This document shows, one piece after another, positions 1 through 64,000 of a DNA stretch of 64,000 nucleotides. The stretch is from Gemmatimonadales bacterium. GTDB taxonomy: Bacteria > Gemmatimonadota > Gemmatimonadetes > Gemmatimonadales > GWC2-71-9. Under the pieces are notes generated by a model. It was not told the DNA's origin. It did not search any database and was given only the letters and a program-made list of their open reading frames with translations. A program made the position numbers and the translations under genes. The stretch lies in the NCBI GenBank assembly GCA_035703525.1, contig DASSYA010000026.1, forward strand, positions 9,866 through 73,865. The letters are read 5' to 3'. How positions within the stretch are numbered: position 1 is the stretch's first letter; every line of letters starts with the position of its first letter.

Positions 1-654
1 CTCGTGCGTGAAGCCTCGGGCATGGCGCTTGAGCCGGGCGCGCAGCAGCTGCACCGCCGCCACCAGCAGCGGCGCCAGCAGCAACACCATCACCGTGAGG
101 CGCCAACTGTAGCCGATCATCGTGGCGACCAGCACGAGGATCAGGACCAGATTCTGGAAGAAGGCGGCCAGGGCGGCCACGATCAGCTGCTTGACCTGAT
201 CGGCATCGGTCACCAACGCCGTGGCGACCTGGCCCCCGCGGGTCTGCTGGAACACGCCGAGCTCGAGTCGCAGCAACCGGCGCCAGAGCCGGATCCGGAG
301 GTCGCGGGCGACGTTCTCCTGGGCGATGATCGACAGATAGGCGGACAGATACCCGGCGACCACCTTGATCCCGAGGATGGCGAGGAAGAGCAGCACCAGC
401 CGGCGAGCCACCTCGCTGCCGTGGGCACCCTCGAGGATCGGGGCGAGCAGGCGCGGCAGGGTGCGCTCCAGCCATGATCCCCCCCCCACACCGAGACCCG
501 TGCCGAAGAGTTCCTTGAGGAGCGGATCGAGGACCAGGATCGTGGCGCCCTGGAGCACCGAGGCCACCGCGGCGGCAAGGAAGCCGACCACCAGGATCCC
601 GGTGTGCGGCCGGAGCAGCCGCCACAGGCGCGCCCGCCGTTGCCGCGCGCTCAG
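1..654 (-). CDS. ABC exporter (MsbA-like), N-terminal transmembrane domain; 3' end runs off the window
   Basis: Reverse translation reads SARQRRARLWRLLRPHTGILVVGFLAAAVASVLQG...LFLAILGIKVVAGYLSAYLSIIAQENVARDLRIRLWRRLLRLELGVFQQTRGGQVATALVTDADQVKQL, which is typical of an ABC exporter TMD. It is absent from the ORF track because no stop lies in the window. The only start near the homologous N-terminus is CTG at 654; the next GTG is at 591. Confidence 0.6.
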   Translation of the reverse strand, partial: MSARQRRARLWRLLRPHTGILVVGFLAAAVASVLQGATILVLDPLLKELFGTGLGVGGGSWLERTLPRLLAPILEGAHGSEVARRLVLLFLAILGIKVVAGYLSAYLSIIAQENVARDLRIRLWRRLLRLELGVFQQTRGGQVATALVTDADQVKQLIVAALAAFFQNLVLILVLVATMIGYSWRLTVMVLLLAPLLVAAVQLLRARLKRHARGFTHE

Positions 655-2216
655 CCGCGCCTCGGCGTGAGCAGCGCGACCGGCAGGACCACCTCTTCCG
701 GACTGACGCCACCATGCAGGAACGAGCCGCGATACCGGGCCTGGTATTCGCGCAAGCGCGTCGGATAGACGAAGAACCGGTCACCGATCGCCAGCGCGAG
801 GCGGTGCCCCGGCCGCCGTGGTGGCAACCCCCAGGCCGCAAAGTCCTCGACCATGATGGCCGCCCCTGCTTCCTGCACCCGCAGCTCGTCGCCGAACTTG
901 TAGCGCAGGGAGGCCGTCGCATCCCGCTTTGCATAGATCGTGGCGGGCGTGTGACAATGGACCGATCCGTGATCGGTCGTCAGCAGCACCGGCACATTGC
1001 GTCGTTCGGCTTCCTTCAGCGCGTCGAAGAGGACCGAGCGCTCGAACCACGTCAGCGTGAGGGACCGCATCGCCGACGCATCCCGCGCGACCTCGAACAG
1101 CGCCTCGTTCTCCGTCCGGCCGTGGGTGAGCTGGTCGATGAAGTTGAAGACCAGGGCCGTCACCCCATCGTGCGACAGGTGGCCGGGCAGTCGCTTGAGC
1201 ATGGCCTCCCCGTCGCTCGCGGACAGGATCTTCTCGTACTGCACCGGGATCTCCTTCCCGGTCAGCGTGTGCAACTGCGCCGCCAGCAGTTCCGCCTCGT
1301 GCGCATTGAGCGACTGTTCCTCGTGGTCGTGCCACCAGTCGGGATACCGGGCGCGGAATTCGGCCGGGTACAACCCGGAGAAGATGGCGTTCCGCGAGTA
1401 GGGGGTCGCCGTGGGCAGGATCGAGAAGTAATGATCCACCTCGACATCGAAGACCCGCTCGATCAACGGCCGCATCATGGCCCACTGGTCGAGCCGAAGG
1501 CAGTCGACCACCACCAGCAGCACCCGACCCGCGCCTTCCAGCGTCGGCTGCACGAACTCGCTCACGACATCGATCGACAGCGGAGGGCGATCGGCGCCCC
1601 CATCGGTGACCCACCGCGGGTACGACGCCTCGATGAAGCGGGCAAAATCCTGCTGCATCGATTGCTGCAGGGTCCGGAGCGCTTCCTGCAACCCGGGTTC
1701 ATCGGCCTGGCCGAGCCGCACCTCCCAATCGGCGAGTTCGGCCACGAGTTCGATCCATTCCCGCCACTCGAGTGCCTCGCCTCGTCGGCCCTCCAGGTCG
1801 CGGAACCGGGAGGCGAAGTCACGCGAAAGCCGCTGTTGCCGGATCCGGTCGCCCTCCAGCAGGCGCGTCACCACCGTGAGCACCTGCCGCGGGTTGACCG
1901 GCTTGATGAGGTAATCCGCGATCTCCGCGCCGATCGCGTCCCGCATGGTGTCGCCCTCCTCCGACTTGGTCACCATCACCAACGGCATCCCCGCGTCGAT
2001 CGCGCGGATGTGCGGGATCATCTCGAGGCCCCGCGTGCCGGGCATCTGCTCGTCGAGGAGCACCACGCCGTATGGCTGTCGACGGAGCAGCACCAGGGCA
2101 TCATCGGCGTTGGTCGCACGCTCGACGGTGAACCCCTGCTGCTCGAGGAAGAGCACCTGGGAATCGAGGGTCTCGATCTCGTCGTCGACCCAGAGAATCG
2201 TTCGTGGACGAAGCAT
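651..2216 (-). CDS. Response regulator with CheY receiver plus PglZ/alkaline-phosphatase-like domain (PorX-like architecture)
   Basis: 521-aa ORF. N-terminus ILWVDDEIETLDSQVLFLEQQGF...VVLLDEQMPG...DYLIKP is a receiver domain. The long C-terminal part (VVDCLRLDQW...TTDHGS) resembles PglZ. Confidence 0.8.
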   Translation of the reverse strand: MLRPRTILWVDDEIETLDSQVLFLEQQGFTVERATNADDALVLLRRQPYGVVLLDEQMPGTRGLEMIPHIRAIDAGMPLVMVTKSEEGDTMRDAIGAEIADYLIKPVNPRQVLTVVTRLLEGDRIRQQRLSRDFASRFRDLEGRRGEALEWREWIELVAELADWEVRLGQADEPGLQEALRTLQQSMQQDFARFIEASYPRWVTDGGADRPPLSIDVVSEFVQPTLEGAGRVLLVVVDCLRLDQWAMMRPLIERVFDVEVDHYFSILPTATPYSRNAIFSGLYPAEFRARYPDWWHDHEEQSLNAHEAELLAAQLHTLTGKEIPVQYEKILSASDGEAMLKRLPGHLSHDGVTALVFNFIDQLTHGRTENEALFEVARDASAMRSLTLTWFERSVLFDALKEAERRNVPVLLTTDHGSVHCHTPATIYAKRDATASLRYKFGDELRVQEAGAAIMVEDFAAWGLPPRRPGHRLALAIGDRFFVYPTRLREYQARYRGSFLHGGVSPEEVVLPVALLTPRRG

Positions 2217-2247
2217 CCCGGGAAGGTACAGGGTTTAGCTTCTTGCC

Positions 2248-3252
2248 GTGGAGCCCGACATCCTCCTCCTGCGGTTCTCGGCCATCGGGGACCTGATCCT
2301 GACGACGCCACTGCTGCGTGCCCTCCGGGCGCGTCACCCCGGCGGACGGCTGACCTTCGTCACGCGCGAGGACATGGCCGACACCCTGCGCCACAACCCG
2401 CGGCTCGACCGGATCATCACCTGGCGGCCGGAAACCCCGCTCACCGATCTGGTGCGCGAGCTGAGGGCCGGTCCCTGGACGCACCGGCTCGATCTCCACG
2501 ACTCGCTCCGCAGCCGACGGCTTCGGCTTCAGGTCGGTGGCCAGTGGTCGACCTATCGCAAGCACCGGCTCCGCCGCAGCATGCTGATCGCCAGCCGCCG
2601 CCGATTCGGGGGTAACCTGGGCCCGGTTGCCGACCGCTACTTCGCGGCAGCCACCGCCCTTGATGTCACTCCCGACGGGTTGCCACCGGAGTTTTTCCTG
2701 TCACGCGAGGCCGAACTCGCGGCCGACCGATTCCTCGATGAGCATCAGCTGGGTCGATCACGCCGCCTCGTTGCCTTGATCCCCGGGGCGACCCACTTCA
2801 CCAAGCGGTGGCCGGAAACCCACTGGCATCGCCTGGTGAGCCTGCTGCTGCCGGGGCACGACCTGGTCGTGCTGGGCGGGCCGGCCGAGCGGGAATTGGG
2901 GGCACGCCTGGTGGGCAGCGCGAAGCCCGGGATGGCCAGCGCGGCTGGCGCTTTCTCGCTGCTCACCTCCGGAGCCCTCCTCAAGCGCGCGGACGTGGTG
3001 GTGAGCGGCGACACCGGCCTGCTTCACATGGCGACTGCCGTCGGGACACCCGCGGTGGCCCTCTACGGTCCCGGGGTCGAGGAGCTGGGCTTCTTTCCGT
3101 ACCACGCGCGAGCCACCATCCTGCAGCAGCCGCTCTCCTGCCGACCCTGTTCGGCCCACGGCGGGCCGAAATGTCCCTTGGGACACCACCGATGCATGGT
3201 CGATACGACGCCCGAGATGGTCCTGGCCGCGATCCGGGCCCCGATCCGATGA
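2248..3252 (+). CDS. Glycosyltransferase family 9 (ADP-heptose:LPS heptosyltransferase-like)
   Basis: 334 aa, GTG start. ILLLRFSAIGDLILTTPLLRALRARHP and the C-terminal GDTGLLHMATAVGTP are GT9 hallmarks. Confidence 0.8.
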   Translation: MEPDILLLRFSAIGDLILTTPLLRALRARHPGGRLTFVTREDMADTLRHNPRLDRIITWRPETPLTDLVRELRAGPWTHRLDLHDSLRSRRLRLQVGGQWSTYRKHRLRRSMLIASRRRFGGNLGPVADRYFAAATALDVTPDGLPPEFFLSREAELAADRFLDEHQLGRSRRLVALIPGATHFTKRWPETHWHRLVSLLLPGHDLVVLGGPAERELGARLVGSAKPGMASAAGAFSLLTSGALLKRADVVVSGDTGLLHMATAVGTPAVALYGPGVEELGFFPYHARATILQQPLSCRPCSAHGGPKCPLGHHRCMVDTTPEMVLAAIRAPIR

Positions 3253-3638
3253 CCGAGGTCGCCGAGGCGCTGGCCACCCTGCTCCGGACGCAGGAAGCAC
3301 TCCCGAGAGGGCCCAAGCGCGAGGGGGTCTTCGCGCTCTGGCTGTTCGCCCGCGTGGCGCTCGAGATCGGCGAATCGGCGGACGGGATGGATCGCTCCGA
3401 CCGCAAGCGGTGCACGCTGCTCGGACGACGCCTCGCCCCCCTGGCCGTTCCACGACCATTGGGCCGCGGCTTGACCGGCGCACTCGGAATCCTCGAGGCA
3501 GGCACACCACAGTCCGCACGGGTCGCGCTGTCCCAACTGGTTGCCCCGGCACGAGACTCGATCGATCACGACGTCGGAGAGGCCGTGGCCGTGCTCGCCC
3601 GTCACCTGCACACCCACCAGTCCGGAGCCACCCCATGA
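3249..3638 (+). CDS. Hypothetical protein, translationally coupled on both sides
   Basis: Internal ATG of ORF 2808..3638, in an ATGA overlap with the GT9 stop (3249-3252). Its own stop overlaps the next ATG (3635-3638). High GC3. No recognisable domain. Confidence 0.45.
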   Translation: MTEVAEALATLLRTQEALPRGPKREGVFALWLFARVALEIGESADGMDRSDRKRCTLLGRRLAPLAVPRPLGRGLTGALGILEAGTPQSARVALSQLVAPARDSIDHDVGEAVAVLARHLHTHQSGATP

Positions 3639-4396
3639 GTCGTGCCCTCGCCACCGGTTTCCCGACTCTCGACCGCCAGCTCGATGGCGGCATGACGCGC
3701 GGCGCGCTCATCGTGCTTGGCGGAGATGCCGGGATCGGCAGTTCGGCGATGGCGATGGGGATTGCCCTCGGTGCAGCCGCCGGCGGGGCGCGCACCGTCT
3801 TCCTCTCCAGCGAGTCACGTGAAGAGGGTCTCCTGGCCCGCGCCACCTCGCAGTTGAGCGGCGCCCCAATCCAATCGGTCGAAGCCGATCGCCCGGACGA
3901 CGACCACGTGGCCGCGATCGCCTCGGCGCGCGCGCGACTGCTGGAGCTGCCGATCCGGCTGGCGATGGCCCCGTCGGACCTGACCGAGGATCTGCAGCAG
4001 GCGGCTGGGGTGGATTGGGAACTGCTGGTAATCGACGGGCTCGAGGGACTGATCCTGGACACGGTCGGTCGGCAGCAGATCCTGGCCGGCTGGGTGACCC
4101 GGCTCAAGCGGATGGCCGTGGCGCATGGTGGCGCCGTGCTCGTCACCACGCGCACGGTCCCGGCGCTCGCGGAACGCGAGGACCCGCGGCCGAGGCTCGC
4201 CGACTTCGGGGCCGACGGCACCATCCGATCCGAAGCCGATCTGGTGCTGGGGTTGTACCGGGAGGAACACTATCGCCCCGATCGGGGCGTGATCGGTGCT
4301 GCCGAGCTGCTGATCCTCAAGAACCGCCGCGGCCCCCGGCTGGCCATCGATCTCTGGTTCGAGTCCGGATGCCGCCGCTTCGAGGACCTGGGGTGA
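3635..4396 (+). CDS. DnaB helicase C-terminal-domain-like protein lacking the N-terminal domain, with degenerate Walker A
   Basis: ALATGFPTLDRQLDGGMTRGALIVLGGDAGIGSSAMAMGIAL corresponds to the DnaB TGFxxLD...GxxxxGKT region with GKT replaced by GSS. LLVIDGLEGL, DFGADGTIRSEADLVLGLYREEHY and AELLILKNRRGP...RFEDL match the DnaB Walker B, H4 and C-terminal regions. Confidence 0.7.
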   Translation: MSRALATGFPTLDRQLDGGMTRGALIVLGGDAGIGSSAMAMGIALGAAAGGARTVFLSSESREEGLLARATSQLSGAPIQSVEADRPDDDHVAAIASARARLLELPIRLAMAPSDLTEDLQQAAGVDWELLVIDGLEGLILDTVGRQQILAGWVTRLKRMAVAHGGAVLVTTRTVPALAEREDPRPRLADFGADGTIRSEADLVLGLYREEHYRPDRGVIGAAELLILKNRRGPRLAIDLWFESGCRRFEDLG

Positions 4397-4408
4397 GGCG
4401 CGGGAGCC

Positions 4409-4819
4409 TCAGCTCCCGCTGTCGGCCTTGGGTCGGGCCGTGCCCACCAACCGGACGAGCGTGCCACCGGTCGAGTCGGCCTGGACGTGGATCCAGAGCG
4501 GACGATTCGCGTCTGATTCGACGTAAAAGGTGGTCACGCCGCCGGTCGCCGACTCATTGATCAGCCGGTACGGTGGCTTGGCGAGCAACTGGCGGTAGAA
4601 CTCGGCGACTGAGCTGTCCGGCTCCGGCGACTTGAGCTGGAGTTCGAGGGCGTCACTGTTGCCCTGTTTCCCGACGGTCACCCCATTGGGGGGAAACGGC
4701 ACGTTCGGGAAGGCCTCGATCGCCGAAATCGGCTTTTCGGCAGGGTCGCCGTTGGACTTGTCGCCGCATCCGGCAAGGATCAGGCTTGCCAGGGCGAGGG
4801 CGGAGAGATGTCGGATCAT
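4409..4819 (-). CDS. Lipoprotein, unknown function
   Basis: Internal ATG gives MIRHLSALALASLILAGCGDKS, a signal peptide with an LAGC lipobox. The 164-aa track ORF extends upstream without signal-peptide character. Confidence 0.6.
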   Translation of the reverse strand: MIRHLSALALASLILAGCGDKSNGDPAEKPISAIEAFPNVPFPPNGVTVGKQGNSDALELQLKSPEPDSSVAEFYRQLLAKPPYRLINESATGGVTTFYVESDANRPLWIHVQADSTGGTLVRLVGTARPKADSGS

Positions 4820-4917
4820 CCGGGAACCGTAGCGCGGTGGGATCGTGTGGGCAAGCGGACGCGTTGCCGAGGTACCGCCGAATCCGCTATGATCCCGCTT
4901 CATACAGGAGGCTGCCC

Positions 4918-5667
4918 ATGGCGGGCCACAGCAAGTGGAAGTCGATCAAGCACAAGAAGGCGATCACCGATTCGCGGCGGGCCGCCAGCTGGACCAAGGT
5001 GATCCGGGAGGTCACCGTTGCGGCGAAGGCCGGCGGCGGTGACCCGGGGATGAATCCGCGGCTCCGCAAGGCAATTGACGATGCGAAGTCGGTCAACATG
5101 CCGAACGAGAACATCGATCGTGCCGTCAAGAAGGGGACCGGCGAGCTCGAGGGGGCCAGCTACGAAGAGGTCACCTACGAGGGCTATGGCCCCGGCGGGA
5201 CGGCGCTCCTGATCGAAGGGTCGACCGACAACCCGAACCGGACGGTCGCGGAGATTCGTCACGCCTTCTCGCGCAACGAAGGCAACCTGGGTGCCACCAA
5301 CTCGGTGGCCTGGATGTTCGAGCGGCTCGGACAGATCGTGATCCCCCGTGGCCCACAGTCTGAGGATAAGGTGATGGAGGATGCCCTCGAGGCGGGGGCG
5401 AGCGATTTCGAGGTGGATGGCGATCTGTTCGTGGTGAGCACGGAGCCGACCGCGTTCCATGCGGTGATCGATGCCCTCACTGGCCGCGGCTACACGATCG
5501 AGTCGTCGGAACTCGCGATGATCGCACAGAATCTCGTCCAGCCGGAGCCGGCGGATGCGGAAAAGGTCCTGAAGCTGATCGAGGTGCTCGAGGAGCTGGA
5601 CGACGTGTCCAAGGTCTTCACCAACCTCGACTTCGACGCGATCGAACTGGAGGAGGCCGGGACCTGA
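4918..5667 (+). CDS. yebC: YebC/PmpR family DNA-binding transcriptional regulator
   Basis: MAGHSKWKSIKHKKAITDSRRA...NPRLRKAIDDAKSVNMP is the canonical YebC N-terminus. A caggagg RBS precedes the ATG at 4918. Confidence 0.9.
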   Translation: MAGHSKWKSIKHKKAITDSRRAASWTKVIREVTVAAKAGGGDPGMNPRLRKAIDDAKSVNMPNENIDRAVKKGTGELEGASYEEVTYEGYGPGGTALLIEGSTDNPNRTVAEIRHAFSRNEGNLGATNSVAWMFERLGQIVIPRGPQSEDKVMEDALEAGASDFEVDGDLFVVSTEPTAFHAVIDALTGRGYTIESSELAMIAQNLVQPEPADAEKVLKLIEVLEELDDVSKVFTNLDFDAIELEEAGT

Positions 5668-5687
5668 CCGCCCGGACGCACCTCACC

Positions 5688-6185
5688 GTGCTCGGGATCG
5701 ACCCGGGCACGGCCATCTCGGGCTTCGGCGTGATCCGCGCCCGGGCCGGTGAGCGCGCCACGCTGGTCGAGTGCGGCGTTGTTCGTACCCGCGCCGCCGA
5801 TCCGTTGCCCCTTCGCCTGATGCAGATCGCCACCACCATCGAGGACCTGCTCCTGCGCCATCAGCCTGATGCCCTCGCCCTCGAGAATGTGTTCGTCGGC
5901 CGCAATGTCCGGAGCGCCCTGGTGCTCGGCCATGCCCGTGGCGTGATCATGCTGGCTGCGGCACGTGCGGCGGTCCCGGTGGCCGAGATCTCGCCCCGCG
6001 AGGTCAAGGCGGCGGTCGCGGGGAATGGCAGTGCCGAGAAGGTGCAGGTCGGCCTGATGGTCGCTCGCCTGCTCCATCTCGCTTCCCCCCCCCGACCGGC
6101 CGATGCCGCGGATGGCGTCGCGATCGCCCTCACCCACCTCATCCGGTTGATGCCGCGGGCGCGCCTGGCCGGAGGCACACGGTGA
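5688..6185 (+). CDS. ruvC: Crossover junction endodeoxyribonuclease RuvC
   Basis: LGIDPGTAISGFGVI...ALENVFVGRNVRSALVLGHARGV...GNGSAEKVQV. GTG start. Confidence 0.9.
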   Translation: MLGIDPGTAISGFGVIRARAGERATLVECGVVRTRAADPLPLRLMQIATTIEDLLLRHQPDALALENVFVGRNVRSALVLGHARGVIMLAAARAAVPVAEISPREVKAAVAGNGSAEKVQVGLMVARLLHLASPPRPADAADGVAIALTHLIRLMPRARLAGGTR

Positions 6186-6769
6186 TCGCCTCCGTCCGGG
6201 GAACCCTGGTGGCCCGGGATGTCGCCGGGGTGATCGTCGAGGCGGCCGGCGTGGGGCACTTCATCGAAGTCCCGCTGGGGACGTACGAGCGCCTGCCCGC
6301 GATCGGCGAGGAGGTGCTGCTGCACACCGAGCTCGTGGTCCGCGAGGATGCATGGCTGTTGTTCGGGTTCGACCGACCGAGTGATCGCCTGGTCTTCCAC
6401 CGCCTGCTCGGGGCCTCGGGCGTCGGCGCCCGCATCGCGCTCGCGATCCTGTCGAGTCTCGGGGCCGACCGCACGGTGCGGGCGATCCGGGAGAAGGACC
6501 TCGCGGTGCTCGCATCGGTCCCGGGGATCGGACGCAAGAAGGCCGAACGCCTCGCGCTCGAACTCGGCGATCGGCTCGATGATATTCCCGGGACCAGCGG
6601 TGCCCCGGTTCCCAGTTCGCCACTGGCGGGTGCCACCCAGGCCCTCGTGGCGCTGGGGTACGCGGCATCGGCTGCCGATGCGGCAGTGCGCCGCATCGCC
6701 GAATCCTCGCCCGATGCCGACATCGCACAGCTCGTGCGGCGTGCATTGCGCGAGCTCACGAGGAGCTGA
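6182..6769 (+). CDS. ruvA: Holliday junction branch migration complex subunit RuvA
   Basis: MIASVRGTLV...LLFGF...LLGASGVGARIALAILS...VPGIGRKKAERLALEL. GTGA overlap with ruvC. Confidence 0.9.
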   Translation: MIASVRGTLVARDVAGVIVEAAGVGHFIEVPLGTYERLPAIGEEVLLHTELVVREDAWLLFGFDRPSDRLVFHRLLGASGVGARIALAILSSLGADRTVRAIREKDLAVLASVPGIGRKKAERLALELGDRLDDIPGTSGAPVPSSPLAGATQALVALGYAASAADAAVRRIAESSPDADIAQLVRRALRELTRS

Positions 6770-6958
6770 ATGCCCATGTGGCCCACATCGCATCCCGCCA
6801 CCACTGCCGAGTGGCTCTGCACGCGGTGCAGCGTCACCAACCGGAAGCTGGTCCCACCGGACGCCACCGAGGTGCCGGATCGGTGTGTCCACTGCGGCCT
6901 GCGGCATCTCGTGACACCGGGCGATCGCCCGGTGCGCTGGAATGCGGTCGCACGCTGA
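6770..6958 (+). CDS. Small zinc-ribbon-like protein (62 aa) between ruvA and ruvB
   Basis: Contains two CxxC pairs (CTRC, CVHC) and has high GC3. It starts immediately after the ruvA stop and overlaps the ruvB start region. Confidence 0.4.
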
Positions 6959-8015
6959 CGTGATGCGTCCCGGCCCCGAGGACCGCCGCGTGGAGATCAC
7001 CACGCCCGATTCGCTCCCCGACGAAGGGTCCAGCGATGCCGCCCTGCGTCCCTCGCGACTCGACGAGTTCACCGGACAGGCGCAGGTGCGGCAGTCGCTC
7101 CAGATCGCGATCGATGCCGCCACGCGGCGGGGCGAACCGCTCGACCACCTGCTCTTCTTCGGCCCGCCCGGGCTCGGCAAGACCACCCTCGCGATGCTGA
7201 TGGCGAAGGAGATGGGCGTGCAGTGCCGCACCACCTCCGGCCCGGTGCTCGAGAAGCCCGGCGACCTGGTCGGCCTGCTCACCGGCCTGGGTCCCGGCGA
7301 CATCCTCTTCATCGACGAAGTGCATCGACTCCGCCCCCAGCTCGAGGAATTCCTCTATCCGGCGATGGAGGACTTTCGGGTCGACGTGCGCCTCACCGAT
7401 GGACCGCACGCCCAGACACTGCCCATGACCCTCGAGCGGTTCACCCTGATCGGGGCGACCACGCGGTTCGGGCTGCTCACCCCGCCGATGCGCGCCCGCT
7501 TCGGCATGGTCGAGCGCCTGCATTTCTATGTCGAGGCCGACCTCGCCACGATCGTTACCCGCTCGGCCGGCCTCCTGGGCGTGCCGATCGACCGCGACGG
7601 CGCGCGCGAGATCGCCCGGCGCGCCCGCGGGACCCCCCGGGTTGCCAATCGCCTGCTCCGCCGCGTCCGGGACTTCGCGGAGGTGCGGGCCGAGGGCGCG
7701 ATCACGGCGGCCGTGGCGAGGGCCGCGATGGAACGGCTCAACGTCGACCAGTTCGGGCTCGATGACATGGACAGCCGGATCCTGGCCACGATCATCGAGA
7801 AGTTCGGGGGGGGGCCGGTCGGCCTCGCGACGATCGCGGCCGCCGTCGGCGAGGACAGCGCCACGGTCGAGGAGGTCTACGAACCGTACCTCATGCAGCA
7901 GGGGTTCCTCGAGCGCACTGCGCGCGGACGGGTCGCCACCCCGCGTGCCTGGGAGCGGCTCGGCATGCGGCCGCCGAGCGGATCCGGGGACCAGGGCTCG
8001 CTCCTCGATGGCTGA
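6942..8015 (+). CDS. ruvB: Holliday junction DNA helicase RuvB
   Basis: [12 protein letters not shown]...[15 protein letters not shown]...IDEVHRL...KFGGGPVGL...[20 protein letters not shown]. Alternative in-frame starts at 6960 and 6963. Confidence 0.9.
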
Positions 8016-9045
8016 ACGACGCTGGCGCACCAGCGACTTCGACTACCACCTCCCCGATGACCTGATCGCGCAGACGCCCAGCCCCACCCGCGGTGCCTCG
8101 CGCCTGCTCGTGCTGGACCGCGCGACCGGGGCATGCACCGATCGCGAGTTCGCCAGCCTGCTCGACCTGATCCCGCCCGGCGACCTCCTTGTCCTCAATT
8201 CGACCCGCGTCCGCCATGCCCGGTTCGTCGGGACACGTGACGGGGGGGGGAAGGCCGAGATCCTCCTGCTCCATCCGATCGACGGGGAGCGATGGCTGGC
8301 CATGGGCCGGCCCGGGCGCGCCCTTCGGGTCGGGCGCGTGGTGCACCTCGGCGACGCGGCCGGGCTCGAGATCCTCGCGGTGCGTGAGGATGGCTTCCGC
8401 GAGGTGCGGTTCGTCGGCGGCGAAGCCGGCGACCTGATCGATCGGTTCGGGCAGTTGCCGTTGCCGCCATACATCACGCGCGAGCCGGATGCCTCGGACG
8501 ATGATCGCTACCAGACCGTGTTCGCCGAGCGGGTCGGCAGTGTCGCGGCGCCGACCGCCGGTCTGCATTTCACCGAGACCCTGCTCGGCCGACTCCGGCA
8601 GCGGGGCGTGACCATCGCCTCGCTCGATCTCGAGGTCGGCCCCGGCACCTTCCGGCCGATCGAGCACGACGACCCCACGGAGCATCCGATGCACGAAGAG
8701 CGCTACGAGATCCCGGAGACGCTGGCCCGGGCGGTGCAGGACGCCAGACAGCGTTCCGCCGGCATCTGGGCGGTCGGGACCACGGTCGTGCGGGCCCTCG
8801 AGAGTGCCGCCGATCCGGCCGGCGGAATCCAGCCCGGCCGCGCCGCCACGCGCTTGATGATCGTCCCCGGTCATACCTTTCGGGTGGTCGATCACCTGAT
8901 CACCAACTTTCATCTCCCCCGCTCGACCCTGCTCATGCTGGTCGCCGCGTTGGCCGGACATGAGCGCACCATGCAGGCCTACCAGCACGCCGTCGCCGCA
9001 CGGTACCGGTTCTACAGTTACGGCGACGCCATGTGCATCATCTGA
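8008..9045 (+). CDS. queA: S-adenosylmethionine:tRNA ribosyltransferase-isomerase QueA
   Basis: Internal ATG of ORF 7528..9045. [24 protein letters not shown]...LPLPPYI...DRYQTVFA...[10 protein letters not shown]. Overlaps the ruvB stop. Confidence 0.9.
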
Positions 9046-9055
9046 GGAGAGGTCC

Positions 9056-9574
9056 ATGTCTCATCCACCGCCCAGTACCCCGGGCTACGTCGACGAAACC
9101 CTCGCCCTGCTGGGCGACCGCGACCCGGTCGCCGTGCTCGAGGAGATGCCCGACTGGTTGACGACCCACCTCGACGATCTCGAGGAGTCGGTCCTCGGGG
9201 TCGCCGAAGGGCCCGGCAAGTGGTCGATCACCCAGGTGCTCGCGCACCTCGCGGACACCGAGCTCGCCTTCGGGTGGCGGATCCGGCTGCTGCTCACCGC
9301 CGACCGCCCGCCGCTCACCGGTTTCGACGAGGGCAAGTGGGTCACACGCTTCGACTATGCCAGCGCCGATCCGGCCGAGGCGTTTCACGCCTTCGCGATG
9401 CAGCGGAGCTGGAACATGCGCGTCTACCGGAGCATCACGCCTGACGACCGGACGCGCGTCGGCATCCATTCCGAACGGGGCGAGGAATCGGTCGATCGGG
9501 TCCTCCGGATGATCGCCGGGCACGACCTCAGGCATCGTCGCCAGATCACGCGCATCATCCAGGCCATTACCTAG
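9056..9574 (+). CDS. DinB-family (DinB_2-like) metal-dependent protein
   Basis: WSITQVLAHLADTELAFGWRIRLLL...IAGHDLRHRRQI shows the His-containing four-helix DinB pattern. Inserted between queA and tgt. Confidence 0.7.
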   Translation: MSHPPPSTPGYVDETLALLGDRDPVAVLEEMPDWLTTHLDDLEESVLGVAEGPGKWSITQVLAHLADTELAFGWRIRLLLTADRPPLTGFDEGKWVTRFDYASADPAEAFHAFAMQRSWNMRVYRSITPDDRTRVGIHSERGEESVDRVLRMIAGHDLRHRRQITRIIQAIT

Positions 9575-10708
<1,134 letters not shown>

Positions 10709-10996
10709 ATGGGGAGCAATCCCGCGCTGATGCTGGTGCTGCAGTTCGTGGCCATCGGCCTCGTATTCTATTTCCTGATCATTCGCCCGCAGGGGGTCGC
10801 CCGCAAGAAGGCCGCCGCGATGCTGGCCGCGATCAAGAAGAACGACCTCGTCACCACCGCCGGTGGCGTGATCGGCAAGGTCAAGCAGGTGCGCGATACC
10901 GAACTCGTGATCGAGAGCGGCACCGCGGAACTGGTGATCGATCGCAGCCGCATCATCCGGGTCGGGGACATCAACACGCCGGGGACCATGAGCTGA
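10709..10996 (+). CDS. yajC: Preprotein translocase subunit YajC
   Basis: 95 aa. LVFYFLIIRPQ...LKKNDLVTTAGGVIGKV. Confidence 0.85.
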   Translation: MGSNPALMLVLQFVAIGLVFYFLIIRPQGVARKKAAAMLAAIKKNDLVTTAGGVIGKVKQVRDTELVIESGTAELVIDRSRIIRVGDINTPGTMS

Positions 10997-11532
10997 TGGC
11001 GATCCTGCCCGTGCACTACCTCGGTCAGCCCGTCCTCCGTGAGGTGGCGGCGCCGATCGAGACGATCGACGCGGAGCTGCAGCAACTGGTCGCCGACATG
11101 TACGAGACCATGGACGCCGCCCTGGGCGTCGGCCTCGCCGGCAATCAGGTCGGGGTCGCGCGGCGGGTGGCCGTGATCGATACGGAGGAACACCGCTTCG
11201 TGATGATCAATCCGCGGGTGACGTCGCGCACGGGCAAAAAGAGCGCCGACGAGGGCTGCCTCTCCGTGCCCGAGGCATTCGGCGAAGTCACCCGCGCCGC
11301 GGAGATCACCCTCGAGGCGACCGATCTCGACGGGAATCCATTCACGCTCGACCTCTCGGGGCTGACCGCCCGCGCGGTGCAGCACGAGATCGACCATCTC
11401 GACGGGATCATGTTCATCGATCACCTGTCGCCGCTCAAGCGTCAACTGCTGGTCAAGCGCTGGAAGAAGGAGTACCGGGACGCCGGGCCGACCTGGACGC
11501 CCTCGCTCGAGGAGTCGGACGCGGGCGCCTGA
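10996..11532 (+). CDS. def: Peptide deformylase
   Basis: Internal ATG of ORF 10384..11532. GVGLAGNQVG...EGCLSVP...QHEIDHLDG motifs. Confidence 0.9.
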   Translation: MAILPVHYLGQPVLREVAAPIETIDAELQQLVADMYETMDAALGVGLAGNQVGVARRVAVIDTEEHRFVMINPRVTSRTGKKSADEGCLSVPEAFGEVTRAAEITLEATDLDGNPFTLDLSGLTARAVQHEIDHLDGIMFIDHLSPLKRQLLVKRWKKEYRDAGPTWTPSLEESDAGA

Positions 11533-12458
11533 TGCGGATCGCGTTCTTCGGCACGCCCGACTTCGCGGTCCCCTCCCTCCAGGCCCTCCTGGCCACCGAT
11601 CACGAAGTGGTGGCCGTCGTCACCCAACCCGACCGGGCCCGCACGCGGTCGCACTCGACGCTTCTCCCCCCCCCAGTCAAGGTCACGGCCGACGACGCCG
11701 GCATCCCGGTGTGGCAGCCCGAACGCCCGCGTGGCGACGCGTTCCTCGATCACCTCCGAGCGCTGAATCTCGACCTCGGCGTCGTCGTGGCGTACGGTCA
11801 CCTGCTCCGTCCCGACCTGCTGGCCATCCCGCGACTCGGGCTGGTGAATGTCCACGCCTCGCTGCTGCCGCGCTGGCGGGGCGCCGCACCGATCCACTGG
11901 GCCATCAAGGCCGGGGACGCCCGGACCGGTGTCTCGATCATGCAACTGGAGGCGGGCCTCGACAGCGGTGGGACGTGGCTGCAACGCAGCACGCCGATCG
12001 GTCCGATCGACACCACTGGCACGATGTTCGAGCGGCTCGCCCGGCTCGGTGCCGACGCCCTGGTCGAGGCGTTGCCGGGCATCGCAGCTGGCACACCACC
12101 CACCCCGCAGGATCCGGCCGGCGTCACGCTGGCACCGAAACTGGACCGCGATGCCGCCCGCGTCGACTGGCACGCCGGCGCGGTCCAGGTGAGTGGTCAC
12201 CTGCGGGCGATGGATCCGTTCCCTGGCGCATGGACGACGCACCACGGAACCGACATCAAGCTGTTCGGGGCGCGCGCGAGTGCGGAACTTTTCGTTGCTC
12301 GACCGGGTTCCATGGACGGCGATGGCAACGAGATCGTGGTCGCGTGCGACACGGGAGTCGTCCGCATCGCGGTGGTCCAGCCGGCCGGGAAACGCCGGAT
12401 GCCGGCCGGAGACTGGTTTCGGGGCATCCCCGAGGCCTGGCCCAGGGAATTCGTGTGA
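11532..12458 (+). CDS. fmt: Methionyl-tRNA formyltransferase
   Basis: [16 protein letters not shown]...VVTQPDR...[16 protein letters not shown]. Confidence 0.9.
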
Positions 12459-13102
12459 GCAGATGGCCGCGATTGCTCGCCTACCTCGACGCGCGGGTGG
12501 CCGCGCACGAGGATCTCGGACTTCGGCTGGCGGCCGTCGCGGCCGCAGGGCCCGAGGTGGGACTCGTCGCACGGCAGCCGGGCGCGAGCACCGACACGCT
12601 GACCGCGCTCGCGGCGCGCTGCGTCGCCAACGCCACGCCACCAGCCGCGGAGGTCTGGGTGACCGGCCGCGTCGATGTCGCGCTGGCGGTCGGTGCCGAC
12701 GGCGTGATTCGTCGCTCGGAGGATCTCGCGATCGCCGCGATGCGGCTGGCGGTCGCCCGCAGCACGGCCAGGCGGCCACAGCTCCGCCATATTGCCTCGG
12801 TACATTCGGTGGTCGAGGCCGAGGCGGCCGCCCGGGATGGCGCGGAGGCGCTGATCGTCGGGACCATCTGGCCGTCGGCATCGCATCCCGGCGGACCGAC
12901 GGGTGGATTGGCGCTGCTCGAGGGCGCGGTGCGGACCGGGCTCCCTTGTTATGCGATCGGTGGCATCACGCCCGATCGCGCACTGGAGGCCCGGGCACAC
13001 GGTGCCCACGGCGTCGCCGCGATCGGTGCGGTGTGGGACCAGCCGGACAGTTACCAGGCGGCGTTGGCGCTGCTGGGACCTGAAGTGAGAAGTGAGAGGT
13101 GA
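12455..13102 (+). CDS. Thiamine-phosphate synthase-like protein (ThiE/TenI family)
   Basis: GTG at 12455 overlaps the fmt stop. ...[31 protein letters not shown]...[32 protein letters not shown]. The last residues (EVRSER) and the stop codon lie inside the heptad array. Confidence 0.65.
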
Positions 13103-13236
13103 GAAGCGAGAAGCGAGAAGCGAGAAGCGAGAAGCGAGAAGTGAGAAGTGAGAAGCGAGAAGCGAGAAGTGAGAAGCGAGAAGCGAGAAGCGAGAAGTGA
13201 GAAGCGAGAAGCGAGAAGCGAGAAGTGAGAGGTGAG
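13083..13236. repeat. Tandem heptanucleotide array A: 22 x AAG(Y)GAG, that is (GAGAAGY)n, purine-rich on the + strand
   Basis: Direct reading shows 22 consecutive 7-nt units. Only the C/T position and two AGGTGAG end units vary. Lies between the thiE-like gene and thiS. Confidence 0.95.
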
Positions 13237-13280
13237 AACGCGTTGAGCGTGCAACGGTACCACCAGCAAGGAGTGGCGTC

Positions 13281-13481
13281 ATGCAGTTGACCATCAACGG
13301 CGCGCCGCGCACGGTGCGTGACGCCGAGAGTGTCGAGCAGCTGCTCGCGGAGCTGGAGCTGGACCCGCGGGCGGTGGTCGTGGAACTGAATCGCGAGATC
13401 GTCCGTCGACCAGCGTTGGCCGCGACGGCGATTCGGGACGGGGACACCGTCGAGATCGTGCACTTTGTGGGGGGGGGCTGA
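13281..13481 (+). CDS. thiS: Sulfur carrier protein ThiS
   Basis: 66 aa ending in ...[10 protein letters not shown]. Confidence 0.85.
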
Positions 13482-14246
13482 ATGCTGGAGATCGGCGGCA
13501 CCACATTCTCGTCGCGGCTGCTGGTGGGCACCGGGCGCTATCGCACCAACGCGGAGATGGTCGAGGCGATCGACGCCAGCGGGGCGGAGGTCGTCACGGT
13601 GGCGGTGCGGCGCATCTCGCTCGACCGGGCGGATGACACCGGCATCCTGCATCATCTCTCGCCCGAGCGCTATTTCCTGCTCAGCAACACCGCCGGCTGC
13701 TACACCGCGGACGACGCCATCCGCTATGCGCGGCTGGCCCGCGAGGCGGGTTTCAACGATTTCGTCAAGCTCGAAGTGATCGGGGACCAGGACACGCTCC
13801 TGCCCGACACGGCCGGGCTGCTCGAGGCGACGCGAGTGCTCGTGGGCGAGGGCTTCAAGGTGATGGCCTACACCAACGACGACCTCATCATGGCGCTCCG
13901 GCTCGAGGACGCCGGAGCCGTCGCCGTCATGCCGTTGGCCTCGCCTATCGGCTCCGGACTCGGCATGATCAATCCGTTCGCGATCCGGACGATCAAGGCA
14001 CGGCTCAGCGTACCGGTGATTGTCGATGCCGGTGTCGGCACGGCAAGCGACGCCTGCCTGGTGATGGAACAGGGTGTCGACGGCATCCTCATGAACACCG
14101 CACTCGCGGCCGCCGACGAACCGGTGCGGATGGCCCGGGCGATGCGGCTCGCGGTGGAGGCGGGCCGCGAGGCGTACCTCGCCGGCCGGATGCCCCGGCG
14201 CGAAGTGGCGGTGCCCTCCAGTCCGACCGCCGGGATGATCGCCTGA
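13482..14246 (+). CDS. thiG: Thiazole synthase ThiG
   Basis: LLVGTGRY...VTVAVRR...NTAGC...VKLEVIGD...VMPL.SPIGSG.G...VDAGVG. Confidence 0.9.
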
Positions 14247-15544
14247 TCGATTCCGGCCTCGGTCCGCGCCGCGCCGCACTCGGCATTCTCCTCGCGGCCC
14301 GGGGTGGCACACCGTTCGACGCGGCACTCGAGCGCGGGTTGGCCGGCTTGCCCGATGCCGATCGTCGGCTCGCGCACGAACTCGCCGCCGGTGTCTTGCG
14401 AAGTGGCGATGCGCTCGACGCGATCATCGCCCCGCTCCTCACGCGTGGTATCGACCACACCGACCCCAGCGTCCTCGAGATCCTCCGGCTCGGCGTCTAT
14501 CAGCTCAGGGAACTCGAACGGGTGCCCGCCCATGCAGCCGTGGCCACCGCCGTCTCGCTGACCCGCGAACGCGTCGGCGAGCGACTGACCGGTGTGGTCA
14601 ACGCGGTACTCAGGCGGGTCACACGCCTCCCGCCTGAGACGCGGGCCGCTACTGACACCGATCTGGCGACCCGATATTCCCATCCGGCATGGCTGGTCGA
14701 TCGCTGGCTCGCCCGATTCGGGGTCGATGACACCACAGCGTTGCTCGAATGGAACAACGCGCACCCGATGCTCGTGGTCCAACCGACGGATGGCGATCTC
14801 GTGGCACTCGCGACCAGCTTCGACGCCGCGGGCGTCCGAAGCTTCCCGGCGCCCTTCGATGCCGGCCTCATCGTCGGGGAGACCCGTCCCGAACGGCTGC
14901 CGGGTTTCGGCGACGGCCGCTTTTTTGTCCAGGATCCGGCCCAGGCGCTCGTGGTCCGGTTCGCCGGAACCCCCGAAGGGGCAACGGTGTTCGATGCCTG
15001 CGCCGCCCCCGGCGGCAAGACCCTCGGACTCGCCCGAGAAGCCGATCTGGTGATCGCCGGCGAGCTCTCCCGTCGCCGGATTCCACGCCTCCGCGAGAAC
15101 CTGACTCGAAGTGGTGTCACCAACGTTCGACTCGTCCATGCCGACGCGCTGCATCCCCCCATCCGGCCAGTCGACCTGATGCTCCTCGACGCGCCATGCC
15201 TCGGGACCGGGACCTTCGCCCGCCACCCCGATGCCAGGCTGCGTGTCCGCCCCGGTGCGCTCACCCGCCTCGCGCGGGAACAGGCCCAACTCCTCGACGC
15301 CGCTGCCGATCGAGTGCGGCCGGGTGGCGTGCTATGTTACGCCACATGTTCGCTGGAACCCGAGGAAAATGCGATCCAGATCGATCACTTCCTGGCACGG
15401 CACCCGACGTTTCGTCGGGCACCGGTGGTGGGGCTGGATCTGCCCATGACTGACGCGGGTGATCTCGAGATCCTGCCACAGCGCGATGCCATGGACGGTG
15501 CGTTCGCCGCGCGACTGGTTCGCCAGTCTGCCCCGGAGCCCTGA
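14243..15544 (+). CDS. rsmB: 16S rRNA (cytosine-C5)-methyltransferase RsmB/Sun family
   Basis: C-terminal [10 protein letters not shown]...DAPC.GTG...YATCSL methyltransferase motifs. The NusB-like N-terminal homology (RRAALGILL...[14 protein letters not shown]) starts upstream of the first canonical start (TTG 14339). The only candidate there is CTG 14243, overlapping the thiG stop. Confidence 0.75.
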
Positions 15545-16063
15545 ATGCGCGCGTGGCACCGCGCGACCCTCGGGCTCGGATTCGCGGTAGTCGCGGGGCT
15601 GGCGGTCGCCTGGCTCTGGTTCCCGACCCCGCTTCGGGTCCGGACCACCACCGTGCCGACCCTGCGCGGCGTCCCGCTCGAGCAGGCACTCGACCAGCTC
15701 CGAACGGCAGGCCTCCGCGGTCGGCCATCGGGTGAGCTCGACGACCCCCAGGTGGCCCGGGGCAGTGTGGTGTGGAGTCTCCCGGTTGCCGGGACGGTAT
15801 TGCCCGAGTCGGCCATCGTCCGACTCAATGTGAGTGCCGGGCCACCGAGCGTACTCGTCCCGACACTCGCCGACCTGGACCTCGGCACCGCCGGGTCCGT
15901 CCTCGAGGCCGCCGGGCTCCTGACCGGCGCCGTCGACAGTCAGACCACGAACCTGCCCGCCGGGATCGTCCTCAGGAGTCAACCACCACCCGGCAAGGCT
16001 GTTCGGGCGGGTGAATCAGTGAACCTTGTTGTCAGTCGTGGACCACGGGACAGGAACCGATGA
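15545..16063 (+). CDS. Membrane-anchored PASTA-domain protein (two PASTA repeats, no kinase or PBP domain)
   Basis: N-terminal TM segment LGLGFAVVAGLAVAWLW, then two repeats: VPTLRGVPLEQALDQLRTAGL...RLNVS and VPTLADLDLGTAGSVLEAAGL...NLVVSRG. Confidence 0.75.
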   Translation: MRAWHRATLGLGFAVVAGLAVAWLWFPTPLRVRTTTVPTLRGVPLEQALDQLRTAGLRGRPSGELDDPQVARGSVVWSLPVAGTVLPESAIVRLNVSAGPPSVLVPTLADLDLGTAGSVLEAAGLLTGAVDSQTTNLPAGIVLRSQPPPGKAVRAGESVNLVVSRGPRDRNR

Positions 16064-16716
16064 CCCTCCGCATTGCCCCCAGTGTCTTGAGTGCCGATCT
16101 CGGTCGACTCGGCGAACAGATCGCCGCCGCCACCGAGGGCGGCGCGGACTGGATGCACGTCGACGTGATGGATGGCCACTTCGTGCCCAATCTCACGTTC
16201 GGCGCACCGCTCATCAAGGCGCTCCGGAAGCTCACCGACCTGCCGCTCGATGTCCACCTGATGGTGGATCATCCCGAGGCATACATCGACGAGTACGCCG
16301 CCCTCGGCGCCCGGCTGTTCGCCTTCCATCCCGAATCGACGGTGCATGTGCAGCGACACCTCGTGCACATCCGTGAGGCGGGCATGCAGGCCGGACTCGT
16401 GCTCAACCCCTCGACGCCCGTCGCCTGGCTGGAGGAGATCATCGACGATCTCGATCTCGTGCTGGTGATGTCCGTCAATCCCGGATTCGGCGGGCAGTCG
16501 TACATCCCGGCCTCGACGCGGAAGATCGCCCGCGTCCGCGCCTTGCTCGATGCACACGGTTCGACCGCCCATCTCGAGGTCGACGGCGGGATCACCCCGG
16601 CCACGATCGGCGCCGCGCACGCGGCCGGCGCCGACACCTTTGTCGCAGGTACCGCGGTCTTCGGCCAGGCCGATGTTGCGGCTGCCGTCCGCGCGCTCCG
16701 GGCGGCGGCCACATGA
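16060..16716 (+). CDS. rpe: Ribulose-phosphate 3-epimerase
   Basis: IAPS.LSAD...MHVDVMDGHFVPN.TFG...H.MV..P...MSVNPGFGGQ. Confidence 0.9.
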   Translation: MTLRIAPSVLSADLGRLGEQIAAATEGGADWMHVDVMDGHFVPNLTFGAPLIKALRKLTDLPLDVHLMVDHPEAYIDEYAALGARLFAFHPESTVHVQRHLVHIREAGMQAGLVLNPSTPVAWLEEIIDDLDLVLVMSVNPGFGGQSYIPASTRKIARVRALLDAHGSTAHLEVDGGITPATIGAAHAAGADTFVAGTAVFGQADVAAAVRALRAAAT

Positions 16717-17237
16717 GACTCCACGCCATCGTGAGCCTCCTGCTGCTCGGCGCCGTCGCGTGCGAGGCAGCACAGAACCCGGTCCGCGTCGGCGACATCG
16801 CGCCCGATGCCCGGGTACTCGATCTCGCCACCGGGGACACCATCTCGCTCACCGCTCGCTATGGCGGCGGAGTCACGCTGGTGAACATCTGGGCCACGTG
16901 GTGTCTCCCGTGCAAGGAGGAGATCCCGGCGCTCGACTCCCTCTATCGCGCCCTCGGACCGCAGGGACTCCGGATCGCGGCGGTGAGCATCGACACCCGG
17001 AAGTCCAGCGAGGTGCGCGACTGGATCGCGCCGTTCGGTGTCGGTTTCGATGTGCTCCAGGATCCGTCGGGCGAGATCCAGCGGATCTACCGGACCACCG
17101 GGGTGCCGGAATCGTTCCTGATCGACAAGCGTGGCCGGATCATGCGGATCGTCTATGCCGCCGCCCCGTGGGCCTCGGTGGCAAACCGGCGCATCATCGA
17201 GGCACTCCTCGCCGCCAACCCGGAGCAGGGCGAATGA
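16713..17237 (+). CDS. TlpA/redoxin-family thiol-disulfide oxidoreductase (secreted)
   Basis: Signal peptide followed by VNIWATWCLPCKEEIP (CxxC). Confidence 0.75.
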   Translation: MRLHAIVSLLLLGAVACEAAQNPVRVGDIAPDARVLDLATGDTISLTARYGGGVTLVNIWATWCLPCKEEIPALDSLYRALGPQGLRIAAVSIDTRKSSEVRDWIAPFGVGFDVLQDPSGEIQRIYRTTGVPESFLIDKRGRIMRIVYAAAPWASVANRRIIEALLAANPEQGE

Positions 17238-17764
17238 AGCGCCAGGGACTCTGGATCGCCTCGATCGTCGCCGGCTTCATCCTGCTCGGCTGGGGATTGG
17301 CGACCTTTGCCCCCCCCCCGGATGGCGTGACCATCGGCAGGACCGCACCCGACTATCGCGCGGTCAGTCTTGCCACCGGTGACACGGTCTCGCTCCGGGA
17401 TGCCTATCGGGGGCAGGTCACGCTCCTCAATGTCTGGGCCACCTGGTGCGCCCCGTGCCGAGCGGAGATGCCGTCGATGGAACGCACCTATCAGGTGTTC
17501 AAGGATCGGGGCTTCCGGATCGCCGCGGTGAGTGTCGATGTCGGCGAGTCCGACAAGGTGCGGGCGTTCCAGCAGGAATTCGGGCTCACCTTCGACATCC
17601 TGCACGATGCCAGCGGCCTGATCCAGCAGCGCTACCAGATGATCGGCGTGCCGCAGTCGTTCCTGCTCGACCGGCGCGGCATCGTCCGCTTCGTCTCGCT
17701 GGGCGAGGAGCATTGGGACTCCGACACCAACCGCGCGCGCATTGAAGCGCTGCTCGCCGACTAG
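17234..17764 (+). CDS. TlpA/redoxin-family thiol-disulfide oxidoreductase, tandem paralogue
   Basis: Internal ATG of ORF 16550..17764 in an ATGA overlap. TM anchor followed by LNVWATWCAPCRAEMP. Confidence 0.75.
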   Translation: MKRQGLWIASIVAGFILLGWGLATFAPPPDGVTIGRTAPDYRAVSLATGDTVSLRDAYRGQVTLLNVWATWCAPCRAEMPSMERTYQVFKDRGFRIAAVSVDVGESDKVRAFQQEFGLTFDILHDASGLIQQRYQMIGVPQSFLLDRRGIVRFVSLGEEHWDSDTNRARIEALLAD

Positions 17765-17767
17765 CTG

Positions 17768-18805
17768 ATGCGCGTCCTCGCGATCGAATCCTCCTGCGAC
17801 GAGACCTCCGCCGCCATCGTGCACCGCGAGGGCGACGTCGTCACGCTGGAGAGCCTCGCGATCCTCTCCCAGGACATCCATCGGATCTTCGGGGGCGTGG
17901 TGCCCGAGCTGGCGTCACGGGCTCACCTCGAGACAATCGGTGCGGTCGTCGAACAGGCCCTTGGCGAGGCGCATGTCGGGATGGCCGGCATCGATGGCCT
18001 CGCCGTGACCCGCGGGCCCGGGCTTCTCGGCGCCCTGCTGGTCGGTGTGTCGTGGGGCAAGACCGTGGCATGGCGGGAGCGACTGCCGCTGATCGGCGTG
18101 CACCACCTCGAGGGCCACCTCTTCGCGCCGGTGCTCGAGGATCCCTCGGTGGCGCCACCGTTCATTGCCCTGCTGGTGAGTGGCGGGCACACCATGATCC
18201 TCGACGTCCCCGCGTGGGGTGAGTATCACCTGATGGGGCACACGCGCGACGATGCGGCGGGCGAGGCGTTCGACAAGGTCGGGACGCTGCTCGGACTCGA
18301 CTATCCGGCCGGCGCCGGCATCGAGCGGCTGGCCCGGACCGGCGACCCGACGCGCTTCGTCTTCCCACGGCCGCTCCTCGGCTCGCGCGATGACCCGTTC
18401 GGCTTCTCGTTCAGCGGCCTCAAGACGGCGGTGCTCCGCGCGGTGCAGCAGGTCGACGACCTCGACGGGGCCAGGGCCGACCTCGCGCGTGGCTTCCAGG
18501 ATGCCGCAATCGACGTCATGGTGCAGAAGACCCGGAAGGCCGCGGAGGCTGCCGGGCGCGACCTCATCGTACTGGGGGGGGGAGTGGCGTGTAATCGGAC
18601 CCTGGCCACCGAGATGCGTGCGGCCACCGCGCCCTGGGCGCATGTGGCGGTCGCCTCGCCCCGACTCAACACCGACAACGCCGCGATGATCGGGGCCGCC
18701 GGCAGCTGGCGCCTGATGCGTGGTGAGCGCGATGATCACACCCTCGAGCCGAGCGACGCGTTGCCGCTGCCCGGCCTCGTGACCCGGACCGGAGCCGTCG
18801 CATGA
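17768..18805 (+). CDS. tsaD: tRNA N6-adenosine threonylcarbamoyltransferase TsaD
   Basis: MRVLAIESSCDETSAAIV...HH.EGH...GGGVACN. Confidence 0.9.
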   Translation: MRVLAIESSCDETSAAIVHREGDVVTLESLAILSQDIHRIFGGVVPELASRAHLETIGAVVEQALGEAHVGMAGIDGLAVTRGPGLLGALLVGVSWGKTVAWRERLPLIGVHHLEGHLFAPVLEDPSVAPPFIALLVSGGHTMILDVPAWGEYHLMGHTRDDAAGEAFDKVGTLLGLDYPAGAGIERLARTGDPTRFVFPRPLLGSRDDPFGFSFSGLKTAVLRAVQQVDDLDGARADLARGFQDAAIDVMVQKTRKAAEAAGRDLIVLGGGVACNRTLATEMRAATAPWAHVAVASPRLNTDNAAMIGAAGSWRLMRGERDDHTLEPSDALPLPGLVTRTGAVA

Positions 18806-19641
18806 TCACCGTCCAGCCGCTCGAGTTTCACATCGGCCCGCTGCCGATCACCGGCTTCGGCCTCACCATGGCGCTCGCCTTCATCGTCGGCGCGTGGCTG
18901 ATGGAGCGCGAATCTCGCCGGCTCGGTTTCGCGACCGACTACGTCGCCGACATGATCCTGGGCGCCGTCGTCGGCGGGATCGTCGGGGCCAAGCTCTGGT
19001 TCGTGGCGCTCTACGGGGTGGACGCCCTCTTCTCCCGCTCCGGCCTGGTCTTCTACGGCGGCTTCCTCGGTGGCGTCCTCGGCGTGATTCTCGTCGGGTG
19101 GGTCAAGCGGGTCCCGATTCGCTGGACGATGCACCTCGTGGCGCCGGCCCTCGCGGCCGGGTATGCCATCGGTCGGGTCGGCTGCTTCGTGGTCGGCGAC
19201 GACTATGGCCGACCGACCGACCTCCCGTGGGCCGTCGCATTCCCCAACGGCAGCCCCGCGTCGCTCGCCGGCACCATGCAGCGGCTGTTCGGGACGACCT
19301 TTCCGGAGGGGACCGATCCGGCCACGCTCGTGGCCGTCCACCCGACTCAGCTCTACGAGGTCGCCATCATGCTGGTGGTGTTTGCGATCCTCTGGCGCTG
19401 GCGGCGGCAGGGGGCCGGGACCGGCTGGCTCTTCGGGGCGTACCTGGTCTTCGCGGGCGCCGAGCGGTTCGTGGTCGAGTTCCTCCGGGCCAAGGACGAT
19501 CGCTTCCTCGGGCCCCTCACCCTGGCCCAAGCCACCGGGATCGTCTCCGTGGTCGTCGGAATGTGGCTCTGGAGCCGGTTTGCCGGGACGGCACCCATCG
19601 AACCGGGGGCGTACCTGAGCCGGGGGAAGGCGTCGGCCTGA
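18802..19641 (+). CDS. lgt: Prolipoprotein diacylglyceryl transferase
   Basis: GLTMALAFIVG...YGGFLGG...GRVGCFVVGDDYG.... Confidence 0.9.
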   Translation: MITVQPLEFHIGPLPITGFGLTMALAFIVGAWLMERESRRLGFATDYVADMILGAVVGGIVGAKLWFVALYGVDALFSRSGLVFYGGFLGGVLGVILVGWVKRVPIRWTMHLVAPALAAGYAIGRVGCFVVGDDYGRPTDLPWAVAFPNGSPASLAGTMQRLFGTTFPEGTDPATLVAVHPTQLYEVAIMLVVFAILWRWRRQGAGTGWLFGAYLVFAGAERFVVEFLRAKDDRFLGPLTLAQATGIVSVVVGMWLWSRFAGTAPIEPGAYLSRGKASA

Positions 19642-19671
19642 AGGCCCCGCCCTCACTGGAAATACTCGTAC

Positions 19672-19700
19672 TTGACAGAACACCTAGGACCCCCTAGGTT
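19672..19700 (+). promoter_or_regulatory. Sigma-70-type promoter of sRNA copy 1 (TTGACA-N17-TAGGTT)
   Basis: TTGACA at 19672-19677, a 17-nt spacer, then TAGGTT at 19695-19700. Spacing to the conserved TGACGCC (13 nt after the -10) is identical to copy 2. Confidence 0.55.
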
Positions 19701-19706
19701 TTTCCC

Positions 19707-19861
19707 TAGTCAGTGACGCCAAGCGGCATCGGCGCCACCAGAAAAAGTCCCAGGGCGAAGAAGGGTGAAGCGAACACATTTGTTCGTCTTCGTATACTCA
19801 GGGGGCGTCCTGGGACCTCCACGGAGAAGGCCCGTCACAGATCGTGTGGCGGGCCTTTTCG
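19707..19861 (+). ncRNA. Candidate structured small RNA, copy 1 (three hairpins plus intrinsic terminator); family unknown
   Basis: Near-identical core shared with 21624..21772. Hairpins: GUGaCGCC/GGCGcCAC; GUCCCAGGGCG/CGUCCUGGGAC; GAAGCGAACA/UGUUCGuCUUC. Terminator GGCCCGUCACA-gaucg-UGUGGCGGGCC-UUUUC at 19829-19860. Confidence 0.65.
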
Positions 19862-19944
19862 CGTGTGCCCGGCGTTGGCAGCAACAGCGGGACCGGCTAT
19901 GATGCAGGAGCACGAGCGACCACCCACCCCCGAGGAACTGATGC

Positions 19945-19976
19945 CCAGCCGCCCAGCCGTCCAGCCGTCCAGCCGT
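19945..19976. repeat. Tandem octanucleotide repeat, 4 x CCAGCCG(C/T)
   Basis: Direct reading. Lies 26 nt upstream of the ATG at 20002. Confidence 0.9.
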
Positions 19977-20001
19977 CCGAAGGGCTAGCACCCTCGCCTC
20001 C

Positions 20002-20205
20002 ATGACCCTCTTGTTGCTCGCGGCCTGCGGCGACGACTCTGTCCTGCCGGAGCCGGTCGAGAGCGACCGAGCTCCGACGACGTCGGCAAGCCTTCTGACT
20101 TGCTCCAAGGGAAACTTCGCGCAATTCTTCGCGCTCTGGGACTGCAGCCAGTCCGTCCAGTTCTACGCGCCACAGGGTCCAGTCCGCACCGCCGACAACC
20201 AGTGA
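20002..20205 (+). CDS. Small putative lipoprotein (very short signal peptide MTLLLLAAC)
   Basis: LAAC lipobox at residue 9. No in-frame start is available further upstream (in-frame stop at 19939). Lower-GC region. Confidence 0.35.
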   Translation: MTLLLLAACGDDSVLPEPVESDRAPTTSASLLTCSKGNFAQFFALWDCSQSVQFYAPQGPVRTADNQ

Positions 20206-20615
20206 CGAACGCCAATCCGGTGAACCTCTACGTAACCAGCATCACCGGTACCGGCGGCATCGACACGATGCCGATCCATGACCCAGGGTCCTATCTACTG
20301 ACGGCACACTTGGGCGCGGGGGACAACACCGGTGTCACATTCAAGTGGACCATCATCTTCAGCAATGCGCTCGGCGACTCGGTCGTCAGCCACTCCGACA
20401 CCCTGCCACCGTGGGGATCACGGAATCGAACGGTGGTCGTCCCCTCGCCGATCGGCAGCTATACCATCACCGCCCGTGTTCGAGCTGGCCGAGATACGAC
20501 TGTCGGAAGTGTGACTTCCCACGACTTCGCGGTCTGCCCACGACCGATCGGAAATGACTTGAAGGACAAGACTGACGACGGCGGGAACGGCACCGATGCC
20601 GTGGGGCAGTGCTGA
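20202..20615 (+). CDS. Hypothetical protein (GTG start in a GTGA overlap with the preceding ORF)
   Basis: Part of ORF 20100..20615. VTNANPVNLYVTSITGTGG...YTITARV looks like a beta-rich secreted domain. Could alternatively be the frameshifted continuation of 20002..20205. Confidence 0.4.
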   Translation: MTNANPVNLYVTSITGTGGIDTMPIHDPGSYLLTAHLGAGDNTGVTFKWTIIFSNALGDSVVSHSDTLPPWGSRNRTVVVPSPIGSYTITARVRAGRDTTVGSVTSHDFAVCPRPIGNDLKDKTDDGGNGTDAVGQC

Positions 20616-21580
20616 TGCGGCACGACCTCCGGACCTCCATCCCACTTTGCTTCCGGCGAGGTCTTGTCGCCGCAATGCTGTTGGCAGGCGCGGCATGCAC
20701 CGGGGAGTCGATCGGGCCGACGCCTCCGGCCGAGCCAACCGGTACTATCCTCGCGTTCCACCCCATCGGGCGCCTCTACCTGATTGATGCCGCAGATCTC
20801 ATGACATCTGAGTTCTCGCGCTCCCCTGCTCAGCTCCTCTGGGATGGTTCGTCCCTCATGCCCAGTGCCACCCTTGTGATTGGGGGAGCGTATGCCGCAA
20901 CACGGGAGGCTCGAAGCATCGAGCCTGCCACCGGCATCACGCGAACTCTTCTCCCACTTGGCGACGAGGAAGGCGTACTGTCCGCGAAGGCGTCGCCCGA
21001 CGGGAACCGGATCGCGCTCAGCGTGTTTGGCCGAGGCGGCGGCAATGCCGACCAACTGCTCCTCCTCGATGTGGCCACCCGACAGGTCAGCGTCCTGTGG
21101 ACCCGCCCGCCGAACACGTCGGAGGAGATTTCGTTGGTATCACTGCATTGGCTGCCGGACCAGAGTGGACTTGTGGCGCTCGCCGTAGACGGAGCCGGCC
21201 CCCCGGACTTCGGGACGGTCAGGATTGCGCGATTCGACTTCGCGTCCGGAGTGCTCAGTTTCCTGCCCCAGTCCGGGACACTCACGCGCACCCCGACACT
21301 GGACATCTCGCGTGACGGCCTTACGCTCGGCTACAGCTTCGAGGATGGCCGGATCCGTTTCATTCGACTCGATGGCTCCCCCGCACCGGGCCTTCCCGAT
21401 AGCATCCACGGCATCTTCCCGACGTTTTCACCTGACGGCCGCCTTCTGGCCTACTCACGGATCGACAACAACTTCCCGGCGAACGAGGAAGGGATCTGGA
21501 TCCACCGGTTCTCGGACGGCGCCGAGTGGAAGCTCCTCCCCCCAGGTGACCCAGTGACCTGGGTTCTCGACTGGGAGTGA
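20609..21580 (+). CDS. Lipoprotein with TolB/PD40-like beta-propeller repeats
   Basis: LLAGAAC lipobox. Repeated SPDGNRIALS, SRDGLTLGYS and SPDGRLLAYS motifs are typical of PD40/WD40-like blades. Confidence 0.6.
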   Translation: MLMRHDLRTSIPLCFRRGLVAAMLLAGAACTGESIGPTPPAEPTGTILAFHPIGRLYLIDAADLMTSEFSRSPAQLLWDGSSLMPSATLVIGGAYAATREARSIEPATGITRTLLPLGDEEGVLSAKASPDGNRIALSVFGRGGGNADQLLLLDVATRQVSVLWTRPPNTSEEISLVSLHWLPDQSGLVALAVDGAGPPDFGTVRIARFDFASGVLSFLPQSGTLTRTPTLDISRDGLTLGYSFEDGRIRFIRLDGSPAPGLPDSIHGIFPTFSPDGRLLAYSRIDNNFPANEEGIWIHRFSDGAEWKLLPPGDPVTWVLDWE

Positions 21581-21588
21581 CCCCCCAC

Positions 21589-21617
21589 TGGACAACCGCC
21601 CTCCGACCCCATAACTT
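21589..21617 (+). promoter_or_regulatory. Sigma-70-type promoter of sRNA copy 2 (TGGACA-N17-TAACTT)
   Basis: Same -35/-10 geometry as copy 1, and the same 13-nt distance from the -10 to TGACGCC. Confidence 0.5.
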
Positions 21618-21623
21618 GGTTCC

Positions 21624-21772
21624 CAGATGGTGACGCCAGCCTGACCGGTGCCACCGGACAAAGTCCCAAGGCGAAGAAGGGTGAAGCGAACAGCCTTGTT
21701 CGTCTTCGTATACTCAGGGGGCGTCTTGGGACCTCCACAGAAAAGGCCCGCCACATCGTGGCGGGCCTTTTC
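21624..21772 (+). ncRNA. Candidate structured small RNA, copy 2
   Basis: Core AAAGUCCCAAGGCGAAGAAGGGUGAAGCGAACAgccUUGUUCGUCUUCGUAUACUCAGGGGGCGUCUUGGGACCUCCAC. Terminator GGCCCGCCAC-auc-GUGGCGGGCC-UUUUC at 21745-21772. The next gene is on the opposite strand. Confidence 0.65.
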
Positions 21773-21795
21773 GCATCCGGTCCCCGCGACGCTCG

Positions 21796-23910
21796 CTACT
21801 CGCGCGTGGCGACTTCCTCGGCGCTCGACTCGACCACCGTCGCACGCAACCGCTCAACCTCCGCGCGCAGTGCCGCCAGGTCGGCCTCCATCTGTTCGAG
21901 CGAGCGCAACACCGCGCCCTCGACGCCGGGACCGGCTGGACGCGGTGCCAGCCCCGGCAACGGCGCACTCGCGGCGCTCGTGCCCGCGACGGCGGGAGCA
22001 GCGACCGCGGTCCGTCGCCGGGCGATCCCGAAGATCCAGATGAGCGCCACCAGCGCCAGCGCCACCAGCACCCCCTGCGCCAGCAACGACTCGACCGTCG
22101 GATAGATGCCCAATGCGGCGATCCGCGGCCAGCCCGGCAGGACCGTCGTCCCGACCACGCCGCCCGCCTGCAACTCGGCGATCCCCTTCCCCGCGAAGAC
22201 GAACGCGGTGTAGTAGAGGAACGCGCTGGTGGCACCGAAGAACGGCCGGAGTGGCAGCTTCACGCCGAATCGGTTGATCAGGATATAGACCACCGCGAGC
22301 AGGGCGCCACCGACCAGGATCCCGGCAACGACAGGTCCGACGCTGCCGCCGGTCGGGCCGCCCGAGACCAGCAGGGCCTTGTAGAAGAGCACCGTCTCGA
22401 ACCCCTCGCGATATACCGCCAGGAAGGCGGCAGAGGCGAGCGCGAAGGCCGACCCGCCGGTCACGGCAACCTGGACCCGTTCCTTGACGAACGCCGTCCA
22501 CTTCTGGACCTCCATCTTCGAGAGCAGCCAGTAGCTCACGTAGAAGAGCACCACCACCGCCACCAGCATCGTGATTGCCTCGAGCACCTCCTGGTGCGCA
22601 GGCGAAAGCTGGAACACCGTCTCGAGCAGCACGGCGGTGAGCACCGACAGCGCCACAGCCGCCCCGACCCCGATGTGAATGTCACGCTTCCGGTGACTCG
22701 CCCCGATCTTGACCAGGAAGGCGATCAGCGCGCCGATGATCAGGATCGCCTCGAGGCCCTCGCGGAGCATGATCATCAGCGACTGCACGAAGAGATTGAG
22801 GGGCGAGGTCTCGTCGGCCACCACCCGCTCGGCGCGTTCGAGGCCGGCATAGAGCTCGCCGGCCACGGCGCCGAGCTCGTCGCGCGTCGCTCCCCCCCCC
22901 ACGCGAGTGCGGAGGGTCGCGAACGAGGCCTCGAGATCGGTGGCCAGCGCGGGGTTCTTGGCGCGCACCGTCCGTTCGACCTGCTCGAACGCCAGGTAGG
23001 CATCGAAGGCGGCGGTGATCGCGGCGTCGTGCTTCCCCTCGCGCGCCAGCTTGCCTGATTCGTCGACGTGCCGGCGCACCGTCGCGAAGATCGCGGCCCG
23101 CGCCGCGCCATCATCGGCGTCCATCTGGTAGGAGCGCACCGCCGACACGGTGGCCGGCGTAGCCCCGTCGCCGAGCGCCGCGAGCAGCTGGCTGTCGTTC
23201 ATCGTCGCGACGGTGCCGAAATCCCGGAGTGCCGCGGGGACATCCCCGGCCGGTTCAGGTTGACGGAGTGTCGACGCGTAGAGGGCAAGGGCCCAACGAT
23301 CGGCCGCCGGCATCCGGCTCTCGTACGCCGGCATCGCGGTCCCGGCCACCCCGATGGTGATCCGCTGGTAGAAGGCGAGCGGAGTCACATCGGCCAGAGC
23401 CAGATGGTCGGTCAGGTCGGCGGGCGCGGGGTCGAGGCCGCGGCCCGCAAGACCATCACCGCGGCCGAGCGTGCCATGGCAGGAGGCGCACTGCGCCTGG
23501 TACAGTTCGGCGCCGCGCGCGAGGCTGGGGGTCCGGATGGGGATCTCGACCAGGGCGATGCCGAGGGAGCCACTCAAGTGTGTGGTCAATCGCTTGACCG
23601 CCGCATCGATCGAATCGGGCGACGCGGTACCGCTCACGAAGGCGAGCGCCGCGTCGAGATGCACCAGCGCCGAATCGACGACCGCGTTCGGCAGCAACGC
23701 CGCCGCTCGCCGAGCCTCGGTCAGGAACAACCGGGCTTCGTCGACCTCGGCAGGCATCACCACCCGACCATCGACCACACCGATGCGGTATTCCTGCGCC
23801 GCCAGTTCGGCCGAGGCCGCGATCCGCCGTGCAGTCGCGACGGAATCCGGGCCGGGAGCCGGACTGAACACTGTGAGGAGGAACGCCGCCTGAACGAGAA
23901 TCATTCTCAA
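21796..23910 (-). CDS. Cytochrome c domain fused to an FTR1-family high-affinity iron permease
   Basis: CASCHG haem-binding motif in the N-terminal periplasmic part. Two REGLE-type motifs (REGLEAILIIGALIAFL, REGFETVLFY) lie in the multi-TM part. C-terminal charged coiled-coil-like tail. Confidence 0.8.
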   Translation of the reverse strand: MRMILVQAAFLLTVFSPAPGPDSVATARRIAASAELAAQEYRIGVVDGRVVMPAEVDEARLFLTEARRAAALLPNAVVDSALVHLDAALAFVSGTASPDSIDAAVKRLTTHLSGSLGIALVEIPIRTPSLARGAELYQAQCASCHGTLGRGDGLAGRGLDPAPADLTDHLALADVTPLAFYQRITIGVAGTAMPAYESRMPAADRWALALYASTLRQPEPAGDVPAALRDFGTVATMNDSQLLAALGDGATPATVSAVRSYQMDADDGAARAAIFATVRRHVDESGKLAREGKHDAAITAAFDAYLAFEQVERTVRAKNPALATDLEASFATLRTRVGGGATRDELGAVAGELYAGLERAERVVADETSPLNLFVQSLMIMLREGLEAILIIGALIAFLVKIGASHRKRDIHIGVGAAVALSVLTAVLLETVFQLSPAHQEVLEAITMLVAVVVLFYVSYWLLSKMEVQKWTAFVKERVQVAVTGGSAFALASAAFLAVYREGFETVLFYKALLVSGGPTGGSVGPVVAGILVGGALLAVVYILINRFGVKLPLRPFFGATSAFLYYTAFVFAGKGIAELQAGGVVGTTVLPGWPRIAALGIYPTVESLLAQGVLVALALVALIWIFGIARRRTAVAAPAVAGTSAASAPLPGLAPRPAGPGVEGAVLRSLEQMEADLAALRAEVERLRATVVESSAEEVATRE
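23896..23908. promoter_or_regulatory. 6-1-6 palindrome GAGAAT-c-ATTCTC overlapping the FTR1 start codon (Fur-box-like)
   Basis: Perfect inverted repeat seen directly. It resembles the tGAtAAT-N-ATTaTCa half-site arrangement of Fur boxes and sits at an iron permease start. Confidence 0.3.
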
Positions 23911-23945
23911 TCGCTTTTTCGAGGACGAGAAATGATAGCGCTCGG

Positions 23946-23982
23946 AGGATCAAGGATCAAGGACGAACGGATCCTTCATCCG
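23946..23982. repeat. GGATCAA/GGATGAA heptad hairpin element (family 2), copy 1
   Basis: GGATCAA GGATCAA GGACGAA, then CGGATCCTTCATCC (reverse complement GGATGAAGGATCCG). AAGGATC/GATCCTT forms the stem. Lies just downstream of the acpS stop. Confidence 0.7.
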
Positions 23983-24363
23983 TCAGCCTTCGAGGATCGC
24001 CACCGCCGCCGCGACATCGCGCGAATGGGAGATCGACAGGTGGATCGTGACGCGGTGGGGTGCCAGCAGCAGGGCGGCGCGACCGGCCAGCACGACCTCG
24101 GGGCGACCGTCGGGGAGGCGGCGGACGCCGATCTCCCGCCAGCCGACTGGCCGACTGCCCGGGAGGATCTGGAGCGCCTTGTAGACCGCCTCCTTCGCCG
24201 CAAGGCGGGCAGCGAACGCCGGCGCCGGGTCTCCCAGTGACTCCACGTAGGCGCGTTCCACCTCGGTCAACGTCCGCGCCTTGATCCGGTCGCCGAGCCG
24301 AGCGAGCAGGTCGCGGGCCCGGGGCACCTCGACCACGTCGAGTCCGAGGCCGACTATGGCCAT
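23983..24363 (-). CDS. acpS: Holo-[acyl-carrier-protein] synthase
   Basis: Internal ATG gives MAIVGLGLDVVEV.R...FAARLAAKEAVYKAL...ISHS. Confidence 0.85.
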   Translation of the reverse strand: MAIVGLGLDVVEVPRARDLLARLGDRIKARTLTEVERAYVESLGDPAPAFAARLAAKEAVYKALQILPGSRPVGWREIGVRRLPDGRPEVVLAGRAALLLAPHRVTIHLSISHSRDVAAAVAILEG

Positions 24364-24950
24364 GGCAGGCTCCAGAACGCCTGGCCGATCGGATCGAACC
24401 ATGCCGGCGCGGGGAGCCAGCCGCCGAGCCACGCCGCGAGGAGCGTCACCAACGGGATCGTGACCCCAGCGGCGATGAGGAGCGGCCGCCACGGGCGTCG
24501 CCAGTGCCGGACCCCCGACGCCACCCGGTTCCAACGATCCTGCTCTCGACGGGCGACCGCCTGCGCTCGGTCCCAGGCAGCCTCGAGTGCGGCGCCGCGC
24601 ACGCGGTCGGTTGCCGCACCCGGCGCCAGCCCTTCCAGTCGTTCGAGCTCGATCCCTTCGGCCGTGAGCTGTTCGATCAGCCGTGCCCGCGCCGCCTCAT
24701 CCGGCAGCAATGCCGCGAGCGTGGGCTTCGGCATCCGGGAGTGCAACGCTGCGTTCTGCAGTTGGCCCGTGGCGGTCGCGAGGAGGCTTTCCGCGAGGGT
24801 GACTGACGCCGCATGCCAGGCCGCGACCCATTCCCCGCCAGCGGGCTCGCCGGCCGAGACGAGCCGGTCGACCAGCGCGAGACGGACCCGTTCGTCACCC
24901 GCGTTTCGTCCCGGTGCGCCGAGGCGCCCGAGGGCCGGAGCCAGGCTCAT
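24354..24950 (-). CDS. Hypothetical protein with C-terminal TM anchor
   Basis: 198 aa, ATGA overlap with the upstream CYTH gene. C-terminal LLIAAGVTIPLVTLLAAWLGGWL. No recognised domain. Confidence 0.5.
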   Translation of the reverse strand: MSLAPALGRLGAPGRNAGDERVRLALVDRLVSAGEPAGGEWVAAWHAASVTLAESLLATATGQLQNAALHSRMPKPTLAALLPDEAARARLIEQLTAEGIELERLEGLAPGAATDRVRGAALEAAWDRAQAVARREQDRWNRVASGVRHWRRPWRPLLIAAGVTIPLVTLLAAWLGGWLPAPAWFDPIGQAFWSLPWP

Positions 24951-25537
24951 GGCGTCCCTCGGGGCCAGTGTGACGGCGGACCATCGCTCAAGGCGAGCAC
25001 CGCCGTTCGGCCGGTGCGACGCTGATACGCGGCGGCGAATGCCGGGAGTGGCTCGGCGGAGAACGCCTCGCGCGGGAGTCCGGTGGCCGAGATCAGCCGT
25101 TCGATGGCGGCCGCATCACCCTCGACCTCGAGCAGGACATCCATCTCGGGATACCACTCGATCCGGGCTGCACCGCCATCCAGCTGCCACACCTCGACAT
25201 GCCGATCGATCACTTCCGTCACCTGGTAGCCCAACGCATCGATGATGGCGCCGATCCGCTCACCGGGTGCAAGGACGGCCTCGTGCTCCAGTCGTGCCTT
25301 GTAGCCGTCATGGGTGTGGGTCGGCCCCTTCCACGCCACGACCTCCGTCGGCGTGCCCTCGAGCGGCATCCGATGCCGCACACGGAGGACCTGATCCTGC
25401 TCGGCGAGCTCCCCCCCCCGATCATGGCGACGATCCTGGAGTCGCCCGGCGAAGGTGCAGGTGGCACCGTGCCGCCGCAATGCCGCACGCACCGCATCGG
25501 GATCGTCGACGCGGGCCTTCAATTCGAGTTCGAGCAC
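24947..25537 (-). CDS. CYTH-domain protein (class IV adenylate cyclase / triphosphate tunnel metalloenzyme family)
   Basis: GTG start gives VLELELKARVDDPDAVRAALR...QVLRVR...EWYPEMDVLLEVE, an ExExK-type N-terminus. Only the 3' third of the 659-aa track ORF is real. Confidence 0.7.
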   Translation of the reverse strand: MLELELKARVDDPDAVRAALRRHGATCTFAGRLQDRRHDRGGELAEQDQVLRVRHRMPLEGTPTEVVAWKGPTHTHDGYKARLEHEAVLAPGERIGAIIDALGYQVTEVIDRHVEVWQLDGGAARIEWYPEMDVLLEVEGDAAAIERLISATGLPREAFSAEPLPAFAAAYQRRTGRTAVLALSDGPPSHWPRGTP

Positions 25538-26238
25538 AGGATGGCCTCCAGGACCGCATCGGTCGGCTCGAGGGTCCCGAAGGTGGCATGGGCCCCGGCG
25601 GCGCGCAGCTCGTCCACGGCATACGACCCGGTGGCGACGGCGACGGCCCGCGCGCCGATCCCGGCGCCGCAGGTGACATCCGCCGGCGTGTCCCCGATGA
25701 TCACCACCCGGTGACCGACCGGGGTGTGCCCCAGCAGCGCGGTGGCACGGTCGACGGCGACGGGCGGCAGCTCCGGCCGGTGTTCGCTGTCGCTGCCGTA
25801 GGCACCGAGGCGAAACCGATCGAAGGCAATGCCGGCCGCACCGAGCTTGAGCCGGGCGCCCGGCTCGACGTTGCCGGTGAGCAGGCCGAGGCAGACGTGC
25901 GGCATCGCCTCGAGCGCGTCGAGGAGCGCGGGCACCCCCGGGCAGACTCCGACCAGGTGGGCGCGCTCGGCCAGTTCGACATGCAGGTGCACGAGGTAGC
26001 GTTCGATCAGCGCCGACGTGGCTGCATCGGAGGCCCGGTCGGGGAAGCCGGCCGCCACATGCAGCTCGCGCACGATCTGTCGATCCGTCTTGCCATCGAA
26101 GCGCACCAGTTCGAAGAATTCGGTCGAGGCGTACTCGCTCGCGAAGGCGGCCTCGATGGCTCGGCGGCCCGCCTGCGCGCTCGAGAGCAGTGTCCCATCG
26201 ATATCGAACAGGACGAGCGTGGTGTCGGGCGCGGTCAT
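25519..26238 (-). CDS. HAD-superfamily hydrolase (phosphoglycolate phosphatase-like)
   Basis: LVLFDIDGTLL...LLTGN...IIGDTPADV. ATG at 26238 is in an ATGA overlap with the upstream gene. Confidence 0.75.
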   Translation of the reverse strand: MTAPDTTLVLFDIDGTLLSSAQAGRRAIEAAFASEYASTEFFELVRFDGKTDRQIVRELHVAAGFPDRASDAATSALIERYLVHLHVELAERAHLVGVCPGVPALLDALEAMPHVCLGLLTGNVEPGARLKLGAAGIAFDRFRLGAYGSDSEHRPELPPVAVDRATALLGHTPVGHRVVIIGDTPADVTCGAGIGARAVAVATGSYAVDELRAAGAHATFGTLEPTDAVLEAILCSNSN

Positions 26239-26990
26239 GTGAGCCGACGGACCGCGACGAGGAGCGGTCGGAGTGAGGCCGCGCGCGTGTCGGGACCCCA
26301 ACGCTCGCGGACCACCCGACCTGCGGCGACCGCTGCATGCACCAGCATCCCGTCGGCATCGGCGATTGCGACATGATCGATCCGGTCACTCCCGGCACTC
26401 CGGAAGAAGAGCAGGTCACCCGGCGCGATGGTCTCCGGGGTGCATGCGAGCCCCAGCGCTGCCTGGCCCGCTGCATTCCGTGGCAACGGCACCCCCCGCG
26501 CGAGGAACGTGGTCTGCACCAGGCCGCTGCAATCGATCCCGCCCCGCGTGAGGCCGCCCCAGAGATACGGCGCCTCGCCGAAGGCTTGCCACGCCCAGGC
26601 GGCCGGCGTGGTCGCCTGCGCGGCCGCGATCGCGTCGGCCATCGTCGCGAAGGTGCCGCCGACCACGTCGGCGGTGCGTCCATCCGGCAGCCGGACCCGG
26701 TCGGTGCCCTCGCGCTGCACCCTGGCGCGATGGGGCACCGCGCACGACCCGGACCCGACCACGACTGTCCCCCCCCCGGACCATGCGGCGGTGACCAGCC
26801 AGGCGTCGTGACGGTGGCGGTCCACCGGGAGGACATACCCGCGGTGCACCCAGCCGTCCACGCCGTCGAGGGAGGTCCGGATGCGGAAGAAGGCATCCTG
26901 CTGTTCGCGGATCTCGGCCCCTTCACCCAGCAGAAGCTGGGTCACCTGCTCGCTCCGCAGTCCGGGCGCGGCGAGGACCGGCGTGACCAT
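26235..26990 (-). CDS. NlpC/P60 (C40) peptidoglycan endopeptidase with N-terminal SH3-like region
   Basis: YLWGG....GIDCSGLVQ...GDLLFF......DHVAI. The start is either 26990 or 27038; the latter overlaps the CxxC ORF. Confidence 0.75.
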   Translation of the reverse strand: MVTPVLAAPGLRSEQVTQLLLGEGAEIREQQDAFFRIRTSLDGVDGWVHRGYVLPVDRHRHDAWLVTAAWSGGGTVVVGSGSCAVPHRARVQREGTDRVRLPDGRTADVVGGTFATMADAIAAAQATTPAAWAWQAFGEAPYLWGGLTRGGIDCSGLVQTTFLARGVPLPRNAAGQAALGLACTPETIAPGDLLFFRSAGSDRIDHVAIADADGMLVHAAVAAGRVVRERWGPDTRAASLRPLLVAVRRLT

Positions 26991-27010
26991 CGATGTGCCC
27001 AGCAGGTGCG

Positions 27011-27196
27011 TCACGCCGGCGTGGCCTTGGCCGAACATTCCCGGCAGACGGTGACGCCACGGATGGTGCAGACGAGACAGACGAAGGTGCCACAGACGTC
27101 ACACGGATAGCCTTCGGAGGCGCGCTCCTCCCGTCCGCAACTGCGGCAGAGCATGGCATCGCGCTCGACGAGCTCGGGACGATTGGTGGCAGCCAT
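27011..27196 (-). CDS. Small cysteine-rich protein with four CxxC pairs (61 aa)
   Basis: CRSC, CDVC, CLVC and CREC motifs. Its ATG is in an ATGA overlap with the stop of the upstream NtrC-like gene. GC3-rich. Confidence 0.5.
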   Translation of the reverse strand: MAATNRPELVERDAMLCRSCGREERASEGYPCDVCGTFVCLVCTIRGVTVCRECSAKATPA

Positions 27197-28539
27197 CAGT
27201 TCGGTATCGCGTATCGCTTGATCTTGGCGATGAGTGTGGCCCGGGAGATGCCAAGTTCCTCTGCTGCCCGGGTCCGGTTGCCCCCGTGGTGCTTGAGGGT
27301 CCGTTCAATATGCATCCGTTCGACCTCGGCCATCGTGAGCGGGGTGTGGCGCCGATCGAAGGGGCCGGATCGATCACGAAACTCGCCTGGCAGGTGCTCG
27401 ACCCCGATGGCTGGGCGCCCTCTTGCCAGCAGACACGCCCGCTCCAGCACGTGGCGCACCTCAAGGAAGTTACCTGGCCACGGGTGGGCCACCAACCGCT
27501 CCAGGGCGCTGTCCCCCAGGATCATGGGGGCTCCGGGCACGCCACGCGCCGCCAGCCGAAGGATTCGTTGCATCGCGACGGCCTGCGCCTCGGGGGACAG
27601 CTCCCGGAGCGGCGGTACGGCCAACCGGCCGGGCTTGATCCGGAAGAAGAGTCCTGAGTCGAGCAGCCCGGCGGTCGCGAGCTCACCGATCGGGGAGTTG
27701 GCCGTGAAGATCATCCTGACATCGACCGGGATCTCGCGAACCCCGCCGAGTCGCCGAACGGCCCGGTGTTCGAGCGCCTCAGCCAACCGCGCCTGGACCG
27801 GGAGTGGCGTCTGCCCGATCTCGCGCAACAACAGCGTCCCCTGGTCGGCGACCTGGATCAGGCCGGGTCGGAGCGGACGGCTCGCTGTGGCCTCACTCTC
27901 GACTCCGAACAGCGTCGCTTCCAGCGCCTGCGCATCGGTGCTGGTCGCCGTGGCCTCGATGAACGCCTCACCACGCCGGGGCGAGTGCTCATGAATCAGT
28001 CGGGCCACCTCCGCTCGTCCACTGCCCGTCTCCCCTTCGATCACGAGGGCCATGCGGTCGGATTGTGCCAGCGTGATGGCCTGTTCGCGAAGCCGACGCA
28101 TCGCGGGTGCATCGCCCAGGATGTCGAGCAACGTATCGGATTGTGACTGGCCGATCAGCGCCTGGTTCACCCGTCGCAGCCGGACCTTCTCGGCCGCGCG
28201 TGTCGCCGCGGCCAGCAGATGGGCCAGATCGACCGGCTTGAGCAGGAAGGTCTCGGCGCCGAGGGTCATCGCCCGGACGGCTGTCGGGAGATGGTCGTCG
28301 CCGGTCAGGACAATCACCGCGGTGTTGCTCGAGTCGAGCGCGTCGAGGACCTCGAGGCCGTCCATCCCTGGCAGGTGCATGTCCACCAGGACCACATCGC
28401 TCCGGACCCGGTTGAACGTGGCAAGCCCCGCCTCCCCGGCCAGTTCCCGGTGGACATCCCACCCCTCGTGCTCGAAGGCGGAGCCGAGCACCTGGAGCAG
28501 GGCGATGTCGTCGTCGATGATCAGGATCGAGTTGGCCAT
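27196..28539 (-). CDS. NtrC-family response regulator (REC-AAA+-Fis HTH) with degenerate AAA+ motifs
   Basis: MANSILIIDDD...VLVDMHLPGMDG (REC). GETGSGRAEVA (Walker A, K to R). LFGVESEATASRP in place of GAFTGA. GTLLLREIG (Walker B, D to R). C-terminal NRTRAAEELGISRATL HTH. The 853-aa track ORF over-extends upstream. Confidence 0.8.
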   Translation of the reverse strand: MANSILIIDDDIALLQVLGSAFEHEGWDVHRELAGEAGLATFNRVRSDVVLVDMHLPGMDGLEVLDALDSSNTAVIVLTGDDHLPTAVRAMTLGAETFLLKPVDLAHLLAAATRAAEKVRLRRVNQALIGQSQSDTLLDILGDAPAMRRLREQAITLAQSDRMALVIEGETGSGRAEVARLIHEHSPRRGEAFIEATATSTDAQALEATLFGVESEATASRPLRPGLIQVADQGTLLLREIGQTPLPVQARLAEALEHRAVRRLGGVREIPVDVRMIFTANSPIGELATAGLLDSGLFFRIKPGRLAVPPLRELSPEAQAVAMQRILRLAARGVPGAPMILGDSALERLVAHPWPGNFLEVRHVLERACLLARGRPAIGVEHLPGEFRDRSGPFDRRHTPLTMAEVERMHIERTLKHHGGNRTRAAEELGISRATLIAKIKRYAIPN

Positions 28540-28616
28540 GAGCTCCAGCAGCGTGGGGAGCGGGTTGCGTCCAGCCCGGAATCTAAGACCGCCTCCACGA
28601 AGTGCCGCGGCACCGC

Positions 28617-29525
28617 TCAGGAGGGAGGCATCATGACCGAGATGGCGCCGGGGAGCACGGTGGCGGTGAACGGAGTCTCGCCACCCGGGTCGCCGTCGAG
28701 CTGCACCACCTGCTCCGCGCCCTCGGCCACCTCGACCCGCACCTCGGTGCCGCGGGCATGGGCGACGAAGACATCCTTGCCGTAGGTCCCGCCGCGCTCG
28801 GTCAGCAGGTCCCAGATCGCCCGCATGCTCTGGCCGATCGTGTCGGCGCCCAGCGCGATGACATCGAGCAGGCCATCGGTCGGGGAGATGCCCTGGCCCA
28901 GCTTGATGATCGGCGGGATCACCTCGCCGCAGTTGGCCACCAGCAGCATGGCGGCGTCGACCTGGAGTGGCTCGCCGTCGACCGTGACATGGAAGGGCAC
29001 GTTCCGGATCTCGGGAAGGATGCGGATCATCGTCGCGATGTAGGCCATCATGCCCCAGCGATGCTTCTGTGCGGAGGCGGTCTCCGTCATCACCCGGGCA
29101 TCCGCCCCCGCGCCGGCCGCAACGGCGAAGTACTGGTCTTCCCCCCCCCGCATGATGTGCCCGAGGTCGAGCGGGGCGGCACGTCCCGCGACCAGCGCCT
29201 CGGCGGCGCGCAGCGGGTTGAACGGGATCCGGAGGTTGCCGGCCAGCAGGTTGCCGGTCCCGCCGGGGAGCAGGCCGAGTGCCACGCCGGTGCCGACCAG
29301 TGCGCCGGCGGCCTGCATCGTGGTCCCGTCGCCGCCAAGCACCGCAACCACGTCCACCCCCTGCTCCACGCCGTAGGCGGCCAACCGTCGGGCGTCCCCG
29401 GAGCCGCCAGTCGCCAGCACTTCGAGTGACCAGCCCGCCCCGCGGAGCACCCGCTCGATTCCCCGGACCGTCTGGGCCTCGGTGCGCGCGGCGTTCGGGT
29501 TCGCGATCAGGATCGCACGCGCCAC
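28617..29525 (-). CDS. Diacylglycerol kinase-family lipid kinase (YegS/BmrU-like)
   Basis: ILIANPNA...VVAVLGGDGT...LGLLPGGTGN. GTG start directly abuts the tamB stop. Confidence 0.8.
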   Translation of the reverse strand: MARAILIANPNAARTEAQTVRGIERVLRGAGWSLEVLATGGSGDARRLAAYGVEQGVDVVAVLGGDGTTMQAAGALVGTGVALGLLPGGTGNLLAGNLRIPFNPLRAAEALVAGRAAPLDLGHIMRGGEDQYFAVAAGAGADARVMTETASAQKHRWGMMAYIATMIRILPEIRNVPFHVTVDGEPLQVDAAMLLVANCGEVIPPIIKLGQGISPTDGLLDVIALGADTIGQSMRAIWDLLTERGGTYGKDVFVAHARGTEVRVEVAEGAEQVVQLDGDPGGETPFTATVLPGAISVMMPPS

Positions 29526-32500
29526 TCAGTATTCCTTTTCCCAGAGGAGGTCCGCGCCGAGTTGATAGCGGCGCGCCACGCTGCTGAAGGCCTCGCTCAG
29601 GCGGTTGGTGACGCAGGTCTGCACCGGCTCGGCCGAGGCCTGCACCCGCCACTCCCGCGCGAACCGGTATTCGAGCGACGCACCGAAGTTCCGCGCGGAG
29701 ATCTGGCCGGCATCGTCGCCCCCGAGGCAGAAGCCGGCATTCGCCGTCACGAACCACTTCTCGCCGAGCTGCTTGCCGATCGCCAGTCGATTGAAGCTGG
29801 CCCCCGAAGTGGTGCCCAGCGGCAGTTCGGCGGAGAACTGGAAGAGATCGAGGCCGAATTGCTGGCCGAGGGCGCGGCCAGTCTCCCCGGCGAGGAGCCC
29901 GACGGCCGACTGCAACGCCAGACGATCGGACCCGCTCCCGAGTTGGGAGGACGGGCGCCCGAAGATCAGGTAGGAGATGATCTCGACCTGGGGCAGCTGG
30001 GAATTGGCCACGCTCAGCTCGACCTTCGGGACCTGGATGGTGCCGGTGATGCGTGCGATCACCGGGAGTTCGTCCCCCCCCTCGGTTCGGGCGAGGTGCT
30101 GGGCCTGGAGGTCGATCGAGGCGTTCAGGTCCGGCGTCCCGAAGAATCGCACCGTCCCGCGCTGGACATCGAAGTCGGTGGTCAGGAACCCGCCGAGCCG
30201 GAGGGTGTAGCGACCCCGGGGGGTCGACAGGTCACCATTCACCAGGTATTGGCTGCCGGTCTTCCGGACCGTGACGGCCCCTTCCATCTGGATGTCCGCA
30301 TCCTCCGACAGCAACCGGACATTGGTCCCGAGCTGGAAGCGCATGTTGTCGACGCGCAGGGAATCGAGGAATCGGTTCTGGAACGCCACACCGAGTCGCT
30401 GCTGCTTCAGCTCCTCGAGATCGACCAGGTTCGCGTAGGCCGGATCCTCGAGCTTGATCACATCCTTGCTGATGAGATCGGTGAAGTAGAGGGTGCTGTT
30501 GTCGAGCTGGATCGTGTTCCCGCTCAGCACGGGATTGGTGAGCGGACCGGTGAGGTGGGCCACGCCCGTCGGCCGGAGGACCAGGAAATCCGGGACATCC
30601 ATCGCGAGGAAGCCCCGCGAGTCGAAGGTGAGGTTGAGTCGCGGGTCGCTCAGGTCGGCGAAGCGCACATGGCCCCCGACGAGCAGGTCGCCCTCACCGG
30701 AGCTCAACAGGAGCGAATCGATCACCATGGAATCGCCGACGAATCGGGCCCGGCCGAAGATCGGGCCGTATCGTACGCCGAGGCTGGGCAAGGTCATCCG
30801 TCCCTCGACGATCTCGAGACTGCCCGCAAGGGCCGGAGCCTCCCAGGTGCCGCCGACCTGCAGGTCAAGGGAGACTGCGCCACGCGTGTCCCGGAGCGCG
30901 GGCGTCAACGCCTGGAGGATCGCGAGGTCGGCGGAGTCGGCATAGGCATGGATCTCGATCGGGCCCGGCAGTCGCCGCTCCTCACGGCTGGCAAGTGCGA
31001 GGTCGAACGGCAGGGACGCATCGACCTCGAGCACAGGGGAACCGGTCTTCCAGAAGGTGATGTTCGACCGGAGCAGTTCGTCCCGGTAGTCGAACACGGC
31101 GCGCGCGAGCGGTGGCTGCACGTCGCGGAAGATCGGTCCCGTCACCATCGCGTTGCCACGGAGTCGGGGCGATGAGCGTGATCCCGAGAGCCGCGCATCG
31201 ATCGAGGCGACCCCACGCACTTCCGTGGTGTCGCGCTGCGCCAGCGCGTAGAGGTCGGCCAGGTCGACCCCCACGGCCGAGAGATCCAGTTCACCGTCGC
31301 CACGCCCGGGGATCGACCCGGAGAGCTCGATCGTCCCACTGCCATCGATCGTGATCACGCGCAGGGTGTCGGTCAGCCGGATCATCTCGTCGGTGACCGT
31401 CGCCCGCACCGGTGCGGCAAGGGTCCAGGTCTGATGCGGCAGGCCCAGCCGCAGCGAATCGATCCCGATGATCCGGGTCGGGCCCTCGAGTCGGCGCCAA
31501 CCACCCACGGCGAGCATCGCGCTCGGCAGGTCACCGGTCGCGGAGACGGTGAGCGAGTCGCTTGTTCCACCGACGTCGACCGTGAGTCGTCGTGCCCGCA
31601 CGTCGTTGTGCTCGACCGAGTCGATGGTTGCCGTGAGCTGCAATCCACGCACGCTCAGGGAGTCGGTCGAGAGCTGGGCCGTGACACCAGTGACCGACCA
31701 CGCATCGAGCACGAGATTCTCCGCGTCGAGGTGCCCGGAGATCGCGGGATGCTCCAGGGAACCGACGACCGTGAACTCGCCACGCACCGTGCCATCGAAT
31801 GGGCGCGGCGTGACGCTGTCCCGGGTCAGGCCGAGGGTCGCGCGTGCCAACGAATCGAAGGCCGTGAGCCGCCGTGCCTGGGCCGTGATCGTGAGGGCCC
31901 CGCGGTCCTGCTCCGTCCAGCCGAGTGTCCCGTCCGCCCTGACCTCGCCGTCGGGCCATCGCACATCGGTGTCCGTGAAGGAGATCAGCCGCCCATCGCT
32001 CCGGACCAGGCCGCGTGCCTCGTCGATCGTCGCACCACCGATCCGGGACTGCCCGAGGTCGAGGGTCACGACACCGCGCGGCTTGACCAGCGAATCGAGG
32101 ACGCCCCGCACCACGATCCTGCCGTTGAGCGCGGTCGAGGTCCCCTGCCCGAGCATCGCATCCACGTCGAAGCGCCGGAGCACCAGCGACAACGAATCCG
32201 CGGCATAGTGAGGTGCATCGAGCGAGACGACTCCATCGGCCTCGACGGCGCCAAACTCTCCCGAGACATCGGCGGTGAGGGACAAGGAGTCGAGGCGCCC
32301 AGCCGCCCGGACCGTCCCCGTCAATGCACCGCGTGGACTCAGGGCCGGATACCCCGAGCGAAGTCCATCGAACGAAAGCGGATCGAAACGGGCATCGAGT
32401 TCGAGGCCCAGCACGGGACGGCGCGTATCGAGCCGGACCATGCCGATCATCCGGCTCAGCGCCCCGTTCGGTGCCTCATGCTCGGTGACCCCACGGAACG

Positions 32501-33917
32501 TGGCATCGTCCCACGCCCCATCGAGCTGCCCGCGGAGGGTCAGGGTGCCGGGCAGCGCGACCGCCGGCACCAGGTGGCGGACCGTCGCGAGGTCGAGCGT
32601 GGTCTGCTGCAGTCGCAGCGCATCGAAGACGGCCCCCGATGCCCCACCGAACCGCACCGCCCCATCGAAGACGAGGCGCGAGGTCGGGCGGCCCGCGGCG
32701 AGTGCGTCGACGAAATCCAGCGTGCCGCTGGTGCGGATCCGTGCGCGGTAGCCGTCGGCCCGCAACCGGCCGCTGAGCGTGCCATCGAACGGCAGGGTGT
32801 CGAGATACGGTCGCACGATGGCCAGGGGCACCGCACTCAAGGTCAGGTCCAGATCCCGGATCCCGAAACCCTGGTCATCGTCGACCATCGCCGTCAGTCG
32901 GCCGCGAGCCCGACTCGTGCCGTCGCCCAGGACCAGTGGGTCGAGGCGGAAATCCGTGTGGCGCGGCCCGGTCGAATGGGCCACCACCGTCCCGGCCCCC
33001 GTCCAGTCGGGGAAGTCGGGCTGGACCCAGCGCAGGTCCCGGAGCGCCACGGTGTCGGCCGCGAGGGTGAAGTCGAACTCCATGGCGCTGGTGGGCCACC
33101 GGACCGTCCCCCCCCCAGAAAGCACGGTGCCGGGAAGTGCGGCCCGATCGAGCGTGAAGCGGAGGGAGTCGCCCTGCTGCTCGAGCTGCCCGCGCGCCGC
33201 CACGATCGTGACCGCCGGCTCGCTCAGGGTGGCCGCAAAGCGGTCGAATTCCACGCGCAGGGGGTCGTCGGCGGGTGTCGAGACCCGGATCAGCGGGAAC
33301 GAGCCGTCGAGATGGGTGAGCCGCCGGACCCGGACCAGCCCGTCCGGGCTCGCGAGCACTTCCGGCCTGGCGGGCACGGCGCCATGCCGCGAGATCGGTA
33401 CCGGCGGGGGGACGGGGTCGGTCGGCGCATCCACCCGGATGGTCGCCGCCGTGGCCTGCACGTCGTGCAATTCGATCCGCGGGGGTGCCCCCCCCCCTGA
33501 ACCATGCCCGCTCCGGAAGATCTCCTGGTAGTTCCAGCGGTCCCGACGGAGTCGCACCAGATGGATATCGAGGCCATCGGCCCGGACGTTGCGGAGGATG
33601 ATCCGACCCGCGAGCAATTCGGGCAGGAGGTAGCGAAGTTCCAGGCGACGGGCGGACGCGAAGCGGGTACCGGTGGAGTCCCGCACCACGAGATCCTCGA
33701 GCACGAGGTGGTTGACGAGATTCCCGTGCATCGCCCCGATCTCGAGCCGGCCCGCGATCTGTCCGGTCAGCCAGTCCCCGGCACTCCGGGCCAGCAGGGC
33801 GCGACCGGGGGGGGAATACATCAGCGCCAGCAAGGTGCCCGCCACCGTCGCGAGCAGCACCAATGGCGGTCCCACGGACCAGGCCAGCACACGGCGGACA
33901 AGGCGTCGCCACCGCAT
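29526..33917 (-). CDS. tamB: TamB-like translocation and assembly module protein (AsmA-like, DUF490-type C-terminus)
   Basis: About 1460 aa. N-terminal anchor MRWRRLVRRVLAWSVGPPLVLLATVAG, a long beta-rich repetitive body, and C-terminal ...LEYRFAREWRVQASA... . ATGA overlap with the upstream Omp85 gene. Confidence 0.8.
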   Translation of the reverse strand: MRWRRLVRRVLAWSVGPPLVLLATVAGTLLALMYSPPGRALLARSAGDWLTGQIAGRLEIGAMHGNLVNHLVLEDLVVRDSTGTRFASARRLELRYLLPELLAGRIILRNVRADGLDIHLVRLRRDRWNYQEIFRSGHGSGGGAPPRIELHDVQATAATIRVDAPTDPVPPPVPISRHGAVPARPEVLASPDGLVRVRRLTHLDGSFPLIRVSTPADDPLRVEFDRFAATLSEPAVTIVAARGQLEQQGDSLRFTLDRAALPGTVLSGGGTVRWPTSAMEFDFTLAADTVALRDLRWVQPDFPDWTGAGTVVAHSTGPRHTDFRLDPLVLGDGTSRARGRLTAMVDDDQGFGIRDLDLTLSAVPLAIVRPYLDTLPFDGTLSGRLRADGYRARIRTSGTLDFVDALAAGRPTSRLVFDGAVRFGGASGAVFDALRLQQTTLDLATVRHLVPAVALPGTLTLRGQLDGAWDDATFRGVTEHEAPNGALSRMIGMVRLDTRRPVLGLELDARFDPLSFDGLRSGYPALSPRGALTGTVRAAGRLDSLSLTADVSGEFGAVEADGVVSLDAPHYAADSLSLVLRRFDVDAMLGQGTSTALNGRIVVRGVLDSLVKPRGVVTLDLGQSRIGGATIDEARGLVRSDGRLISFTDTDVRWPDGEVRADGTLGWTEQDRGALTITAQARRLTAFDSLARATLGLTRDSVTPRPFDGTVRGEFTVVGSLEHPAISGHLDAENLVLDAWSVTGVTAQLSTDSLSVRGLQLTATIDSVEHNDVRARRLTVDVGGTSDSLTVSATGDLPSAMLAVGGWRRLEGPTRIIGIDSLRLGLPHQTWTLAAPVRATVTDEMIRLTDTLRVITIDGSGTIELSGSIPGRGDGELDLSAVGVDLADLYALAQRDTTEVRGVASIDARLSGSRSSPRLRGNAMVTGPIFRDVQPPLARAVFDYRDELLRSNITFWKTGSPVLEVDASLPFDLALASREERRLPGPIEIHAYADSADLAILQALTPALRDTRGAVSLDLQVGGTWEAPALAGSLEIVEGRMTLPSLGVRYGPIFGRARFVGDSMVIDSLLLSSGEGDLLVGGHVRFADLSDPRLNLTFDSRGFLAMDVPDFLVLRPTGVAHLTGPLTNPVLSGNTIQLDNSTLYFTDLISKDVIKLEDPAYANLVDLEELKQQRLGVAFQNRFLDSLRVDNMRFQLGTNVRLLSEDADIQMEGAVTVRKTGSQYLVNGDLSTPRGRYTLRLGGFLTTDFDVQRGTVRFFGTPDLNASIDLQAQHLARTEGGDELPVIARITGTIQVPKVELSVANSQLPQVEIISYLIFGRPSSQLGSGSDRLALQSAVGLLAGETGRALGQQFGLDLFQFSAELPLGTTSGASFNRLAIGKQLGEKWFVTANAGFCLGGDDAGQISARNFGASLEYRFAREWRVQASAEPVQTCVTNRLSEAFSSVARRYQLGADLLWEKEY

Positions 33918-36001
33918 CAGAACGCGTGCCCGATCGAGAAATTGAGGTTCCAGCGCTTCAGGCGTTGACCGGTGAACCGTTCCTGCACCTGGATGAGATC
34001 GCCCGCCTCCGTTGCACTGTAGACCGGTCCCGATTCGAGTCGGTAATTGTTCCACGCCACATCGAGTCGGATCGGCCCGACCGGCGATGCCACCCGCAGG
34101 CCGACCCCGGGCGTGATCCGGAGCATCGCCGGCGTCCCGCCGTTCCAGAGCGCCCCGGCATCCACGAACGCCCCGAGTCGGAATCGGTCGCCCAGGAACG
34201 GCGTCGGGAAGCGCAACTCGACATTCGCCACCCCCAGTCGATTGCCGCCGGTCGCCGCCGACCGTACTTCCGACACCTTGGCCGGATCGATGGTTCCGTC
34301 ACCCGTGAGGGCACTGCGGGGAACGACATAGACCTGCGGACCGAGCTCGTTCCGCCCGAAACCCCGGACATCATTGGCACCGCCGAGATAGAAACGCTGC
34401 TCGGGCGGCACGAAGTTGGCCCGACCACTCTCGAAGTCGATCTTCGGTGCCACCACCGCGCCCGCCTTGGCATGCAGGGCAAGGACCACCCGGCGGGACA
34501 CCGGGAGGTACTTCGACCCCTCGGCCACCACCCGCACGAACTCGGTCAGGTCGGACGAACCGAGGTAGCGGGACGAGATGGTCAGGTCCGCGGTCAGGAC
34601 CGAACCCCGCGTCGGATTGAGCAGGTTGTTGACCCGGCTCCGCGTGGCGTTGGCACTCAGCGTGACGAGTACTCGACGCTGGCGAAGCTGTGCGACATCC
34701 GCGATGGCACAGGCGTTGAAGAACTGGCAGAACACGACGTCATTCGCCTCGGTCTGCCCGAACGAGACCCGATAGCCGAAGGTCAGCGGGATCCGGGCTG
34801 CCGTCTCGCGAGTGAGCGAGATGCCGGCTCCGACTTCCTCCCGCAGGTACACCATGTACTCGGACCGACGCTCGCTGAACAGGGACAGGGCGAGCGTGTT
34901 GTCAGGCGAGAGGAAGCCCGGCCGACGGAGCGTCACGTCGAGGCCGTAGTTCACCAGTCGCGAGCCGATCGAGTCTGCGGCGAGGGACGAGCAGACGGAA
35001 CGCTCGAGGCCGAGCCCGAAGGGGGCGCCCACCCCGAGCTTCGAGATGCGACCGGACACGTCAACCACACGACCGTTCCCGAGGAAATTGCGCGCCGTCC
35101 ACCCGGCCCCGAGTCGGAAGCAGTCGTTCGTCGCGTAGCCGGCGAGCGCACGGGCGCGATGCGTCTTGCCCTCGACCACCGAGACGAGGATCGGGACGAC
35201 CGGGTCTCCCTCATGAAAGCGGCTCGTGTCGATCCCGACCGTCGCGCCACGGAAGAGTTCGGACTGGTAGAGCGCGCGCTGTGAACGGTAGAGATCATCA
35301 AGGCGGTACGATTCGCCGGACCGGGCCGTCACCAGCGAGGCGATGAACGCGGTGTCGATCTCGGTCGCACCGGTGACCGTCACCTCACCGAAGACCGCCG
35401 GAGTGCCGGGCGTGACGATCAGCTGCACGGCCGCCGTTCGCGCTACGGGATCCGTCGTCGACGCCGTGTCGACGGTCGCGGTCGGATAGCCATCGTTCCT
35501 GAGCCGGAGGGCCAGGGTATCCATCGTGCTGTTGAGGATGTACCGATTGAAGACGTCCCCGACCTCGAGCGGCAGGTCCCGGATCAGCGCGCGCCGGTTG
35601 ACCGCCTGGTCCAGTCCCGTGACCTCCAGGCTGGCAACCCGGACCGGTCGACCCTCGGTGATCCGGAACGTGGCGCGCACACCATCCTCGGACCGGATGA
35701 CCGTCGTATCAACGGTCACATCGGGGAATCCGCTGTACTTGTAGAACACCTCGAGCCCGAGCACGTCCCGCCGGAACTGGTACTCCCCGAATCGGCGCTT
35801 CTCGCCGAAGCCGAGTTGCCGGATCACCGGCGTCCGGACCAGCCAACTCGAGTTGGTGGTCGCCACGCGGCTCGCGAGCGTGACATCGTCGTAGTAGGAA
35901 TTCCCCTCGAAGGAGAGACCGCGGACCGTCAACTCCTCGGACTGCCCCGCGAGAGGGCCGACCAGGCAGGCGAGGAGCGAGAGGAGCACGATTGACCGCA
36001 T
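33917..36001 (-). CDS. Omp85-family outer membrane protein with POTRA domains (TamA/BamA-like)
   Basis: Signal peptide, POTRA-like repeats (LTVRGLSFEGN..., RPVRVASLEVTG...), and a C-terminal beta-barrel ending NLNFSIGHAF with terminal Phe. Confidence 0.85.
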   Translation of the reverse strand: MRSIVLLSLLACLVGPLAGQSEELTVRGLSFEGNSYYDDVTLASRVATTNSSWLVRTPVIRQLGFGEKRRFGEYQFRRDVLGLEVFYKYSGFPDVTVDTTVIRSEDGVRATFRITEGRPVRVASLEVTGLDQAVNRRALIRDLPLEVGDVFNRYILNSTMDTLALRLRNDGYPTATVDTASTTDPVARTAAVQLIVTPGTPAVFGEVTVTGATEIDTAFIASLVTARSGESYRLDDLYRSQRALYQSELFRGATVGIDTSRFHEGDPVVPILVSVVEGKTHRARALAGYATNDCFRLGAGWTARNFLGNGRVVDVSGRISKLGVGAPFGLGLERSVCSSLAADSIGSRLVNYGLDVTLRRPGFLSPDNTLALSLFSERRSEYMVYLREEVGAGISLTRETAARIPLTFGYRVSFGQTEANDVVFCQFFNACAIADVAQLRQRRVLVTLSANATRSRVNNLLNPTRGSVLTADLTISSRYLGSSDLTEFVRVVAEGSKYLPVSRRVVLALHAKAGAVVAPKIDFESGRANFVPPEQRFYLGGANDVRGFGRNELGPQVYVVPRSALTGDGTIDPAKVSEVRSAATGGNRLGVANVELRFPTPFLGDRFRLGAFVDAGALWNGGTPAMLRITPGVGLRVASPVGPIRLDVAWNNYRLESGPVYSATEAGDLIQVQERFTGQRLKRWNLNFSIGHAF

Positions 36002-36065
36002 CTCCTAAATCTGGTTACTTGAAGGGGTTACGCCAACCTGCTCCCGCCGGAGAGCCACCGACCCG

Positions 36066-37556
36066 ATGATCCATGCCCGCTCGTTTCGCCGCCTCGTCCC
36101 CGCCCTGACCGTCCTGTTCGTCATCTCGCCGCTTTCCGGGCAATCGCTGGGCGCTCGCCTGAATGCCCGTCTGGACGGCCCGGGCCTCGACCGTCATCTC
36201 TGGGGTGTCGCCGTCACCGATCTGGACGGCAACCTCCTGTTCGGGCGGAACGCGGACCGGCTCTTCGTCCCGGCCAGCAACACCAAGCTCGTCGTCACGG
36301 CTACCGCGGCGGCGCTCCTCGGTCCGGATTTCACGGTCAATACCTCGATCTACGGCACCGGCCCGGTCGAAGGCGGTGAACTTCGGGGTGATCTGGTCCT
36401 GTACGGCCGGGGCGATCCGACCTTCAGCCTCCGCTGCTACAACACCGACGACCAGTCCCCGGGGGCCTGCGACGCCGATCCCTCCGCGAAGCTTCGCGAC
36501 CTCGCCCGCCAATTGCGCGAACGCGGCGTCCGCCGGATCGCTGGCGACCTGGTCGGCGACGGCTCCTACTTCGACGCCGAAACGATTCATCCCGGCTGGG
36601 AGCAGTACGACCTCAATTGGTGGTACGCCGCTCCCGTGTCGGGACTCGGTTTCAATGACAACGCGATCGACATCACCATCGATCGCGCCGACTCGGTCGG
36701 GCGGCAGCCGGGCATCGGGATCTTTCCCGACGTCGGTTACGCCACGATCGAGAACCGCGCCGTCATCGGGGTGGAGGGCTCGCGCAAGGACTTCGACATC
36801 CTCCGCGAGCCGAACACGACCCGCTATGTCGCAACCGGGGTGGTACCGTCGGGTGCCGCGAGGCAGACCGAGCATGCAGCCGTGGGTGATCCCAATCTCT
36901 TTGCCGCCGACGCACTCCGCGACGCCCTGCGCGATGAAGGGATCGTGGTCCTCGGCCGGGTGCAGTCGACCGTGGATCCGTTCGATTTCGCACTCGCCCG
37001 CGGGACGCCTGCCCTCGCGGAGGTCACGTCGCGACCGCTGCGTGACTGGCTGTTCCCGATCCTCAACACGTCGCAGAACTGGTTCGCCGAAATGCTGCTC
37101 AAGCAACTCGGCCGGCAACGTGGCGGTGGCGGCTCCTGGCATGACGGGCTCGAGGTGGAACGTCGCTTCCTGATCGACAGTGTCGGGATCGACAGCACTG
37201 CCTTTGCGCTCGTCGATGGCTCCGGTCTCGCCTCGAACAACCTGATTGCCCCCCGGGCGTTCACGCAGTTGCTCGCCTTCATGCGTCGGCATCCGAATTA
37301 CGAGGCCTTCGCCGCAGGCCTGCCACGGAGCGGTGAATCGGGGTCGCTCCGGCGGCGGTTCGTCGGCACACCCCTCGAGGGTCGTGTCGTGGCCAAGACG
37401 GGCACGATCTCCCGGGTGAACACCCTCAGTGGCTATGTCGAACGCGCGGATGGCCGGGTCCTCGTCTTCTCGGTGCAGGCGAATCACCATACCCTGAGCT
37501 CGAGTCGGATGATCGACGCCATCGATGCGGTGGTCGGGGAGCTGGCATCCCCCTGA
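36066..37556 (+). CDS. dacB: D-alanyl-D-alanine carboxypeptidase/endopeptidase (PBP4, peptidase S13)
   Basis: FVPASNTKL (SxxK), SQNWFAE and KTGT motifs. Confidence 0.85.
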   Translation: MIHARSFRRLVPALTVLFVISPLSGQSLGARLNARLDGPGLDRHLWGVAVTDLDGNLLFGRNADRLFVPASNTKLVVTATAAALLGPDFTVNTSIYGTGPVEGGELRGDLVLYGRGDPTFSLRCYNTDDQSPGACDADPSAKLRDLARQLRERGVRRIAGDLVGDGSYFDAETIHPGWEQYDLNWWYAAPVSGLGFNDNAIDITIDRADSVGRQPGIGIFPDVGYATIENRAVIGVEGSRKDFDILREPNTTRYVATGVVPSGAARQTEHAAVGDPNLFAADALRDALRDEGIVVLGRVQSTVDPFDFALARGTPALAEVTSRPLRDWLFPILNTSQNWFAEMLLKQLGRQRGGGGSWHDGLEVERRFLIDSVGIDSTAFALVDGSGLASNNLIAPRAFTQLLAFMRRHPNYEAFAAGLPRSGESGSLRRRFVGTPLEGRVVAKTGTISRVNTLSGYVERADGRVLVFSVQANHHTLSSSRMIDAIDAVVGELASP

Positions 37557-37587
37557 GTCGGACCGTGTCGGACTACCTTTCGGGCCT

Positions 37588-38967
37588 ATGATGACCACCG
37601 ACCTGCCCCTGCACGTCGCCATCGTCGGCGCCGGGCCGTCCGGATTCTACGCGGCCGAGGCATTGCTCAAGGCACTGCCCGAGACCCGCATCGACCTGAT
37701 CGACCGCCTCCCTACCCCGTACGGGCTCGTCCGGGGCGGGGTGGCGCCAGATCACCCGAAGATCAAGTCGGTCACCAAGGTCTTCGATCGCATCGCCGCC
37801 CACCCGACCGTGCGCTACCTCGGCAATGTGGAGGTGGGACGTGACACCACGCCCGGCGAATTGTGCGCCCACTATGACGCGGTGATCTACGCGGTCGGCG
37901 CGCGCACCGACCGTCGCCTCAACATTCCCGGCGAGGACCTCCCCGGCAGTCATGCCGCCACCGAGCTGGTCGGCTGGTACAACGGACATCCGGATTATCG
38001 TGGCGCGAAGTTCGACCTCGGGCAGACGAGCGCAGCGGTCATCGGGCTTGGCAACGTCGCGATGGACGTGACGCGAATCCTGTCGCGCCGACCGGACGAA
38101 CTCACCACGACCGACATCGCCGAGCATGCAGCACGCGCGCTCGCCGCCTCGAAGGTGCACACGGTGCACGTGATCGGCCGACGGGGTCCGGTGCAGGCCA
38201 CCTTCACGACGCCCGAGCTCCGGGAGCTCGGGGAGCTGCCGGGGGTGGATGTTGTGGTCGACCCGACCGATCTCGAGCTCGATCCTGTCAGCCTGGTCCG
38301 GCTCGAGAGTGGCGAGGACCGCACGCTCCAGAAAAACTTCGACGTGCTCCGCGGCTGGGCGATGCGCGAGCCGACCGGCGCACCGCGCCGCATCGTCTTC
38401 CACTTCAACGCATCGCCCGTCGCGCTCCTCGGACCCGACCGCGTCTCCGGTATCACCCTGGTGCGGAACCATCTCGTCGCGGATCGTCGCGGCGACGTCC
38501 GGGCCGAACCCACGGGAGAGATGGTCGAGATTCCGGTCGGCCTGGTCTTTCGGTCGGTCGGGTACCGCGGCACAGCGATTCCGGGCCTCCCCTTCGATCC
38601 CAAGCGCGGGGTCGTGCCGAACCAGCATGGCAAGATCGTCGAGCATGAGGGCAGCAGTACCATGGTCCCCGGGCTCTATACCTGTGGCTGGATCAAGCGT
38701 GGGCCCTCGGGCGTGATCGGCACCAACAAGTCCTGCGCGGCGGAAACCGTCGAAGGCCTCCTCGCGGACGCCATGGCCGGCCGCATCCCGCTCGCACCCC
38801 ACCGCGAGGCGGACCTGCTGTCGCAACTGCGGCAACGCGACGTGGCGGTGACGGAATGGACCGACTGGCAGCGGCTCGACGCCCTCGAGATCGAACGTGG
38901 CGCTGCACGTGGCAAGCCGCGCGAGAAGTTCACCGCCATCCACGAGATGCTCGGCGCGATTCGGTGA
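37588..38967 (+). CDS. Ferredoxin-NADP+ reductase (FprA / adrenodoxin reductase-like)
   Basis: VAIVGAGPSGFYAA...GLVRGGVAPDHPK...VIGLGNVAMD...GWIKRGP.G.IGTN. Confidence 0.8.
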   Translation: MMTTDLPLHVAIVGAGPSGFYAAEALLKALPETRIDLIDRLPTPYGLVRGGVAPDHPKIKSVTKVFDRIAAHPTVRYLGNVEVGRDTTPGELCAHYDAVIYAVGARTDRRLNIPGEDLPGSHAATELVGWYNGHPDYRGAKFDLGQTSAAVIGLGNVAMDVTRILSRRPDELTTTDIAEHAARALAASKVHTVHVIGRRGPVQATFTTPELRELGELPGVDVVVDPTDLELDPVSLVRLESGEDRTLQKNFDVLRGWAMREPTGAPRRIVFHFNASPVALLGPDRVSGITLVRNHLVADRRGDVRAEPTGEMVEIPVGLVFRSVGYRGTAIPGLPFDPKRGVVPNQHGKIVEHEGSSTMVPGLYTCGWIKRGPSGVIGTNKSCAAETVEGLLADAMAGRIPLAPHREADLLSQLRQRDVAVTEWTDWQRLDALEIERGAARGKPREKFTAIHEMLGAIR

Positions 38968-39004
38968 CCTCCCCCGCCCCGGGTCGGCGGGCCTATCTTG
39001 GATC

Positions 39005-39556
39005 ATGGCAACGAAGATCTACACCCGCACCGGTGACGCCGGCGACACCGCCCTGTTCGGCGGCGGTCGTGTGCCCAAGAACCATCCCCGCGTGCGAGCG
39101 TATGGCGATGTCGACGAGCTCAACTCATCACTCGGGGTGGTCCGGGCCACGTCGCCGACCGATTTCCTCGATCCGTTGTTCGAGCAGATCCAGCGCGACC
39201 TCTTCGCCATCGGCGGCCACCTCGCGACGCCGCATCCGGATAAGGTGCGCGCCGCACTCGAGCGTGCCGAACTCTCCGCGGATCGCATCGTCGCCTTCGA
39301 GCGGGTGATTGACGAATCGACCGACGAACTGGAACCGCTCCGGAAGTTCATCCTGCCGGGGGGATCGCCCAAGGCCGCGGCCCTCCACATGTCGCGAACC
39401 ATCTGTCGACGCGCCGAGCGACACGTCGTGGCACTCGCCGCGACCGACGAGGTGCCCGACCTCTTCCTGACCTATCTCAATCGGCTCTCGGATCTGCTCT
39501 TCACCCTGGCCCGGCTCGCGAACCATCGGGCCGGCATGGGCGACGTGACATGGTGA
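39005..39556 (+). CDS. ATP:cob(I)alamin adenosyltransferase, PduO type
   Basis: MATKIYTRTGDAGDTALFGG...YGDVDELNS.LG...LPGG. Confidence 0.85.
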   Translation: MATKIYTRTGDAGDTALFGGGRVPKNHPRVRAYGDVDELNSSLGVVRATSPTDFLDPLFEQIQRDLFAIGGHLATPHPDKVRAALERAELSADRIVAFERVIDESTDELEPLRKFILPGGSPKAAALHMSRTICRRAERHVVALAATDEVPDLFLTYLNRLSDLLFTLARLANHRAGMGDVTW

Positions 39557-40617
39557 CCGAGTGGCTGGTCCACCATGCTGGCGGTGAATATCCCCTGATT
39601 GTCTCGCCCGGCGCGCACAGCGACCTCGGGGCACCGATCGCTGTCAACGCACCGGGGCGTCGCCTCGTCGTGATCGCCGACGAGACCGTGGCGGGGCACT
39701 ATCCCGATGTCCTCCCCGGTGCACTCCACCTCACCTTCCCGGCGGGCGAGGCGCACAAGACCCGCGAGACCTGGGGCACGCTCACCGATGCCCTGCTCGC
39801 AGCCGGTGTCGACCGCCACGCCGTGATCGTGGGCTTTGGGGGAGGCGTGACAACCGACCTCGCCGGCTTCGTCGCGGCCACCTATCTCCGGGGGATTCCC
39901 TGGATCGCGGTCCCGACCACCACGCTCGCCATGTGCGACGCAGCGATTGGTGGCAAGACCGGGGTCGACACCTCGCTCGGCAAGAACCTCGTCGGAGCGT
40001 TCCACCAGCCGAATGCCGTGATCATCGACCCATTGCTCCTCGGCACGCTCCCGGACAACCACTACTTCGGCGGACTCGCCGAGGCGGTGAAGCACGCAGC
40101 GATCATGGACCGTGAGCAGTGGGACTGGCTGGAGGCGCACGCCACGGCGATCCGCGAGCGGGAGCTGCAAGGCCTGCAGGAGCTGCTGATGCATTCGAGT
40201 GCCCTCAAGGCAACCGTCGTCAGCGGCGATGAACGCGAGCAGGGTCGCCGAGCGATCCTGAATGCCGGTCATACCATCGCGCACGCGCTCGAGCAGGCCA
40301 GTCACTACGCCATCCCGCACGGCGAGGCGGTGAGCATCGGGCTCGTCGCCGAGGCACGGATCGGCGAATCACTCGGCGTCACGCGGCCGGGGACGGCCGA
40401 CCAACTCGCCCACCTCCTGACGGCCTTCTCGCTGCCGATACTGATACCCGCGGGGATCGATCGCTCGGCGGTCGTGGCCGCAACGGCGCAGGACAAGAAG
40501 CGCGAGGACGGCACGGTCCGGATGGCACTTCTGGCCGAGATCGGCCGAGTCCATGGCTCCGACGACACGGGGTGGACCACCGCCGTCCCGCCAGAGGCGA
40601 TCCGACAGGTCGCCTGA
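39550..40617 (+). CDS. aroB: 3-dehydroquinate synthase
   Basis: GGGV..DLAGF.AATY.RG....VPTT.LA..D...GGKT...N.GHT..HA.E. Confidence 0.9.
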   Translation: MVTEWLVHHAGGEYPLIVSPGAHSDLGAPIAVNAPGRRLVVIADETVAGHYPDVLPGALHLTFPAGEAHKTRETWGTLTDALLAAGVDRHAVIVGFGGGVTTDLAGFVAATYLRGIPWIAVPTTTLAMCDAAIGGKTGVDTSLGKNLVGAFHQPNAVIIDPLLLGTLPDNHYFGGLAEAVKHAAIMDREQWDWLEAHATAIRERELQGLQELLMHSSALKATVVSGDEREQGRRAILNAGHTIAHALEQASHYAIPHGEAVSIGLVAEARIGESLGVTRPGTADQLAHLLTAFSLPILIPAGIDRSAVVAATAQDKKREDGTVRMALLAEIGRVHGSDDTGWTTAVPPEAIRQVA

Positions 40618-40868
40618 CGCCGCATTCTCCACAGCAATCCACAACCCAGGGGCTCGCAACTCGGTGCCATGGCATGGAGTTGCCCAGTTCATGCACGTCG
40701 TGTGGACAATCCCGATGTGCATGATGTGCCGAAACAGGCCAATCGATTACGGCGCAAGTCTTTGCAATGTAGAGAGTTAGCGGCTCTTGACACGCTCCCT
40801 GAACGCATCATCTTGCGTGCATCTGCAGCACGTCACTGACCCACACAATTCACGCAGTCGAGGGATCC

Positions 40869-41768
40869 ATGCCTCGTCGTCGGACCCGTCCAGCCACGGC
40901 CGTAGGCCTGCCGATGGCAGCCGCCGCTGCCGAGTCGTTCGAGCAGTACCTTCGCGATATTCGCGACCTGCCGATGATCGCCGATCGCGAGGAGGAGCGC
41001 GAAGTGGCCCGCCGAGCACGGGCGGGCGATCAGATCGCGATCGAGCGTCTCGTGACCGCCAACCTCCGATTTGTCATCGCGTTCGTGAAACGCTACCAGG
41101 GGCACGGTCTCGAGCTCGGGGACCTGGTCGCGATCGGCAATGAGGGATTGCTGCGGGCGGTCCGGAAATTCGATCCGGATCGCGGGGTCAAGTTCATATC
41201 CTACGCCGTCTGGTGGGTCCGGCAGGCGGTGCTCAAGGCGCTGGCCGAGCAGACGCGGTCAGTCCGATTTCCACTCAACAAGAACACGTCCGTGGTCCGG
41301 TTCGCGAAGGCCCAGAACCTCCTCGCCCAGGAGCTCGGCCGGACACCGACCGACCAGGAACTCGCCACGGCCTTGCAGCAGAGTGTCGAGGACGTCCGCG
41401 CCGCCAAGCGGTTGTTCGTCACCGAGGTGTCGCTCGATGCACCGGTCGAGCATGGCGATCGCCGCGCCGCCACGCTGGGAGAGCGCCTCCCCCTCGGCGA
41501 ACTGCACGATATCGAGGCGCGGACGGACGACACATTGCGGAAGGATTTCCTCGATCGATTGTTCCGCCAGTACCTCACTCCACGAGAGCGCCGGATCCTC
41601 TCCCTCTACTATGGCCTCGATCCCGACGAGGAGACGCACACGCTCGAGCAGATCGGCACTGCCCTCGGAGTGACGCGGGAGCGGATCCGTCAGTTGCGCG
41701 AGCGCGCCTTCAACAAGTTGCGTGAATGCCCCGAGGTCCAGCACCTGGGAGAATTCCGCGCGGCCTGA
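40869..41768 (+). CDS. RNA polymerase sigma-70 family factor (RpoD/RpoS-like, regions 1.2-4; no long region 1.1)
   Basis: YLRDIR..P...EEE...A...G...A...L...NLRFVI..VKRY...GL...DLV..GN.GL..AV.KFD...G.KF.SYA.WW.RQA and C-terminal TLEQIG..LGVTRERIRQL. Preceded by a 250-nt lower-GC intergenic region. Confidence 0.85.
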   Translation: MPRRRTRPATAVGLPMAAAAAESFEQYLRDIRDLPMIADREEEREVARRARAGDQIAIERLVTANLRFVIAFVKRYQGHGLELGDLVAIGNEGLLRAVRKFDPDRGVKFISYAVWWVRQAVLKALAEQTRSVRFPLNKNTSVVRFAKAQNLLAQELGRTPTDQELATALQQSVEDVRAAKRLFVTEVSLDAPVEHGDRRAATLGERLPLGELHDIEARTDDTLRKDFLDRLFRQYLTPRERRILSLYYGLDPDEETHTLEQIGTALGVTRERIRQLRERAFNKLRECPEVQHLGEFRAA

Positions 41769-41797
41769 ACGATCCCGACGGGGTGGTATCATTCGGC

Positions 41798-42703
41798 ATG
41801 AATGGCATCGAACCCGACTGGACCAGTACCCCGACAGCACTCGCGGCCATCACCGCCACCCCCGGCGCCATCCCGACCACCGACACCGTGCTCCGTGTCA
41901 CCGGTCCGGGTGCCGTGGCCTGCGTGCAGGGCATCCTCACCAACGATATCGAGAAGCTCACGCTCCCCGGCCTGGTGCACGGGGCGGTGCTCACCCCCAA
42001 GGGGATGATCATCACCACGCTCTGGTGCGGTCGCGATGCGGACGGGATCACCCTCATCGTCCCCGCCGAGGGACGCGAAGCACTCGTGACGCTGCTGGCG
42101 CGCAGTTTCCCGCCCCGGCTCGCCAAGGTCAGCGCGGCGCCGACCGGCACGACCGTCTGGTGGCTGGTGGGGGGCGGCACGTCCCCGGACGGCGGCACGA
42201 TGCTGGTGCCCAGCGGCCTGGCGCCCTTCGAGGCCCTCTGGATCGGCGAGTCTGGCCGGACTCCGGGCGGCGGACATCCCGCGCGACCCGTGTGGCACGC
42301 CGAGGCACTCCGCATGCTGGGCGGCTGGCCCCGGGTCGGCCGCGAGATCGATGACAAGACCCTGCCCCAGGAAGTGCGGTTCGACGAACTCGCGAGTGTC
42401 GCCTATGACAAGGGATGCTACGTCGGGCAGGAGACGGTGGCGCGCCTCCACTTCCGCGGTCATGCCAACCGCACCCTGCGGGCGGTGGTCGGTCGGGGTG
42501 CCATCCCCGCCGCGGATGCGGTCGAAGACGGGGGGGGGAAGGTCGTTGCGCAACTCGCGTCGCGGGCCGTGATCGGGGACCACTGGTTGGCGCTCGCCCG
42601 GGTCCGTCGTGAAGTCGCGAGTGGTGACATCGTGCATGTGGGTGGGCGGGAGGCCACCATCCGCGACCTGCCACTCACCGGCGCCATGATTGCGGGATGG
42701 TGA
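41798..42703 (+). CDS. ygfZ: YgfZ/GcvT-like folate-binding protein
   Basis: ACVQGILTNDI...KGCYVGQETVARLHFRGH. ATG at 41798 lies after the sigma-factor stop. Confidence 0.75.
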   Translation: MNGIEPDWTSTPTALAAITATPGAIPTTDTVLRVTGPGAVACVQGILTNDIEKLTLPGLVHGAVLTPKGMIITTLWCGRDADGITLIVPAEGREALVTLLARSFPPRLAKVSAAPTGTTVWWLVGGGTSPDGGTMLVPSGLAPFEALWIGESGRTPGGGHPARPVWHAEALRMLGGWPRVGREIDDKTLPQEVRFDELASVAYDKGCYVGQETVARLHFRGHANRTLRAVVGRGAIPAADAVEDGGGKVVAQLASRAVIGDHWLALARVRREVASGDIVHVGGREATIRDLPLTGAMIAGW

Positions 42704-42710
42704 ATGCACA

Positions 42711-42741
42711 GACGCCCCGTTCACCAGGTGAACGGGGCGTC
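42711..42741. terminator. Bidirectional intrinsic terminator hairpin (perfect 14-bp stem)
   Basis: GACGCCCCGTTCAC-cag-GTGAACGGGGCGTC, between convergent ygfZ and the lipoprotein gene. Confidence 0.8.
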
Positions 42742-42765
42742 GTGGTGCATCGGAACTCCGACCGA

Positions 42766-42981
42766 TTACATCGCGTGCGACGTATCGACCTTCGTCATCT
42801 TGCCCGCGCTGTCGACGATCGCACCGGCGCTGTCGACCATCTTGCCCGCGCTGTCGACCATCTGGCTCGGGGTCATCTCCGTCGCAGGCGGTGCAACGCT
42901 GTCAACAACATCCGCTTCCGGTGCCTTCTCTGCACATGCCGCCACGGCCAGCACGGCCGCCGCCATCAGGAACTTCCGCAT
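42766..42981 (-). CDS. Small lipoprotein with three heptapeptide repeats (VDSAGKM)
   Basis: MRKFLMAAAVLAVAAC (lipobox), a GGAGAGG RBS, and ...QMVDSAGKMVDSAGAIVDSAGKMTK, matching 21-nt DNA repeats at about 42795-42860. Confidence 0.6.
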   Translation of the reverse strand: MRKFLMAAAVLAVAACAEKAPEADVVDSVAPPATEMTPSQMVDSAGKMVDSAGAIVDSAGKMTKVDTSHAM

Positions 42982-43205
42982 CGCCTCTCCCTTGGTATTG
43001 ATTGACTGTGGTGACCGTGGCACATGCCGCAGGTCGGCCAGTTTCGCCCGATGCACCGACCACCAAGTTAGGGCATGTCGGATACCTGTCAAGCGTGTAA
43101 CATCTTCCTGAGGAAGAACTTCCGCATCCGCGGGGCGAAGAGACCCCGAAACCCGGAGCAACGCCACACGGTTCGGTTCGCAACGATCCGTCACCTGGAG
43201 CGCCA

Positions 43206-44645
43206 ATGCCTGATCGACCCACCACCCTCGGTGCACTCCGCTCGTCCGTCTGGGCCGAGCCTCATCTCCTGGGCCGATCGGTTCGCGATGAGCTCCGAAG
43301 CAACCTCCTCGAGCGGCTCCGGTCGGGACAGCCGCTCTTCCCGGGCATCGTCGGCTACGATGATTCGGTCCTGCCCGAGATCGTCAACGCCATCCTTGCC
43401 CGCCACGACTTCATCCTGTTGGGCACCCGCGGGCAGGCCAAGTCCCGGATCCTCAGGGCCCTCACCGGCTTCCTCGACGAGGTGATCCCGGTGGTGGCGG
43501 GGAGCGAGGTCCGGGACGACCCGTTCCACCCGATCTCCCGGGCGGCCCGCGACCTGGTGGCCCGGGCCGGTGACGAGACCCCGATCGGGTGGCTCCACCG
43601 GGAGGAGCGCTTCGTGGAGAAGCTGGCGACGCCCGACACCACCATCGCCGACATCATCGGCGACGTCGACCCGATCAAGGCGGCGAGGGGAGGGCACACC
43701 CTCGGTGACGAGCTCACCATGCACTACGGCCTGCTGCCGCGGGCCAACCGCGGCATCTTCGCGATCAACGAGTTGCCGGACCTCGCCGGCAAGATCCAGG
43801 TCGGGTTGTTCAATGTCCTCGAGGAGGGGGATGTCCAGATCAAGGGGTATCCGCTCCGGCTTCCGCTCGACGTCCTGATGGTCTTCACGGCCAACCCGGA
43901 GGACTACACGGCCCGCGGCAAGATCATCACGCCGCTCAAGGACCGGATCGGCTCCGAGATCCGGACCCATGCGCCGGTCGCCGTGGAGGATGGCATGGCG
44001 ATCACGGCACAGGAGGCGTGGCTCGTGCGCGATGCGACCGACATCGTGGTCCCGGACTTCCTGGGCGAACTGATCGAGCGGATCGCCTTCGAGGCGCGGC
44101 GGGATAAGCGGGTCGACCAGCGGGCTGGCGTGAGTCAGCGGCTCCCGATCACGCTCACCGAACTCGCGGTGAGCAACGCCGAGCAACGGGGCCTGCTGCG
44201 TCCCGAGTCCGGGGCATCGGTGCTCCGGATCGGCGACATCTACGCGGCGATGCCGGCCGTGACCGGCAAGCTCGAGCTGGAATACGAGGGTGAGCTGCAG
44301 GGTGCCCATGTCGTCGCCGGCGATCTCGTCCGCCGGGCGGCGCTTGGCGTGGTGAGCGACCGGATTGCGGAAGGTGATCTCGATGGCACCGTCACCTGGT
44401 TCGACGATGGGGCCGCGCTCAAGGTCGGCGACGCGGAATCGGTCGCTGCGTGTGCCGCCGCGTTCCGGACGGTCCCGGGGCTGGTCGAGGCGATCGCCAA
44501 GGGCGAGCTTGCCCTGCCCGATGTCGATGCCATGCTGGTAGCCGCCGCGGAGGTGGTGCTCGAGGCATTGGTGGCCGGTCAGCGGATCTCGCGTTCGGAG
44601 GAACGCGGCTGGCAGAAGGTGCGTCGGAAGCGGCGCGAGGAATGA
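43206..44645 (+). CDS. AAA+ ATPase of the Mg-chelatase ChlI/MoxR-like type
   Basis: [11 protein letters not shown] (Walker A-like), [11 protein letters not shown] (Walker B), [12 protein letters not shown]...ITPLKDR. Confidence 0.7.
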
Positions 44646-44663
44646 CGGCGGCAGCCGTCATTC
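44640..44663. terminator. Hairpin GAATGACGGC-ggca-GCCGTCATTC overlapping the AAA+ gene stop; a second hairpin lies at 44669-44688
   Basis: Perfect 10-bp and 8-bp stems read directly, between convergent genes. Confidence 0.65.
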
Positions 44664-44705
44664 CCCAGCCGCGGCCGTCAGGCCGCGGTTGAGTTCGTCA
44701 ATCGT

Positions 44706-45323
44706 TTAGCCCCTGCTCCCCACCGCCGCCACCACCACCTCCGCACTCCGTTCCAGCCCCAGCCAACCGGTATTGAGCGTCAGGTGGTAGTTCCGCGCGT
44801 TGTCCCAGGTTCGGTTGTACCATTGCCGATGATACCGTGCCCGATTGGCGTCAACGGTCTTCAACTCCTTGAGCGCCTCGTCGACCGTGATCGAGAGCCG
44901 CTCGGCGATGATCCGGGCACGATGATCGACGGGTGCCACCAGTCGGACGTGGAGCGCATCACTCCGTCGGCCGAGCACGGCAACGGCGGCGCGGCCGACC
45001 ATCACCGCGTGGCCCTCGGCGCTGGCATCGGTCACCACCTGCTCGGTGAGCTTGACCAGCCGTGCCTCCACTGCCTCGGGGACGGCCAGCGGCTCGGGTC
45101 CCAGGAGTTCCGGAGTGGCCAGTGCGAGCGCGCGTGACAGTCGCTCGATGAACGACGGCCCGCGTTCCTCGCGTCGTGCCACGTCGGCTGGCGACATGCC
45201 TGCCAACTCCGCCACCGTCTCGACTACCTGATTGTCGACCAGTCGCCAGCGCAGCGACTCGGCCACGAGTCGAGCGACCGAAGAGCCGCCAGCGCCGTAT
45301 TCACGCGAAATCGTGACGAACAT
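44706..45323 (-). CDS. Cytidylate kinase-like family protein
   Basis: MFVTISREYGAGGSSVARLVAE.L.W...D is the family signature. Confidence 0.75.
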   Translation of the reverse strand: MFVTISREYGAGGSSVARLVAESLRWRLVDNQVVETVAELAGMSPADVARREERGPSFIERLSRALALATPELLGPEPLAVPEAVEARLVKLTEQVVTDASAEGHAVMVGRAAVAVLGRRSDALHVRLVAPVDHRARIIAERLSITVDEALKELKTVDANRARYHRQWYNRTWDNARNYHLTLNTGWLGLERSAEVVVAAVGSRG

Positions 45324-46575
45324 GCTCTCCCTCCACGGGTTCGAGGAGCCGACGACGGAGTGCCAGGGCACCGAGCAGGGCGATCACGCCGCTCACGGCG
45401 ATGGCGCGGGGGGCGCCGAAGTGTTCGGCGATGTAGCCGGCCTGGAAGGCCCCGATCGGGGCCAGACCCAGCACCACGAACGAATACACGGCCATCACCC
45501 GTCCGCGCATCTCGGGTGTCGCCTCGAGCTGGAGTGAGGTCGCGGTCGAGATCCCGGTGGTCGCCATGGCGGCGCCGGCGACGGCGAGGCAGAACATCGC
45601 GGCCGTCAGACCGGTGAGCGCCGAGAGGACGACGGTGGCGAAGGCGAGGAGCACCGCCCCGATCGAGGCCATGCGGCCCCGGCGGATCCGTCGCCCGACG
45701 CCGCCAACGATGATGGCGCCGAGTGCGGCACCAATGCCGATCGCCGAGGTCAGGGCGCCGTAACCCGAGGCCCCGGTGCCGAGCACGTCGCGGGCGTAGA
45801 CCGGCAGGATCGGGATGAACGAGATCGCGAACACCGACACCAGCACCATCTGGATCGCGAGCGCCGCGAGGGTCGGCCGCGCCGCGATGAACTGCATCCC
45901 CGAGAACACCGAGGGGCGATCGCGTCGTGGCATCACCGGACTCCGGTGTTCGATCCGCTTGAGGCCGATCAGCACTGCGATGTAGCTCACGGCATTGACC
46001 GCGAAGCAGGCGCCGGGGCCGGCGATGGCGAGGATGATGCCCGCGATGGCCGGACCGATCACGCGGGCGAGGTTGTAGATCGTCGAGTTGAACGCGGCCG
46101 CGCTGACCAGGTCCTCGGGTGGCACCAGTTCGACCAGGTACGACTGTCGGGCCGGCACCTCGAACGCGGTGGCGAGACCGAACGCGAGGGCGAGGCCCCA
46201 GATCCAGCTGATGGTCACCCCACCGCTCAGGGTCAGGTACGCCAGCACGGCCGCCTCGATCAGCATGACCGACTGGAGCGCCATGATGAAGCGTCGCTTG
46301 TCGACCCGATCGGCGACCACGCCGCCGTAGAGGGTGAAGAGCAGGATCGGCAGGGTATTGAGGGTGGTGACCAGGCCGACATCGAACGGCGAGCCGGTCA
46401 TCTCGAGCACCAGCCAGCCGAGCGCGATGGTCTGCATCCAGGTCCCGACCATGGAGATCGTCTGACCTGCGGCGAAGCGTCGGAAGTCGGGGTGGCGGAG
46501 CGCGCGGAGCGGGCCGTCGAGCGTGGCGGCGCGGAACTGTGCGGTGACGTGGTCGAGGCGAGGGTGTGGGGTCAC
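45301..46575 (-). CDS. MFS transporter (EntS/MFS_3-like)
   Basis: 424 aa, about 12 TM segments. FRRFAAGQTISMVGTWMQ..A.GWLV. GTG start. Confidence 0.85.
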   Translation of the reverse strand: MTPHPRLDHVTAQFRAATLDGPLRALRHPDFRRFAAGQTISMVGTWMQTIALGWLVLEMTGSPFDVGLVTTLNTLPILLFTLYGGVVADRVDKRRFIMALQSVMLIEAAVLAYLTLSGGVTISWIWGLALAFGLATAFEVPARQSYLVELVPPEDLVSAAAFNSTIYNLARVIGPAIAGIILAIAGPGACFAVNAVSYIAVLIGLKRIEHRSPVMPRRDRPSVFSGMQFIAARPTLAALAIQMVLVSVFAISFIPILPVYARDVLGTGASGYGALTSAIGIGAALGAIIVGGVGRRIRRGRMASIGAVLLAFATVVLSALTGLTAAMFCLAVAGAAMATTGISTATSLQLEATPEMRGRVMAVYSFVVLGLAPIGAFQAGYIAEHFGAPRAIAVSGVIALLGALALRRRLLEPVEGEHVRHDFA

Positions 46576-46588
46576 GAAGGGAATTTAG

Positions 46589-46687
46589 CTCGCCGCTCCC
46601 GTCTCGCCTCTCGCCTCTCGCTTCTCGCTTCTCGCCTCTCGCTTCTCGCCTCTCGCTTCTCGGCTTCTCACTTCTCACGTCTCACGT
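46589..46687. repeat. Heptanucleotide array B: about 14 x CTCGCYT/CTCACKT (reverse orientation of array A on the + strand)
   Basis: Direct reading. Fills most of the 124-nt divergent intergenic region between the MFS (-) and VWA (+) genes. Confidence 0.95.
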
Positions 46688-46699
46688 CTAGCTTGAGAG

Positions 46700-47986
46700 A
46701 TGCGCTACACCACCTGGTCCCGGTACGTCGCCGGCCTCGCCGATCAGCTCAATCTGCAATCGCTGCTCGACCAGCTCGGGGACTTTCTCCTCCAGTCGGG
46801 CTTCACCGACATGCCCGCATGGTGGGGTGGCGAGCCCGGGGATCCCAATGAGGGGCGCTCGCTCGAGGACCTGCGGGGCGCGATCCTCAACGCCCTGATC
46901 GAGTCCGGACAACTCACGCCCGAGATGCTCCGCTTCCTCCGGAACGGCACGACCGGCGACCTCGATCGCGATGAGTCACTCAAGCAGGAGATCGCCCAGC
47001 TCCTCGACCAGATCGTGGCACGCCTGATGGAGGAGGGCTATCTCGACCTGAAAGGACCCGGCGGCCAGAGCATCCCCGCCGACCAGCTCCCGGGCGGCAG
47101 GGAACGCGCCGCGGCCCAGACGGTCCACTTCGATCTCCGCGAGAAGGGCGCCGACTTCCTCGGCTACAAGACTCTCCGCGATCTGCTGGGAGCGATCGGC
47201 AAGTCAGGGCTCGGCGCGCACGAGACTCCCCACCTCGCCAGCAGCATCGAGAGCGACGGCGGCTCGCGCCCCTGGGAGTTCGGTGATGTGCCCAACCTCG
47301 ATGTCCCGGCCACGCTCCTCAACGCCATCGGCAAGCACGGTATCGGCACGCCGATCCCGCTCGACTATGCCGACCTGATGATCACCCAGAGCGAGTATCG
47401 CTCCTCGGCCGCCACGGTGATCATGCTCGACTGCTCGCACTCGATGATCCTCTACGGCGAGGACCGCTTCACGCCAGCCAAGAAGGTGGCACTCGCCCTC
47501 ACCCACCTGATCCGCACACAATTTCCCGGCGACACGGTACGCGTGGTGCTCTTTCATGACGGCGCCGAGGAGGTGCCGCTCGGGGCGCTCGGCAATGTGC
47601 AGGTCGGGCCGTATCACACCAATACGGCGGGGGGCATCGCGCTCGCGCGTCGGATCCTCGCCGGCGAGCGGAAGGAGATGAAGCAGATCATCATGATCAC
47701 CGACGGCAAGCCGACGGCGCTGACACTCCCCGATGGCCAGGTCTACATCAACTCGGGTGGATTCGACCGGCGTATTCTCCGGGAAACTCTTGCCGAGGTC
47801 GGGGCGTGTCGGCGGAGCAACATCGTGATCAACACCTTCATGCTGGCCCGCGAGCGGATGCTGGTCGAATTCGTGATGGAAGTCGCGCGTATCTGCCGCG
47901 GCAAGGCGTACTTCGCCACCCCGATGTCACTCGGCCAATTCATCCTGATGGACTTCCTGAAGGGCAAGACGCGACGGGTGGGGTGA
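46700..47986 (+). CDS. VWA-domain protein (CoxE-like; usual partner of ChlI/MoxR-type ATPases)
   Basis: [10 protein letters not shown] (MIDAS DxSxS) ...[11 protein letters not shown]. Confidence 0.8.
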
Positions 47987-48030
47987 GGGCAGATCGCGAG
48001 CACGACCTGACGGTCGCGCCTAAGAACCGA

Positions 48031-48091
48031 CGCTTCTCACTTCTCACTTCTCACTTCTCACTTCTCGCTTCTCGCTTCTCGCTTCTCGCCC
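48031..48091. repeat. Heptanucleotide array C: about 8.5 x CTCACTT/CTCGCTT, same orientation as array B
   Basis: Direct reading. Overlaps the 3' end and stop codon of the L,D-transpeptidase gene. Confidence 0.95.
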
Positions 48092-49740
48092 AACGCCTTC
48101 ACCAGCCGCGCGTCGAGCCCGTACGGGTCATCCGCGAAGCGCACCGTGCCGTCACCGTCCACGGTCGCGGTCACATACCAGAGCACGACCGGCACCTTCC
48201 GCTTGAGTCCGGCCGTCGTCGGCTTGTCACCCATCATCGCGTCCTGGATCTTCTCGGGTGTCCACTTCGGCTGGTCATCGAGCAGCCATGCCGCCAGCCG
48301 TGCCGGCTCGTCGACCCGGACGCAACCGTGCGAGAAGGCCCGTCGATCACGCCCGAAGAGTGATCTGGCCGGTGAATCGTGCAGGTAGATGTCGTCCTTG
48401 TTCGGGAACAGGAACTTGACCCGGCCGAGCGAGTTGAGCGGACCCGGTCGCTGGCGCAGGAAGAGCGTCCCGGCCCGCACCGCCTCGAGCCGCTCTGGCG
48501 TCGGCGGCAGGGGCGTGGCACTGTCGGAGTGACTCGGGACGATCTCGTACTGGTTGACGGCCAGATACGTCGAGTCGACCAACGCCGTGTCGACCAGCTC
48601 ACGCGCCGCCAGCGTGGCCGGGATCTGCCAGTACGGCCGGAACACCAGGTACGAGATCGAGTCGGCGAAGATCGGGGTCGCGTGTTCCCCTTGCTGGCCG
48701 ATCACCACCCGCATCCCGAAGGTGGGCTCCGCATGGGCGTGCTCGTAGGCGGCCAGTTCGTAGAACGGCAGGTTCACCACCACCGCCCGGGAATCGCCCA
48801 TCTCGGGGAACCAGCGCAGCCGCTCCATCGCGAGCTCCAGCTGGCGGACCCGCACCGCCATGCCCACGTTCAGGGCCGCGATTGTCCCCCCCCCAAGGAT
48901 CCCGTCGGCGTTGAGACCGTGCCGCGCCTGGAACCGCCGCACCGCGGCCACGGTCAGGGAGTCGTACGACCCGAGCGAGTCCGTGCCTCCTCCGAGATCC
49001 CCGAACGTGCGGAGTCGGTGGCGCAGCGCGGTCAACCCGGGCCAGGTGGAGTCGCCCGGGGTGACCTTGCCCGACCGTCCCGCAGCAGGCACGACCGGGA
49101 GGCTGCCCGTGTCGGCCATCCCCCGGTACCGGGCCAGCGCCGTCACCAGCAGGCGATACTCCGGGTAGTCGGGCACCACCGAGGCAATGACCCCACCGAA
49201 ACCGCCGGCCGCGCGTGCGCTGTCGACCAGCGCGGCATAGTCGCGTGCGCGACGCGGCGCATCGAATCGGTAGTCCTGGCTCCGGGGGTCGACCCGACCC
49301 GCGCCGAGCGCGCGCAGGAATCGGAGGGCACTGCGCGAGGCCCCGACATCAAGCGTGGCGAATGCCACCGGCGTCTGCACACTGTCCAGTGCTCGACGCT
49401 GGGCCGTCAGCGACTCGGCGTCATAGTCGGCGGGGTCGAGGCCATGCTGTCCGGCATCGCGCAGCGCGGCCAGCAGCGAGTCGAGCACCGGACGGGGGGT
49501 GGTGGTGTTGAACCAGACCAACTGGTCGGTTTCATGGGCGTAGAGGGTCCGCATCTCCCGGGCTTCCGGCCGTGCGGTCGTATCGGTCGGGACGAGGGCG
49601 GCCACCGCGGCATCCACGGCCTGCCTCACCTCGATCGAGGCCGGTTTCTCGGGGGCCTCGAGTGCCGCACGCGCGGCACGGGCGCTCTCCCCCCCCTTCG
49701 AGCAGCCGAGGAGACAGGCCACGAGGACGGCACGACGCAT
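48058..49740 (-). CDS. L,D-transpeptidase (YcbB-like: PG-binding domain plus YkuD domain)
   Basis: AVRRFQARHGLNADGILG (PG_binding_1) and IYLHDSP...SHGCVRV (YkuD catalytic motif). The tail EKREARSEK and the stop are encoded by array C. Confidence 0.85.
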   Translation of the reverse strand: MRRAVLVACLLGCSKGGESARAARAALEAPEKPASIEVRQAVDAAVAALVPTDTTARPEAREMRTLYAHETDQLVWFNTTTPRPVLDSLLAALRDAGQHGLDPADYDAESLTAQRRALDSVQTPVAFATLDVGASRSALRFLRALGAGRVDPRSQDYRFDAPRRARDYAALVDSARAAGGFGGVIASVVPDYPEYRLLVTALARYRGMADTGSLPVVPAAGRSGKVTPGDSTWPGLTALRHRLRTFGDLGGGTDSLGSYDSLTVAAVRRFQARHGLNADGILGGGTIAALNVGMAVRVRQLELAMERLRWFPEMGDSRAVVVNLPFYELAAYEHAHAEPTFGMRVVIGQQGEHATPIFADSISYLVFRPYWQIPATLAARELVDTALVDSTYLAVNQYEIVPSHSDSATPLPPTPERLEAVRAGTLFLRQRPGPLNSLGRVKFLFPNKDDIYLHDSPARSLFGRDRRAFSHGCVRVDEPARLAAWLLDDQPKWTPEKIQDAMMGDKPTTAGLKRKVPVVLWYVTATVDGDGTVRFADDPYGLDARLVKALGEKREARSEK

Positions 49741-51167
49741 CAGCGGAACCGGATGGTCTTGATCGTGCGCCCACGCGGGATCATGGTGCCCTGCTCGACA
49801 CTGTTGAGCAGCGCCAGCTCGGTGGCCGTGGTGGCACCGCCGCTCTCGTTCGCCAGTCGGTCCACGGTCATGGCCTGCGGCAGCGTGAGGACGTGGATCT
49901 CCCGCACGCGTCGAAAGACCTGGGTGGCGGCCGTCGGACCGAAGGATCCCAGTACCCGGACGATCGTGCCCCCATGCGTCGCGGCGCCGGCCGCCGTCGT
50001 CAGTCCCAGCAGGCGGTAGACACTGCCACGATACTCGATGAAGGTCGCCTGGCCCCGAAGCTGCTGTTGCTGCTGGGTCGTCGCCGCGAAGGCCACGGTC
50101 GCCGCCGGGAGACCGTTCACCGGGCTCGTGTTGCTGCCCTGCACCTGGAGACCGGCCTGTCGCGCGAAGCTGTCGGCCGCCTGCCGCGCCGTCGCGAACG
50201 CGACCTGGGACACCTCCACCTGCGCCTGGCCATTGGGCTCGACCACCACCACGCGACTCGCCTGGTTGACCCCGTGCCAGCCCTCCGGAAGCATGAACCG
50301 GAATCGCAGCTCGGGATGCAGGAACCAGCCAGTGTCGAAGTAGCCCTGCCTCGGGTCGGCCCCGAAGACGAGACCCTCCAGGTGCCCGAGGTAACGATCA
50401 CGATCGACCTCCAGCCCGGCGTAGCTGGAGATGGTGTCGGCCCAGCGCGTCGTGGCCGCCACCCGATCGCCCGGATCGGGATGGGTCGAGAGGAATCCCG
50501 GCACCCGATCGCTCGAGCCGCCCTGCTCGCTCAGGTGCTGCAGGGTGAGGAACGTCTTCGGCATCTCGCGCACGTCATAGTGCTGCATGAGCGCGTAGCG
50601 GTGACCCAGCTCGTCAGCCTGCCGCTCGTCATCACGGCCGAACTTGAGGAAGAGGAGTCCCCCCCCCACTTGGACCGCCTCGCCGATGCCGCTGTTGGCG
50701 ATATCCGGGGCCGCGATCGCGCCGGCCACCAACCCCACGTTGAACAGCTGCTGCTTCGAGAGCTGGGAGACCGAGTGCTTGGCGGTCACGTGCCCGATCT
50801 CGTGCCCGAGCACCCCCGCGAGCTCCGCCTCGGAGTTGAGGTAGGCCATGATCCCGCGGGTGATGAAGATGAACCCGCCGGGTGCCGCGAAGGCGTTCAC
50901 CGCCGGGTCGTCGACCACATGGAACTCCCATGGCAGTTCGGGCCGCTCGGACGCCGCCGCCATCCGCTGGCCGATTCCGCTCACATAGCGGTTGAGTGCC
51001 GCATCGGGATAGAACCCGGTCTCCTGCCGAGTGCCCGCCAGGAGCGACTGCCCCATGGCGATTTCCTGGGACTCGCTCACCAGCGACAGCTCGCGCCGGC
51101 CCGTGACCGGGTTGGTGGCACATGACAGGGTCCCTGCCAGCAGACTGGCAATCATCAGGTATCGCAT
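49740..51167 (-). CDS. M48-family zinc metalloprotease (secreted or lipoprotein)
   Basis: NAFAAPGGFIFITRG...VLGHEIGHV and ...DDERQADELG. Confidence 0.85.
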   Translation of the reverse strand: MRYLMIASLLAGTLSCATNPVTGRRELSLVSESQEIAMGQSLLAGTRQETGFYPDAALNRYVSGIGQRMAAASERPELPWEFHVVDDPAVNAFAAPGGFIFITRGIMAYLNSEAELAGVLGHEIGHVTAKHSVSQLSKQQLFNVGLVAGAIAAPDIANSGIGEAVQVGGGLLFLKFGRDDERQADELGHRYALMQHYDVREMPKTFLTLQHLSEQGGSSDRVPGFLSTHPDPGDRVAATTRWADTISSYAGLEVDRDRYLGHLEGLVFGADPRQGYFDTGWFLHPELRFRFMLPEGWHGVNQASRVVVVEPNGQAQVEVSQVAFATARQAADSFARQAGLQVQGSNTSPVNGLPAATVAFAATTQQQQQLRGQATFIEYRGSVYRLLGLTTAAGAATHGGTIVRVLGSFGPTAATQVFRRVREIHVLTLPQAMTVDRLANESGGATTATELALLNSVEQGTMIPRGRTIKTIRFR

Positions 51168-51202
51168 TGGCCTCTCCTTGAGTCACGTCTATCATACCGC
51201 GC

Positions 51203-52522
51203 GTGAGCAACCTGCCGCTACCGCCCGAGGGGAACGCCTTCCCTCCCCACCACCGGACCGCCTGGACCGGCTGGACACCTGTGCATGGCGTCCCCTTTGC
51301 CGCTGCCCTCTCGAACGCCGACCCGCGGGTCGCCTTTGTCCTCCAGCTCGGTCGGGCCCTCCACACCTCCGGCTATTCGGCGCCCCGACTGGAAGAGGCA
51401 CTGATCCTGACCAGCGATCGGCTCGGGATCATCGGCCAGTTCTTCTCGACCCCGACCTCGATCATGGCCTCGTTCGGTCCCCAGGACGACCAGCGCACCT
51501 TCATGATCCGGGTCGAACCCGGCGACTCCGACCTCGGCAAGCTGGCCCAGGTCGACAGCATCGTCCGGAACGTCCTGAGCGGCCAGATGACACCCGCCGA
51601 AGGGAGTGCTGCCATCGATCGGCTGGACCGCGCCCCGCCACTCTACGGACAGGTCCTCACGACGCTTGCTTTCGGGCTCGCCTCGGGGAGTGCGGCCCGA
51701 TTCCTGGGCGGCGGGACATGGGAGATGGGTGTCGGCCTCGTGATCGGTCTCATCACCGGCCTGCTTGCCCTCCGCGCAAGCGCCCATCCGGCGCTCGGCC
51801 GGATCTTCGAACCGGTCGCCGCCTTCAACGCCTCGGCGATCGCCGCCCTGCTCGCCGTGGCGGGAGTCCCCGTCTCCGTCTTTCTCGCCACGCTCGCCGG
51901 TGTGATCATCCTGATCCCCGGCCTCACCATCACCACGGCGATCACCGAGCTGTCCACCCGCCATCTCGCGTCCGGGACCGCACGCCTGATGGGCGCGTTC
52001 GTGCTCCTGATGGGCATCGTCTTCGGGATCGCGTTCGGCACCAAGTTCGTGACGCTCACCTTCGGTGCCATCCCCGAGATCGCGCCGACCGCCCTGCCGG
52101 ATTGGACGCTTGTGGCATCCCTCATCCTCACACCGCTCGCATTCGTGGTGCTGCTCAAGGCCGAATGGCGTGATGCGCCCTGGATCGTGCTGGCCGGCAG
52201 TGTCGCGTTCGTCGGCGCCCGGCTCGGGGCCGACCTCCTGGGCCCGGAGCTCGGCGCGTTCGGGGGCGCGCTGCTCACCGGCATGGGAAGTCAGTGGTAT
52301 GCCCGGTTCACCAACCGCCCTTCGCAGATCACCCTGGTGCCGGGGCTGCTGCTGCTGGTCCCGGGCAGTATCGGACTCCGCTCGCTCACCAGCATGCTCA
52401 ATACCGACGGTGTGCTGCCAGGCATCGAGGGCGTGTTCCGGATGGCGCTCATCGCGGTTTCGCTCGCGGCGGGCATCCTCATCGCGCGCGTCGTCGCGCC
52501 GCAGCGACCGCTGCTGGAATAG
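51203..52522 (+). CDS. Threonine/serine exporter (ThrE) family protein
   Basis: ALHTSGYSAPRLEEAL......G...FSTPTSI, followed by about 10 TM segments. Confidence 0.8.
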   Translation: MSNLPLPPEGNAFPPHHRTAWTGWTPVHGVPFAAALSNADPRVAFVLQLGRALHTSGYSAPRLEEALILTSDRLGIIGQFFSTPTSIMASFGPQDDQRTFMIRVEPGDSDLGKLAQVDSIVRNVLSGQMTPAEGSAAIDRLDRAPPLYGQVLTTLAFGLASGSAARFLGGGTWEMGVGLVIGLITGLLALRASAHPALGRIFEPVAAFNASAIAALLAVAGVPVSVFLATLAGVIILIPGLTITTAITELSTRHLASGTARLMGAFVLLMGIVFGIAFGTKFVTLTFGAIPEIAPTALPDWTLVASLILTPLAFVVLLKAEWRDAPWIVLAGSVAFVGARLGADLLGPELGAFGGALLTGMGSQWYARFTNRPSQITLVPGLLLLVPGSIGLRSLTSMLNTDGVLPGIEGVFRMALIAVSLAAGILIARVVAPQRPLLE

Positions 52523-52575
52523 GAAAAGCGAGAAAGCGAGAAGGCCTGTACGGGCGCAACATGTTGCGTCCGTAC
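52523..52575. terminator. Short GAGAAAGCGAGAAGG remnant of the heptad motif plus a 13-bp hairpin (GTACGGGCGCAAC/GTTGCGTCCGTAC)
   Basis: Read directly between convergent thrE and the TIM-barrel gene. The outer GCGAGAAAGCG pairs with CGCTTTCTCGC at about 52592-52602. Confidence 0.6.
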
Positions 52576-52604
52576 CCGGCCGCGCGCGGAGCCGCTTTCT
52601 CGCG

Positions 52605-53600
52605 TTACGAAGGATCCACCCCTCGGTACGCCGCGATCACCGCGCGCTCGCCCTCCGCGCCCTTGATCGCATTGCCGTGCTCCATGCCGATGATCCCGGT
52701 GTAACCCTTCTGGTGCAGGTGCGCGAACACATTGGCAAAGTTGATCTCACCGGTCCCGGGTTCCTGCCGACCGGGATTGTCACCGACCTGCACGTAGGCG
52801 ATCTCCGACCAGGCCGCGTCGAAGTTCGGGATCAGGTTCCCCTCGGTGATCTGCTGGTGATAGATGTCGAAGAGAATCTTGCAGGACGGAGAATTCACCG
52901 CCCGGCAGATCTGGTAGGCCTGCGGGATCCGCTTGAGGAAGAGACCCGGGTGGTCACGCCGATTGAGCGGCTCGAGGACCATCACCAACCCGTGGGGTTC
53001 GAGCAGGGCCGATGCCGCACGGAGGATCTCCACGGCCCGCGCGGTCTGGTATTCCGGCTCGAGGCGCGGTGCCTCGGTGCCCAACACCACCGTCATCCAG
53101 GTCGCCCCGACCCGCCTGGCCACCTCGATCGAGGCACGCGTGTCGGCCAGGAATGATTCCCGGAACTCGTCCTTCCCTTCGGCGAACGTCGTGGTCCACG
53201 CCGTCTCGGGGTTGAGGACGAACACGCCCATCCGCATGCCGAGTCGCGACATGGTGGCCGCGATCCGCTCCTGATCGGCGACGCTCCGGCCGCGCATGCC
53301 GTTGTCTTCCATCGACCGGAATCCCTGGTCGTGCATGAACTCCAGTTGGGCCACCAGATCATCGCCGGCGGCATTCCGGAACATCCCGAAATGGGGAGCG
53401 TAATCCAGGGTGAAGGCCTGTGACGATGCATGCGCTCCCCATCCCGACCCGCCGCGAAGCGGCGTGGGAGGGATCTGGTGCCCACGAGGAGTCTCGCCGC
53501 TCACCGGAGGAGCCACGCCGACTCCGGCCGCCGCCACTCCCCCCCCCACAGCTGTCACGAAGTCCCGCCGCCGCACCCTACCAGCCCTCGATGAAGCCAC
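52605..53600 (-). CDS. Tat-exported xylose-isomerase-like TIM-barrel protein (hydroxypyruvate isomerase / sugar phosphate isomerase family)
   Basis: Twin-arginine signal RVRRRDFVTAVGGGVAAAG, then a TIM-barrel body (...GIIGMEHG...). Confidence 0.8.
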   Translation of the reverse strand: MASSRAGRVRRRDFVTAVGGGVAAAGVGVAPPVSGETPRGHQIPPTPLRGGSGWGAHASSQAFTLDYAPHFGMFRNAAGDDLVAQLEFMHDQGFRSMEDNGMRGRSVADQERIAATMSRLGMRMGVFVLNPETAWTTTFAEGKDEFRESFLADTRASIEVARRVGATWMTVVLGTEAPRLEPEYQTARAVEILRAASALLEPHGLVMVLEPLNRRDHPGLFLKRIPQAYQICRAVNSPSCKILFDIYHQQITEGNLIPNFDAAWSEIAYVQVGDNPGRQEPGTGEINFANVFAHLHQKGYTGIIGMEHGNAIKGAEGERAVIAAYRGVDPS

Positions 53601-54870
53601 GATCCAGGCGCGTCTCCCCCGGCGTCGGCACGGGAGGGACCGCCTGCGGGCCGAGCGCGAACGTCTCCGGCAGGATCGCGAGATCGGCGCCGATCAGCTC
53701 GTCCCATGACACCACCTGCCCCGTATAGCATGACTCGCGACCCATGATGGCAGTGAGGGTGCTTTCCGCGATGCGCCGTCCCTCGTTGAGCGGTGTGCCC
53801 GCGCGGATGCTCGCCACCAGATCGCGGTGTTCCTCGACATACGGGTCGATGTCGAGCTTCGCATGCTTCCAGGTGGTGGCACCGCTGATCGTGTCGTAGG
53901 CGTTGCTCGTGCCGCGGGATCCCATGAAATACTCACCGACCCGACTCGCCGTGCCATCCTGTTGCCGGCACATCGACGAGATGCGCTGGCCATCGGGGTA
54001 CTCGAACTCGATGGCGAAGTGATCGAAGATCTGGCCGTAGAGCGGGTCGGTACGCGTCTGGCGACCGCCCATGCCGAGGGCCCGGACCGGATGGGCGCCG
54101 AGGACCCAGTTGGCGACGTCGAGGTTGTGGACGTGCTGTTCGACGATATGATCGCCCGAGGCCCAGGTGTAGTAGAGCCAGTTGCGGAGCTGGAATTCCG
54201 TGTCGCTCCATTCCGGCTTCCGCTGGTGGCTCCACAGGCCGCCCTGGTTCCAGTACACCTGCCCGGCGATGACATCACCGATCGCGCCGTCGTGCAGTCG
54301 GCGGATCGTCTCGATGTAGCGCGGGTCGTGCCGGCGCTGCGTCCCGGCCACGATGGCCAGCCCCTTGGTGGCCGCCTGATCGGCAGCGGCGATCACCTGC
54401 AGCGCGGTCCGGACATCGACGGCGACCGGCTTCTCCATGAAGACATGCTTGCCCGCGGCAATCGAGGCGGTGAGATGCTCGGCCCGGAAGGCCGGTGGAG
54501 TCGCAAGGATGACCAGATCGACATCGGTGGCGAGCACCTTCCGGAAGGCGTCGAATCCGGTGAAACAGTGATCGTCGGTGACCTTGTACTTCGAGGCGAA
54601 GTCCGCGTTCTCGCTGGCGACCTTCGCGAAGTTGGTCCGCGCGGCGGCGAGATGATCCGGGAAGAGATCGCCAATCGCCATGAGTGACACATTCTCGCTG
54701 GCGGTGAGCGCGTTCCGCACCGCGCCAGTGCCGCGGCCACCACAGCCGATCACCCCGATCCGGATCGGGTCCGCATCGGGGCGGCCGATGCCGAAGGCCC
54801 GGCGAGGGAGGGCGGCGGCCGCGAGGGCCGCACCACTGGCGGCGACGAAGTTTCTGCGTGTTGTGCTCAC
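53578..54870 (-). CDS. Tat-exported Gfo/Idh/MocA-family oxidoreductase
   Basis: GTG at 54870 (GAGGA RBS, GTGA overlap) gives VSTTRRNFVAASGAALAAAALP, then IRIGVIGCGGRG, a Rossmann fold. The 619-aa track ORF over-extends. Confidence 0.85.
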   Translation of the reverse strand: MSTTRRNFVAASGAALAAAALPRRAFGIGRPDADPIRIGVIGCGGRGTGAVRNALTASENVSLMAIGDLFPDHLAAARTNFAKVASENADFASKYKVTDDHCFTGFDAFRKVLATDVDLVILATPPAFRAEHLTASIAAGKHVFMEKPVAVDVRTALQVIAAADQAATKGLAIVAGTQRRHDPRYIETIRRLHDGAIGDVIAGQVYWNQGGLWSHQRKPEWSDTEFQLRNWLYYTWASGDHIVEQHVHNLDVANWVLGAHPVRALGMGGRQTRTDPLYGQIFDHFAIEFEYPDGQRISSMCRQQDGTASRVGEYFMGSRGTSNAYDTISGATTWKHAKLDIDPYVEEHRDLVASIRAGTPLNEGRRIAESTLTAIMGRESCYTGQVVSWDELIGADLAILPETFALGPQAVPPVPTPGETRLDRGFIEGW

Positions 54871-55643
54871 GGAATCCTCACAAGTCGAATGCCGGCAAAG
54901 GGACCATCGGAGAGCCACCAGCGGCTCTTGGGAATCTGCGGGTCGGTCTTGTTCCACGACGGTTGCTGCGTCGCACGCGTACGGGCACTCAGGGAGTCGC
55001 GACGGTCGAGAAAGGTGCCGCCGCGGAGCCGGCCTGAACCATCGGAAGCCGTCACCCACTCCCCTGCGTTGCCGAAGAGATCGTACAGCCCGAGGGCGTC
55101 GGGGGCCAGTGTCGCCACCGGATGCGTCGTGCCCTCCGCAATATCGGCCGCCCAGGCCACGGTGTCCGGCACCCTCGTGCGCGGGGCCGCCAGGTCGGCG
55201 GCCCGCTGCCACTGCACCTCGGTCGGCACGGCATAGCGGTGACCCGTCTTCTCGCTCAGCCATGCGGCGAAGTCGACCACGGCCCGATGCGTCAGCGAGA
55301 TCGCCGGGTAGCCCCGGTGGCCATAGCCCCGATCCGGGGCACCGTACGGCTTCGACGGGCGGGTCGTCGCGTCGACGGTCGCGCGATCGGCACGAGGGAC
55401 GTCGAATCGCAGGTAGAAAATGTCGTACAGCTCCCACGGCACCTCGGTGCGGCCGATCCAGAACGCGGGTACCTCGACCGATTTCCCGGTCGCGGGATCG
55501 ATCGTGCGACCGGCCGGGACCTGGACCAGTTCCCAGTGCACGCGCTGTCCCGGTATCGAATCGCTCAGGATGGCACGTGGTGCCTGGGCCGAGAGGGGCA
55601 CGACGAAACCGGCGAGGACGATGGCGAGACAGGATAGGTTCAT
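54867..55643 (-). CDS. Formylglycine-generating-enzyme (FGE/SUMF1) domain protein, secreted
   Basis: Signal peptide, FWIGRTEV....Y, P...V.W..A..F..WLS...G..YR.PTE..W, and LYDL.GN..EW. Confidence 0.8.
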   Translation of the reverse strand: MNLSCLAIVLAGFVVPLSAQAPRAILSDSIPGQRVHWELVQVPAGRTIDPATGKSVEVPAFWIGRTEVPWELYDIFYLRFDVPRADRATVDATTRPSKPYGAPDRGYGHRGYPAISLTHRAVVDFAAWLSEKTGHRYAVPTEVQWQRAADLAAPRTRVPDTVAWAADIAEGTTHPVATLAPDALGLYDLFGNAGEWVTASDGSGRLRGGTFLDRRDSLSARTRATQQPSWNKTDPQIPKSRWWLSDGPFAGIRLVRIP

Positions 55644-55646
55644 GGG

Positions 55647-56603
55647 ATGCACAGGTTGAAGTGGGCGCACGCCGCGCTCGGACTGGCCGGCCTCACAGGG
55701 AACTTGTACCCGTCATGCGCATGGGGACAGGGGGCACCGCCAATCCTTCAGGAATTCCGCGAGGTGCACCTCGGCATGGAATTCCGGATCGTCATCGAGT
55801 CCACCCCTGGCAACGACGCCGGACAGATGGCCAGGCTGGCCTATGACCGGGTTGATTCGCTCGATCTCGTCCTGAGCGACTGGCGGCCGCAGAGCGAGCT
55901 CTCCAGACTCGGCCGAGCGACGCCAGGCGCCTGGCACCCGATCTCGAACGATCTCGCCGCCGTGCTCGCGCTGGCACTCGACGTCGCGGAGCGGACCGAC
56001 GGGCGGTTCGATCCGACGGTCGGCCCACTCACCCAACTCTGGCGACACGAGCGCTCGACCGGACTGGTGCCCAGCGACAGTGTGCGTGACGCGGCCCGTC
56101 GGCGTGTGGGCTGGCACCATCTCCACATCGACGCGGTGCATCACCTCGTCCGGTTCGACATTCCGGGCATGCAGCTCGACCTCGGCGGGATCGCCAAGGG
56201 ATGGATCCTCGACCAGGTGGCCGTCGTCCTGCGCGCCCATGGGGTGAGGCGGTTCCTGATCGAGGCGGGTGGTGACCTGCTCCTGGGTGAGGCCCCCAGT
56301 CAGGCGCCGGGCTGGCGCGTTCGCGTCTTGCGCCAGGCGGGGGACACGGTGCTCACGCTGCACGAGCGTGCGGTCTCGACGTCGGGGCCATCGGCACAGG
56401 CGATCCCGGTGCCCGGCGGAGGGACGGCATCGCACGTCATCGACCTCGCGAATGGTCGTGGCCTCGGCTCCACGCTGCAGGTGAGTGTGATCGGTCCGAT
56501 TGCGGCGATCACCGATGCCATTGCCACCGCGCTCACGCTGGTGGCGCGGAACGAGTGGCCCGACCTGCTCGGCCACTACGGGGTGGAGGTGCTCGCACCC
56601 TGA
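55647..56603 (+). CDS. apbE: FAD:protein FMN transferase (ApbE family)
   Basis: HLGMEFRIVI......S.W...SE...LN...DG.FDPTVGPL...WG...GGIAKG. Confidence 0.8.
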   Translation: MHRLKWAHAALGLAGLTGNLYPSCAWGQGAPPILQEFREVHLGMEFRIVIESTPGNDAGQMARLAYDRVDSLDLVLSDWRPQSELSRLGRATPGAWHPISNDLAAVLALALDVAERTDGRFDPTVGPLTQLWRHERSTGLVPSDSVRDAARRRVGWHHLHIDAVHHLVRFDIPGMQLDLGGIAKGWILDQVAVVLRAHGVRRFLIEAGGDLLLGEAPSQAPGWRVRVLRQAGDTVLTLHERAVSTSGPSAQAIPVPGGGTASHVIDLANGRGLGSTLQVSVIGPIAAITDAIATALTLVARNEWPDLLGHYGVEVLAP

Positions 56604-56604
56604 C

Positions 56605-58356
56605 TCAGCGTCGACCCTCGTCGATCCGCCCGAGCTCACCGACCACAACCAGCTCGGACTCACCCGCGATATCGAGCCAGAACCCAGGTGCCTGCACGCC
56701 GATCGACGTCCACGTCGTGCCATCGAAGCGATACACCTGGCGAAAATCGCCGATGATGTAGTACGACGAACCGTAGCGCCGGATGCCGCGAATGTCATTG
56801 AGCGTCGGGGAGTATTGGGGCACCCAGCCGCTTCCCTCTCCCCGGATGATGGTGCCGAAGTCGCCCACGAACCAGACATCACGCTCGCCGGAGACCGCGA
56901 TCCCGCGAAGATTCTGCTCCGTGCCGACGGAAAGATTGGCCAGCCTGGCACCATCCCACACCATCGCGGTGCCGCTGTCGCCGACGATGTACAGCCGATC
57001 CCATCGGTCGCCGGCCACGCGCCGGAGGAACCGTCCGGTCCCGCTCGCGACGGATCGCCAACTGCCGTGCTCGCGCACCAGGACGGTCCCGCCGCGTCCG
57101 ACCGCCATGGCATGCGTGCCGTCGTACCAGACCGAGCGGAGCAGTGCGCCGGTGGTCACCGCTTCCCGCGTCCATGCATCACCCTGCTGATGCATGATGG
57201 TTCCGCTGTCGCCAACCGCGATCCGGTCCGTGCCCGAAGGCCCCGCCACCCCATAGAGCGAGGCGGGCGTCGGGATGTGGACCGGCACCCATCCCCCCCC
57301 CACATGCCGGGCGTACGCCAGGCCGCCGGTGCCGACCGCCAGCGCGGGCCCGGTCGCGGGGACGTGCACGCCATACAGGGTGCCTCCTGCCAGTGCAGTG
57401 CCCCAGCCGGTCGACTCGTCGAGGATCGTGCCAGCCCAGCCAACCGCCGTCCGATGCCCCACCGGTCCGGTGATGCCACGCAGGTTCTCGCGAGCGCCCC
57501 GCACCTCCGCCTGCTGCCAGGTGACGCCGTCGCCCTCGAGGATCGTGCCGCCGTCGCCGAGGACGGTGAACCGCCCCGGGGCAGCCGGCTTGATGTCGAA
57601 GAGGTTGAGGAACGTCGGGGAGTCGACCGTGCGCCAGGTGTCACCCTCGCGAAGGACGATCGTCCCACCGCTGCCGACCGCAACGATGCGACCGCCGGGC
57701 TCGCTCGCAACCGCGAACAGGGTGCGAACCGTCGGCGAGGCACGTGCGAGCCAGGTGACACCGCTATCCCGACTCTCGAGGATGGTGCCACTCTGGCCCA
57801 CCGCCACCAGGTCGTCGAGGCCGGACCCGCCGATCCCCCAGATCTCCGCCGTCGTCCCGGTGGTGGCCGGCACCCAGCCGGTCCCGGTGCGGCGCAGGAT
57901 GAGCCCGCCGACGCCATGGACCCAGGCATCGGCGGGGGAGAGGCCCCAGATGCCCAGCAGGACGTTCCCGCCGCTGGGCACACCCAGGCCGTGCCACGTG
58001 CCGTCGCTCTCCCGCTGGAAGAGGTCGGTTCCCGCCGCCACGAGCAGTTCGCCTGACTCCCCCCCCCAGATGCCGATCGCCACCCCGCCGCCCGGGAGCG
58101 GTTCGCTCCGCCAGGCGGGTCCGGTGCGGGTCAACACGGCGCCCTGGCTGGACCCGACCCATGGTGTGCCGGCCTGATCGGTGAATGCGGCGAGCAGCGA
58201 GGCATCCGTGAGCCCGTGCACCATCGTGGCCAGCGCGACAAACGGCGCCACAGGTGGTGGTGGCGGGGGGGGGATGACCAGGTCGGGCGGATGGCACCCC
58301 GCGCCCAGGACGAGGCACGCGGCCAGCCGCCAGCGCGGGGAGGACCTGCGGATCAT
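56605..58356 (-). CDS. Large beta-propeller lipoprotein with Ycf48/BNR-like G-x-x-GTIL repeats
   Basis: MIRRSSPRWRLAACLVLGAGC (lipobox), a PPPPPPP linker, then more than 10 repeats of the ...VGxxGTIL/V...W... type. Confidence 0.6.
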   Translation of the reverse strand: MIRRSSPRWRLAACLVLGAGCHPPDLVIPPPPPPPVAPFVALATMVHGLTDASLLAAFTDQAGTPWVGSSQGAVLTRTGPAWRSEPLPGGGVAIGIWGGESGELLVAAGTDLFQRESDGTWHGLGVPSGGNVLLGIWGLSPADAWVHGVGGLILRRTGTGWVPATTGTTAEIWGIGGSGLDDLVAVGQSGTILESRDSGVTWLARASPTVRTLFAVASEPGGRIVAVGSGGTIVLREGDTWRTVDSPTFLNLFDIKPAAPGRFTVLGDGGTILEGDGVTWQQAEVRGARENLRGITGPVGHRTAVGWAGTILDESTGWGTALAGGTLYGVHVPATGPALAVGTGGLAYARHVGGGWVPVHIPTPASLYGVAGPSGTDRIAVGDSGTIMHQQGDAWTREAVTTGALLRSVWYDGTHAMAVGRGGTVLVREHGSWRSVASGTGRFLRRVAGDRWDRLYIVGDSGTAMVWDGARLANLSVGTEQNLRGIAVSGERDVWFVGDFGTIIRGEGSGWVPQYSPTLNDIRGIRRYGSSYYIIGDFRQVYRFDGTTWTSIGVQAPGFWLDIAGESELVVVGELGRIDEGRR

Positions 58357-58419
58357 CGAGCATGCCTTGGGCACCAGGGCTCCGGGATCGGGACGGGCGA
58401 TGTCATGCGCTGCGCATCG

Positions 58420-59574
58420 TCAGGGCGGAGCGGTCGCCGACGTGACGCCGGCACAACGGATCAGCACGAGGATATCGGCGCGTTGCTGCCGATAGAGGAA
58501 TGCCCCGGCGACGGCGGCGAGGACCAGGAGGGCGAGGCGGGCCGTCGAGGCACCCCCGACCAGCGGACCGGCCAGTCCCAGGGTCGCGACGATGGCCAGC
58601 ATCATCCCGCTCCGCCAGCCGCGGACCTCGCGGCCGCGATGCTCGGCGAGGGCAAAACCCAGCGCGGCGTAACCAACCACGACCTGCACGAACAACAGCG
58701 TCGCGGCCCGGGTTGCCTGACCGCCACCGTCCCACGTCAACGACCCCAGGTTCGGCGAGGTCGTCACGAACCACGGAGCAAGCAGGGCGAGGACAACCAG
58801 CACCGCCGAGGGCTCCACGCGTCGTTCGGTTCGCGTCCGGCGTCCCCACCAGCGATCACCCGCCACGAGGCCGACTGCGAAGCCGCCACACGCAAGCGTC
58901 CCCCAGGCTGGCCGGATGATCACCGCCGGAAGCAGCGCCACGATCGCCCAGGCAGCCCCGACCCGGGCCAGAGGTGGGATCCGGGTCGGCGTGGCGGGAC
59001 GTGCCCCGCTCCGACCCGCCGCGGCAAGCGCCACACCCGCGCCTGCGGCGACCGGCAGCATCAGCCAGACACGATCAGCCGAGACGAGGCCTGCCATTGC
59101 CAGAAGCCAGGCCAGCGGCACCAGCATCCAGGCCAACGCCACCAGCGGCAGGTCAAGGAAGAATCGGGAAACCAGGACCGCACCCTCGCCCACTCGGCGG
59201 CGAACATGCACCGAGACCAAGGCTCCGACCCCGGCCCCCACTCCGTTCGCGAGGATGTCGGACAGCGCGCTGTAGCGCCCGGGAAGCATCAGCTGGGCAC
59301 TCTCGATGAGCAACGAGGTGAGCAGGCCGACCACCATGATGCGGATGACTGTCCAGCGGCCGCCTTGAACCCGCTCGAGGAGAAAGCCGAGCGGCACGAA
59401 CAGAATGATGTTGAGGACCACGTCGCGCAGCTCGGTTGCGGCCAGTGGCTCCCATGTGGCGGTCCTGAGGAGCGCCGGGACGAAGGTGAATGGTGCCAGC
59501 ACGATCGCGGCCACCACCAGCCCGAGCCAGACGAGCAGCAACCAGCCCAGCCGCCGACCTGCGAGGTCAGCCAT
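58420..59574 (-). CDS. VanZ-like family membrane protein with an extended multi-TM C-terminus
   Basis: N-terminal ...NIILFVPLGFLL...ESAQL.LPGR..S..D...N..GA..G is the VanZ signature, followed by about 8 further TM segments. Confidence 0.7.
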   Translation of the reverse strand: MADLAGRRLGWLLLVWLGLVVAAIVLAPFTFVPALLRTATWEPLAATELRDVVLNIILFVPLGFLLERVQGGRWTVIRIMVVGLLTSLLIESAQLMLPGRYSALSDILANGVGAGVGALVSVHVRRRVGEGAVLVSRFFLDLPLVALAWMLVPLAWLLAMAGLVSADRVWLMLPVAAGAGVALAAAGRSGARPATPTRIPPLARVGAAWAIVALLPAVIIRPAWGTLACGGFAVGLVAGDRWWGRRTRTERRVEPSAVLVVLALLAPWFVTTSPNLGSLTWDGGGQATRAATLLFVQVVVGYAALGFALAEHRGREVRGWRSGMMLAIVATLGLAGPLVGGASTARLALLVLAAVAGAFLYRQQRADILVLIRCAGVTSATAPP

Positions 59575-59632
59575 TGCGAGGGCGATTACACTGTGATATC
59601 ATATCGATGTCACCTTGAACCAGGATCCTGTC

Positions 59633-60502
59633 ATGATTCGTGAAGTCACTCGCAAGGCCACCAACGGGGTCGTCGCCCTTCTCCTGCTGCTGCTTCTCGC
59701 CGTCCTCGCCCTTGCCGTCTTCGCGAGCGGTGTCCGCGACGACAGCGCGCTCAAGGGGGTGCTCGGCATCCTGTTCGGTCTCGCTACGCTGATCGGGCTG
59801 ACCGGCCTCTTCGCGATCCAGCCGAACAATGCGAAGGCCCTGACCCTCTTCGGCAAGTACAAGGGCTCGGTCCGCGAACCCGGGCTCTGGTGGGTGAACC
59901 CGTTCATGGCGAAGAAGCTGGTCTCGCTCCGCGTGCGCAACTTCGAGACGGCGAAGCTGAAGGTCAACGATCTCGATTCCAATCCGGTCGAGATCGGCGC
60001 GGTGGTGGTCTGGCAGGTTTTCGATAGCGCCGAGGCGCTCTTCGAGGTCGACAACTACGAGGACTACGTCCGCGTGCAGAGCGAGTCGGCCGTGCGCTCG
60101 CTGGCGACGCAGTACCCCTATGACGCCCACTCGGCTGATGTCGTGTCATTGAGCCACAATGCCGCCGACATCTCGGAACGGCTCGCTCACGAGGTCCAGG
60201 ATCGCCTGCAGAAGGCGGGCATCAAGGTGCTCGAGGCCCGGATCACGCACCTCGCCTACGCCCCCGAGATCGCCCAGGCGATGCTCCGTCGACAGCAGGC
60301 CAGTGCCATCATCGCCGCACGCGAGAAGATCGTCGAGGGCGCCGTCTCGATGGTCGACATGGCACTCAAGCAGATCGAGCGCGACGGCATCGTGGTCCTC
60401 GACGAGGAGCGCAAGGCCGCGATGGTGTCGAACCTGCTCGTGACCCTCTGCACGGACCAGCCGATGCACCCGGTGATCAACACCGGCACCCTGCACCACT
60501 GA
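59633..60502 (+). CDS. SPFH/Band-7 domain protein
   Basis: TM anchor, then SPFH-like body (...LRVRNFETAKLKVND..SNPVEIGAVVVWQV...). ATG at 59633; alternative TTG at 59615. Confidence 0.8.
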   Translation: MIREVTRKATNGVVALLLLLLLAVLALAVFASGVRDDSALKGVLGILFGLATLIGLTGLFAIQPNNAKALTLFGKYKGSVREPGLWWVNPFMAKKLVSLRVRNFETAKLKVNDLDSNPVEIGAVVVWQVFDSAEALFEVDNYEDYVRVQSESAVRSLATQYPYDAHSADVVSLSHNAADISERLAHEVQDRLQKAGIKVLEARITHLAYAPEIAQAMLRRQQASAIIAAREKIVEGAVSMVDMALKQIERDGIVVLDEERKAAMVSNLLVTLCTDQPMHPVINTGTLHH

Positions 60503-60505
60503 CCG

Positions 60506-60679
60506 ATGGCGGAACGCAAGGCGACCCTCGTCCGGCTCGACCCGGCGCTGCATGCGGCACTGCAGCGCTGGGCCGCCGACGAACTGCGCTCATTCAATGC
60601 ACAGGTGGAGTATCTGCTGTCGCGGGCGCTCAAGGAGCACGGGCGAACGCCACGCGCGCCGAGGAAGGATGAGGGATGA
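60506..60679 (+). CDS. Ribbon-helix-helix (Arc/MetJ-like) small DNA-binding protein, 57 aa
   Basis: Not in the ORF track (under 60 aa). MAERKATLVRLDPALHAALQRWAADELRSFNAQVEYLLSRALKEHG fits a beta-strand plus two-helix RHH pattern. Lies 3 nt after the SPFH stop. Confidence 0.6.
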   Translation: MAERKATLVRLDPALHAALQRWAADELRSFNAQVEYLLSRALKEHGRTPRAPRKDEG

Positions 60680-60708
60680 AGGATCGGCAACCCCCTCATT
60701 CCTCATCC
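60667..60708. terminator. GGATGAR heptad hairpin element (family 2), copy 2; bidirectional terminator
   Basis: GGATGAGGGATGAAGG-atcggcaacc-CCCTCATTCCTCATCC, 14 of 16 bases paired. Spans both convergent stop codons. Confidence 0.7.
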
Positions 60709-61214
60709 GTCACCCTCGATTCCTGACCGTCGCCTGTCGGTCCGTTCTCGACCTCGGGTTGGTCGGTGTCATCCCTGCCGCGCTCGCGAGCCTGCCTCGC
60801 CAGCGCCTCATAATCCCGATGGATCGCCTCGAGGTCCTCCTGCTCGAGTTCCTCGAGGTCGAGCAGCCGGTTGTGCGCGCCCTTCGTGGCCCGGATCAGC
60901 TCGTCGAGCTTGACCTGGACCGCCTCGGCGTCACGGTTCTGGGTGTTCTGGATGAGAAAGACCATCAGGAAGGTCACAACCGTGGTGCCGGTGTTGATCA
61001 CCAGCTGCCACGTGTCGCTCCAGTGGAAGAGGGGCCCGGTCACGGCCCACACAGCGACGACCAGGACGGCGAGCACGAAGGTCACCGGTCGCCCGGTCGC
61101 CCGGGACGTCCATTTCGCGAAGGCACGGAAGCGGGATGGGGCAGCTGGCACCCGCACGTCCTCTCGGAGGGTGGAGGAGCAAGAACGAGAAACCCGGCCT
61201 GAAGGATCAGGCAT
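60696..61214 (-). CDS. Low-affinity iron permease family protein (Fet4-like, PF04120-type)
   Basis: FRAFAKWTSRATGRPVTFVLAVLVVAVW...SDTWQLVINTGTTVVTFLMVFLIQNTQNRD..A.Q.KLDELI. Start uncertain (61214, 61157, 61151 or 61316). Confidence 0.7.
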   Translation of the reverse strand: MPDPSGRVSRSCSSTLREDVRVPAAPSRFRAFAKWTSRATGRPVTFVLAVLVVAVWAVTGPLFHWSDTWQLVINTGTTVVTFLMVFLIQNTQNRDAEAVQVKLDELIRATKGAHNRLLDLEELEQEDLEAIHRDYEALARQARERGRDDTDQPEVENGPTGDGQESRVTDEE

Positions 61215-61863
61215 CACGCCGTCAGGATCAAGGGTTGGCGGCCCGAAGGGCGGCGATGACGAATTCATCATCCGCGGCTCCGCTTCCGCAACCGCATCGT
61301 CCACCGCGCCGCTCAATGTTGACCCGACCAGCTTCTCACTCGCCTTCTTCGAAGTCCGGCTGTCGACCCATGCGGATTGTTCGGGCCCCTACGTCACGGC
61401 GATGACCGCGAGTCCGGCGCGCCGGTTCGACCTGAGCACGAATCCCGAGATCGTCCGGGTGAGCGGGTTGCCCGATGGTTCCTATCCGTGCGTCGCGATG
61501 CGGATCAGCGACCTGCTGCAGGCCGTCCCGGCCAGTACGGAGGGTAGCTGCGTCGCCGGCGTGATGTTCACCCACGACATCTACCGCGCGGGCAACGAGC
61601 CCACGCCCTATCTGGACATCGCCGGCAGCCCGATCACGGCGAGAGGAACGGACGCCACTCCGGTCGAGGATCCCGTCTGGGCCTTCCTGTCGACCGACAC
61701 GGCAGCCGTCGCCGCGCGTGGTTACAGTCCGAACCAGATCGTCCTGCTGTCGGCCCAGCTCCACGTCCCGGGGTCGACCACGTTCTATTGGGACGCCTCG
61801 AACGGCCTGCGGCCGACCGTCAGCGGATGTGACATCGTGGCTGGCGAAGTCGGCTTCCGCTGA
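61171..61863 (+). CDS. Hypothetical Cys-containing protein; start codon unresolved
   Basis: The 3' two-thirds of ORF 60871..61863 has coding-like GC3 and a beta-rich sequence (FSLAFFEVRLSTHADCSGPY...). There is no signal peptide and no good start; GTG 61171 or ATG near 61399 are candidates. Confidence 0.3.
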   Translation: MEEQERETRPEGSGITPSGSRVGGPKGGDDEFIIRGSASATASSTAPLNVDPTSFSLAFFEVRLSTHADCSGPYVTAMTASPARRFDLSTNPEIVRVSGLPDGSYPCVAMRISDLLQAVPASTEGSCVAGVMFTHDIYRAGNEPTPYLDIAGSPITARGTDATPVEDPVWAFLSTDTAAVAARGYSPNQIVLLSAQLHVPGSTTFYWDASNGLRPTVSGCDIVAGEVGFR

Positions 61864-61867
61864 TCCT

Positions 61868-61910
61868 CGATGAAGGATGACGGATGGAGGATGAAGGCTG
61901 ATCCTCCATC
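61868..61910. terminator. GGATGAN heptad hairpin element (family 2), copy 3
   Basis: CGATGAA GGATGAC GGATGGA GGATGAA, with a perfect 10-bp stem GATGGAGGAT/ATCCTCCATC, between convergent genes. Confidence 0.7.
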
Positions 61911-61925
61911 GTCGATCATGCGTCG

Positions 61926-62609
61926 TCAGTCCTGCGTCGTGAGTCGATCCATGAACGCCGCGATCGTCGCGACCGTTGCATCGATCGGCAGCATCCCCGT
62001 CTCAGGACCCGCCTCCCGGATCAGGCAGATCTCTCCGAGTGCCGCGCCACCGGTGCCGAGTGCCGCCGCGGGGCTCCGGATCGCGGCGCGTACCGAGGCC
62101 ACGGGGAGGGCGTTCGTGGCCAGCCAGGCGGTGATCACATCCGGGTACGGCAGTCCGCGAGCCCCGCTGCCGCCAACCACCACCTGCCCACCGAGCCCCA
62201 GGCCGAGGCCACTGAAGAGCCGGGGAATCAGGTGCGGCTCGCCGACGAAGAGCAGCAGGACCGGCGCACCAGAGCCCAGGATCTGTGCCCATGCGGCCTC
62301 GGTCCGCGGTGCCAGTCGCAGCAAGCCGGAGGCGAAGAACCCTTCCCACTCGCGGACGACGCGGCGCTCGAGCGCGGGGATCTGCTCGATCAGGTCGAAG
62401 CGCCCATGGCCCTCCAGGAGGGTCCGGAGCGCCCAGTCGATCGAGGCCCCTGCGACCTGATCGATGGCCCCCGGCCTGAGCACGACGCCCTCTCCGGCCA
62501 GGAGATCCGCATACGTGCGCGCCATCAGGTCCCGGTCGTCAACGAGGGGGCCGATCACCTCGATCACCAGACCACCGGCCTTGCCGCTATTTTCGGTCGT
62601 GTGGTTCAC
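61926..62609 (-). CDS. HAD-like fold protein with non-canonical motif I (tentative)
   Basis: GTG at 62609 with a GGTGGAGAG RBS. LVIEVIGPLVDD resembles HAD motif I but carries Glu instead of the nucleophilic Asp. Weak call. Confidence 0.4.
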   Translation of the reverse strand: MNHTTENSGKAGGLVIEVIGPLVDDRDLMARTYADLLAGEGVVLRPGAIDQVAGASIDWALRTLLEGHGRFDLIEQIPALERRVVREWEGFFASGLLRLAPRTEAAWAQILGSGAPVLLLFVGEPHLIPRLFSGLGLGLGGQVVVGGSGARGLPYPDVITAWLATNALPVASVRAAIRSPAAALGTGGAALGEICLIREAGPETGMLPIDATVATIAAFMDRLTTQD

Positions 62610-62636
62610 TCTCCACCTCTTTGGGGGTCTCGTTTC

Positions 62637-63107
62637 ATGTCTCGCATCCATCCGTCGTTTCTCGCCATGCCACTCGCCCTTCTTGCCTCGGTCGCCTGCG
62701 CACCCAAGGCGGCCGAGGATGCCGGGAGCCAGGATTCCACCAACGTTGCCGTCATCGATGTCCCGGCCTCGCCGCGCATTGTCTCCATCGACATCGGTCG
62801 CGCCCTGGATGCGAACAACCACATCATGGGTGGCGGTGTCGAGCGATTCCCCCATGGTGACACGCTGTACGTCGCCCTCGGTGCCTCACATGTCCCGACC
62901 GGCACACCGATCTCGGTGCGACTGATGAGTGGCGACAAGATCCTCGAGACCGTGGAGCTCACGGCGACCGAACCAGCAGCGGATGGCACGGCACAGCTGA
63001 CCGCCACCCTGCCGAGCGGTGCCAATGCCACCGCTGGACTCTATCGCGTCGAGGTCCTCCTCGATGGCACCTCCCAGGGGATCCGGGAGATCACCTTCGA
63101 CAGCTGA
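62637..63107 (+). CDS. Lipoprotein, unknown function
   Basis: MSRIHPSFLAMPLALLASVAC (lipobox), followed by a beta-rich 130-aa domain. Confidence 0.6.
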   Translation: MSRIHPSFLAMPLALLASVACAPKAAEDAGSQDSTNVAVIDVPASPRIVSIDIGRALDANNHIMGGGVERFPHGDTLYVALGASHVPTGTPISVRLMSGDKILETVELTATEPAADGTAQLTATLPSGANATAGLYRVEVLLDGTSQGIREITFDS

Positions 63108-63135
63108 ATCGGTGTCCGTCGCAGTCGGGACGCGC

Positions 63136-63591
63136 TCAGGTGCCCGACTGCGACACACCGTTGCCATTGCGGTTGCCGAGGAACCGGCGTTCGAAGCGAC
63201 GGCCGCCCACCAGGACCACCAACGCGATGGCCGTTGCCACGCCGGCCTGCATGTAGAGCCCCACGCCGCACGCCACCCCGATGCCGGCCACCAGCCAGAT
63301 TGCTGCCGCCGTCGTGAGCCCCTCGACATCGCGATCCTCTCGGTGGTTCATGATCACTCCGGCCCCCAGGAATCCGACGCCGGTGAGCACACCCTGGATC
63401 ACTCGAGAGATCGGGTTGGGATCAGGGTTGGCATTGGCGAGCATCACCACCGGCGCGAAGGCGCCCCCGAGGGCGACCAGGGCCAGCGTCTTGAGGCCGG
63501 CCGGCTTGTGTCGCAATTCGCGATCGGCACCGATGATCGCACCGATGAGCGTCGCCGCACCGAGACGCCAGAGCACATCGATCACGTCCAC
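63136..63591 (-). CDS. mgtC: MgtC/SapB family membrane protein
   Basis: LWRLGAATLIGAIIGADRE...AGLKT.ALVALG...VLTGVGFLGAG.I......V.GLTTAA.IW..A.IG.A.G. Start uncertain (63591 or 63687, both GTG). Confidence 0.7.
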   Translation of the reverse strand: MDVIDVLWRLGAATLIGAIIGADRELRHKPAGLKTLALVALGGAFAPVVMLANANPDPNPISRVIQGVLTGVGFLGAGVIMNHREDRDVEGLTTAAAIWLVAGIGVACGVGLYMQAGVATAIALVVLVGGRRFERRFLGNRNGNGVSQSGT

Positions 63592-63730
63592 CTGTTCCCC
63601 CTTGATGTCGAAGGTCCACCGGAAGGGAGCCGCGACCTGCCGGAACGGCAAGGGTGACCCGGTGTCCCAACCGGATTCACTGTTCACCCAGCGGTGGCGG
63701 CCCGACCACGCACACCCGTAGAATGGCTGC

Positions 63731-64000
63731 ATGATGACCCCAGCCCTCCCGGCACGCCGGACCATGCACCAGGCGGTGACCGACCGCGATCCCGCCTGGG
63801 ATGGCGTCTTCATTGTCGCGATCACCACCACGGGCGTGGCCTGCCGTCCGACCTGTCCCTCGCGGGCGGCGCGACCCGAGCATCGCCGGTTCTTCCCGAC
63901 CCTCGAGGCTGCGGTCGAGGCGGGGTTCCGTGCCTGCCTCCGATGCCGCCCAGAGCTCACCTCGACCACACCGGCCGTCTGGGAGCGGGCAGTCGCCCTC
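63731..64000 (+). CDS. ada: Ada-type methylphosphotriester-DNA methyltransferase / AraC-family regulator, N-terminal Zn domain (partial; runs off the window)
   Basis: MHQAVTDRDPAWDGVFIVAITTTGVACRPTCPSRAARPEHRRFFPTLEAAVEAGFRACLRCRPE matches the Ada N-terminal Cys4 domain. Confidence 0.7.
   Translation, partial: MMTPALPARRTMHQAVTDRDPAWDGVFIVAITTTGVACRPTCPSRAARPEHRRFFPTLEAAVEAGFRACLRCRPELTSTTPAVWERAVAL

Follow-up and report, generated by a model that had tools for sequence, protein, structure and literature searches.

A dispersed purine-rich heptanucleotide repeat at the thiE-thiS junction and other gene boundaries of a Gemmatimonadales bacterium

Tandem heptanucleotides dispersed in intergenic DNA are known from the cyanobacteria Calothrix and Anabaena as STRR sequences. 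The repeat described here resembles them in layout, its motif and phylum being different. Long SSRs (LSSRs, Mrazek et al. 2007) are tandem 5-11-nt units forming runs longer than chance; heptanucleotides are their commonest class, their phylogenetic distribution is sporadic and slippage was proposed as their origin (PMC4679880, PMC4692102). Two heptameric SSR families, GGGAATC of Xanthomonas and GGGGAYT of Nostoc PCC 7120 (Rehm et al. 2015, PMC4692102), comprise 186 and ~90 dispersed, mostly intergenic arrays per genome, respectively. These arrays frequently form inverted pairs (70-75 pairs per Xanthomonas genome), vary in length and sequence between close relatives, and are exemplified inside an operon by pecE-pecF (PMC4692102). 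TAACTGA direct repeats occur in marine Beggiatoaceae, cyanobacteria and some Bacteroidetes (MacGregor 2015, PMC4679880). Gemmatimonadota are not among the LSSR genomes discussed in the portions of PMC4679880 and PMC4692102 drawn on here. No paper linking this phylum with heptamer repeats was found in the literature searched, where the motif strings gave unrelated primer matches only.

The window analysed (a 64,000-nt stretch of Gemmatimonadales DNA, taken as a whole) contains three arrays of the heptamer GAGAAGY (Table 1). The first-pass annotation had described a dispersed heptanucleotide satellite with copies that are intergenic or at gene ends, and all three arrays are indeed found at gene boundaries. 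It had also stated that no function was described for such arrays; repeat families of 7-nt units built in the same way have already been published (PMC4692102, PMC4679880).

Table 1. Repeat arrays, inverted pairs and neighbouring thiamine genes in the window.
Feature	Position	Strand	Description
thiE (thiamine-phosphate synthase)	12473-13102	+	Pfam TMP-TENI
array 1	13083-13238 (TRF: 13082-13238)	+	22.4 tandem GAGAAGY units
unique spacer array 1/thiS	13239-13280	+	Shine-Dalgarno AAGGAG of thiS at 13268-13273
thiS	13281-13481	+	downstream of array 1, co-directional
thiG	13482-14246	+	downstream of array 1, co-directional
array 2	46589-46694	- (purine strand)	~13 units, 85-87% matches, one 1-nt insertion
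array 3	48031-48089	- (purine strand)	8.4 units
"remnant" element, two-level hairpin	52523-52606		-47.6 kcal/mol, z = -5.0
inverted pair, second purine-rich heptamer type	60661-60716		GAAGGAT/GAGGGAT with ATTCCTC/ATCCGTC
inverted pair (GATGAAG)n with ATCCTCCATCGTC	61863-61925		z = -3.2

The tandem run noticed at the thiE-thiS junction was recovered by Tandem Repeats Finder (TRF) with a period of 7, 92% matches and a score of 237. A two-unit pattern with at most one mismatch is matched 35 times in the window, as compared to 0.05 times expected from shuffles. Array 1 thus consists of head-to-tail 7-nt units in a run longer than chance, features that it shares with LSSRs as these are characterized in the cited work. 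The units had been said to vary at the Y position only, but position 5 is also either A or G; the variant units reported at both ends are present, GAGAGGT being seen at the 5' as well as at the 3' edge. A quasi-symmetry of T- and C-type units, also proposed, is weakly discernible, with only 12 of 21 positions matching on reversal of the unit string (read by eye). A 28-nt higher-order period outscores the 7-nt one (263 vs 237), corresponds to the pattern T-C-C-C and lies in an interior of amplified GAGAAGC units, and blocks of 4 units (28 nt) amplified internally give a better account of the T/C pattern. The purine content of array 1 is 85.7%. Its purine strand contains 9 stop codons across all 3 frames and the complementary strand contains none, in agreement with the strand asymmetry noted before; the stop-free complementary strand of such arrays gives rise to false ORFs.

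The end of array 1 is located 44 nt before the thiS ATG at 13281, as had been stated. The first units of the array encode the last 6 codons of thiE (EVRSER) and its TGA stop (13100-13102); array 1 has overrun the earlier end of thiE and now provides the stop of this gene. Array 1 is not the leader upstream of an operon that it had been taken for: it sits between co-directional genes and overlaps the stop of the upstream one. The def-fmt-thiE-thiS-thiG-rsmB cluster is conserved in Gemmatimonadales, and the thiE-thiS spacer is 0-16 nt long in 57 of the 65 relatives with measurable spacer. As thiS and thiG belong to a conserved cluster with a short thiE-thiS junction, no leader is expected before thiS, and the proposal that the array replaces one does not hold, the more so as no TPP riboswitch was found in 11 related loci. 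In contingency-locus SSRs of Haemophilus and Neisseria the unit number likewise changes by slippage, but those are 1-5-nt units in reading frames or between promoter elements which switch genes on and off. Array 1 lies outside functional coding sequence except for the last codons, and hence changes in unit number shift no frame; a one-unit change only swaps the last residue of ThiE (EVRSER-stop vs EVRSEK-stop). A phase-variable contingency locus was accordingly rejected, array 1 being 3' of the functional thiE sequence and having no promoter consensus. An exact-sequence look-up of the ThiE, VWA and Fmt proteins of the window gave no match.

The further copies claimed elsewhere in the window were found as arrays 2 and 3, on the strand opposite to array 1. 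In array 2 GAGAAGC and GAGAGGC alternate, with T-type units at the purine strand's 5' end. An MFS gene (45301-46575, minus) and a VWA gene (46700-47986, plus) diverge from a gap of 124 nt that is filled by array 2. Array 3 is placed between the convergent genes of VWA and a YkuD-type L,D-transpeptidase (48058-49740, minus); the final 9 codons of the transpeptidase gene (EKREARSEK) and its stop are part of the array. With MFS, VWA and YkuD genes as neighbours of these arrays, the repeats are not tied to thiamine genes. In the relative L202 the gap orthologous to that between MFS and VWA is 68 nt long and devoid of array 2, and array 3 is missing in L202 and L203, where both stop codons abut or overlap.

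The existence of array 1 in independent assemblies and a variable copy number, both of which the first-pass annotation had singled out for checking, were confirmed. Logan contigs L120 and L238 (SRR30616678) and L237 (SRR30566757) are same-species contigs assembled from short reads; they match the window at 99.5-99.9% identity and end inside array 1 from both sides. One same-species short-read assembly shows one extra GAGAAGT unit at the 5' edge of the array. In L236 (88-90% nucleotide identity) identical flanks enclose 8 units, vs 22 in the window, the latter count being that of one MAG. The 47-nt stretch 13234-13280 is identical to that of L236 at 47/47 positions; the whole region between the 3' end of thiE and the 5' end of thiG is 95-100% identical, vs 84% in fmt. 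The high identity around array 1 may represent a recombination tract and is no evidence of special constraint. At ~84% identity (L205) the thiE-thiS site is occupied by an inverted pair of a different heptamer, (GAAGGAT)n/(ATCCTTC)n, with the purine arm at the thiE stop and the pyrimidine arm before the thiS Shine-Dalgarno sequence; L180 has (GGGAATG)x4 at this site. A GAGARGN x3 array was found in 0 of 80 metagenome loci with a close ThiG relative. At 81-87% DNA identity the arrays of the window are missing or other ones take their place, and unit number and sequence vary among close relatives as in heptameric LSSRs.

The placement of the arrays follows a rule. In 64 of 82 unpaired arrays a gene is closer to the 5' end of the purine strand, and in 18 to the 3' end (p = 3e-7), and at gene 3' ends located within 12 nt of an array 29 purine-sense cases stand against 3 pyrimidine-sense ones (p = 2.6e-6). 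Arrays 1, 2 and 3 all obey this rule, which is the one published for the Xanthomonas and Nostoc heptamers (PMC4692102). In contrast to those, GAGAAGY belongs to a different phylum, has no G-tracts, forms no G-quadruplex and carries TGA in all frames within the motif itself; the shared placement rule therefore cannot depend on G-quadruplexes. For unpaired arrays within co-directional gene pairs the numbers (30 purine-sense, 15 pyrimidine-sense) are too weak for a rule that pyrimidine-sense arrays are forbidden in operons. TAACTGA resembles GAGAAGY in its dispersed heptamer arrays beside gene boundaries, in a forward strand with stop codons and an open reverse strand, and in the presence of one motif in distant phyla; its arrays, as described in PMC4679880, have 2-6 units and are mostly just upstream of start codons in sense orientation, whereas here up to 22 units are seen and most arrays begin at a stop codon.

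Three arrays in 64 kb, along with multi-locus matches in single Gemmatimonadota MAGs, correspond to many dispersed intergenic copies, and there are probably many arrays per genome. A genome scan for GAGAAGY gave matches in many phyla, at 119 loci at least. In viral contigs the mirror-order control, (GAAGAGT)x4, outnumbers (GAGAAGT)x4 by 20 stretches to 5, and three mixed heptamer controls gave 3, 0 and 0. A special cross-phylum status of GAGAAGY as such was consequently rejected; at most, and with few controls, the purine-rich class is favoured. A mobile repeat of the REP/BIME or MITE type was rejected too, the flanks of arrays 1-3 having nothing in common. REP-like cores adjoin arrays only in other MAGs.

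Array 1 is unstructured as RNA (z = 0.17 and 0.54 for the two senses): in the centroid structure the sense-strand array is free of pairs, and the antisense shows just two short pairings. Neither a sigma-70 promoter consensus near arrays 1-3 nor an intrinsic terminator (GC-rich hairpin and U-tract) in 12400-13600 or 46300-48400 was found. The pyrimidine strand of array 1 has a C:G ratio of 68:13, 45 YC dinucleotides and an antisense centroid of -1.4 kcal/mol; a rut tract is understood here as at least ~80 nt of unstructured, C-rich and G-poor RNA.

The best explanation is a slippage-generated repeat tolerated at gene boundaries. With a probability of about 0.6, array 1 is a VNTR of a dispersed purine-rich heptanucleotide family common in Gemmatimonadales, within the known bacterial heptameric LSSR class. 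Replication slippage would have grown the array, the interior GAGAAGC units being amplified, partly as 4-unit blocks, and older GAGAAGT and GAGAGGT units being left at the edges. Array 1 would be transcribed together with the operon, forming a purine-rich spacer devoid of structure. This orientation may be tolerated because the sense strand would stop any ribosome within a few codons, because the array, being C-poor, would be a poor Rho loading site, and because it would form no structure masking the thiS ribosome-binding site. The main consequence would be that thiS translation is uncoupled from thiE and relies on its own AAGGAG, with no dedicated thiamine-sensing or riboswitch-like role presumed for the array; apart from keeping two formerly coupled genes at a distance, it probably has little effect. 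Several observations speak against this explanation. Some array persists at the junction down to ~84% nucleotide identity with its motif replaced, which pure neutrality does not predict. The concerted complementary pairs of the relatives hint less at plain slippage than at pairing under selection or at some homogenising mechanism. Finally, arrays of 4-5 units already abut stop codons with free space on the other side, and "growth until constrained" does not explain such short arrays.

Several other readings can be set against a tolerated VNTR. That array 1 is a riboswitch substitute or regulatory leader for thiSG is contradicted and can hardly be true. The window is without any TPP riboswitch (RF00059), as the missing THI-box upstream of thiS had suggested: none was detected in the whole window at Rfam gathering thresholds or at E <= 10 in 9000-14500. 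But none was detected in 11 related loci either, the short junction of most relatives is at odds with a leader, and the array is unstructured, ranges from 8 to 22 units and has no promoter consensus. A TPP riboswitch identity of the array itself was rejected for want of a covariance-model match in the window or the 11 loci, and array 1 has no match to any Rfam family. Non-B DNA (triplex/H-DNA or G-quadruplex) acting on replication or transcription is very improbable in spite of the purine-rich strand. The longest G run in array 1 is 2, so that no G3 quadruplex, for which four runs of at least 3 G are required, is possible. An H-DNA tract would be an uninterrupted homopurine-homopyrimidine mirror repeat; in array 1 no purine run exceeds 6 nt, every 7th base being a pyrimidine, and mirror symmetry reaches 73% at best, with 30-nt arms, by which the triplex potential proposed earlier appears poor. 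Arrays are moreover present on both strands while the GC skew of the window is flat, weakly negative, so replication direction was also rejected as setting their orientation. A protein- or RNA-binding platform, also suggested in the first-pass annotation, is a hypothetical role. Just as hard to credit as non-B DNA is a pairing in trans in which array 1 RNA would bind the pyrimidine-rich stretches that arrays 2 and 3 contribute to the VWA mRNA, so that the transcripts decay together. Tens of nucleotides are perfectly complementary, the strand in the VWA sense is the pyrimidine one in arrays 2 and 3 alike and cis pairing of such arrays is predicted elsewhere, but L202, with a VWA protein 95% identical (81-87% in DNA), has neither array, no partner set is conserved and no specificity would exist among the probably many arrays per genome. 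An assembly artefact, finally, would agree with short-read assemblers breaking at array 1 and with a count taken from one MAG; it is refuted as to the existence of the array, exact copy number aside, by array edges in two other sequencing runs and by the full 8-unit version of L236 inside a 22,969-nt JGI contig.

Two functional readings have somewhat more in their favour. Array 1 may be a tunable intercistronic spacer whose unit number sets the thiE:thiSG expression ratio through re-initiation distance, Shine-Dalgarno-like GAGAGG/GAGAAG holding 30S subunits, or mRNA decay. It is placed exactly between two cistrons coupled in relatives, its copy number differs both between and within species, and its GAGAGGTGA units are, as we assume from the anti-SD sequence, Shine-Dalgarno-like. 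Nevertheless, the unit number is not conserved, the same repeats are found at unrelated genes in all gene-orientation contexts and thiS has its own canonical AAGGAG, so this reading is rather unlikely. Also unlikely, if a little less so, is that array 1 represents the orphan arm of a gap-filling hairpin (purine array, loop, pyrimidine array) serving as terminator, RNase III site or mRNA stabiliser, the pyrimidine arm having been lost or never gained prior to over-expansion. Exactly this architecture is seen in L205 at the thiE-thiS site, and between convergent genes of L008, L017, L020, L088 and L093 there are inverted pairs whose predicted energies range from -69 to -173 kcal/mol. Heptamer arrays of the relatives are often complementary pairs with motifs changing together, even inside the rsmB coding sequence, where the two arms form a predicted 25-bp helix in which 18 of 25 pairs are compensatory. 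Three short hairpins of such type are present in the window, and the abundance of inverted pairs in Xanthomonas (PMC4692102) points in the same direction. Against it, no complementary array is found near array 1 within the window, L236 as the closest array-bearing relative also has no pyrimidine arm, and paired arrays are, according to the account in PMC4692102, without demonstrated function in any organism. It is conceivable, though again unlikely, that purine/pyrimidine heptamer pairs are, as a class, long and rapidly evolving hairpins under selection, and that solitary arrays such as array 1 are their by-products or trans partners: at the thiE-thiS junction and in rsmB the arms keep pairing as the motif is replaced, the purine arm is always first and the elements start exactly where translation stops.

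Should such selection on hairpins be real, the placement rule, which applies to quadruplex-capable and -incapable motifs across phyla, would point to a general and hitherto undescribed mechanism tied to translation or Rho, not to G-quadruplexes. Published heptamer work, to the extent cited here, emphasised quadruplexes (PMC4692102); our comparison suggests that the placement rule and its cause are independent of them. Whether such abundant repeats do anything could be tested concretely on the paired, co-varying arrays of the relatives. As to annotation, array 1 should be labelled a tandem repeat and not a regulatory leader, and the C-termini and stop codons that the repeats supply to thiE and the YkuD-type gene are real. 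The arrays also break short-read assemblies of this lineage.

Three short inverted pairs are present in the window. The element at 52523, which had been taken for a remnant of the GAGAAGY repeat, is present but has an 8-nt unit, AAAGCGAG x2.2 at 52525-52542, which forms the 5' arm of a hairpin. Its purine arm GCGAGAAAGCG directly follows the TAG stop of a ThrE-family gene; next come an inner 12-bp hairpin and the pyrimidine 3' arm CGCTTTCTCGC, which just precedes the stop of the convergent gene. The predicted two-level hairpin is terminator-like. The purine arm of the 60661 pair overlaps the TGA stop (60677-60679) of a 57-aa ORF, and the 61863 pair takes up precisely the space that separates two convergent ORFs, 61402-61863 (plus) and 61926-62609 (minus).

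Array 1, the GAGAAGY heptamer array of the plus strand, lies between thiE and thiS in a tightly packed, one-strand series of genes running from def to rpe. The thiE-thiS-thiG genes sit between fmt and rsmB of an otherwise classical def-fmt-rsmB cluster, both in the window (10996-15544) and in related Gemmatimonadales loci. The array overruns the end of thiE, whose frame continues for 19 nt inside it; the C-terminal residues EVRSER (six) and the TGA at 13100-13102 are array sequence, and thiS possesses its own AAGGAG at 13268-13273, 7 nt 5' of the ATG. This position makes the array an insert between cistrons rather than an operon leader, and the earlier suggestion that it replaces an expected leader of thiSG is not supported. 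A metagenome scan with ThiG yielded 80 loci (76-83% ThiG identity), and those long enough to show it have the order def-fmt-thiE-thiS-thiG-rsmB. The thiE stop is separated from the thiS start by 0-16 nt in 57 of the 65 measurable loci, leaving no leader, and an array of three GAGAAGY-like units (GAGARGN x3) occurs in none of the 80; array 1 is restricted to its lineage. Judged from these sequences, the ancestral thiE-thiS junction is translationally coupled and leaderless. The absence of a TPP riboswitch upstream of thiS was corroborated: at gathering thresholds Rfam gave no match anywhere in the 64 kb, at E <= 10 none in 9000-14500, and on 11 related loci none either.

Location of the genes, heptamer arrays and associated elements (window coordinates unless a comparison contig, L, is named; strand of arrays is that of the purine-rich units)
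Feature	Location	Strand	Remarks
def	10996-11532	plus	Pfam
fmt	11532-12458	plus	Pfam
thiE	12473-13102	plus	Pfam TMP-TENI; upstream of array 1
Array 1	13082-13238	plus	period 7, 22.4 copies, 92% matches, TRF score 237
thiS	13281-13481	plus	Pfam; downstream of array 1
thiG	13482-14246	plus	Pfam
rsmB	14339-15544	plus	Pfam; followed by PASTA-domain gene and rpe, both plus
Array 2	46589-46694	minus	~13 units, more degenerate; GAGAAGC and GAGAGGC alternate
Array 3	48031-48089	minus	8.4 units
Short hairpin with the supposed remnant	52518-52606		z = -5.0
Short hairpin, GAAGGAT/GATGAAG type, purine-rich	60655-60735 (pair 60661-60716)		z = -2.05; fills convergent-ORF gap, over stop of 57-aa ORF 60506-60679
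Short hairpin, GAAGGAT/GATGAAG type, purine-rich	61860-61930 (pair 61863-61925)		z = -3.2; fills convergent-ORF gap
GC-rich palindromic core	L205:4800-4870, L203:9895-9925, L008:6630-6770, L093:4840-4870
rsmB array pairs	L156:5103-5372, L196:5103-5375, L201:4797-5066, L174:5106-5375, L200:1985-2254

The dispersed nature of the repeat stood up to the pattern count: two units with <=1 mismatch match 35 times in the window, with 0.05 expected from dinucleotide-preserving shuffles, and TRF recovers array 1 with its 22 units as well as arrays 2 and 3. A 28-nt higher-order period overlies array 1 and scores above the 7-nt one (263 vs 237). The first-pass annotation had only the Y position varying, in a quasi-symmetric T/C pattern; Y does vary, but so does position 5 (GAGAGGT), and AGG-type units do occupy both ends, but the symmetry is weak, with 12 of 21 positions of the unit string, read by eye, agreeing when it is reversed. 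Old GAGAAGT/GAGAGGT units at either edge, with putatively amplified GAGAAGC, partly in 4-unit blocks, in the interior, account better for the pattern. On the purine strand (85.7% purine) there are 9 stop codons, distributed among all three frames, and also 9 GTG codons, while its complement has neither stops nor start codons, which explains the spurious minus-strand ORF 13051-13269, as had been supposed.

The RNA structure of the array 1 region is at shuffle level in both senses (z = 0.17 and 0.54), the centroid fold leaving the sense-strand array without pairs and the antisense one with two short pairings only. Neither a sigma-70-like promoter (consensus search) nor a hairpin-plus-U terminator was found near arrays 1-3. 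The predicted antisense RNA of array 1 (68 C vs 13 G, unstructured) resembles a Rho loading site in its sequence features and might act as one. GC skew is flat over the window, so that array orientation does not follow replication. Array 1 has no G run longer than 2 and no purine run longer than 6, and its mirror symmetry reaches 73% at best; it therefore offers no support for G-quadruplex or for canonical H-DNA, the latter having been proposed as a triplex potential.

The array is polymorphic among relatives. The same species is represented in two further sequencing runs by short-read Logan contigs that match the window at 99.5-99.9% identity and break off within array 1 from both sides: one (L120) begins at 13201, and two (L237, L238) stop a few units into it. 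Their 5' edge (GAAGT-GAGAAGT-GAGAAGT-GAGAGGT) holds one unit more than the window, changing the ThiE C-terminus from EVRSER to EVRSEK. In L236, a JGI contig of 88-90% nucleotide identity, the array recurs at this site (left flank same, right flank 47/47 identical) with 8 units, all of T or AGG type, in an 80-nt spacer. Copy-number polymorphism is thus present, and the array edges in other runs and the whole array of L236 establish the array as real rather than an assembly artefact. Over window 12990-13700, identity to L236 is 95-100% from the thiE 3' end via thiS into 5' thiG vs 84% in fmt; at third codon positions it is 90% in thiS and 71% in fmt. The segment may have been acquired by recent recombination, bringing the array along.

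Other relatives have different repeats at the thiE-thiS junction. In L205, more distant (~84% identity), the spacer of 171 nt holds an inverted pair of another purine-rich heptamer (4744-4930), namely (GAAGGAT)n over the thiE stop, a GC-rich core, and (ATCCTTC)n directly 5' of the thiS Shine-Dalgarno; further ThiE homologues ending in KAEG, KDEG or QDAG suggest this repeat type in that sub-clade. L180 has (GGGAATG)x4 at the junction. Arrays 2 and 3 are absent at the orthologous sites of two relatives, L202 (81-87% nucleotide identity) and L203. In L202 the MFS-VWA gap is 68 nt and repeat-free, and the VWA and YkuD stop codons of the two relatives are 1 nt apart or overlap; in the window, array 3 supplies the YkuD-type gene with its stop and the codons of its nine C-terminal residues. 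On the 5' side of the VWA gene, where the window has array 2, L203 carries an unrelated (GCGACCC)x4 (9927-9955). In the window this gene (46700-47986) is flanked by arrays 2 and 3 in direct orientation, 1.3 kb apart, and they are potential substrates for recombination deleting or duplicating it.

A four-unit scan, with each species represented by one genome, gave at least 119 loci. Among the matches listed, 23 belong to Gemmatimonadota MAGs, several with more than one, and other hosts include Vibrionaceae, Bacteroidota, Acidobacteriota, Planctomycetota and Verrucomicrobiota. With genes called by a codon-usage model and arrays oriented by the purine strand, the 82 unpaired arrays follow a positional rule: in 64 it is the 5' end of the purine strand that lies closer to a gene, in 18 the 3' end (p = 3e-7), and among gene 3' ends <=12 nt from an array, the sense strand is the purine one 29 times and the pyrimidine one 3 times (p = 2.6e-6). 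The stop codon is often the array's first TGA or lies in a degenerate unit just before, and C-type arrays, whose unit has no stop codon, likewise begin 1-5 nt past stop codons. All three window arrays obey the rule; array 2 is antisense, no more than 38 nt 5' of the VWA start. Unrelated bacteria also possess very long pure (GAGAAGT)n: Paenibacillus wulumuqiensis with 43 units (L119:6864-7164), Tenacibaculum agarivorans with 24 (L109:6690-6857) and a gammaproteobacterial MAG with 25 (L059:7365-7539), the last two beginning 2-3 nt past a stop codon.

PMC4692102 describes the same placement for GGGAATC of Xanthomonas (70-75 inverted pairs per genome) and GGGGAYT of Nostoc, with array length differing among close relatives, and the TAACTGA repeats of Beggiatoaceae (PMC4679880) are likewise dispersed heptamers with stops on one strand only. 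A literature search found no paper tying Gemmatimonadota to heptamer repeats. As a motif-specificity control, four-unit arrays were counted in viral contigs: (GAGAAGT)x4 gave 5 stretches, (GAAGAGT)x4 (same composition, mirror order) 20, and three mixed purine/pyrimidine heptamers 3, 0 and 0. A period-7 scan of Gemmatimonadales (533 kb) revealed many lineage-specific motifs (e.g. GGGAGCA, GGGAGTC, GGAGCAC, GGGAATC, GGGAATG, GAAGGAT, ACCGAGT). GAGAAGY as such is probably not special; the phenomenon is a property of the repeat class.

In other Gemmatimonadota MAGs GAGAAGY is often paired, with a purine array just past a stop and, beyond a loop, a pyrimidine one just short of the stop of a convergent gene (predicted hairpin energies -69 to -173 kcal/mol). 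In the window, short counterparts with related purine-rich units occur three times, each between convergent ORFs; the supposed remnant at 52523-52544 is real as a repeat but belongs to one of these hairpins. A GC-rich palindromic core akin to GTCAYCCCGAGCGGAGCG / CGCTCCGCTCGGGGTGAC adjoins arrays of differing motifs in several MAGs and may be a REP-like element. Six ThiG-scan loci (L156 and its duplicate L158, L174, L196, L200, L201) have, within rsmB, two complementary 4-unit arrays ~235 nt apart, in frame and encoding the linkers that flank the ferredoxin-like domain; the rsmB gene of the window is free of such arrays. The motif varies by lineage (GGGAGCA, GGGAGTC, GGAGCAC, GGGTACC) with arm complementarity kept. 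Aligned over five sequences, the 25-bp helix shows 90.4% pairing vs 73% in shuffles (0/500 as high), and pairing falls to 30-45% when 3' partners are slid 1-3 columns. Both sides changed in 18 of 25 pairs; as the units are tandem, the number of independent events behind these is far smaller. The same picture could arise, without selection on pairing, from gene conversion or template switching between the arms.

Array 1 is best read, with a probability of about 0.6, as a variable-number repeat that arose by slippage and belongs to the heptameric long-SSR class; heptanucleotides are the commonest such class in the survey of Mrazek, with polymerase slippage as the proposed origin (after PMC4679880 and PMC4692102). 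The thiE-thiS junction would have opened in an ancestor of the window's sub-clade, and a short array like the 8 units of L236 would have expanded there. Presumably co-transcribed and with no dedicated function, the array would be tolerated because its present orientation ends any reading frame at once, is C-poor, hence presumably a weak site for Rho, and is unstructured; thiS translation would then rest on its own Shine-Dalgarno.

Three observations call for reservation: an array is kept at this junction while its motif is replaced, nucleation occurs exactly at stop codons, and pair arms co-evolve. Because of them it is conceivable, if rather unlikely, that a functional hairpin class exists of which array 1 is an orphan arm, and a tuning role of the unit number, which draws on the same observations, is slightly less probable still. 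A riboswitch substitute, pairing in trans, non-B-DNA and an artefact are each very improbable. The family-level positional rule and the co-varying paired arrays of relatives are somewhat more noteworthy than array 1 itself.

Slippage-prone stretches of nine consecutive G (or C) occur at 13470-13478 and within 8229-8258, 22875-22904 and 42524-42551; one of them encodes the C-terminal Gly residues of ThiS, directly before its stop.

Follow-up and report, generated by a model that had tools for sequence, protein, structure and literature searches.

Several groups of described bacterial RNAs share parts of their layout with the locus analyzed here. In the Enterobacteriaceae, GlmY and GlmZ are homologous, independently transcribed and structured small RNAs of ~150-200 nt encoded at conserved loci, and GlmY works through its fold, sequestering the protein RapZ. 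The Qrr RNAs of the Vibrionaceae are several paralogous small RNAs, each with its own terminator, driven by sigma-54 and the NtrC-type activator LuxO; they are Hfq-dependent base-pairers with a conserved 32-nt seed in single-stranded or loop regions. C/U-rich anti-Shine-Dalgarno (anti-SD) motifs are found in alpha-r14/NfeR1 and CcsR 'cuckoo' RNAs (alpha-proteobacteria) and in RsaE/RoxS (Firmicutes), where the motif (CCUCCUCCC or CCCC) occurs two to three times in hairpin loops and is the most conserved part of the RNA. Lastly, orphan structured non-coding RNAs, such as raiA and the protein binders 6S and Y RNA, combine invariant internal-loop nucleotides with covarying helices, which usually marks a defined tertiary fold binding a protein or a ligand.

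We compared these systems with two ~150-nt units in a stretch of 64,000 nt, hereafter the window, from a Gemmatimonadales bacterium (GCA_035703525.1, contig DASSYA010000026.1, positions 9,866-73,865, forward strand). The units resemble GlmY and GlmZ in size, in being structured and, as predicted, independently transcribed, and in their conserved location, and fold-based protein sequestration as in GlmY is the mode of action favored below for the window RNA. Nevertheless, they share no sequence or structural similarity with GlmY/GlmZ, whose Rfam models do not match them, they belong to a different phylum, no two-component gene adjoins them, and a RapZ-type partner is not known here. The Qrr RNAs also show no homology to the window copies, which have sigma-70-type promoters. 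Invariant internal-loop nucleotides and covarying helices are shared with raiA, 6S and Y RNA, but the window RNA is far smaller and of simpler build, with a core of ~80 nt that lacks a multistem junction, is limited to one order-level clade and does not match these families. With the anti-SD RNAs it shares a pyrimidine-rich anti-SD-like motif, a frequent tandem arrangement and stress- or signal-controlled promoters; unlike them, it has a single CUCC, which lies in a short inter-helix linker, is conserved in only one subtype (type A, see below) and is less conserved than a purine-rich loop. A family-wide repetition of CCUCCUCCC-type motifs in hairpin loops was not found in the window RNA, and the Rfam models of the anti-SD families do not match it. 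Literature searches returned no description of this RNA, nor any described regulatory RNA for the Gemmatimonadota.

Architecture of the two RNA units

The two units lie on the + strand at 19707-19861 (copy 1) and 21624-21772 (copy 2), and their layout of sigma-70-type promoter, variable 5' hairpin (P1), near-identical 80-nt core and intrinsic terminator matched the original prediction base for base. The copy 1 promoter (19672-19700, + strand) comprises a -35 element TTGACA (19672-19677), a 17-nt spacer and a -10 element TAGGTT (19695-19700). Three CCTAGG/CCCTAG repeats (19683, 19693 and 19704) span this promoter region. The predicted transcript of ~150 nt, with its 5' end inferred from the -10 position and its 3' end from the terminator, begins with the P1 hairpin (19713-19738), in which GUGACGCC (19713-19720) pairs with GGCGCCAC (19731-19738) across a 10-nt loop, followed by an A-rich, single-stranded linker, CAGAAAAA (19739-19746). 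Next comes helix P2, formed by GUCCCAGGGCG (19747-19757) and CGUCCUGGGAC (19806-19816), which encloses an internal-loop module and an inner hairpin. The 5' half of the module (19758-19766) consists of an unpaired AAGAA and of GGGU, the 5' strand of helix P3a; the 3' half (19792-19805) consists of a GUAU bulge, ACUC as the 3' strand of P3a, and an unpaired AGGGGG. Between the two halves lies the P3b/P3c hairpin, GAAGCGAACA-CAUU-UGUUCGUCUUC (19767-19791). The tail, ACCUCCAC at 19815-19822, starts with the final two bases of P2; the pyrimidine-rich tail proper (19817-19822) is CUCCAC, or reads ACCUCC if those two P2 bases are counted. The unit ends in an intrinsic terminator (19823-19861; GGAGAAGGCCCGUCACA...UGUGGCGGGCCUUUUC) with a G+C-rich hairpin and a U tract.

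Copy 2, also on the + strand throughout, repeats this arrangement, with a promoter at 21589-21617 (-35 TGGACA, 21589-21594; 17-nt spacer; -10 TAACTT, 21612-21617), a predicted transcript at 21624-21772, P1 at 21630-21654, P2 formed by 21663-21673 and 21722-21732, a tail at 21733-21739 and a terminator at 21740-21772. This G+C-rich hairpin with its U tract is bidirectional and also terminates the convergent FTR1 gene. The cores of the two copies differ at exactly five positions, as had been claimed: three fall in the apical loop (CAU versus GCC), and the other two change a G-C into an A-U pair in P2, a compensatory change that fits the extensive covariation among homologues.

The resemblance between the copies exceeds chance, a 20-mer of the core occurring twice in the window versus 0 expected occurrences. 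Their predicted folding energies of -74.3 (copy 1) and -74.2 kcal/mol (copy 2) correspond to z-scores of -5.8 and -6.2 against shuffled sequences, and both folds contain the proposed architecture. A covariance model built from homologues matches copy 1 at 19739-19818 with 99.4 bits (E ~1e-25) and copy 2 at 21655-21734 with 90.8 bits (E ~1e-23), compared to 16 bits for the next-best match in the window. The signal is strand-specific, at 99 bits on the + strand versus 13 bits on the reverse strand of the copies; G-U pairs are conserved, and it is the invariant G-U pair in P3a that makes the structure itself strand-specific.

The Rfam check suggested with the original prediction assigned the units to no known family. 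A search of the whole window with Rfam 15 (4227 models) at the gathering score returned 0 matches, and relaxing the threshold to E<=10 over 19600-21850 elicited only terminator-like fragments, such as Thr_leader at 17-25 bits versus a threshold of 55. At E<=1, nothing relevant was found in four homologous loci of the two subtypes (L007, L015, L021 and L029). With respect to Hfq-type features, the sequence presents an A-rich linker and an AAGAAG, and the predicted U tracts are short (4 U).

Homologues, covariation and coding potential

We identified ~90 homologues, all of them from Gemmatimonadales/Gemmatimonadota MAGs or soil metagenomes, so that a large uncultured clade of soil Gemmatimonadales harbors the family, as delimited by sequence and predicted structure. 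These homologues define two subtypes that occupy the same genomic site, designated type A (which includes the window copies) and type B. Family-wide covariation backs P2 and the inner hairpin. Overall, 99.5% of alignment cells pair, compared to 33-45% in slid controls, and 11 of the 24 pairs, amounting to 155 cells, are changed on both sides; the covariation score was reached by 0/500 shuffles. The 11-bp P2 helix pairs in 100% of cells, with both-side changes in 7/11 pairs, and the P3b/P3c hairpin in 98.7%, with both-side changes in 4/9 pairs. The 4-bp P3a helix never varies, and its pairing is thus unproven. P1 varies in sequence and is kept as a hairpin, with at least 5 bp at this position in 37/38 type A and 42/47 type B sequences, and the linker is A-rich in both subtypes (GAGAAA, GGAAAA, AGAAAAA). 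All homologues present a stable terminator hairpin.

A further helix between the 5' linker and the tail is hinted at by combinations such as GAG/CUC, AGGA/UCCU and GCGA/UUGC, which look like covariation. In a weak test of cognate versus permuted partners, the duplex energy in type B was -1.82 versus -1.43, with 72/2000 permutations as low, and type A gave no signal.

Three open reading frames that overlap the units (19713-19988, 19765-19902 and 21648-22043) were considered as coding sequences and rejected, because the core contains frame-breaking 1-nt indels and its changes are compensatory rather than synonymous, being non-conservative as codons (GAAG/CUUC to GGAG/CUCC). Three features generally expected of a small RNA gene are present, namely an own promoter at a fixed distance, a Rho-independent terminator and structure-preserving substitutions. 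Taken together, the promoters, terminators and covariation support the claim that the + strand carries two copies of a structured non-coding RNA, each transcribed on its own. As paralogues, both belong to an RNA family absent from Rfam, with a predicted non-coding product of ~145-155 nt, and we infer that this family is a further case of bacterial regulatory small RNAs.

Genomic site, duplication and promoter classes

In nearly all homologous loci the RNA follows tsaD-lgt and precedes a convergent FTR1/cytochrome-c (iron permease) gene, the distance between RNA and FTR1 being 24-60 nt in almost all cases; the corresponding window ORF lies on the - strand with its stop at 21796. The near-universal presence of a convergent downstream gene, which is the ancestral arrangement, upholds the original argument against a leader or riboswitch that would act on a downstream ORF. 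Other genes have been inserted between the RNA and FTR1 in the window and in three further loci (L030, L110 and L113), all of which retain the RNA. The FTR1 gene bears a conserved Fur-box-like palindrome, which marks it as regulated. The neighbors of the locus are housekeeping or iron-uptake genes, with no linked gene for a candidate RNA-binding protein; two-component system genes do not directly adjoin the RNA, and the gene of an NtrC-type regulator lies ~5 kb away. The RNA, FTR1 and acpS are all missing from the syntenic site of cultured Gemmatimonadaceae, and the family is therefore not universal in the phylum.

Such proximity to FTR1 would also be expected of a riboswitch-like ligand sensor whose terminator controls read-through antisense into the iron-permease gene, a reading in which the invariant loop nucleotides between covarying helices would resemble an aptamer, and which accommodates both the regulated status of FTR1 and the joint absence of RNA, FTR1 and acpS from this site in the Gemmatimonadaceae. 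We consider it very unlikely. No antiterminator pairing of P2 or the tail with the terminator is apparent, and P2 and the terminator do not overlap; genes intervene between the RNA and FTR1 in four loci without loss of the RNA; window copy 1 is not convergent with FTR1; tandem copies are ill-suited to a single cis target; and no Rfam riboswitch model matches. With a convergent downstream gene, non-overlapping P2 and terminator and no alternative pairing seen, the RNA does not qualify as a riboswitch or cis-acting leader. A direct interaction with FTR1 leaders was likewise rejected, since a 7-bp match (CUCUUCU with AGAAGGG) present in some type B leaders is absent in type A and not conserved.

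Tandem duplication of the RNA is frequent, with two to three copies in L039, L046, L062, L081, L085, L097 and the window. The window copies flank a 1.7-kb segment of lower G+C content that lies outside the RNA (19875-21580, + strand), with a promoter-like site at 19875-19903 and three lipoprotein-like ORFs on the + strand (20002-20205, 20202-20615 and 20675-21580, the last with PD40 repeats). In L039, the two copies are only ~110 nt apart, and the orthologue of the second copy has the same promoter as copy 2, TGGACAAC...TAGCTT. The spacing in L039 indicates that the tandem pair is the older feature, into which the 1.7-kb segment was inserted or in which it was kept, and the presence of the same two paralogues side by side led us to reject the duplication as an att-site or insertion scar. 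Contigs of related assemblies end inside the repeat, as assembly breaks at a repeat do. A mobile or phage origin was also rejected, there being no match in viral contigs and the single copies at a fixed site arguing against a mobile repeat.

The same observations largely refute the notion that the units are a repeated intergenic element, whether as a bidirectional terminator module, as a structure in the lgt 3'-UTR or as direct repeats that arose when the 1.7-kb segment was inserted. The flanking of a lower-G+C segment, the bidirectional terminator that also serves FTR1 and the contig breaks inside the repeat would all suit such an element, but most genomes carry single copies with the same structure and no insertion, the tandem pair is older than the insertion, two classes of conserved promoter lie upstream, P2 and P3 covary outside the terminator, and viral contigs hold no match. 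We regard this explanation as close to untenable.

Promoter class correlates perfectly with subtype. Type A combines the CUCC tail with a TTGACA-type promoter, whose consensus cTTGACAG-N~16-TAGnnT occurs at a fixed distance from the core in 33/36 sequences; the sigma-70-like promoters originally proposed for both window copies are indeed present and belong to the class that type A homologues keep. Type B combines a fully covaried P2 and a pyrimidine-rich, variable tail with a complete sigma-54 promoter, TGGCAC-N5-TTGC, in 48/48 sequences, and also has two GTCAA-N7-TTGAC inverted repeats upstream and an ACTTAYCAC box. Neither TGGCAC-N5-TTGC nor GTCAA-N7-TTGAC occurs near the window copies, in contrast to the orthologous type B genes. 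These type B loci follow the same promoter logic as the Qrr genes. GlmY/GlmZ orthologues likewise differ in promoter class between species, some having sigma-54 promoters with upstream activator sites and IHF and others sigma-70 promoters (PMC3045617). This split matches that between types B and A, and the GlrR site TGTCN10GACA is similar in form to the (T)GTCAA-N7-TTGAC(A) repeats of type B.

Internal loop, tail and proposed mode of action

The near-invariant part of the family is the purine-rich internal loop (CGAAGAAGGGUG / ACUCAGGGGGCG), in which CGAAGAAGGGUG lies opposite GUAnACUCAGGGGGCG and is enclosed by P2. Its 5' half (AAGAA plus GGGU) is invariant across all homologues, including seven synteny-sampled loci, and in its 3' half ACUCAGGGGGCG is invariant, variation being limited to the third base of the bulge (U, A or G). 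This invariance, which holds in both subtypes, is partly by construction, because exact patterns lying within the loop served to retrieve much of the alignment; the pattern-independent sample comprises only the seven loci retrieved solely via Lgt synteny, in which the loop is invariant in 7/7. Partition-function folds of the homologues yield unpaired probabilities of 0.96-0.99 for the internal loops.

Two known identities for these elements were evaluated and rejected. The sequence GGCGAAGAA equals the bulged strand of Haloarcula Kt-7. A kink-turn needs tandem sheared G-A/A-G pairs, with a GA step on the non-bulged strand beside the C-helix; by inspection, the opposite strand ACUCAGGGGGCG has no A adjoining P2 and thus lacks the GA step. 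The resemblance of GGGUGAAG and CCUCC to 16S suggested that the RNA might mimic the 3' end or A-site of 16S rRNA, but the two differ in helix register and the tail lacks conservation.

The original prediction assigned the function of the RNA to an exposed CCUCC occluding GGAGG-type ribosome binding sites. A CUCC tail is present, following P2 in 29/36 type A sequences, but it spans only ~6-7 nt between two strong helices, with a mean unpaired probability of 0.40-0.47, so that its exposure holds only in part. In type B, this position is variable (UUGCUUA, UGCUCUA, CUCUCUA, UCCUCGU and others), the pyrimidine content being 73-74% in both subtypes. GGAG-like motifs precede ~7/16 of the genes called near the locus, and SD motifs are weak in this organism. 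With the loop invariant and the tail varying, the occlusion claim is not supported as stated.

We have weighed a full version of this model, in which the single-stranded CCUCC would block GGAGG-type SD sequences and the core would be only a stabilizing scaffold or chaperone handle. The frequency of (A)CCUCC in type A and its pyrimidine bias favor it, as do type B tails such as CACCUCU or CACUCCUC, the resemblance of the A-rich linker and terminator to Hfq-type small RNA layouts, the tandem paralogues and the promoters of stress or signal type, both characteristic of small RNAs that act by base pairing, and the precedent of NfeR1/alpha-r14 (PMC10746234), among the known small RNAs with an anti-SD motif. 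Against it stand the confined position of the tail, which is the least conserved element of a family with an invariant loop, the weak SD motifs near the locus and the fact that no target was identified in the window. The model is in our estimation a serious but rather unlikely contender. On the conservation pattern, the function of the RNA probably does not rest on the anti-SD tail, and tail-SD pairing is possibly an accessory at most in type A, or a lineage-specific one.

We tentatively favor, at somewhat under even confidence, a trans-acting regulatory small RNA with the invariant internal-loop module as its working part. The loop is read in this manner because it, and not the tail, is the near-invariant element, and action in trans rather than in cis is suggested by the convergent downstream gene in nearly all loci; sigma-54 control and paralogue expansion are further hallmarks of regulatory RNAs. 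The level of the RNA would be set by transcription, strong or constitutive from the near-consensus TTGACA promoters of type A and, in type B, dependent on a signal relayed by a sigma-54 activator. The module, which P2 and P3 hold in place, most likely adopts a defined non-canonical fold for a conserved partner, as both loop strands are frozen and the flanking helices covary. By analogy with GlmY-RapZ or CsrB-CsrA, this partner would most plausibly be a protein that is sequestered or adapted, and additional pairing with purine-rich SD regions may come from the pyrimidine-rich tail (CUCC in type A), outside the conserved core of the mechanism.

Counting against the loop as a platform, base pairing is how the majority of bacterial RNAs of this size with their own transcription work, and the seed could be a purine-rich strand of the loop or the pyrimidine-rich tail. 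A check of the window for targets of the invariant loops returned complements of GAAGAAGGGUG and UAUACUCAGGGGGCG solely at the RNA genes or at a frequency expected by chance. A bolder version of the favored reading, which we deem improbable, would see in the loop a novel RNA fold for the specific binding of a small ligand or of a so far unlinked protein, turning the RNA into a clade-wide, stand-alone sensor or decoy, with its input rewired between sigma-54 two-component and sigma-70 control, its module frozen and a possible tie to iron uptake via FTR1/cytochrome-c.

Gemmatimonadota rank among the most abundant soil phyla, and these results provide this understudied phylum with a well-supported RNA gene that can be searched for directly in soil metatranscriptomes, as its structure has been tested by covariance, its promoters are defined and its place in the genome is fixed. 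By the measure of conservation, its conspicuous anti-SD tail is not the key element. Orthologues with an identical functional core have swapped a sigma-70 promoter for a complete, enhancer-dependent sigma-54 promoter, illustrating the rewiring of a small RNA regulon, and if the frozen purine-rich loop does bind a protein or a ligand, it would constitute a new RNA recognition module.

A structured RNA conserved in a clade of Gemmatimonadales

The two plus-strand units (copy 1, 19707-19861; copy 2, 21624-21772) share one layout, and every detail of them in the original prediction was reproduced from the sequence of 19400-22100 and an alignment of the copies. Each follows a -35 and a -10 element separated by a 17-nt spacer (TTGACA, 19672-19677, and TAGGTT, 19695-19700; TGGACA, 21589-21594, and TAACTT, 21612-21617, all on the + strand) and comprises a 5' hairpin, P1 (19713-19738; 21630-21654), an 11-bp helix, P2 (5' strands 19747-19757 and 21663-21673; 3' strands 19806-19816 and 21722-21732), a short tail (CUCCAC, 19817-19822; 21733-21739) and a terminator (19823-19861; 21740-21772). 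Their 80-nt cores differ at five positions: three are in the apical loop, and the other two together turn a G-C pair of P2 into A-U, a compensatory change. Both copies adopt the proposed architecture, with fold energies of -74.3 (copy 1) and -74.2 kcal/mol (copy 2) and z-scores of -5.8 and -6.2, and a 20-mer from the core occurs twice in the window against zero expected. Neither unit matched any Rfam 15 family, at gathering score or at E<=10.

The source organism is uncultured, with ~70% G+C, and an identical Lgt is present on Logan metagenome contigs. Single pattern scans returned 19 true homologues from JGI metagenomes and ~68 more from GTDB species genomes, the latter labeled Gemmatimonadales, Gemmatimonadota or Gemmatimonadaceae except for one Actinomycetes and one unclassified entry. 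Since the exact search patterns lie within the core and thus bias its apparent conservation, we also sampled seven genomes solely through Lgt homologues and synteny. The RNA was found in all seven (93-101 bits), the sole variable base of the internal loop being the third of the GUAU bulge.

When 52 core sequences were aligned on the proposed structure, standard pairs formed in 99.5% of cells and 11 of 24 pairs changed on both sides (155 cells), bearing out the covariation suggested by the two copies. None of 500 shuffles scored as high for covariation, pairing fell to 33-45% when the 3' partners were shifted by 1-3 columns, and the RNAalifold outcome was consistent with this test. Seven of the covarying pairs fall in P2, which is constant at 11 bp, and four in the inner helices P3b/P3c; in inner helix P3a (4 bp, GGGU/ACUC) no pair changes, which leaves its pairing as a prediction only. 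P1 forms a hairpin of free sequence in 79 of 85 sequences, and the linker preceding P2 is A-rich in both subtypes. The strand is assigned as + because of conserved G-U pairs and model scores of 99 bits versus 13 on the - strand, and a protein-coding reading of overlapping ORFs was rejected on account of 1-nt indels and compensatory changes. That the units are a mere repeat or terminator module is very improbable. At the level of sequence analysis, each unit is shown to be a gene in its own right, specifying a structured, strand-specific non-coding RNA whose transcriptional inputs differ by lineage.

Two subtypes at one genomic site

The homologues fall into two subtypes that correlate perfectly with promoter class. 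Type A, the subtype of the window, has a P2 of the form GUCCCnGGnCG / CGnCCnGGGAC, a tail starting with CUCC in 29 of 36 sequences and a near-consensus promoter, cTTGACAG-N~16-TAGnnT, in 33 of 36. Type B has the P2 GUGGUAGGUCG / CGAUCUACCAC, a variable tail (73% pyrimidine) and the promoter TGGCAC-N5-TTGC in 48 of 48. A pair of inverted repeats, (T)GTCAA-N7-TTGAC(A), is located ~100 and ~160 nt upstream, with ~60 nt between them and the distal one abutting the lgt stop codon; a conserved ACTTAYCAC box falls between repeats and promoter. These elements, spanning ~60-190 nt 5' of the RNA in loci L004-L106 (e.g. L005, L019, L099), make up a predicted, complete sigma-54 enhancer architecture, none of which the window contains. 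A response regulator of the NtrC type (Response_reg, Sigma54_activat and HTH_8; ~27196-28539, - strand, in the window; also at L104-L106 and L108) is kept at a distance of ~5 kb from the site of the RNA, both within the window's clade and in Gemmatimonadaceae, and a PAS-HisKA-REC hybrid kinase immediately follows FTR1 in many type B loci; the two are candidates for control of the type B promoter.

At the copy 1 promoter, CCTAGG, CCTAGG and CCCTAG at 10-12-nt spacing (19683-19709) span the spacer, -10 and start site and may represent an operator; such repeats are common to one sub-lineage (L030, L034, L044, L085) and not found in all type A promoters. At many type B loci (L004-L100) the P1 hairpin ends in a GNRA-type loop (GAGA, GAAA), to which type A P1 loops are unrelated; this may mark a type B-specific tertiary contact.

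Both types occupy the same site, after rsmB-PASTA-rpe-ahpC-tsaD-lgt and before a convergent FTR1/cytochrome-c permease gene, and are therefore positional orthologues with an exchanged promoter class. The family's terminator works in both directions, ending FTR1 as well: at copy 2 (21740-21798) its 5'-side A-tract serves the - strand as a U-tract, 24 nt beyond the FTR1 stop codon, so that one terminator serves both sRNA and iron-permease mRNA. A leader or riboswitch is unlikely, because the downstream gene is convergent and P2 and the terminator neither overlap nor show alternative pairing; riboswitch-like control of antisense read-through into FTR1 is highly unlikely. The FTR1/cytochrome-c ORF (21796-23904, - strand) has no SD-like motif at its start; a Fur-box-like 7-1-7 palindrome, TGAGAAT-G-ATTCTCG (23895-23909), overlaps its ATG, and loci of both types retain it (TGAGAATGATTCTCA, TGAAAATGACTCTCA).

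Tandem copies occur at L039, L046, L062, L081, L085 and L097 (the last with three). At L039, orthologues of copies 1 and 2 are adjacent, indicating that the window pair is an old tandem duplication since split by a 1.7-kb segment. That segment (19875-21580; G+C 0.60-0.65 versus ~0.70) has its own promoter-like site (19875-19903) and three lipoprotein-like ORFs. A lipobox-like N-terminus is seen in two of these ORFs, and PD40 repeats in the last. Unrelated genes (468-760 aa) are inserted just downstream of the RNA at L030, L110 and L113, the latter two with no Pfam domains recorded, which together with the window points to a recurrent insertion spot. In Gemmatimonadaceae (L107, L108, L109; Lgt 46% identical), the syntenic tsaD-lgt operon ends at lgt, convergent CYTH-like and HAD genes follow after 16-48 nt, and the site lacks the RNA together with acpS and the FTR1/cytochrome-c gene.

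Possible mode of action

The RNA would act in trans, and the decisive clue to its mechanism is the distribution of conservation: CGAAGAAGGGUG and ACUCAGGGGGCG do not vary in either type or in the seven-locus sample, while the helices around them covary and the tail drifts. AAGAA and AGGGGG have predicted unpaired probabilities of 0.96-0.99, versus 0.40-0.47 for the tail. Joint invariance of the two facing loop strands suggests that they adopt a specific non-canonical fold, which a conserved partner would recognize, and we tentatively favor a protein-binding decoy or adaptor. One strand, GGCGAAGAA, resembles that of a Kt-7 kink-turn, but the likeness fails on inspection because the opposite strand lacks the GA step.

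The original prediction held that the tail pairs with SD sequences. The tail is indeed everywhere pyrimidine-rich, with ACCUCC in most type A members; however, it is short, flanked by strong helices and unconserved in type B. SD use also looks weak in this organism, a GGAG-, GAGG- or GGAGG-like motif lying within 22 nt upstream of the start in only ~7 of 16 called genes (16713-29525). The sRNA itself is upheld, but the anti-SD reading is not established; it is the less favored account and probably not the core mechanism. Nor does the RNA share the repeated, loop-exposed C-rich motif that defines the anti-SD RNAs invoked as analogy (alpha-r14/NfeR1, CcsR, RsaE).

The RNA is closest in regulatory logic to GlmY/GlmZ, with which it shares a sigma-54/sigma-70 duality, upstream activator repeats and possibly a decoy mode; GlmY/GlmZ also provide a documented precedent for homologous sRNA genes with exchanged promoter class (PMC3045617). 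Its control by sigma-54 and its number of paralogues also recall Qrr. It belongs to none of these groups: no model of GlmY/GlmZ, Qrr, alpha-r14/NfeR1, CcsR or RsaE matched it.

The comparative evidence for a new family of small RNA is strong. It is a genuine, previously uncatalogued sRNA family of a large uncultured Gemmatimonadales clade, and the promoter-class switch between types A and B is an attractive feature of it.
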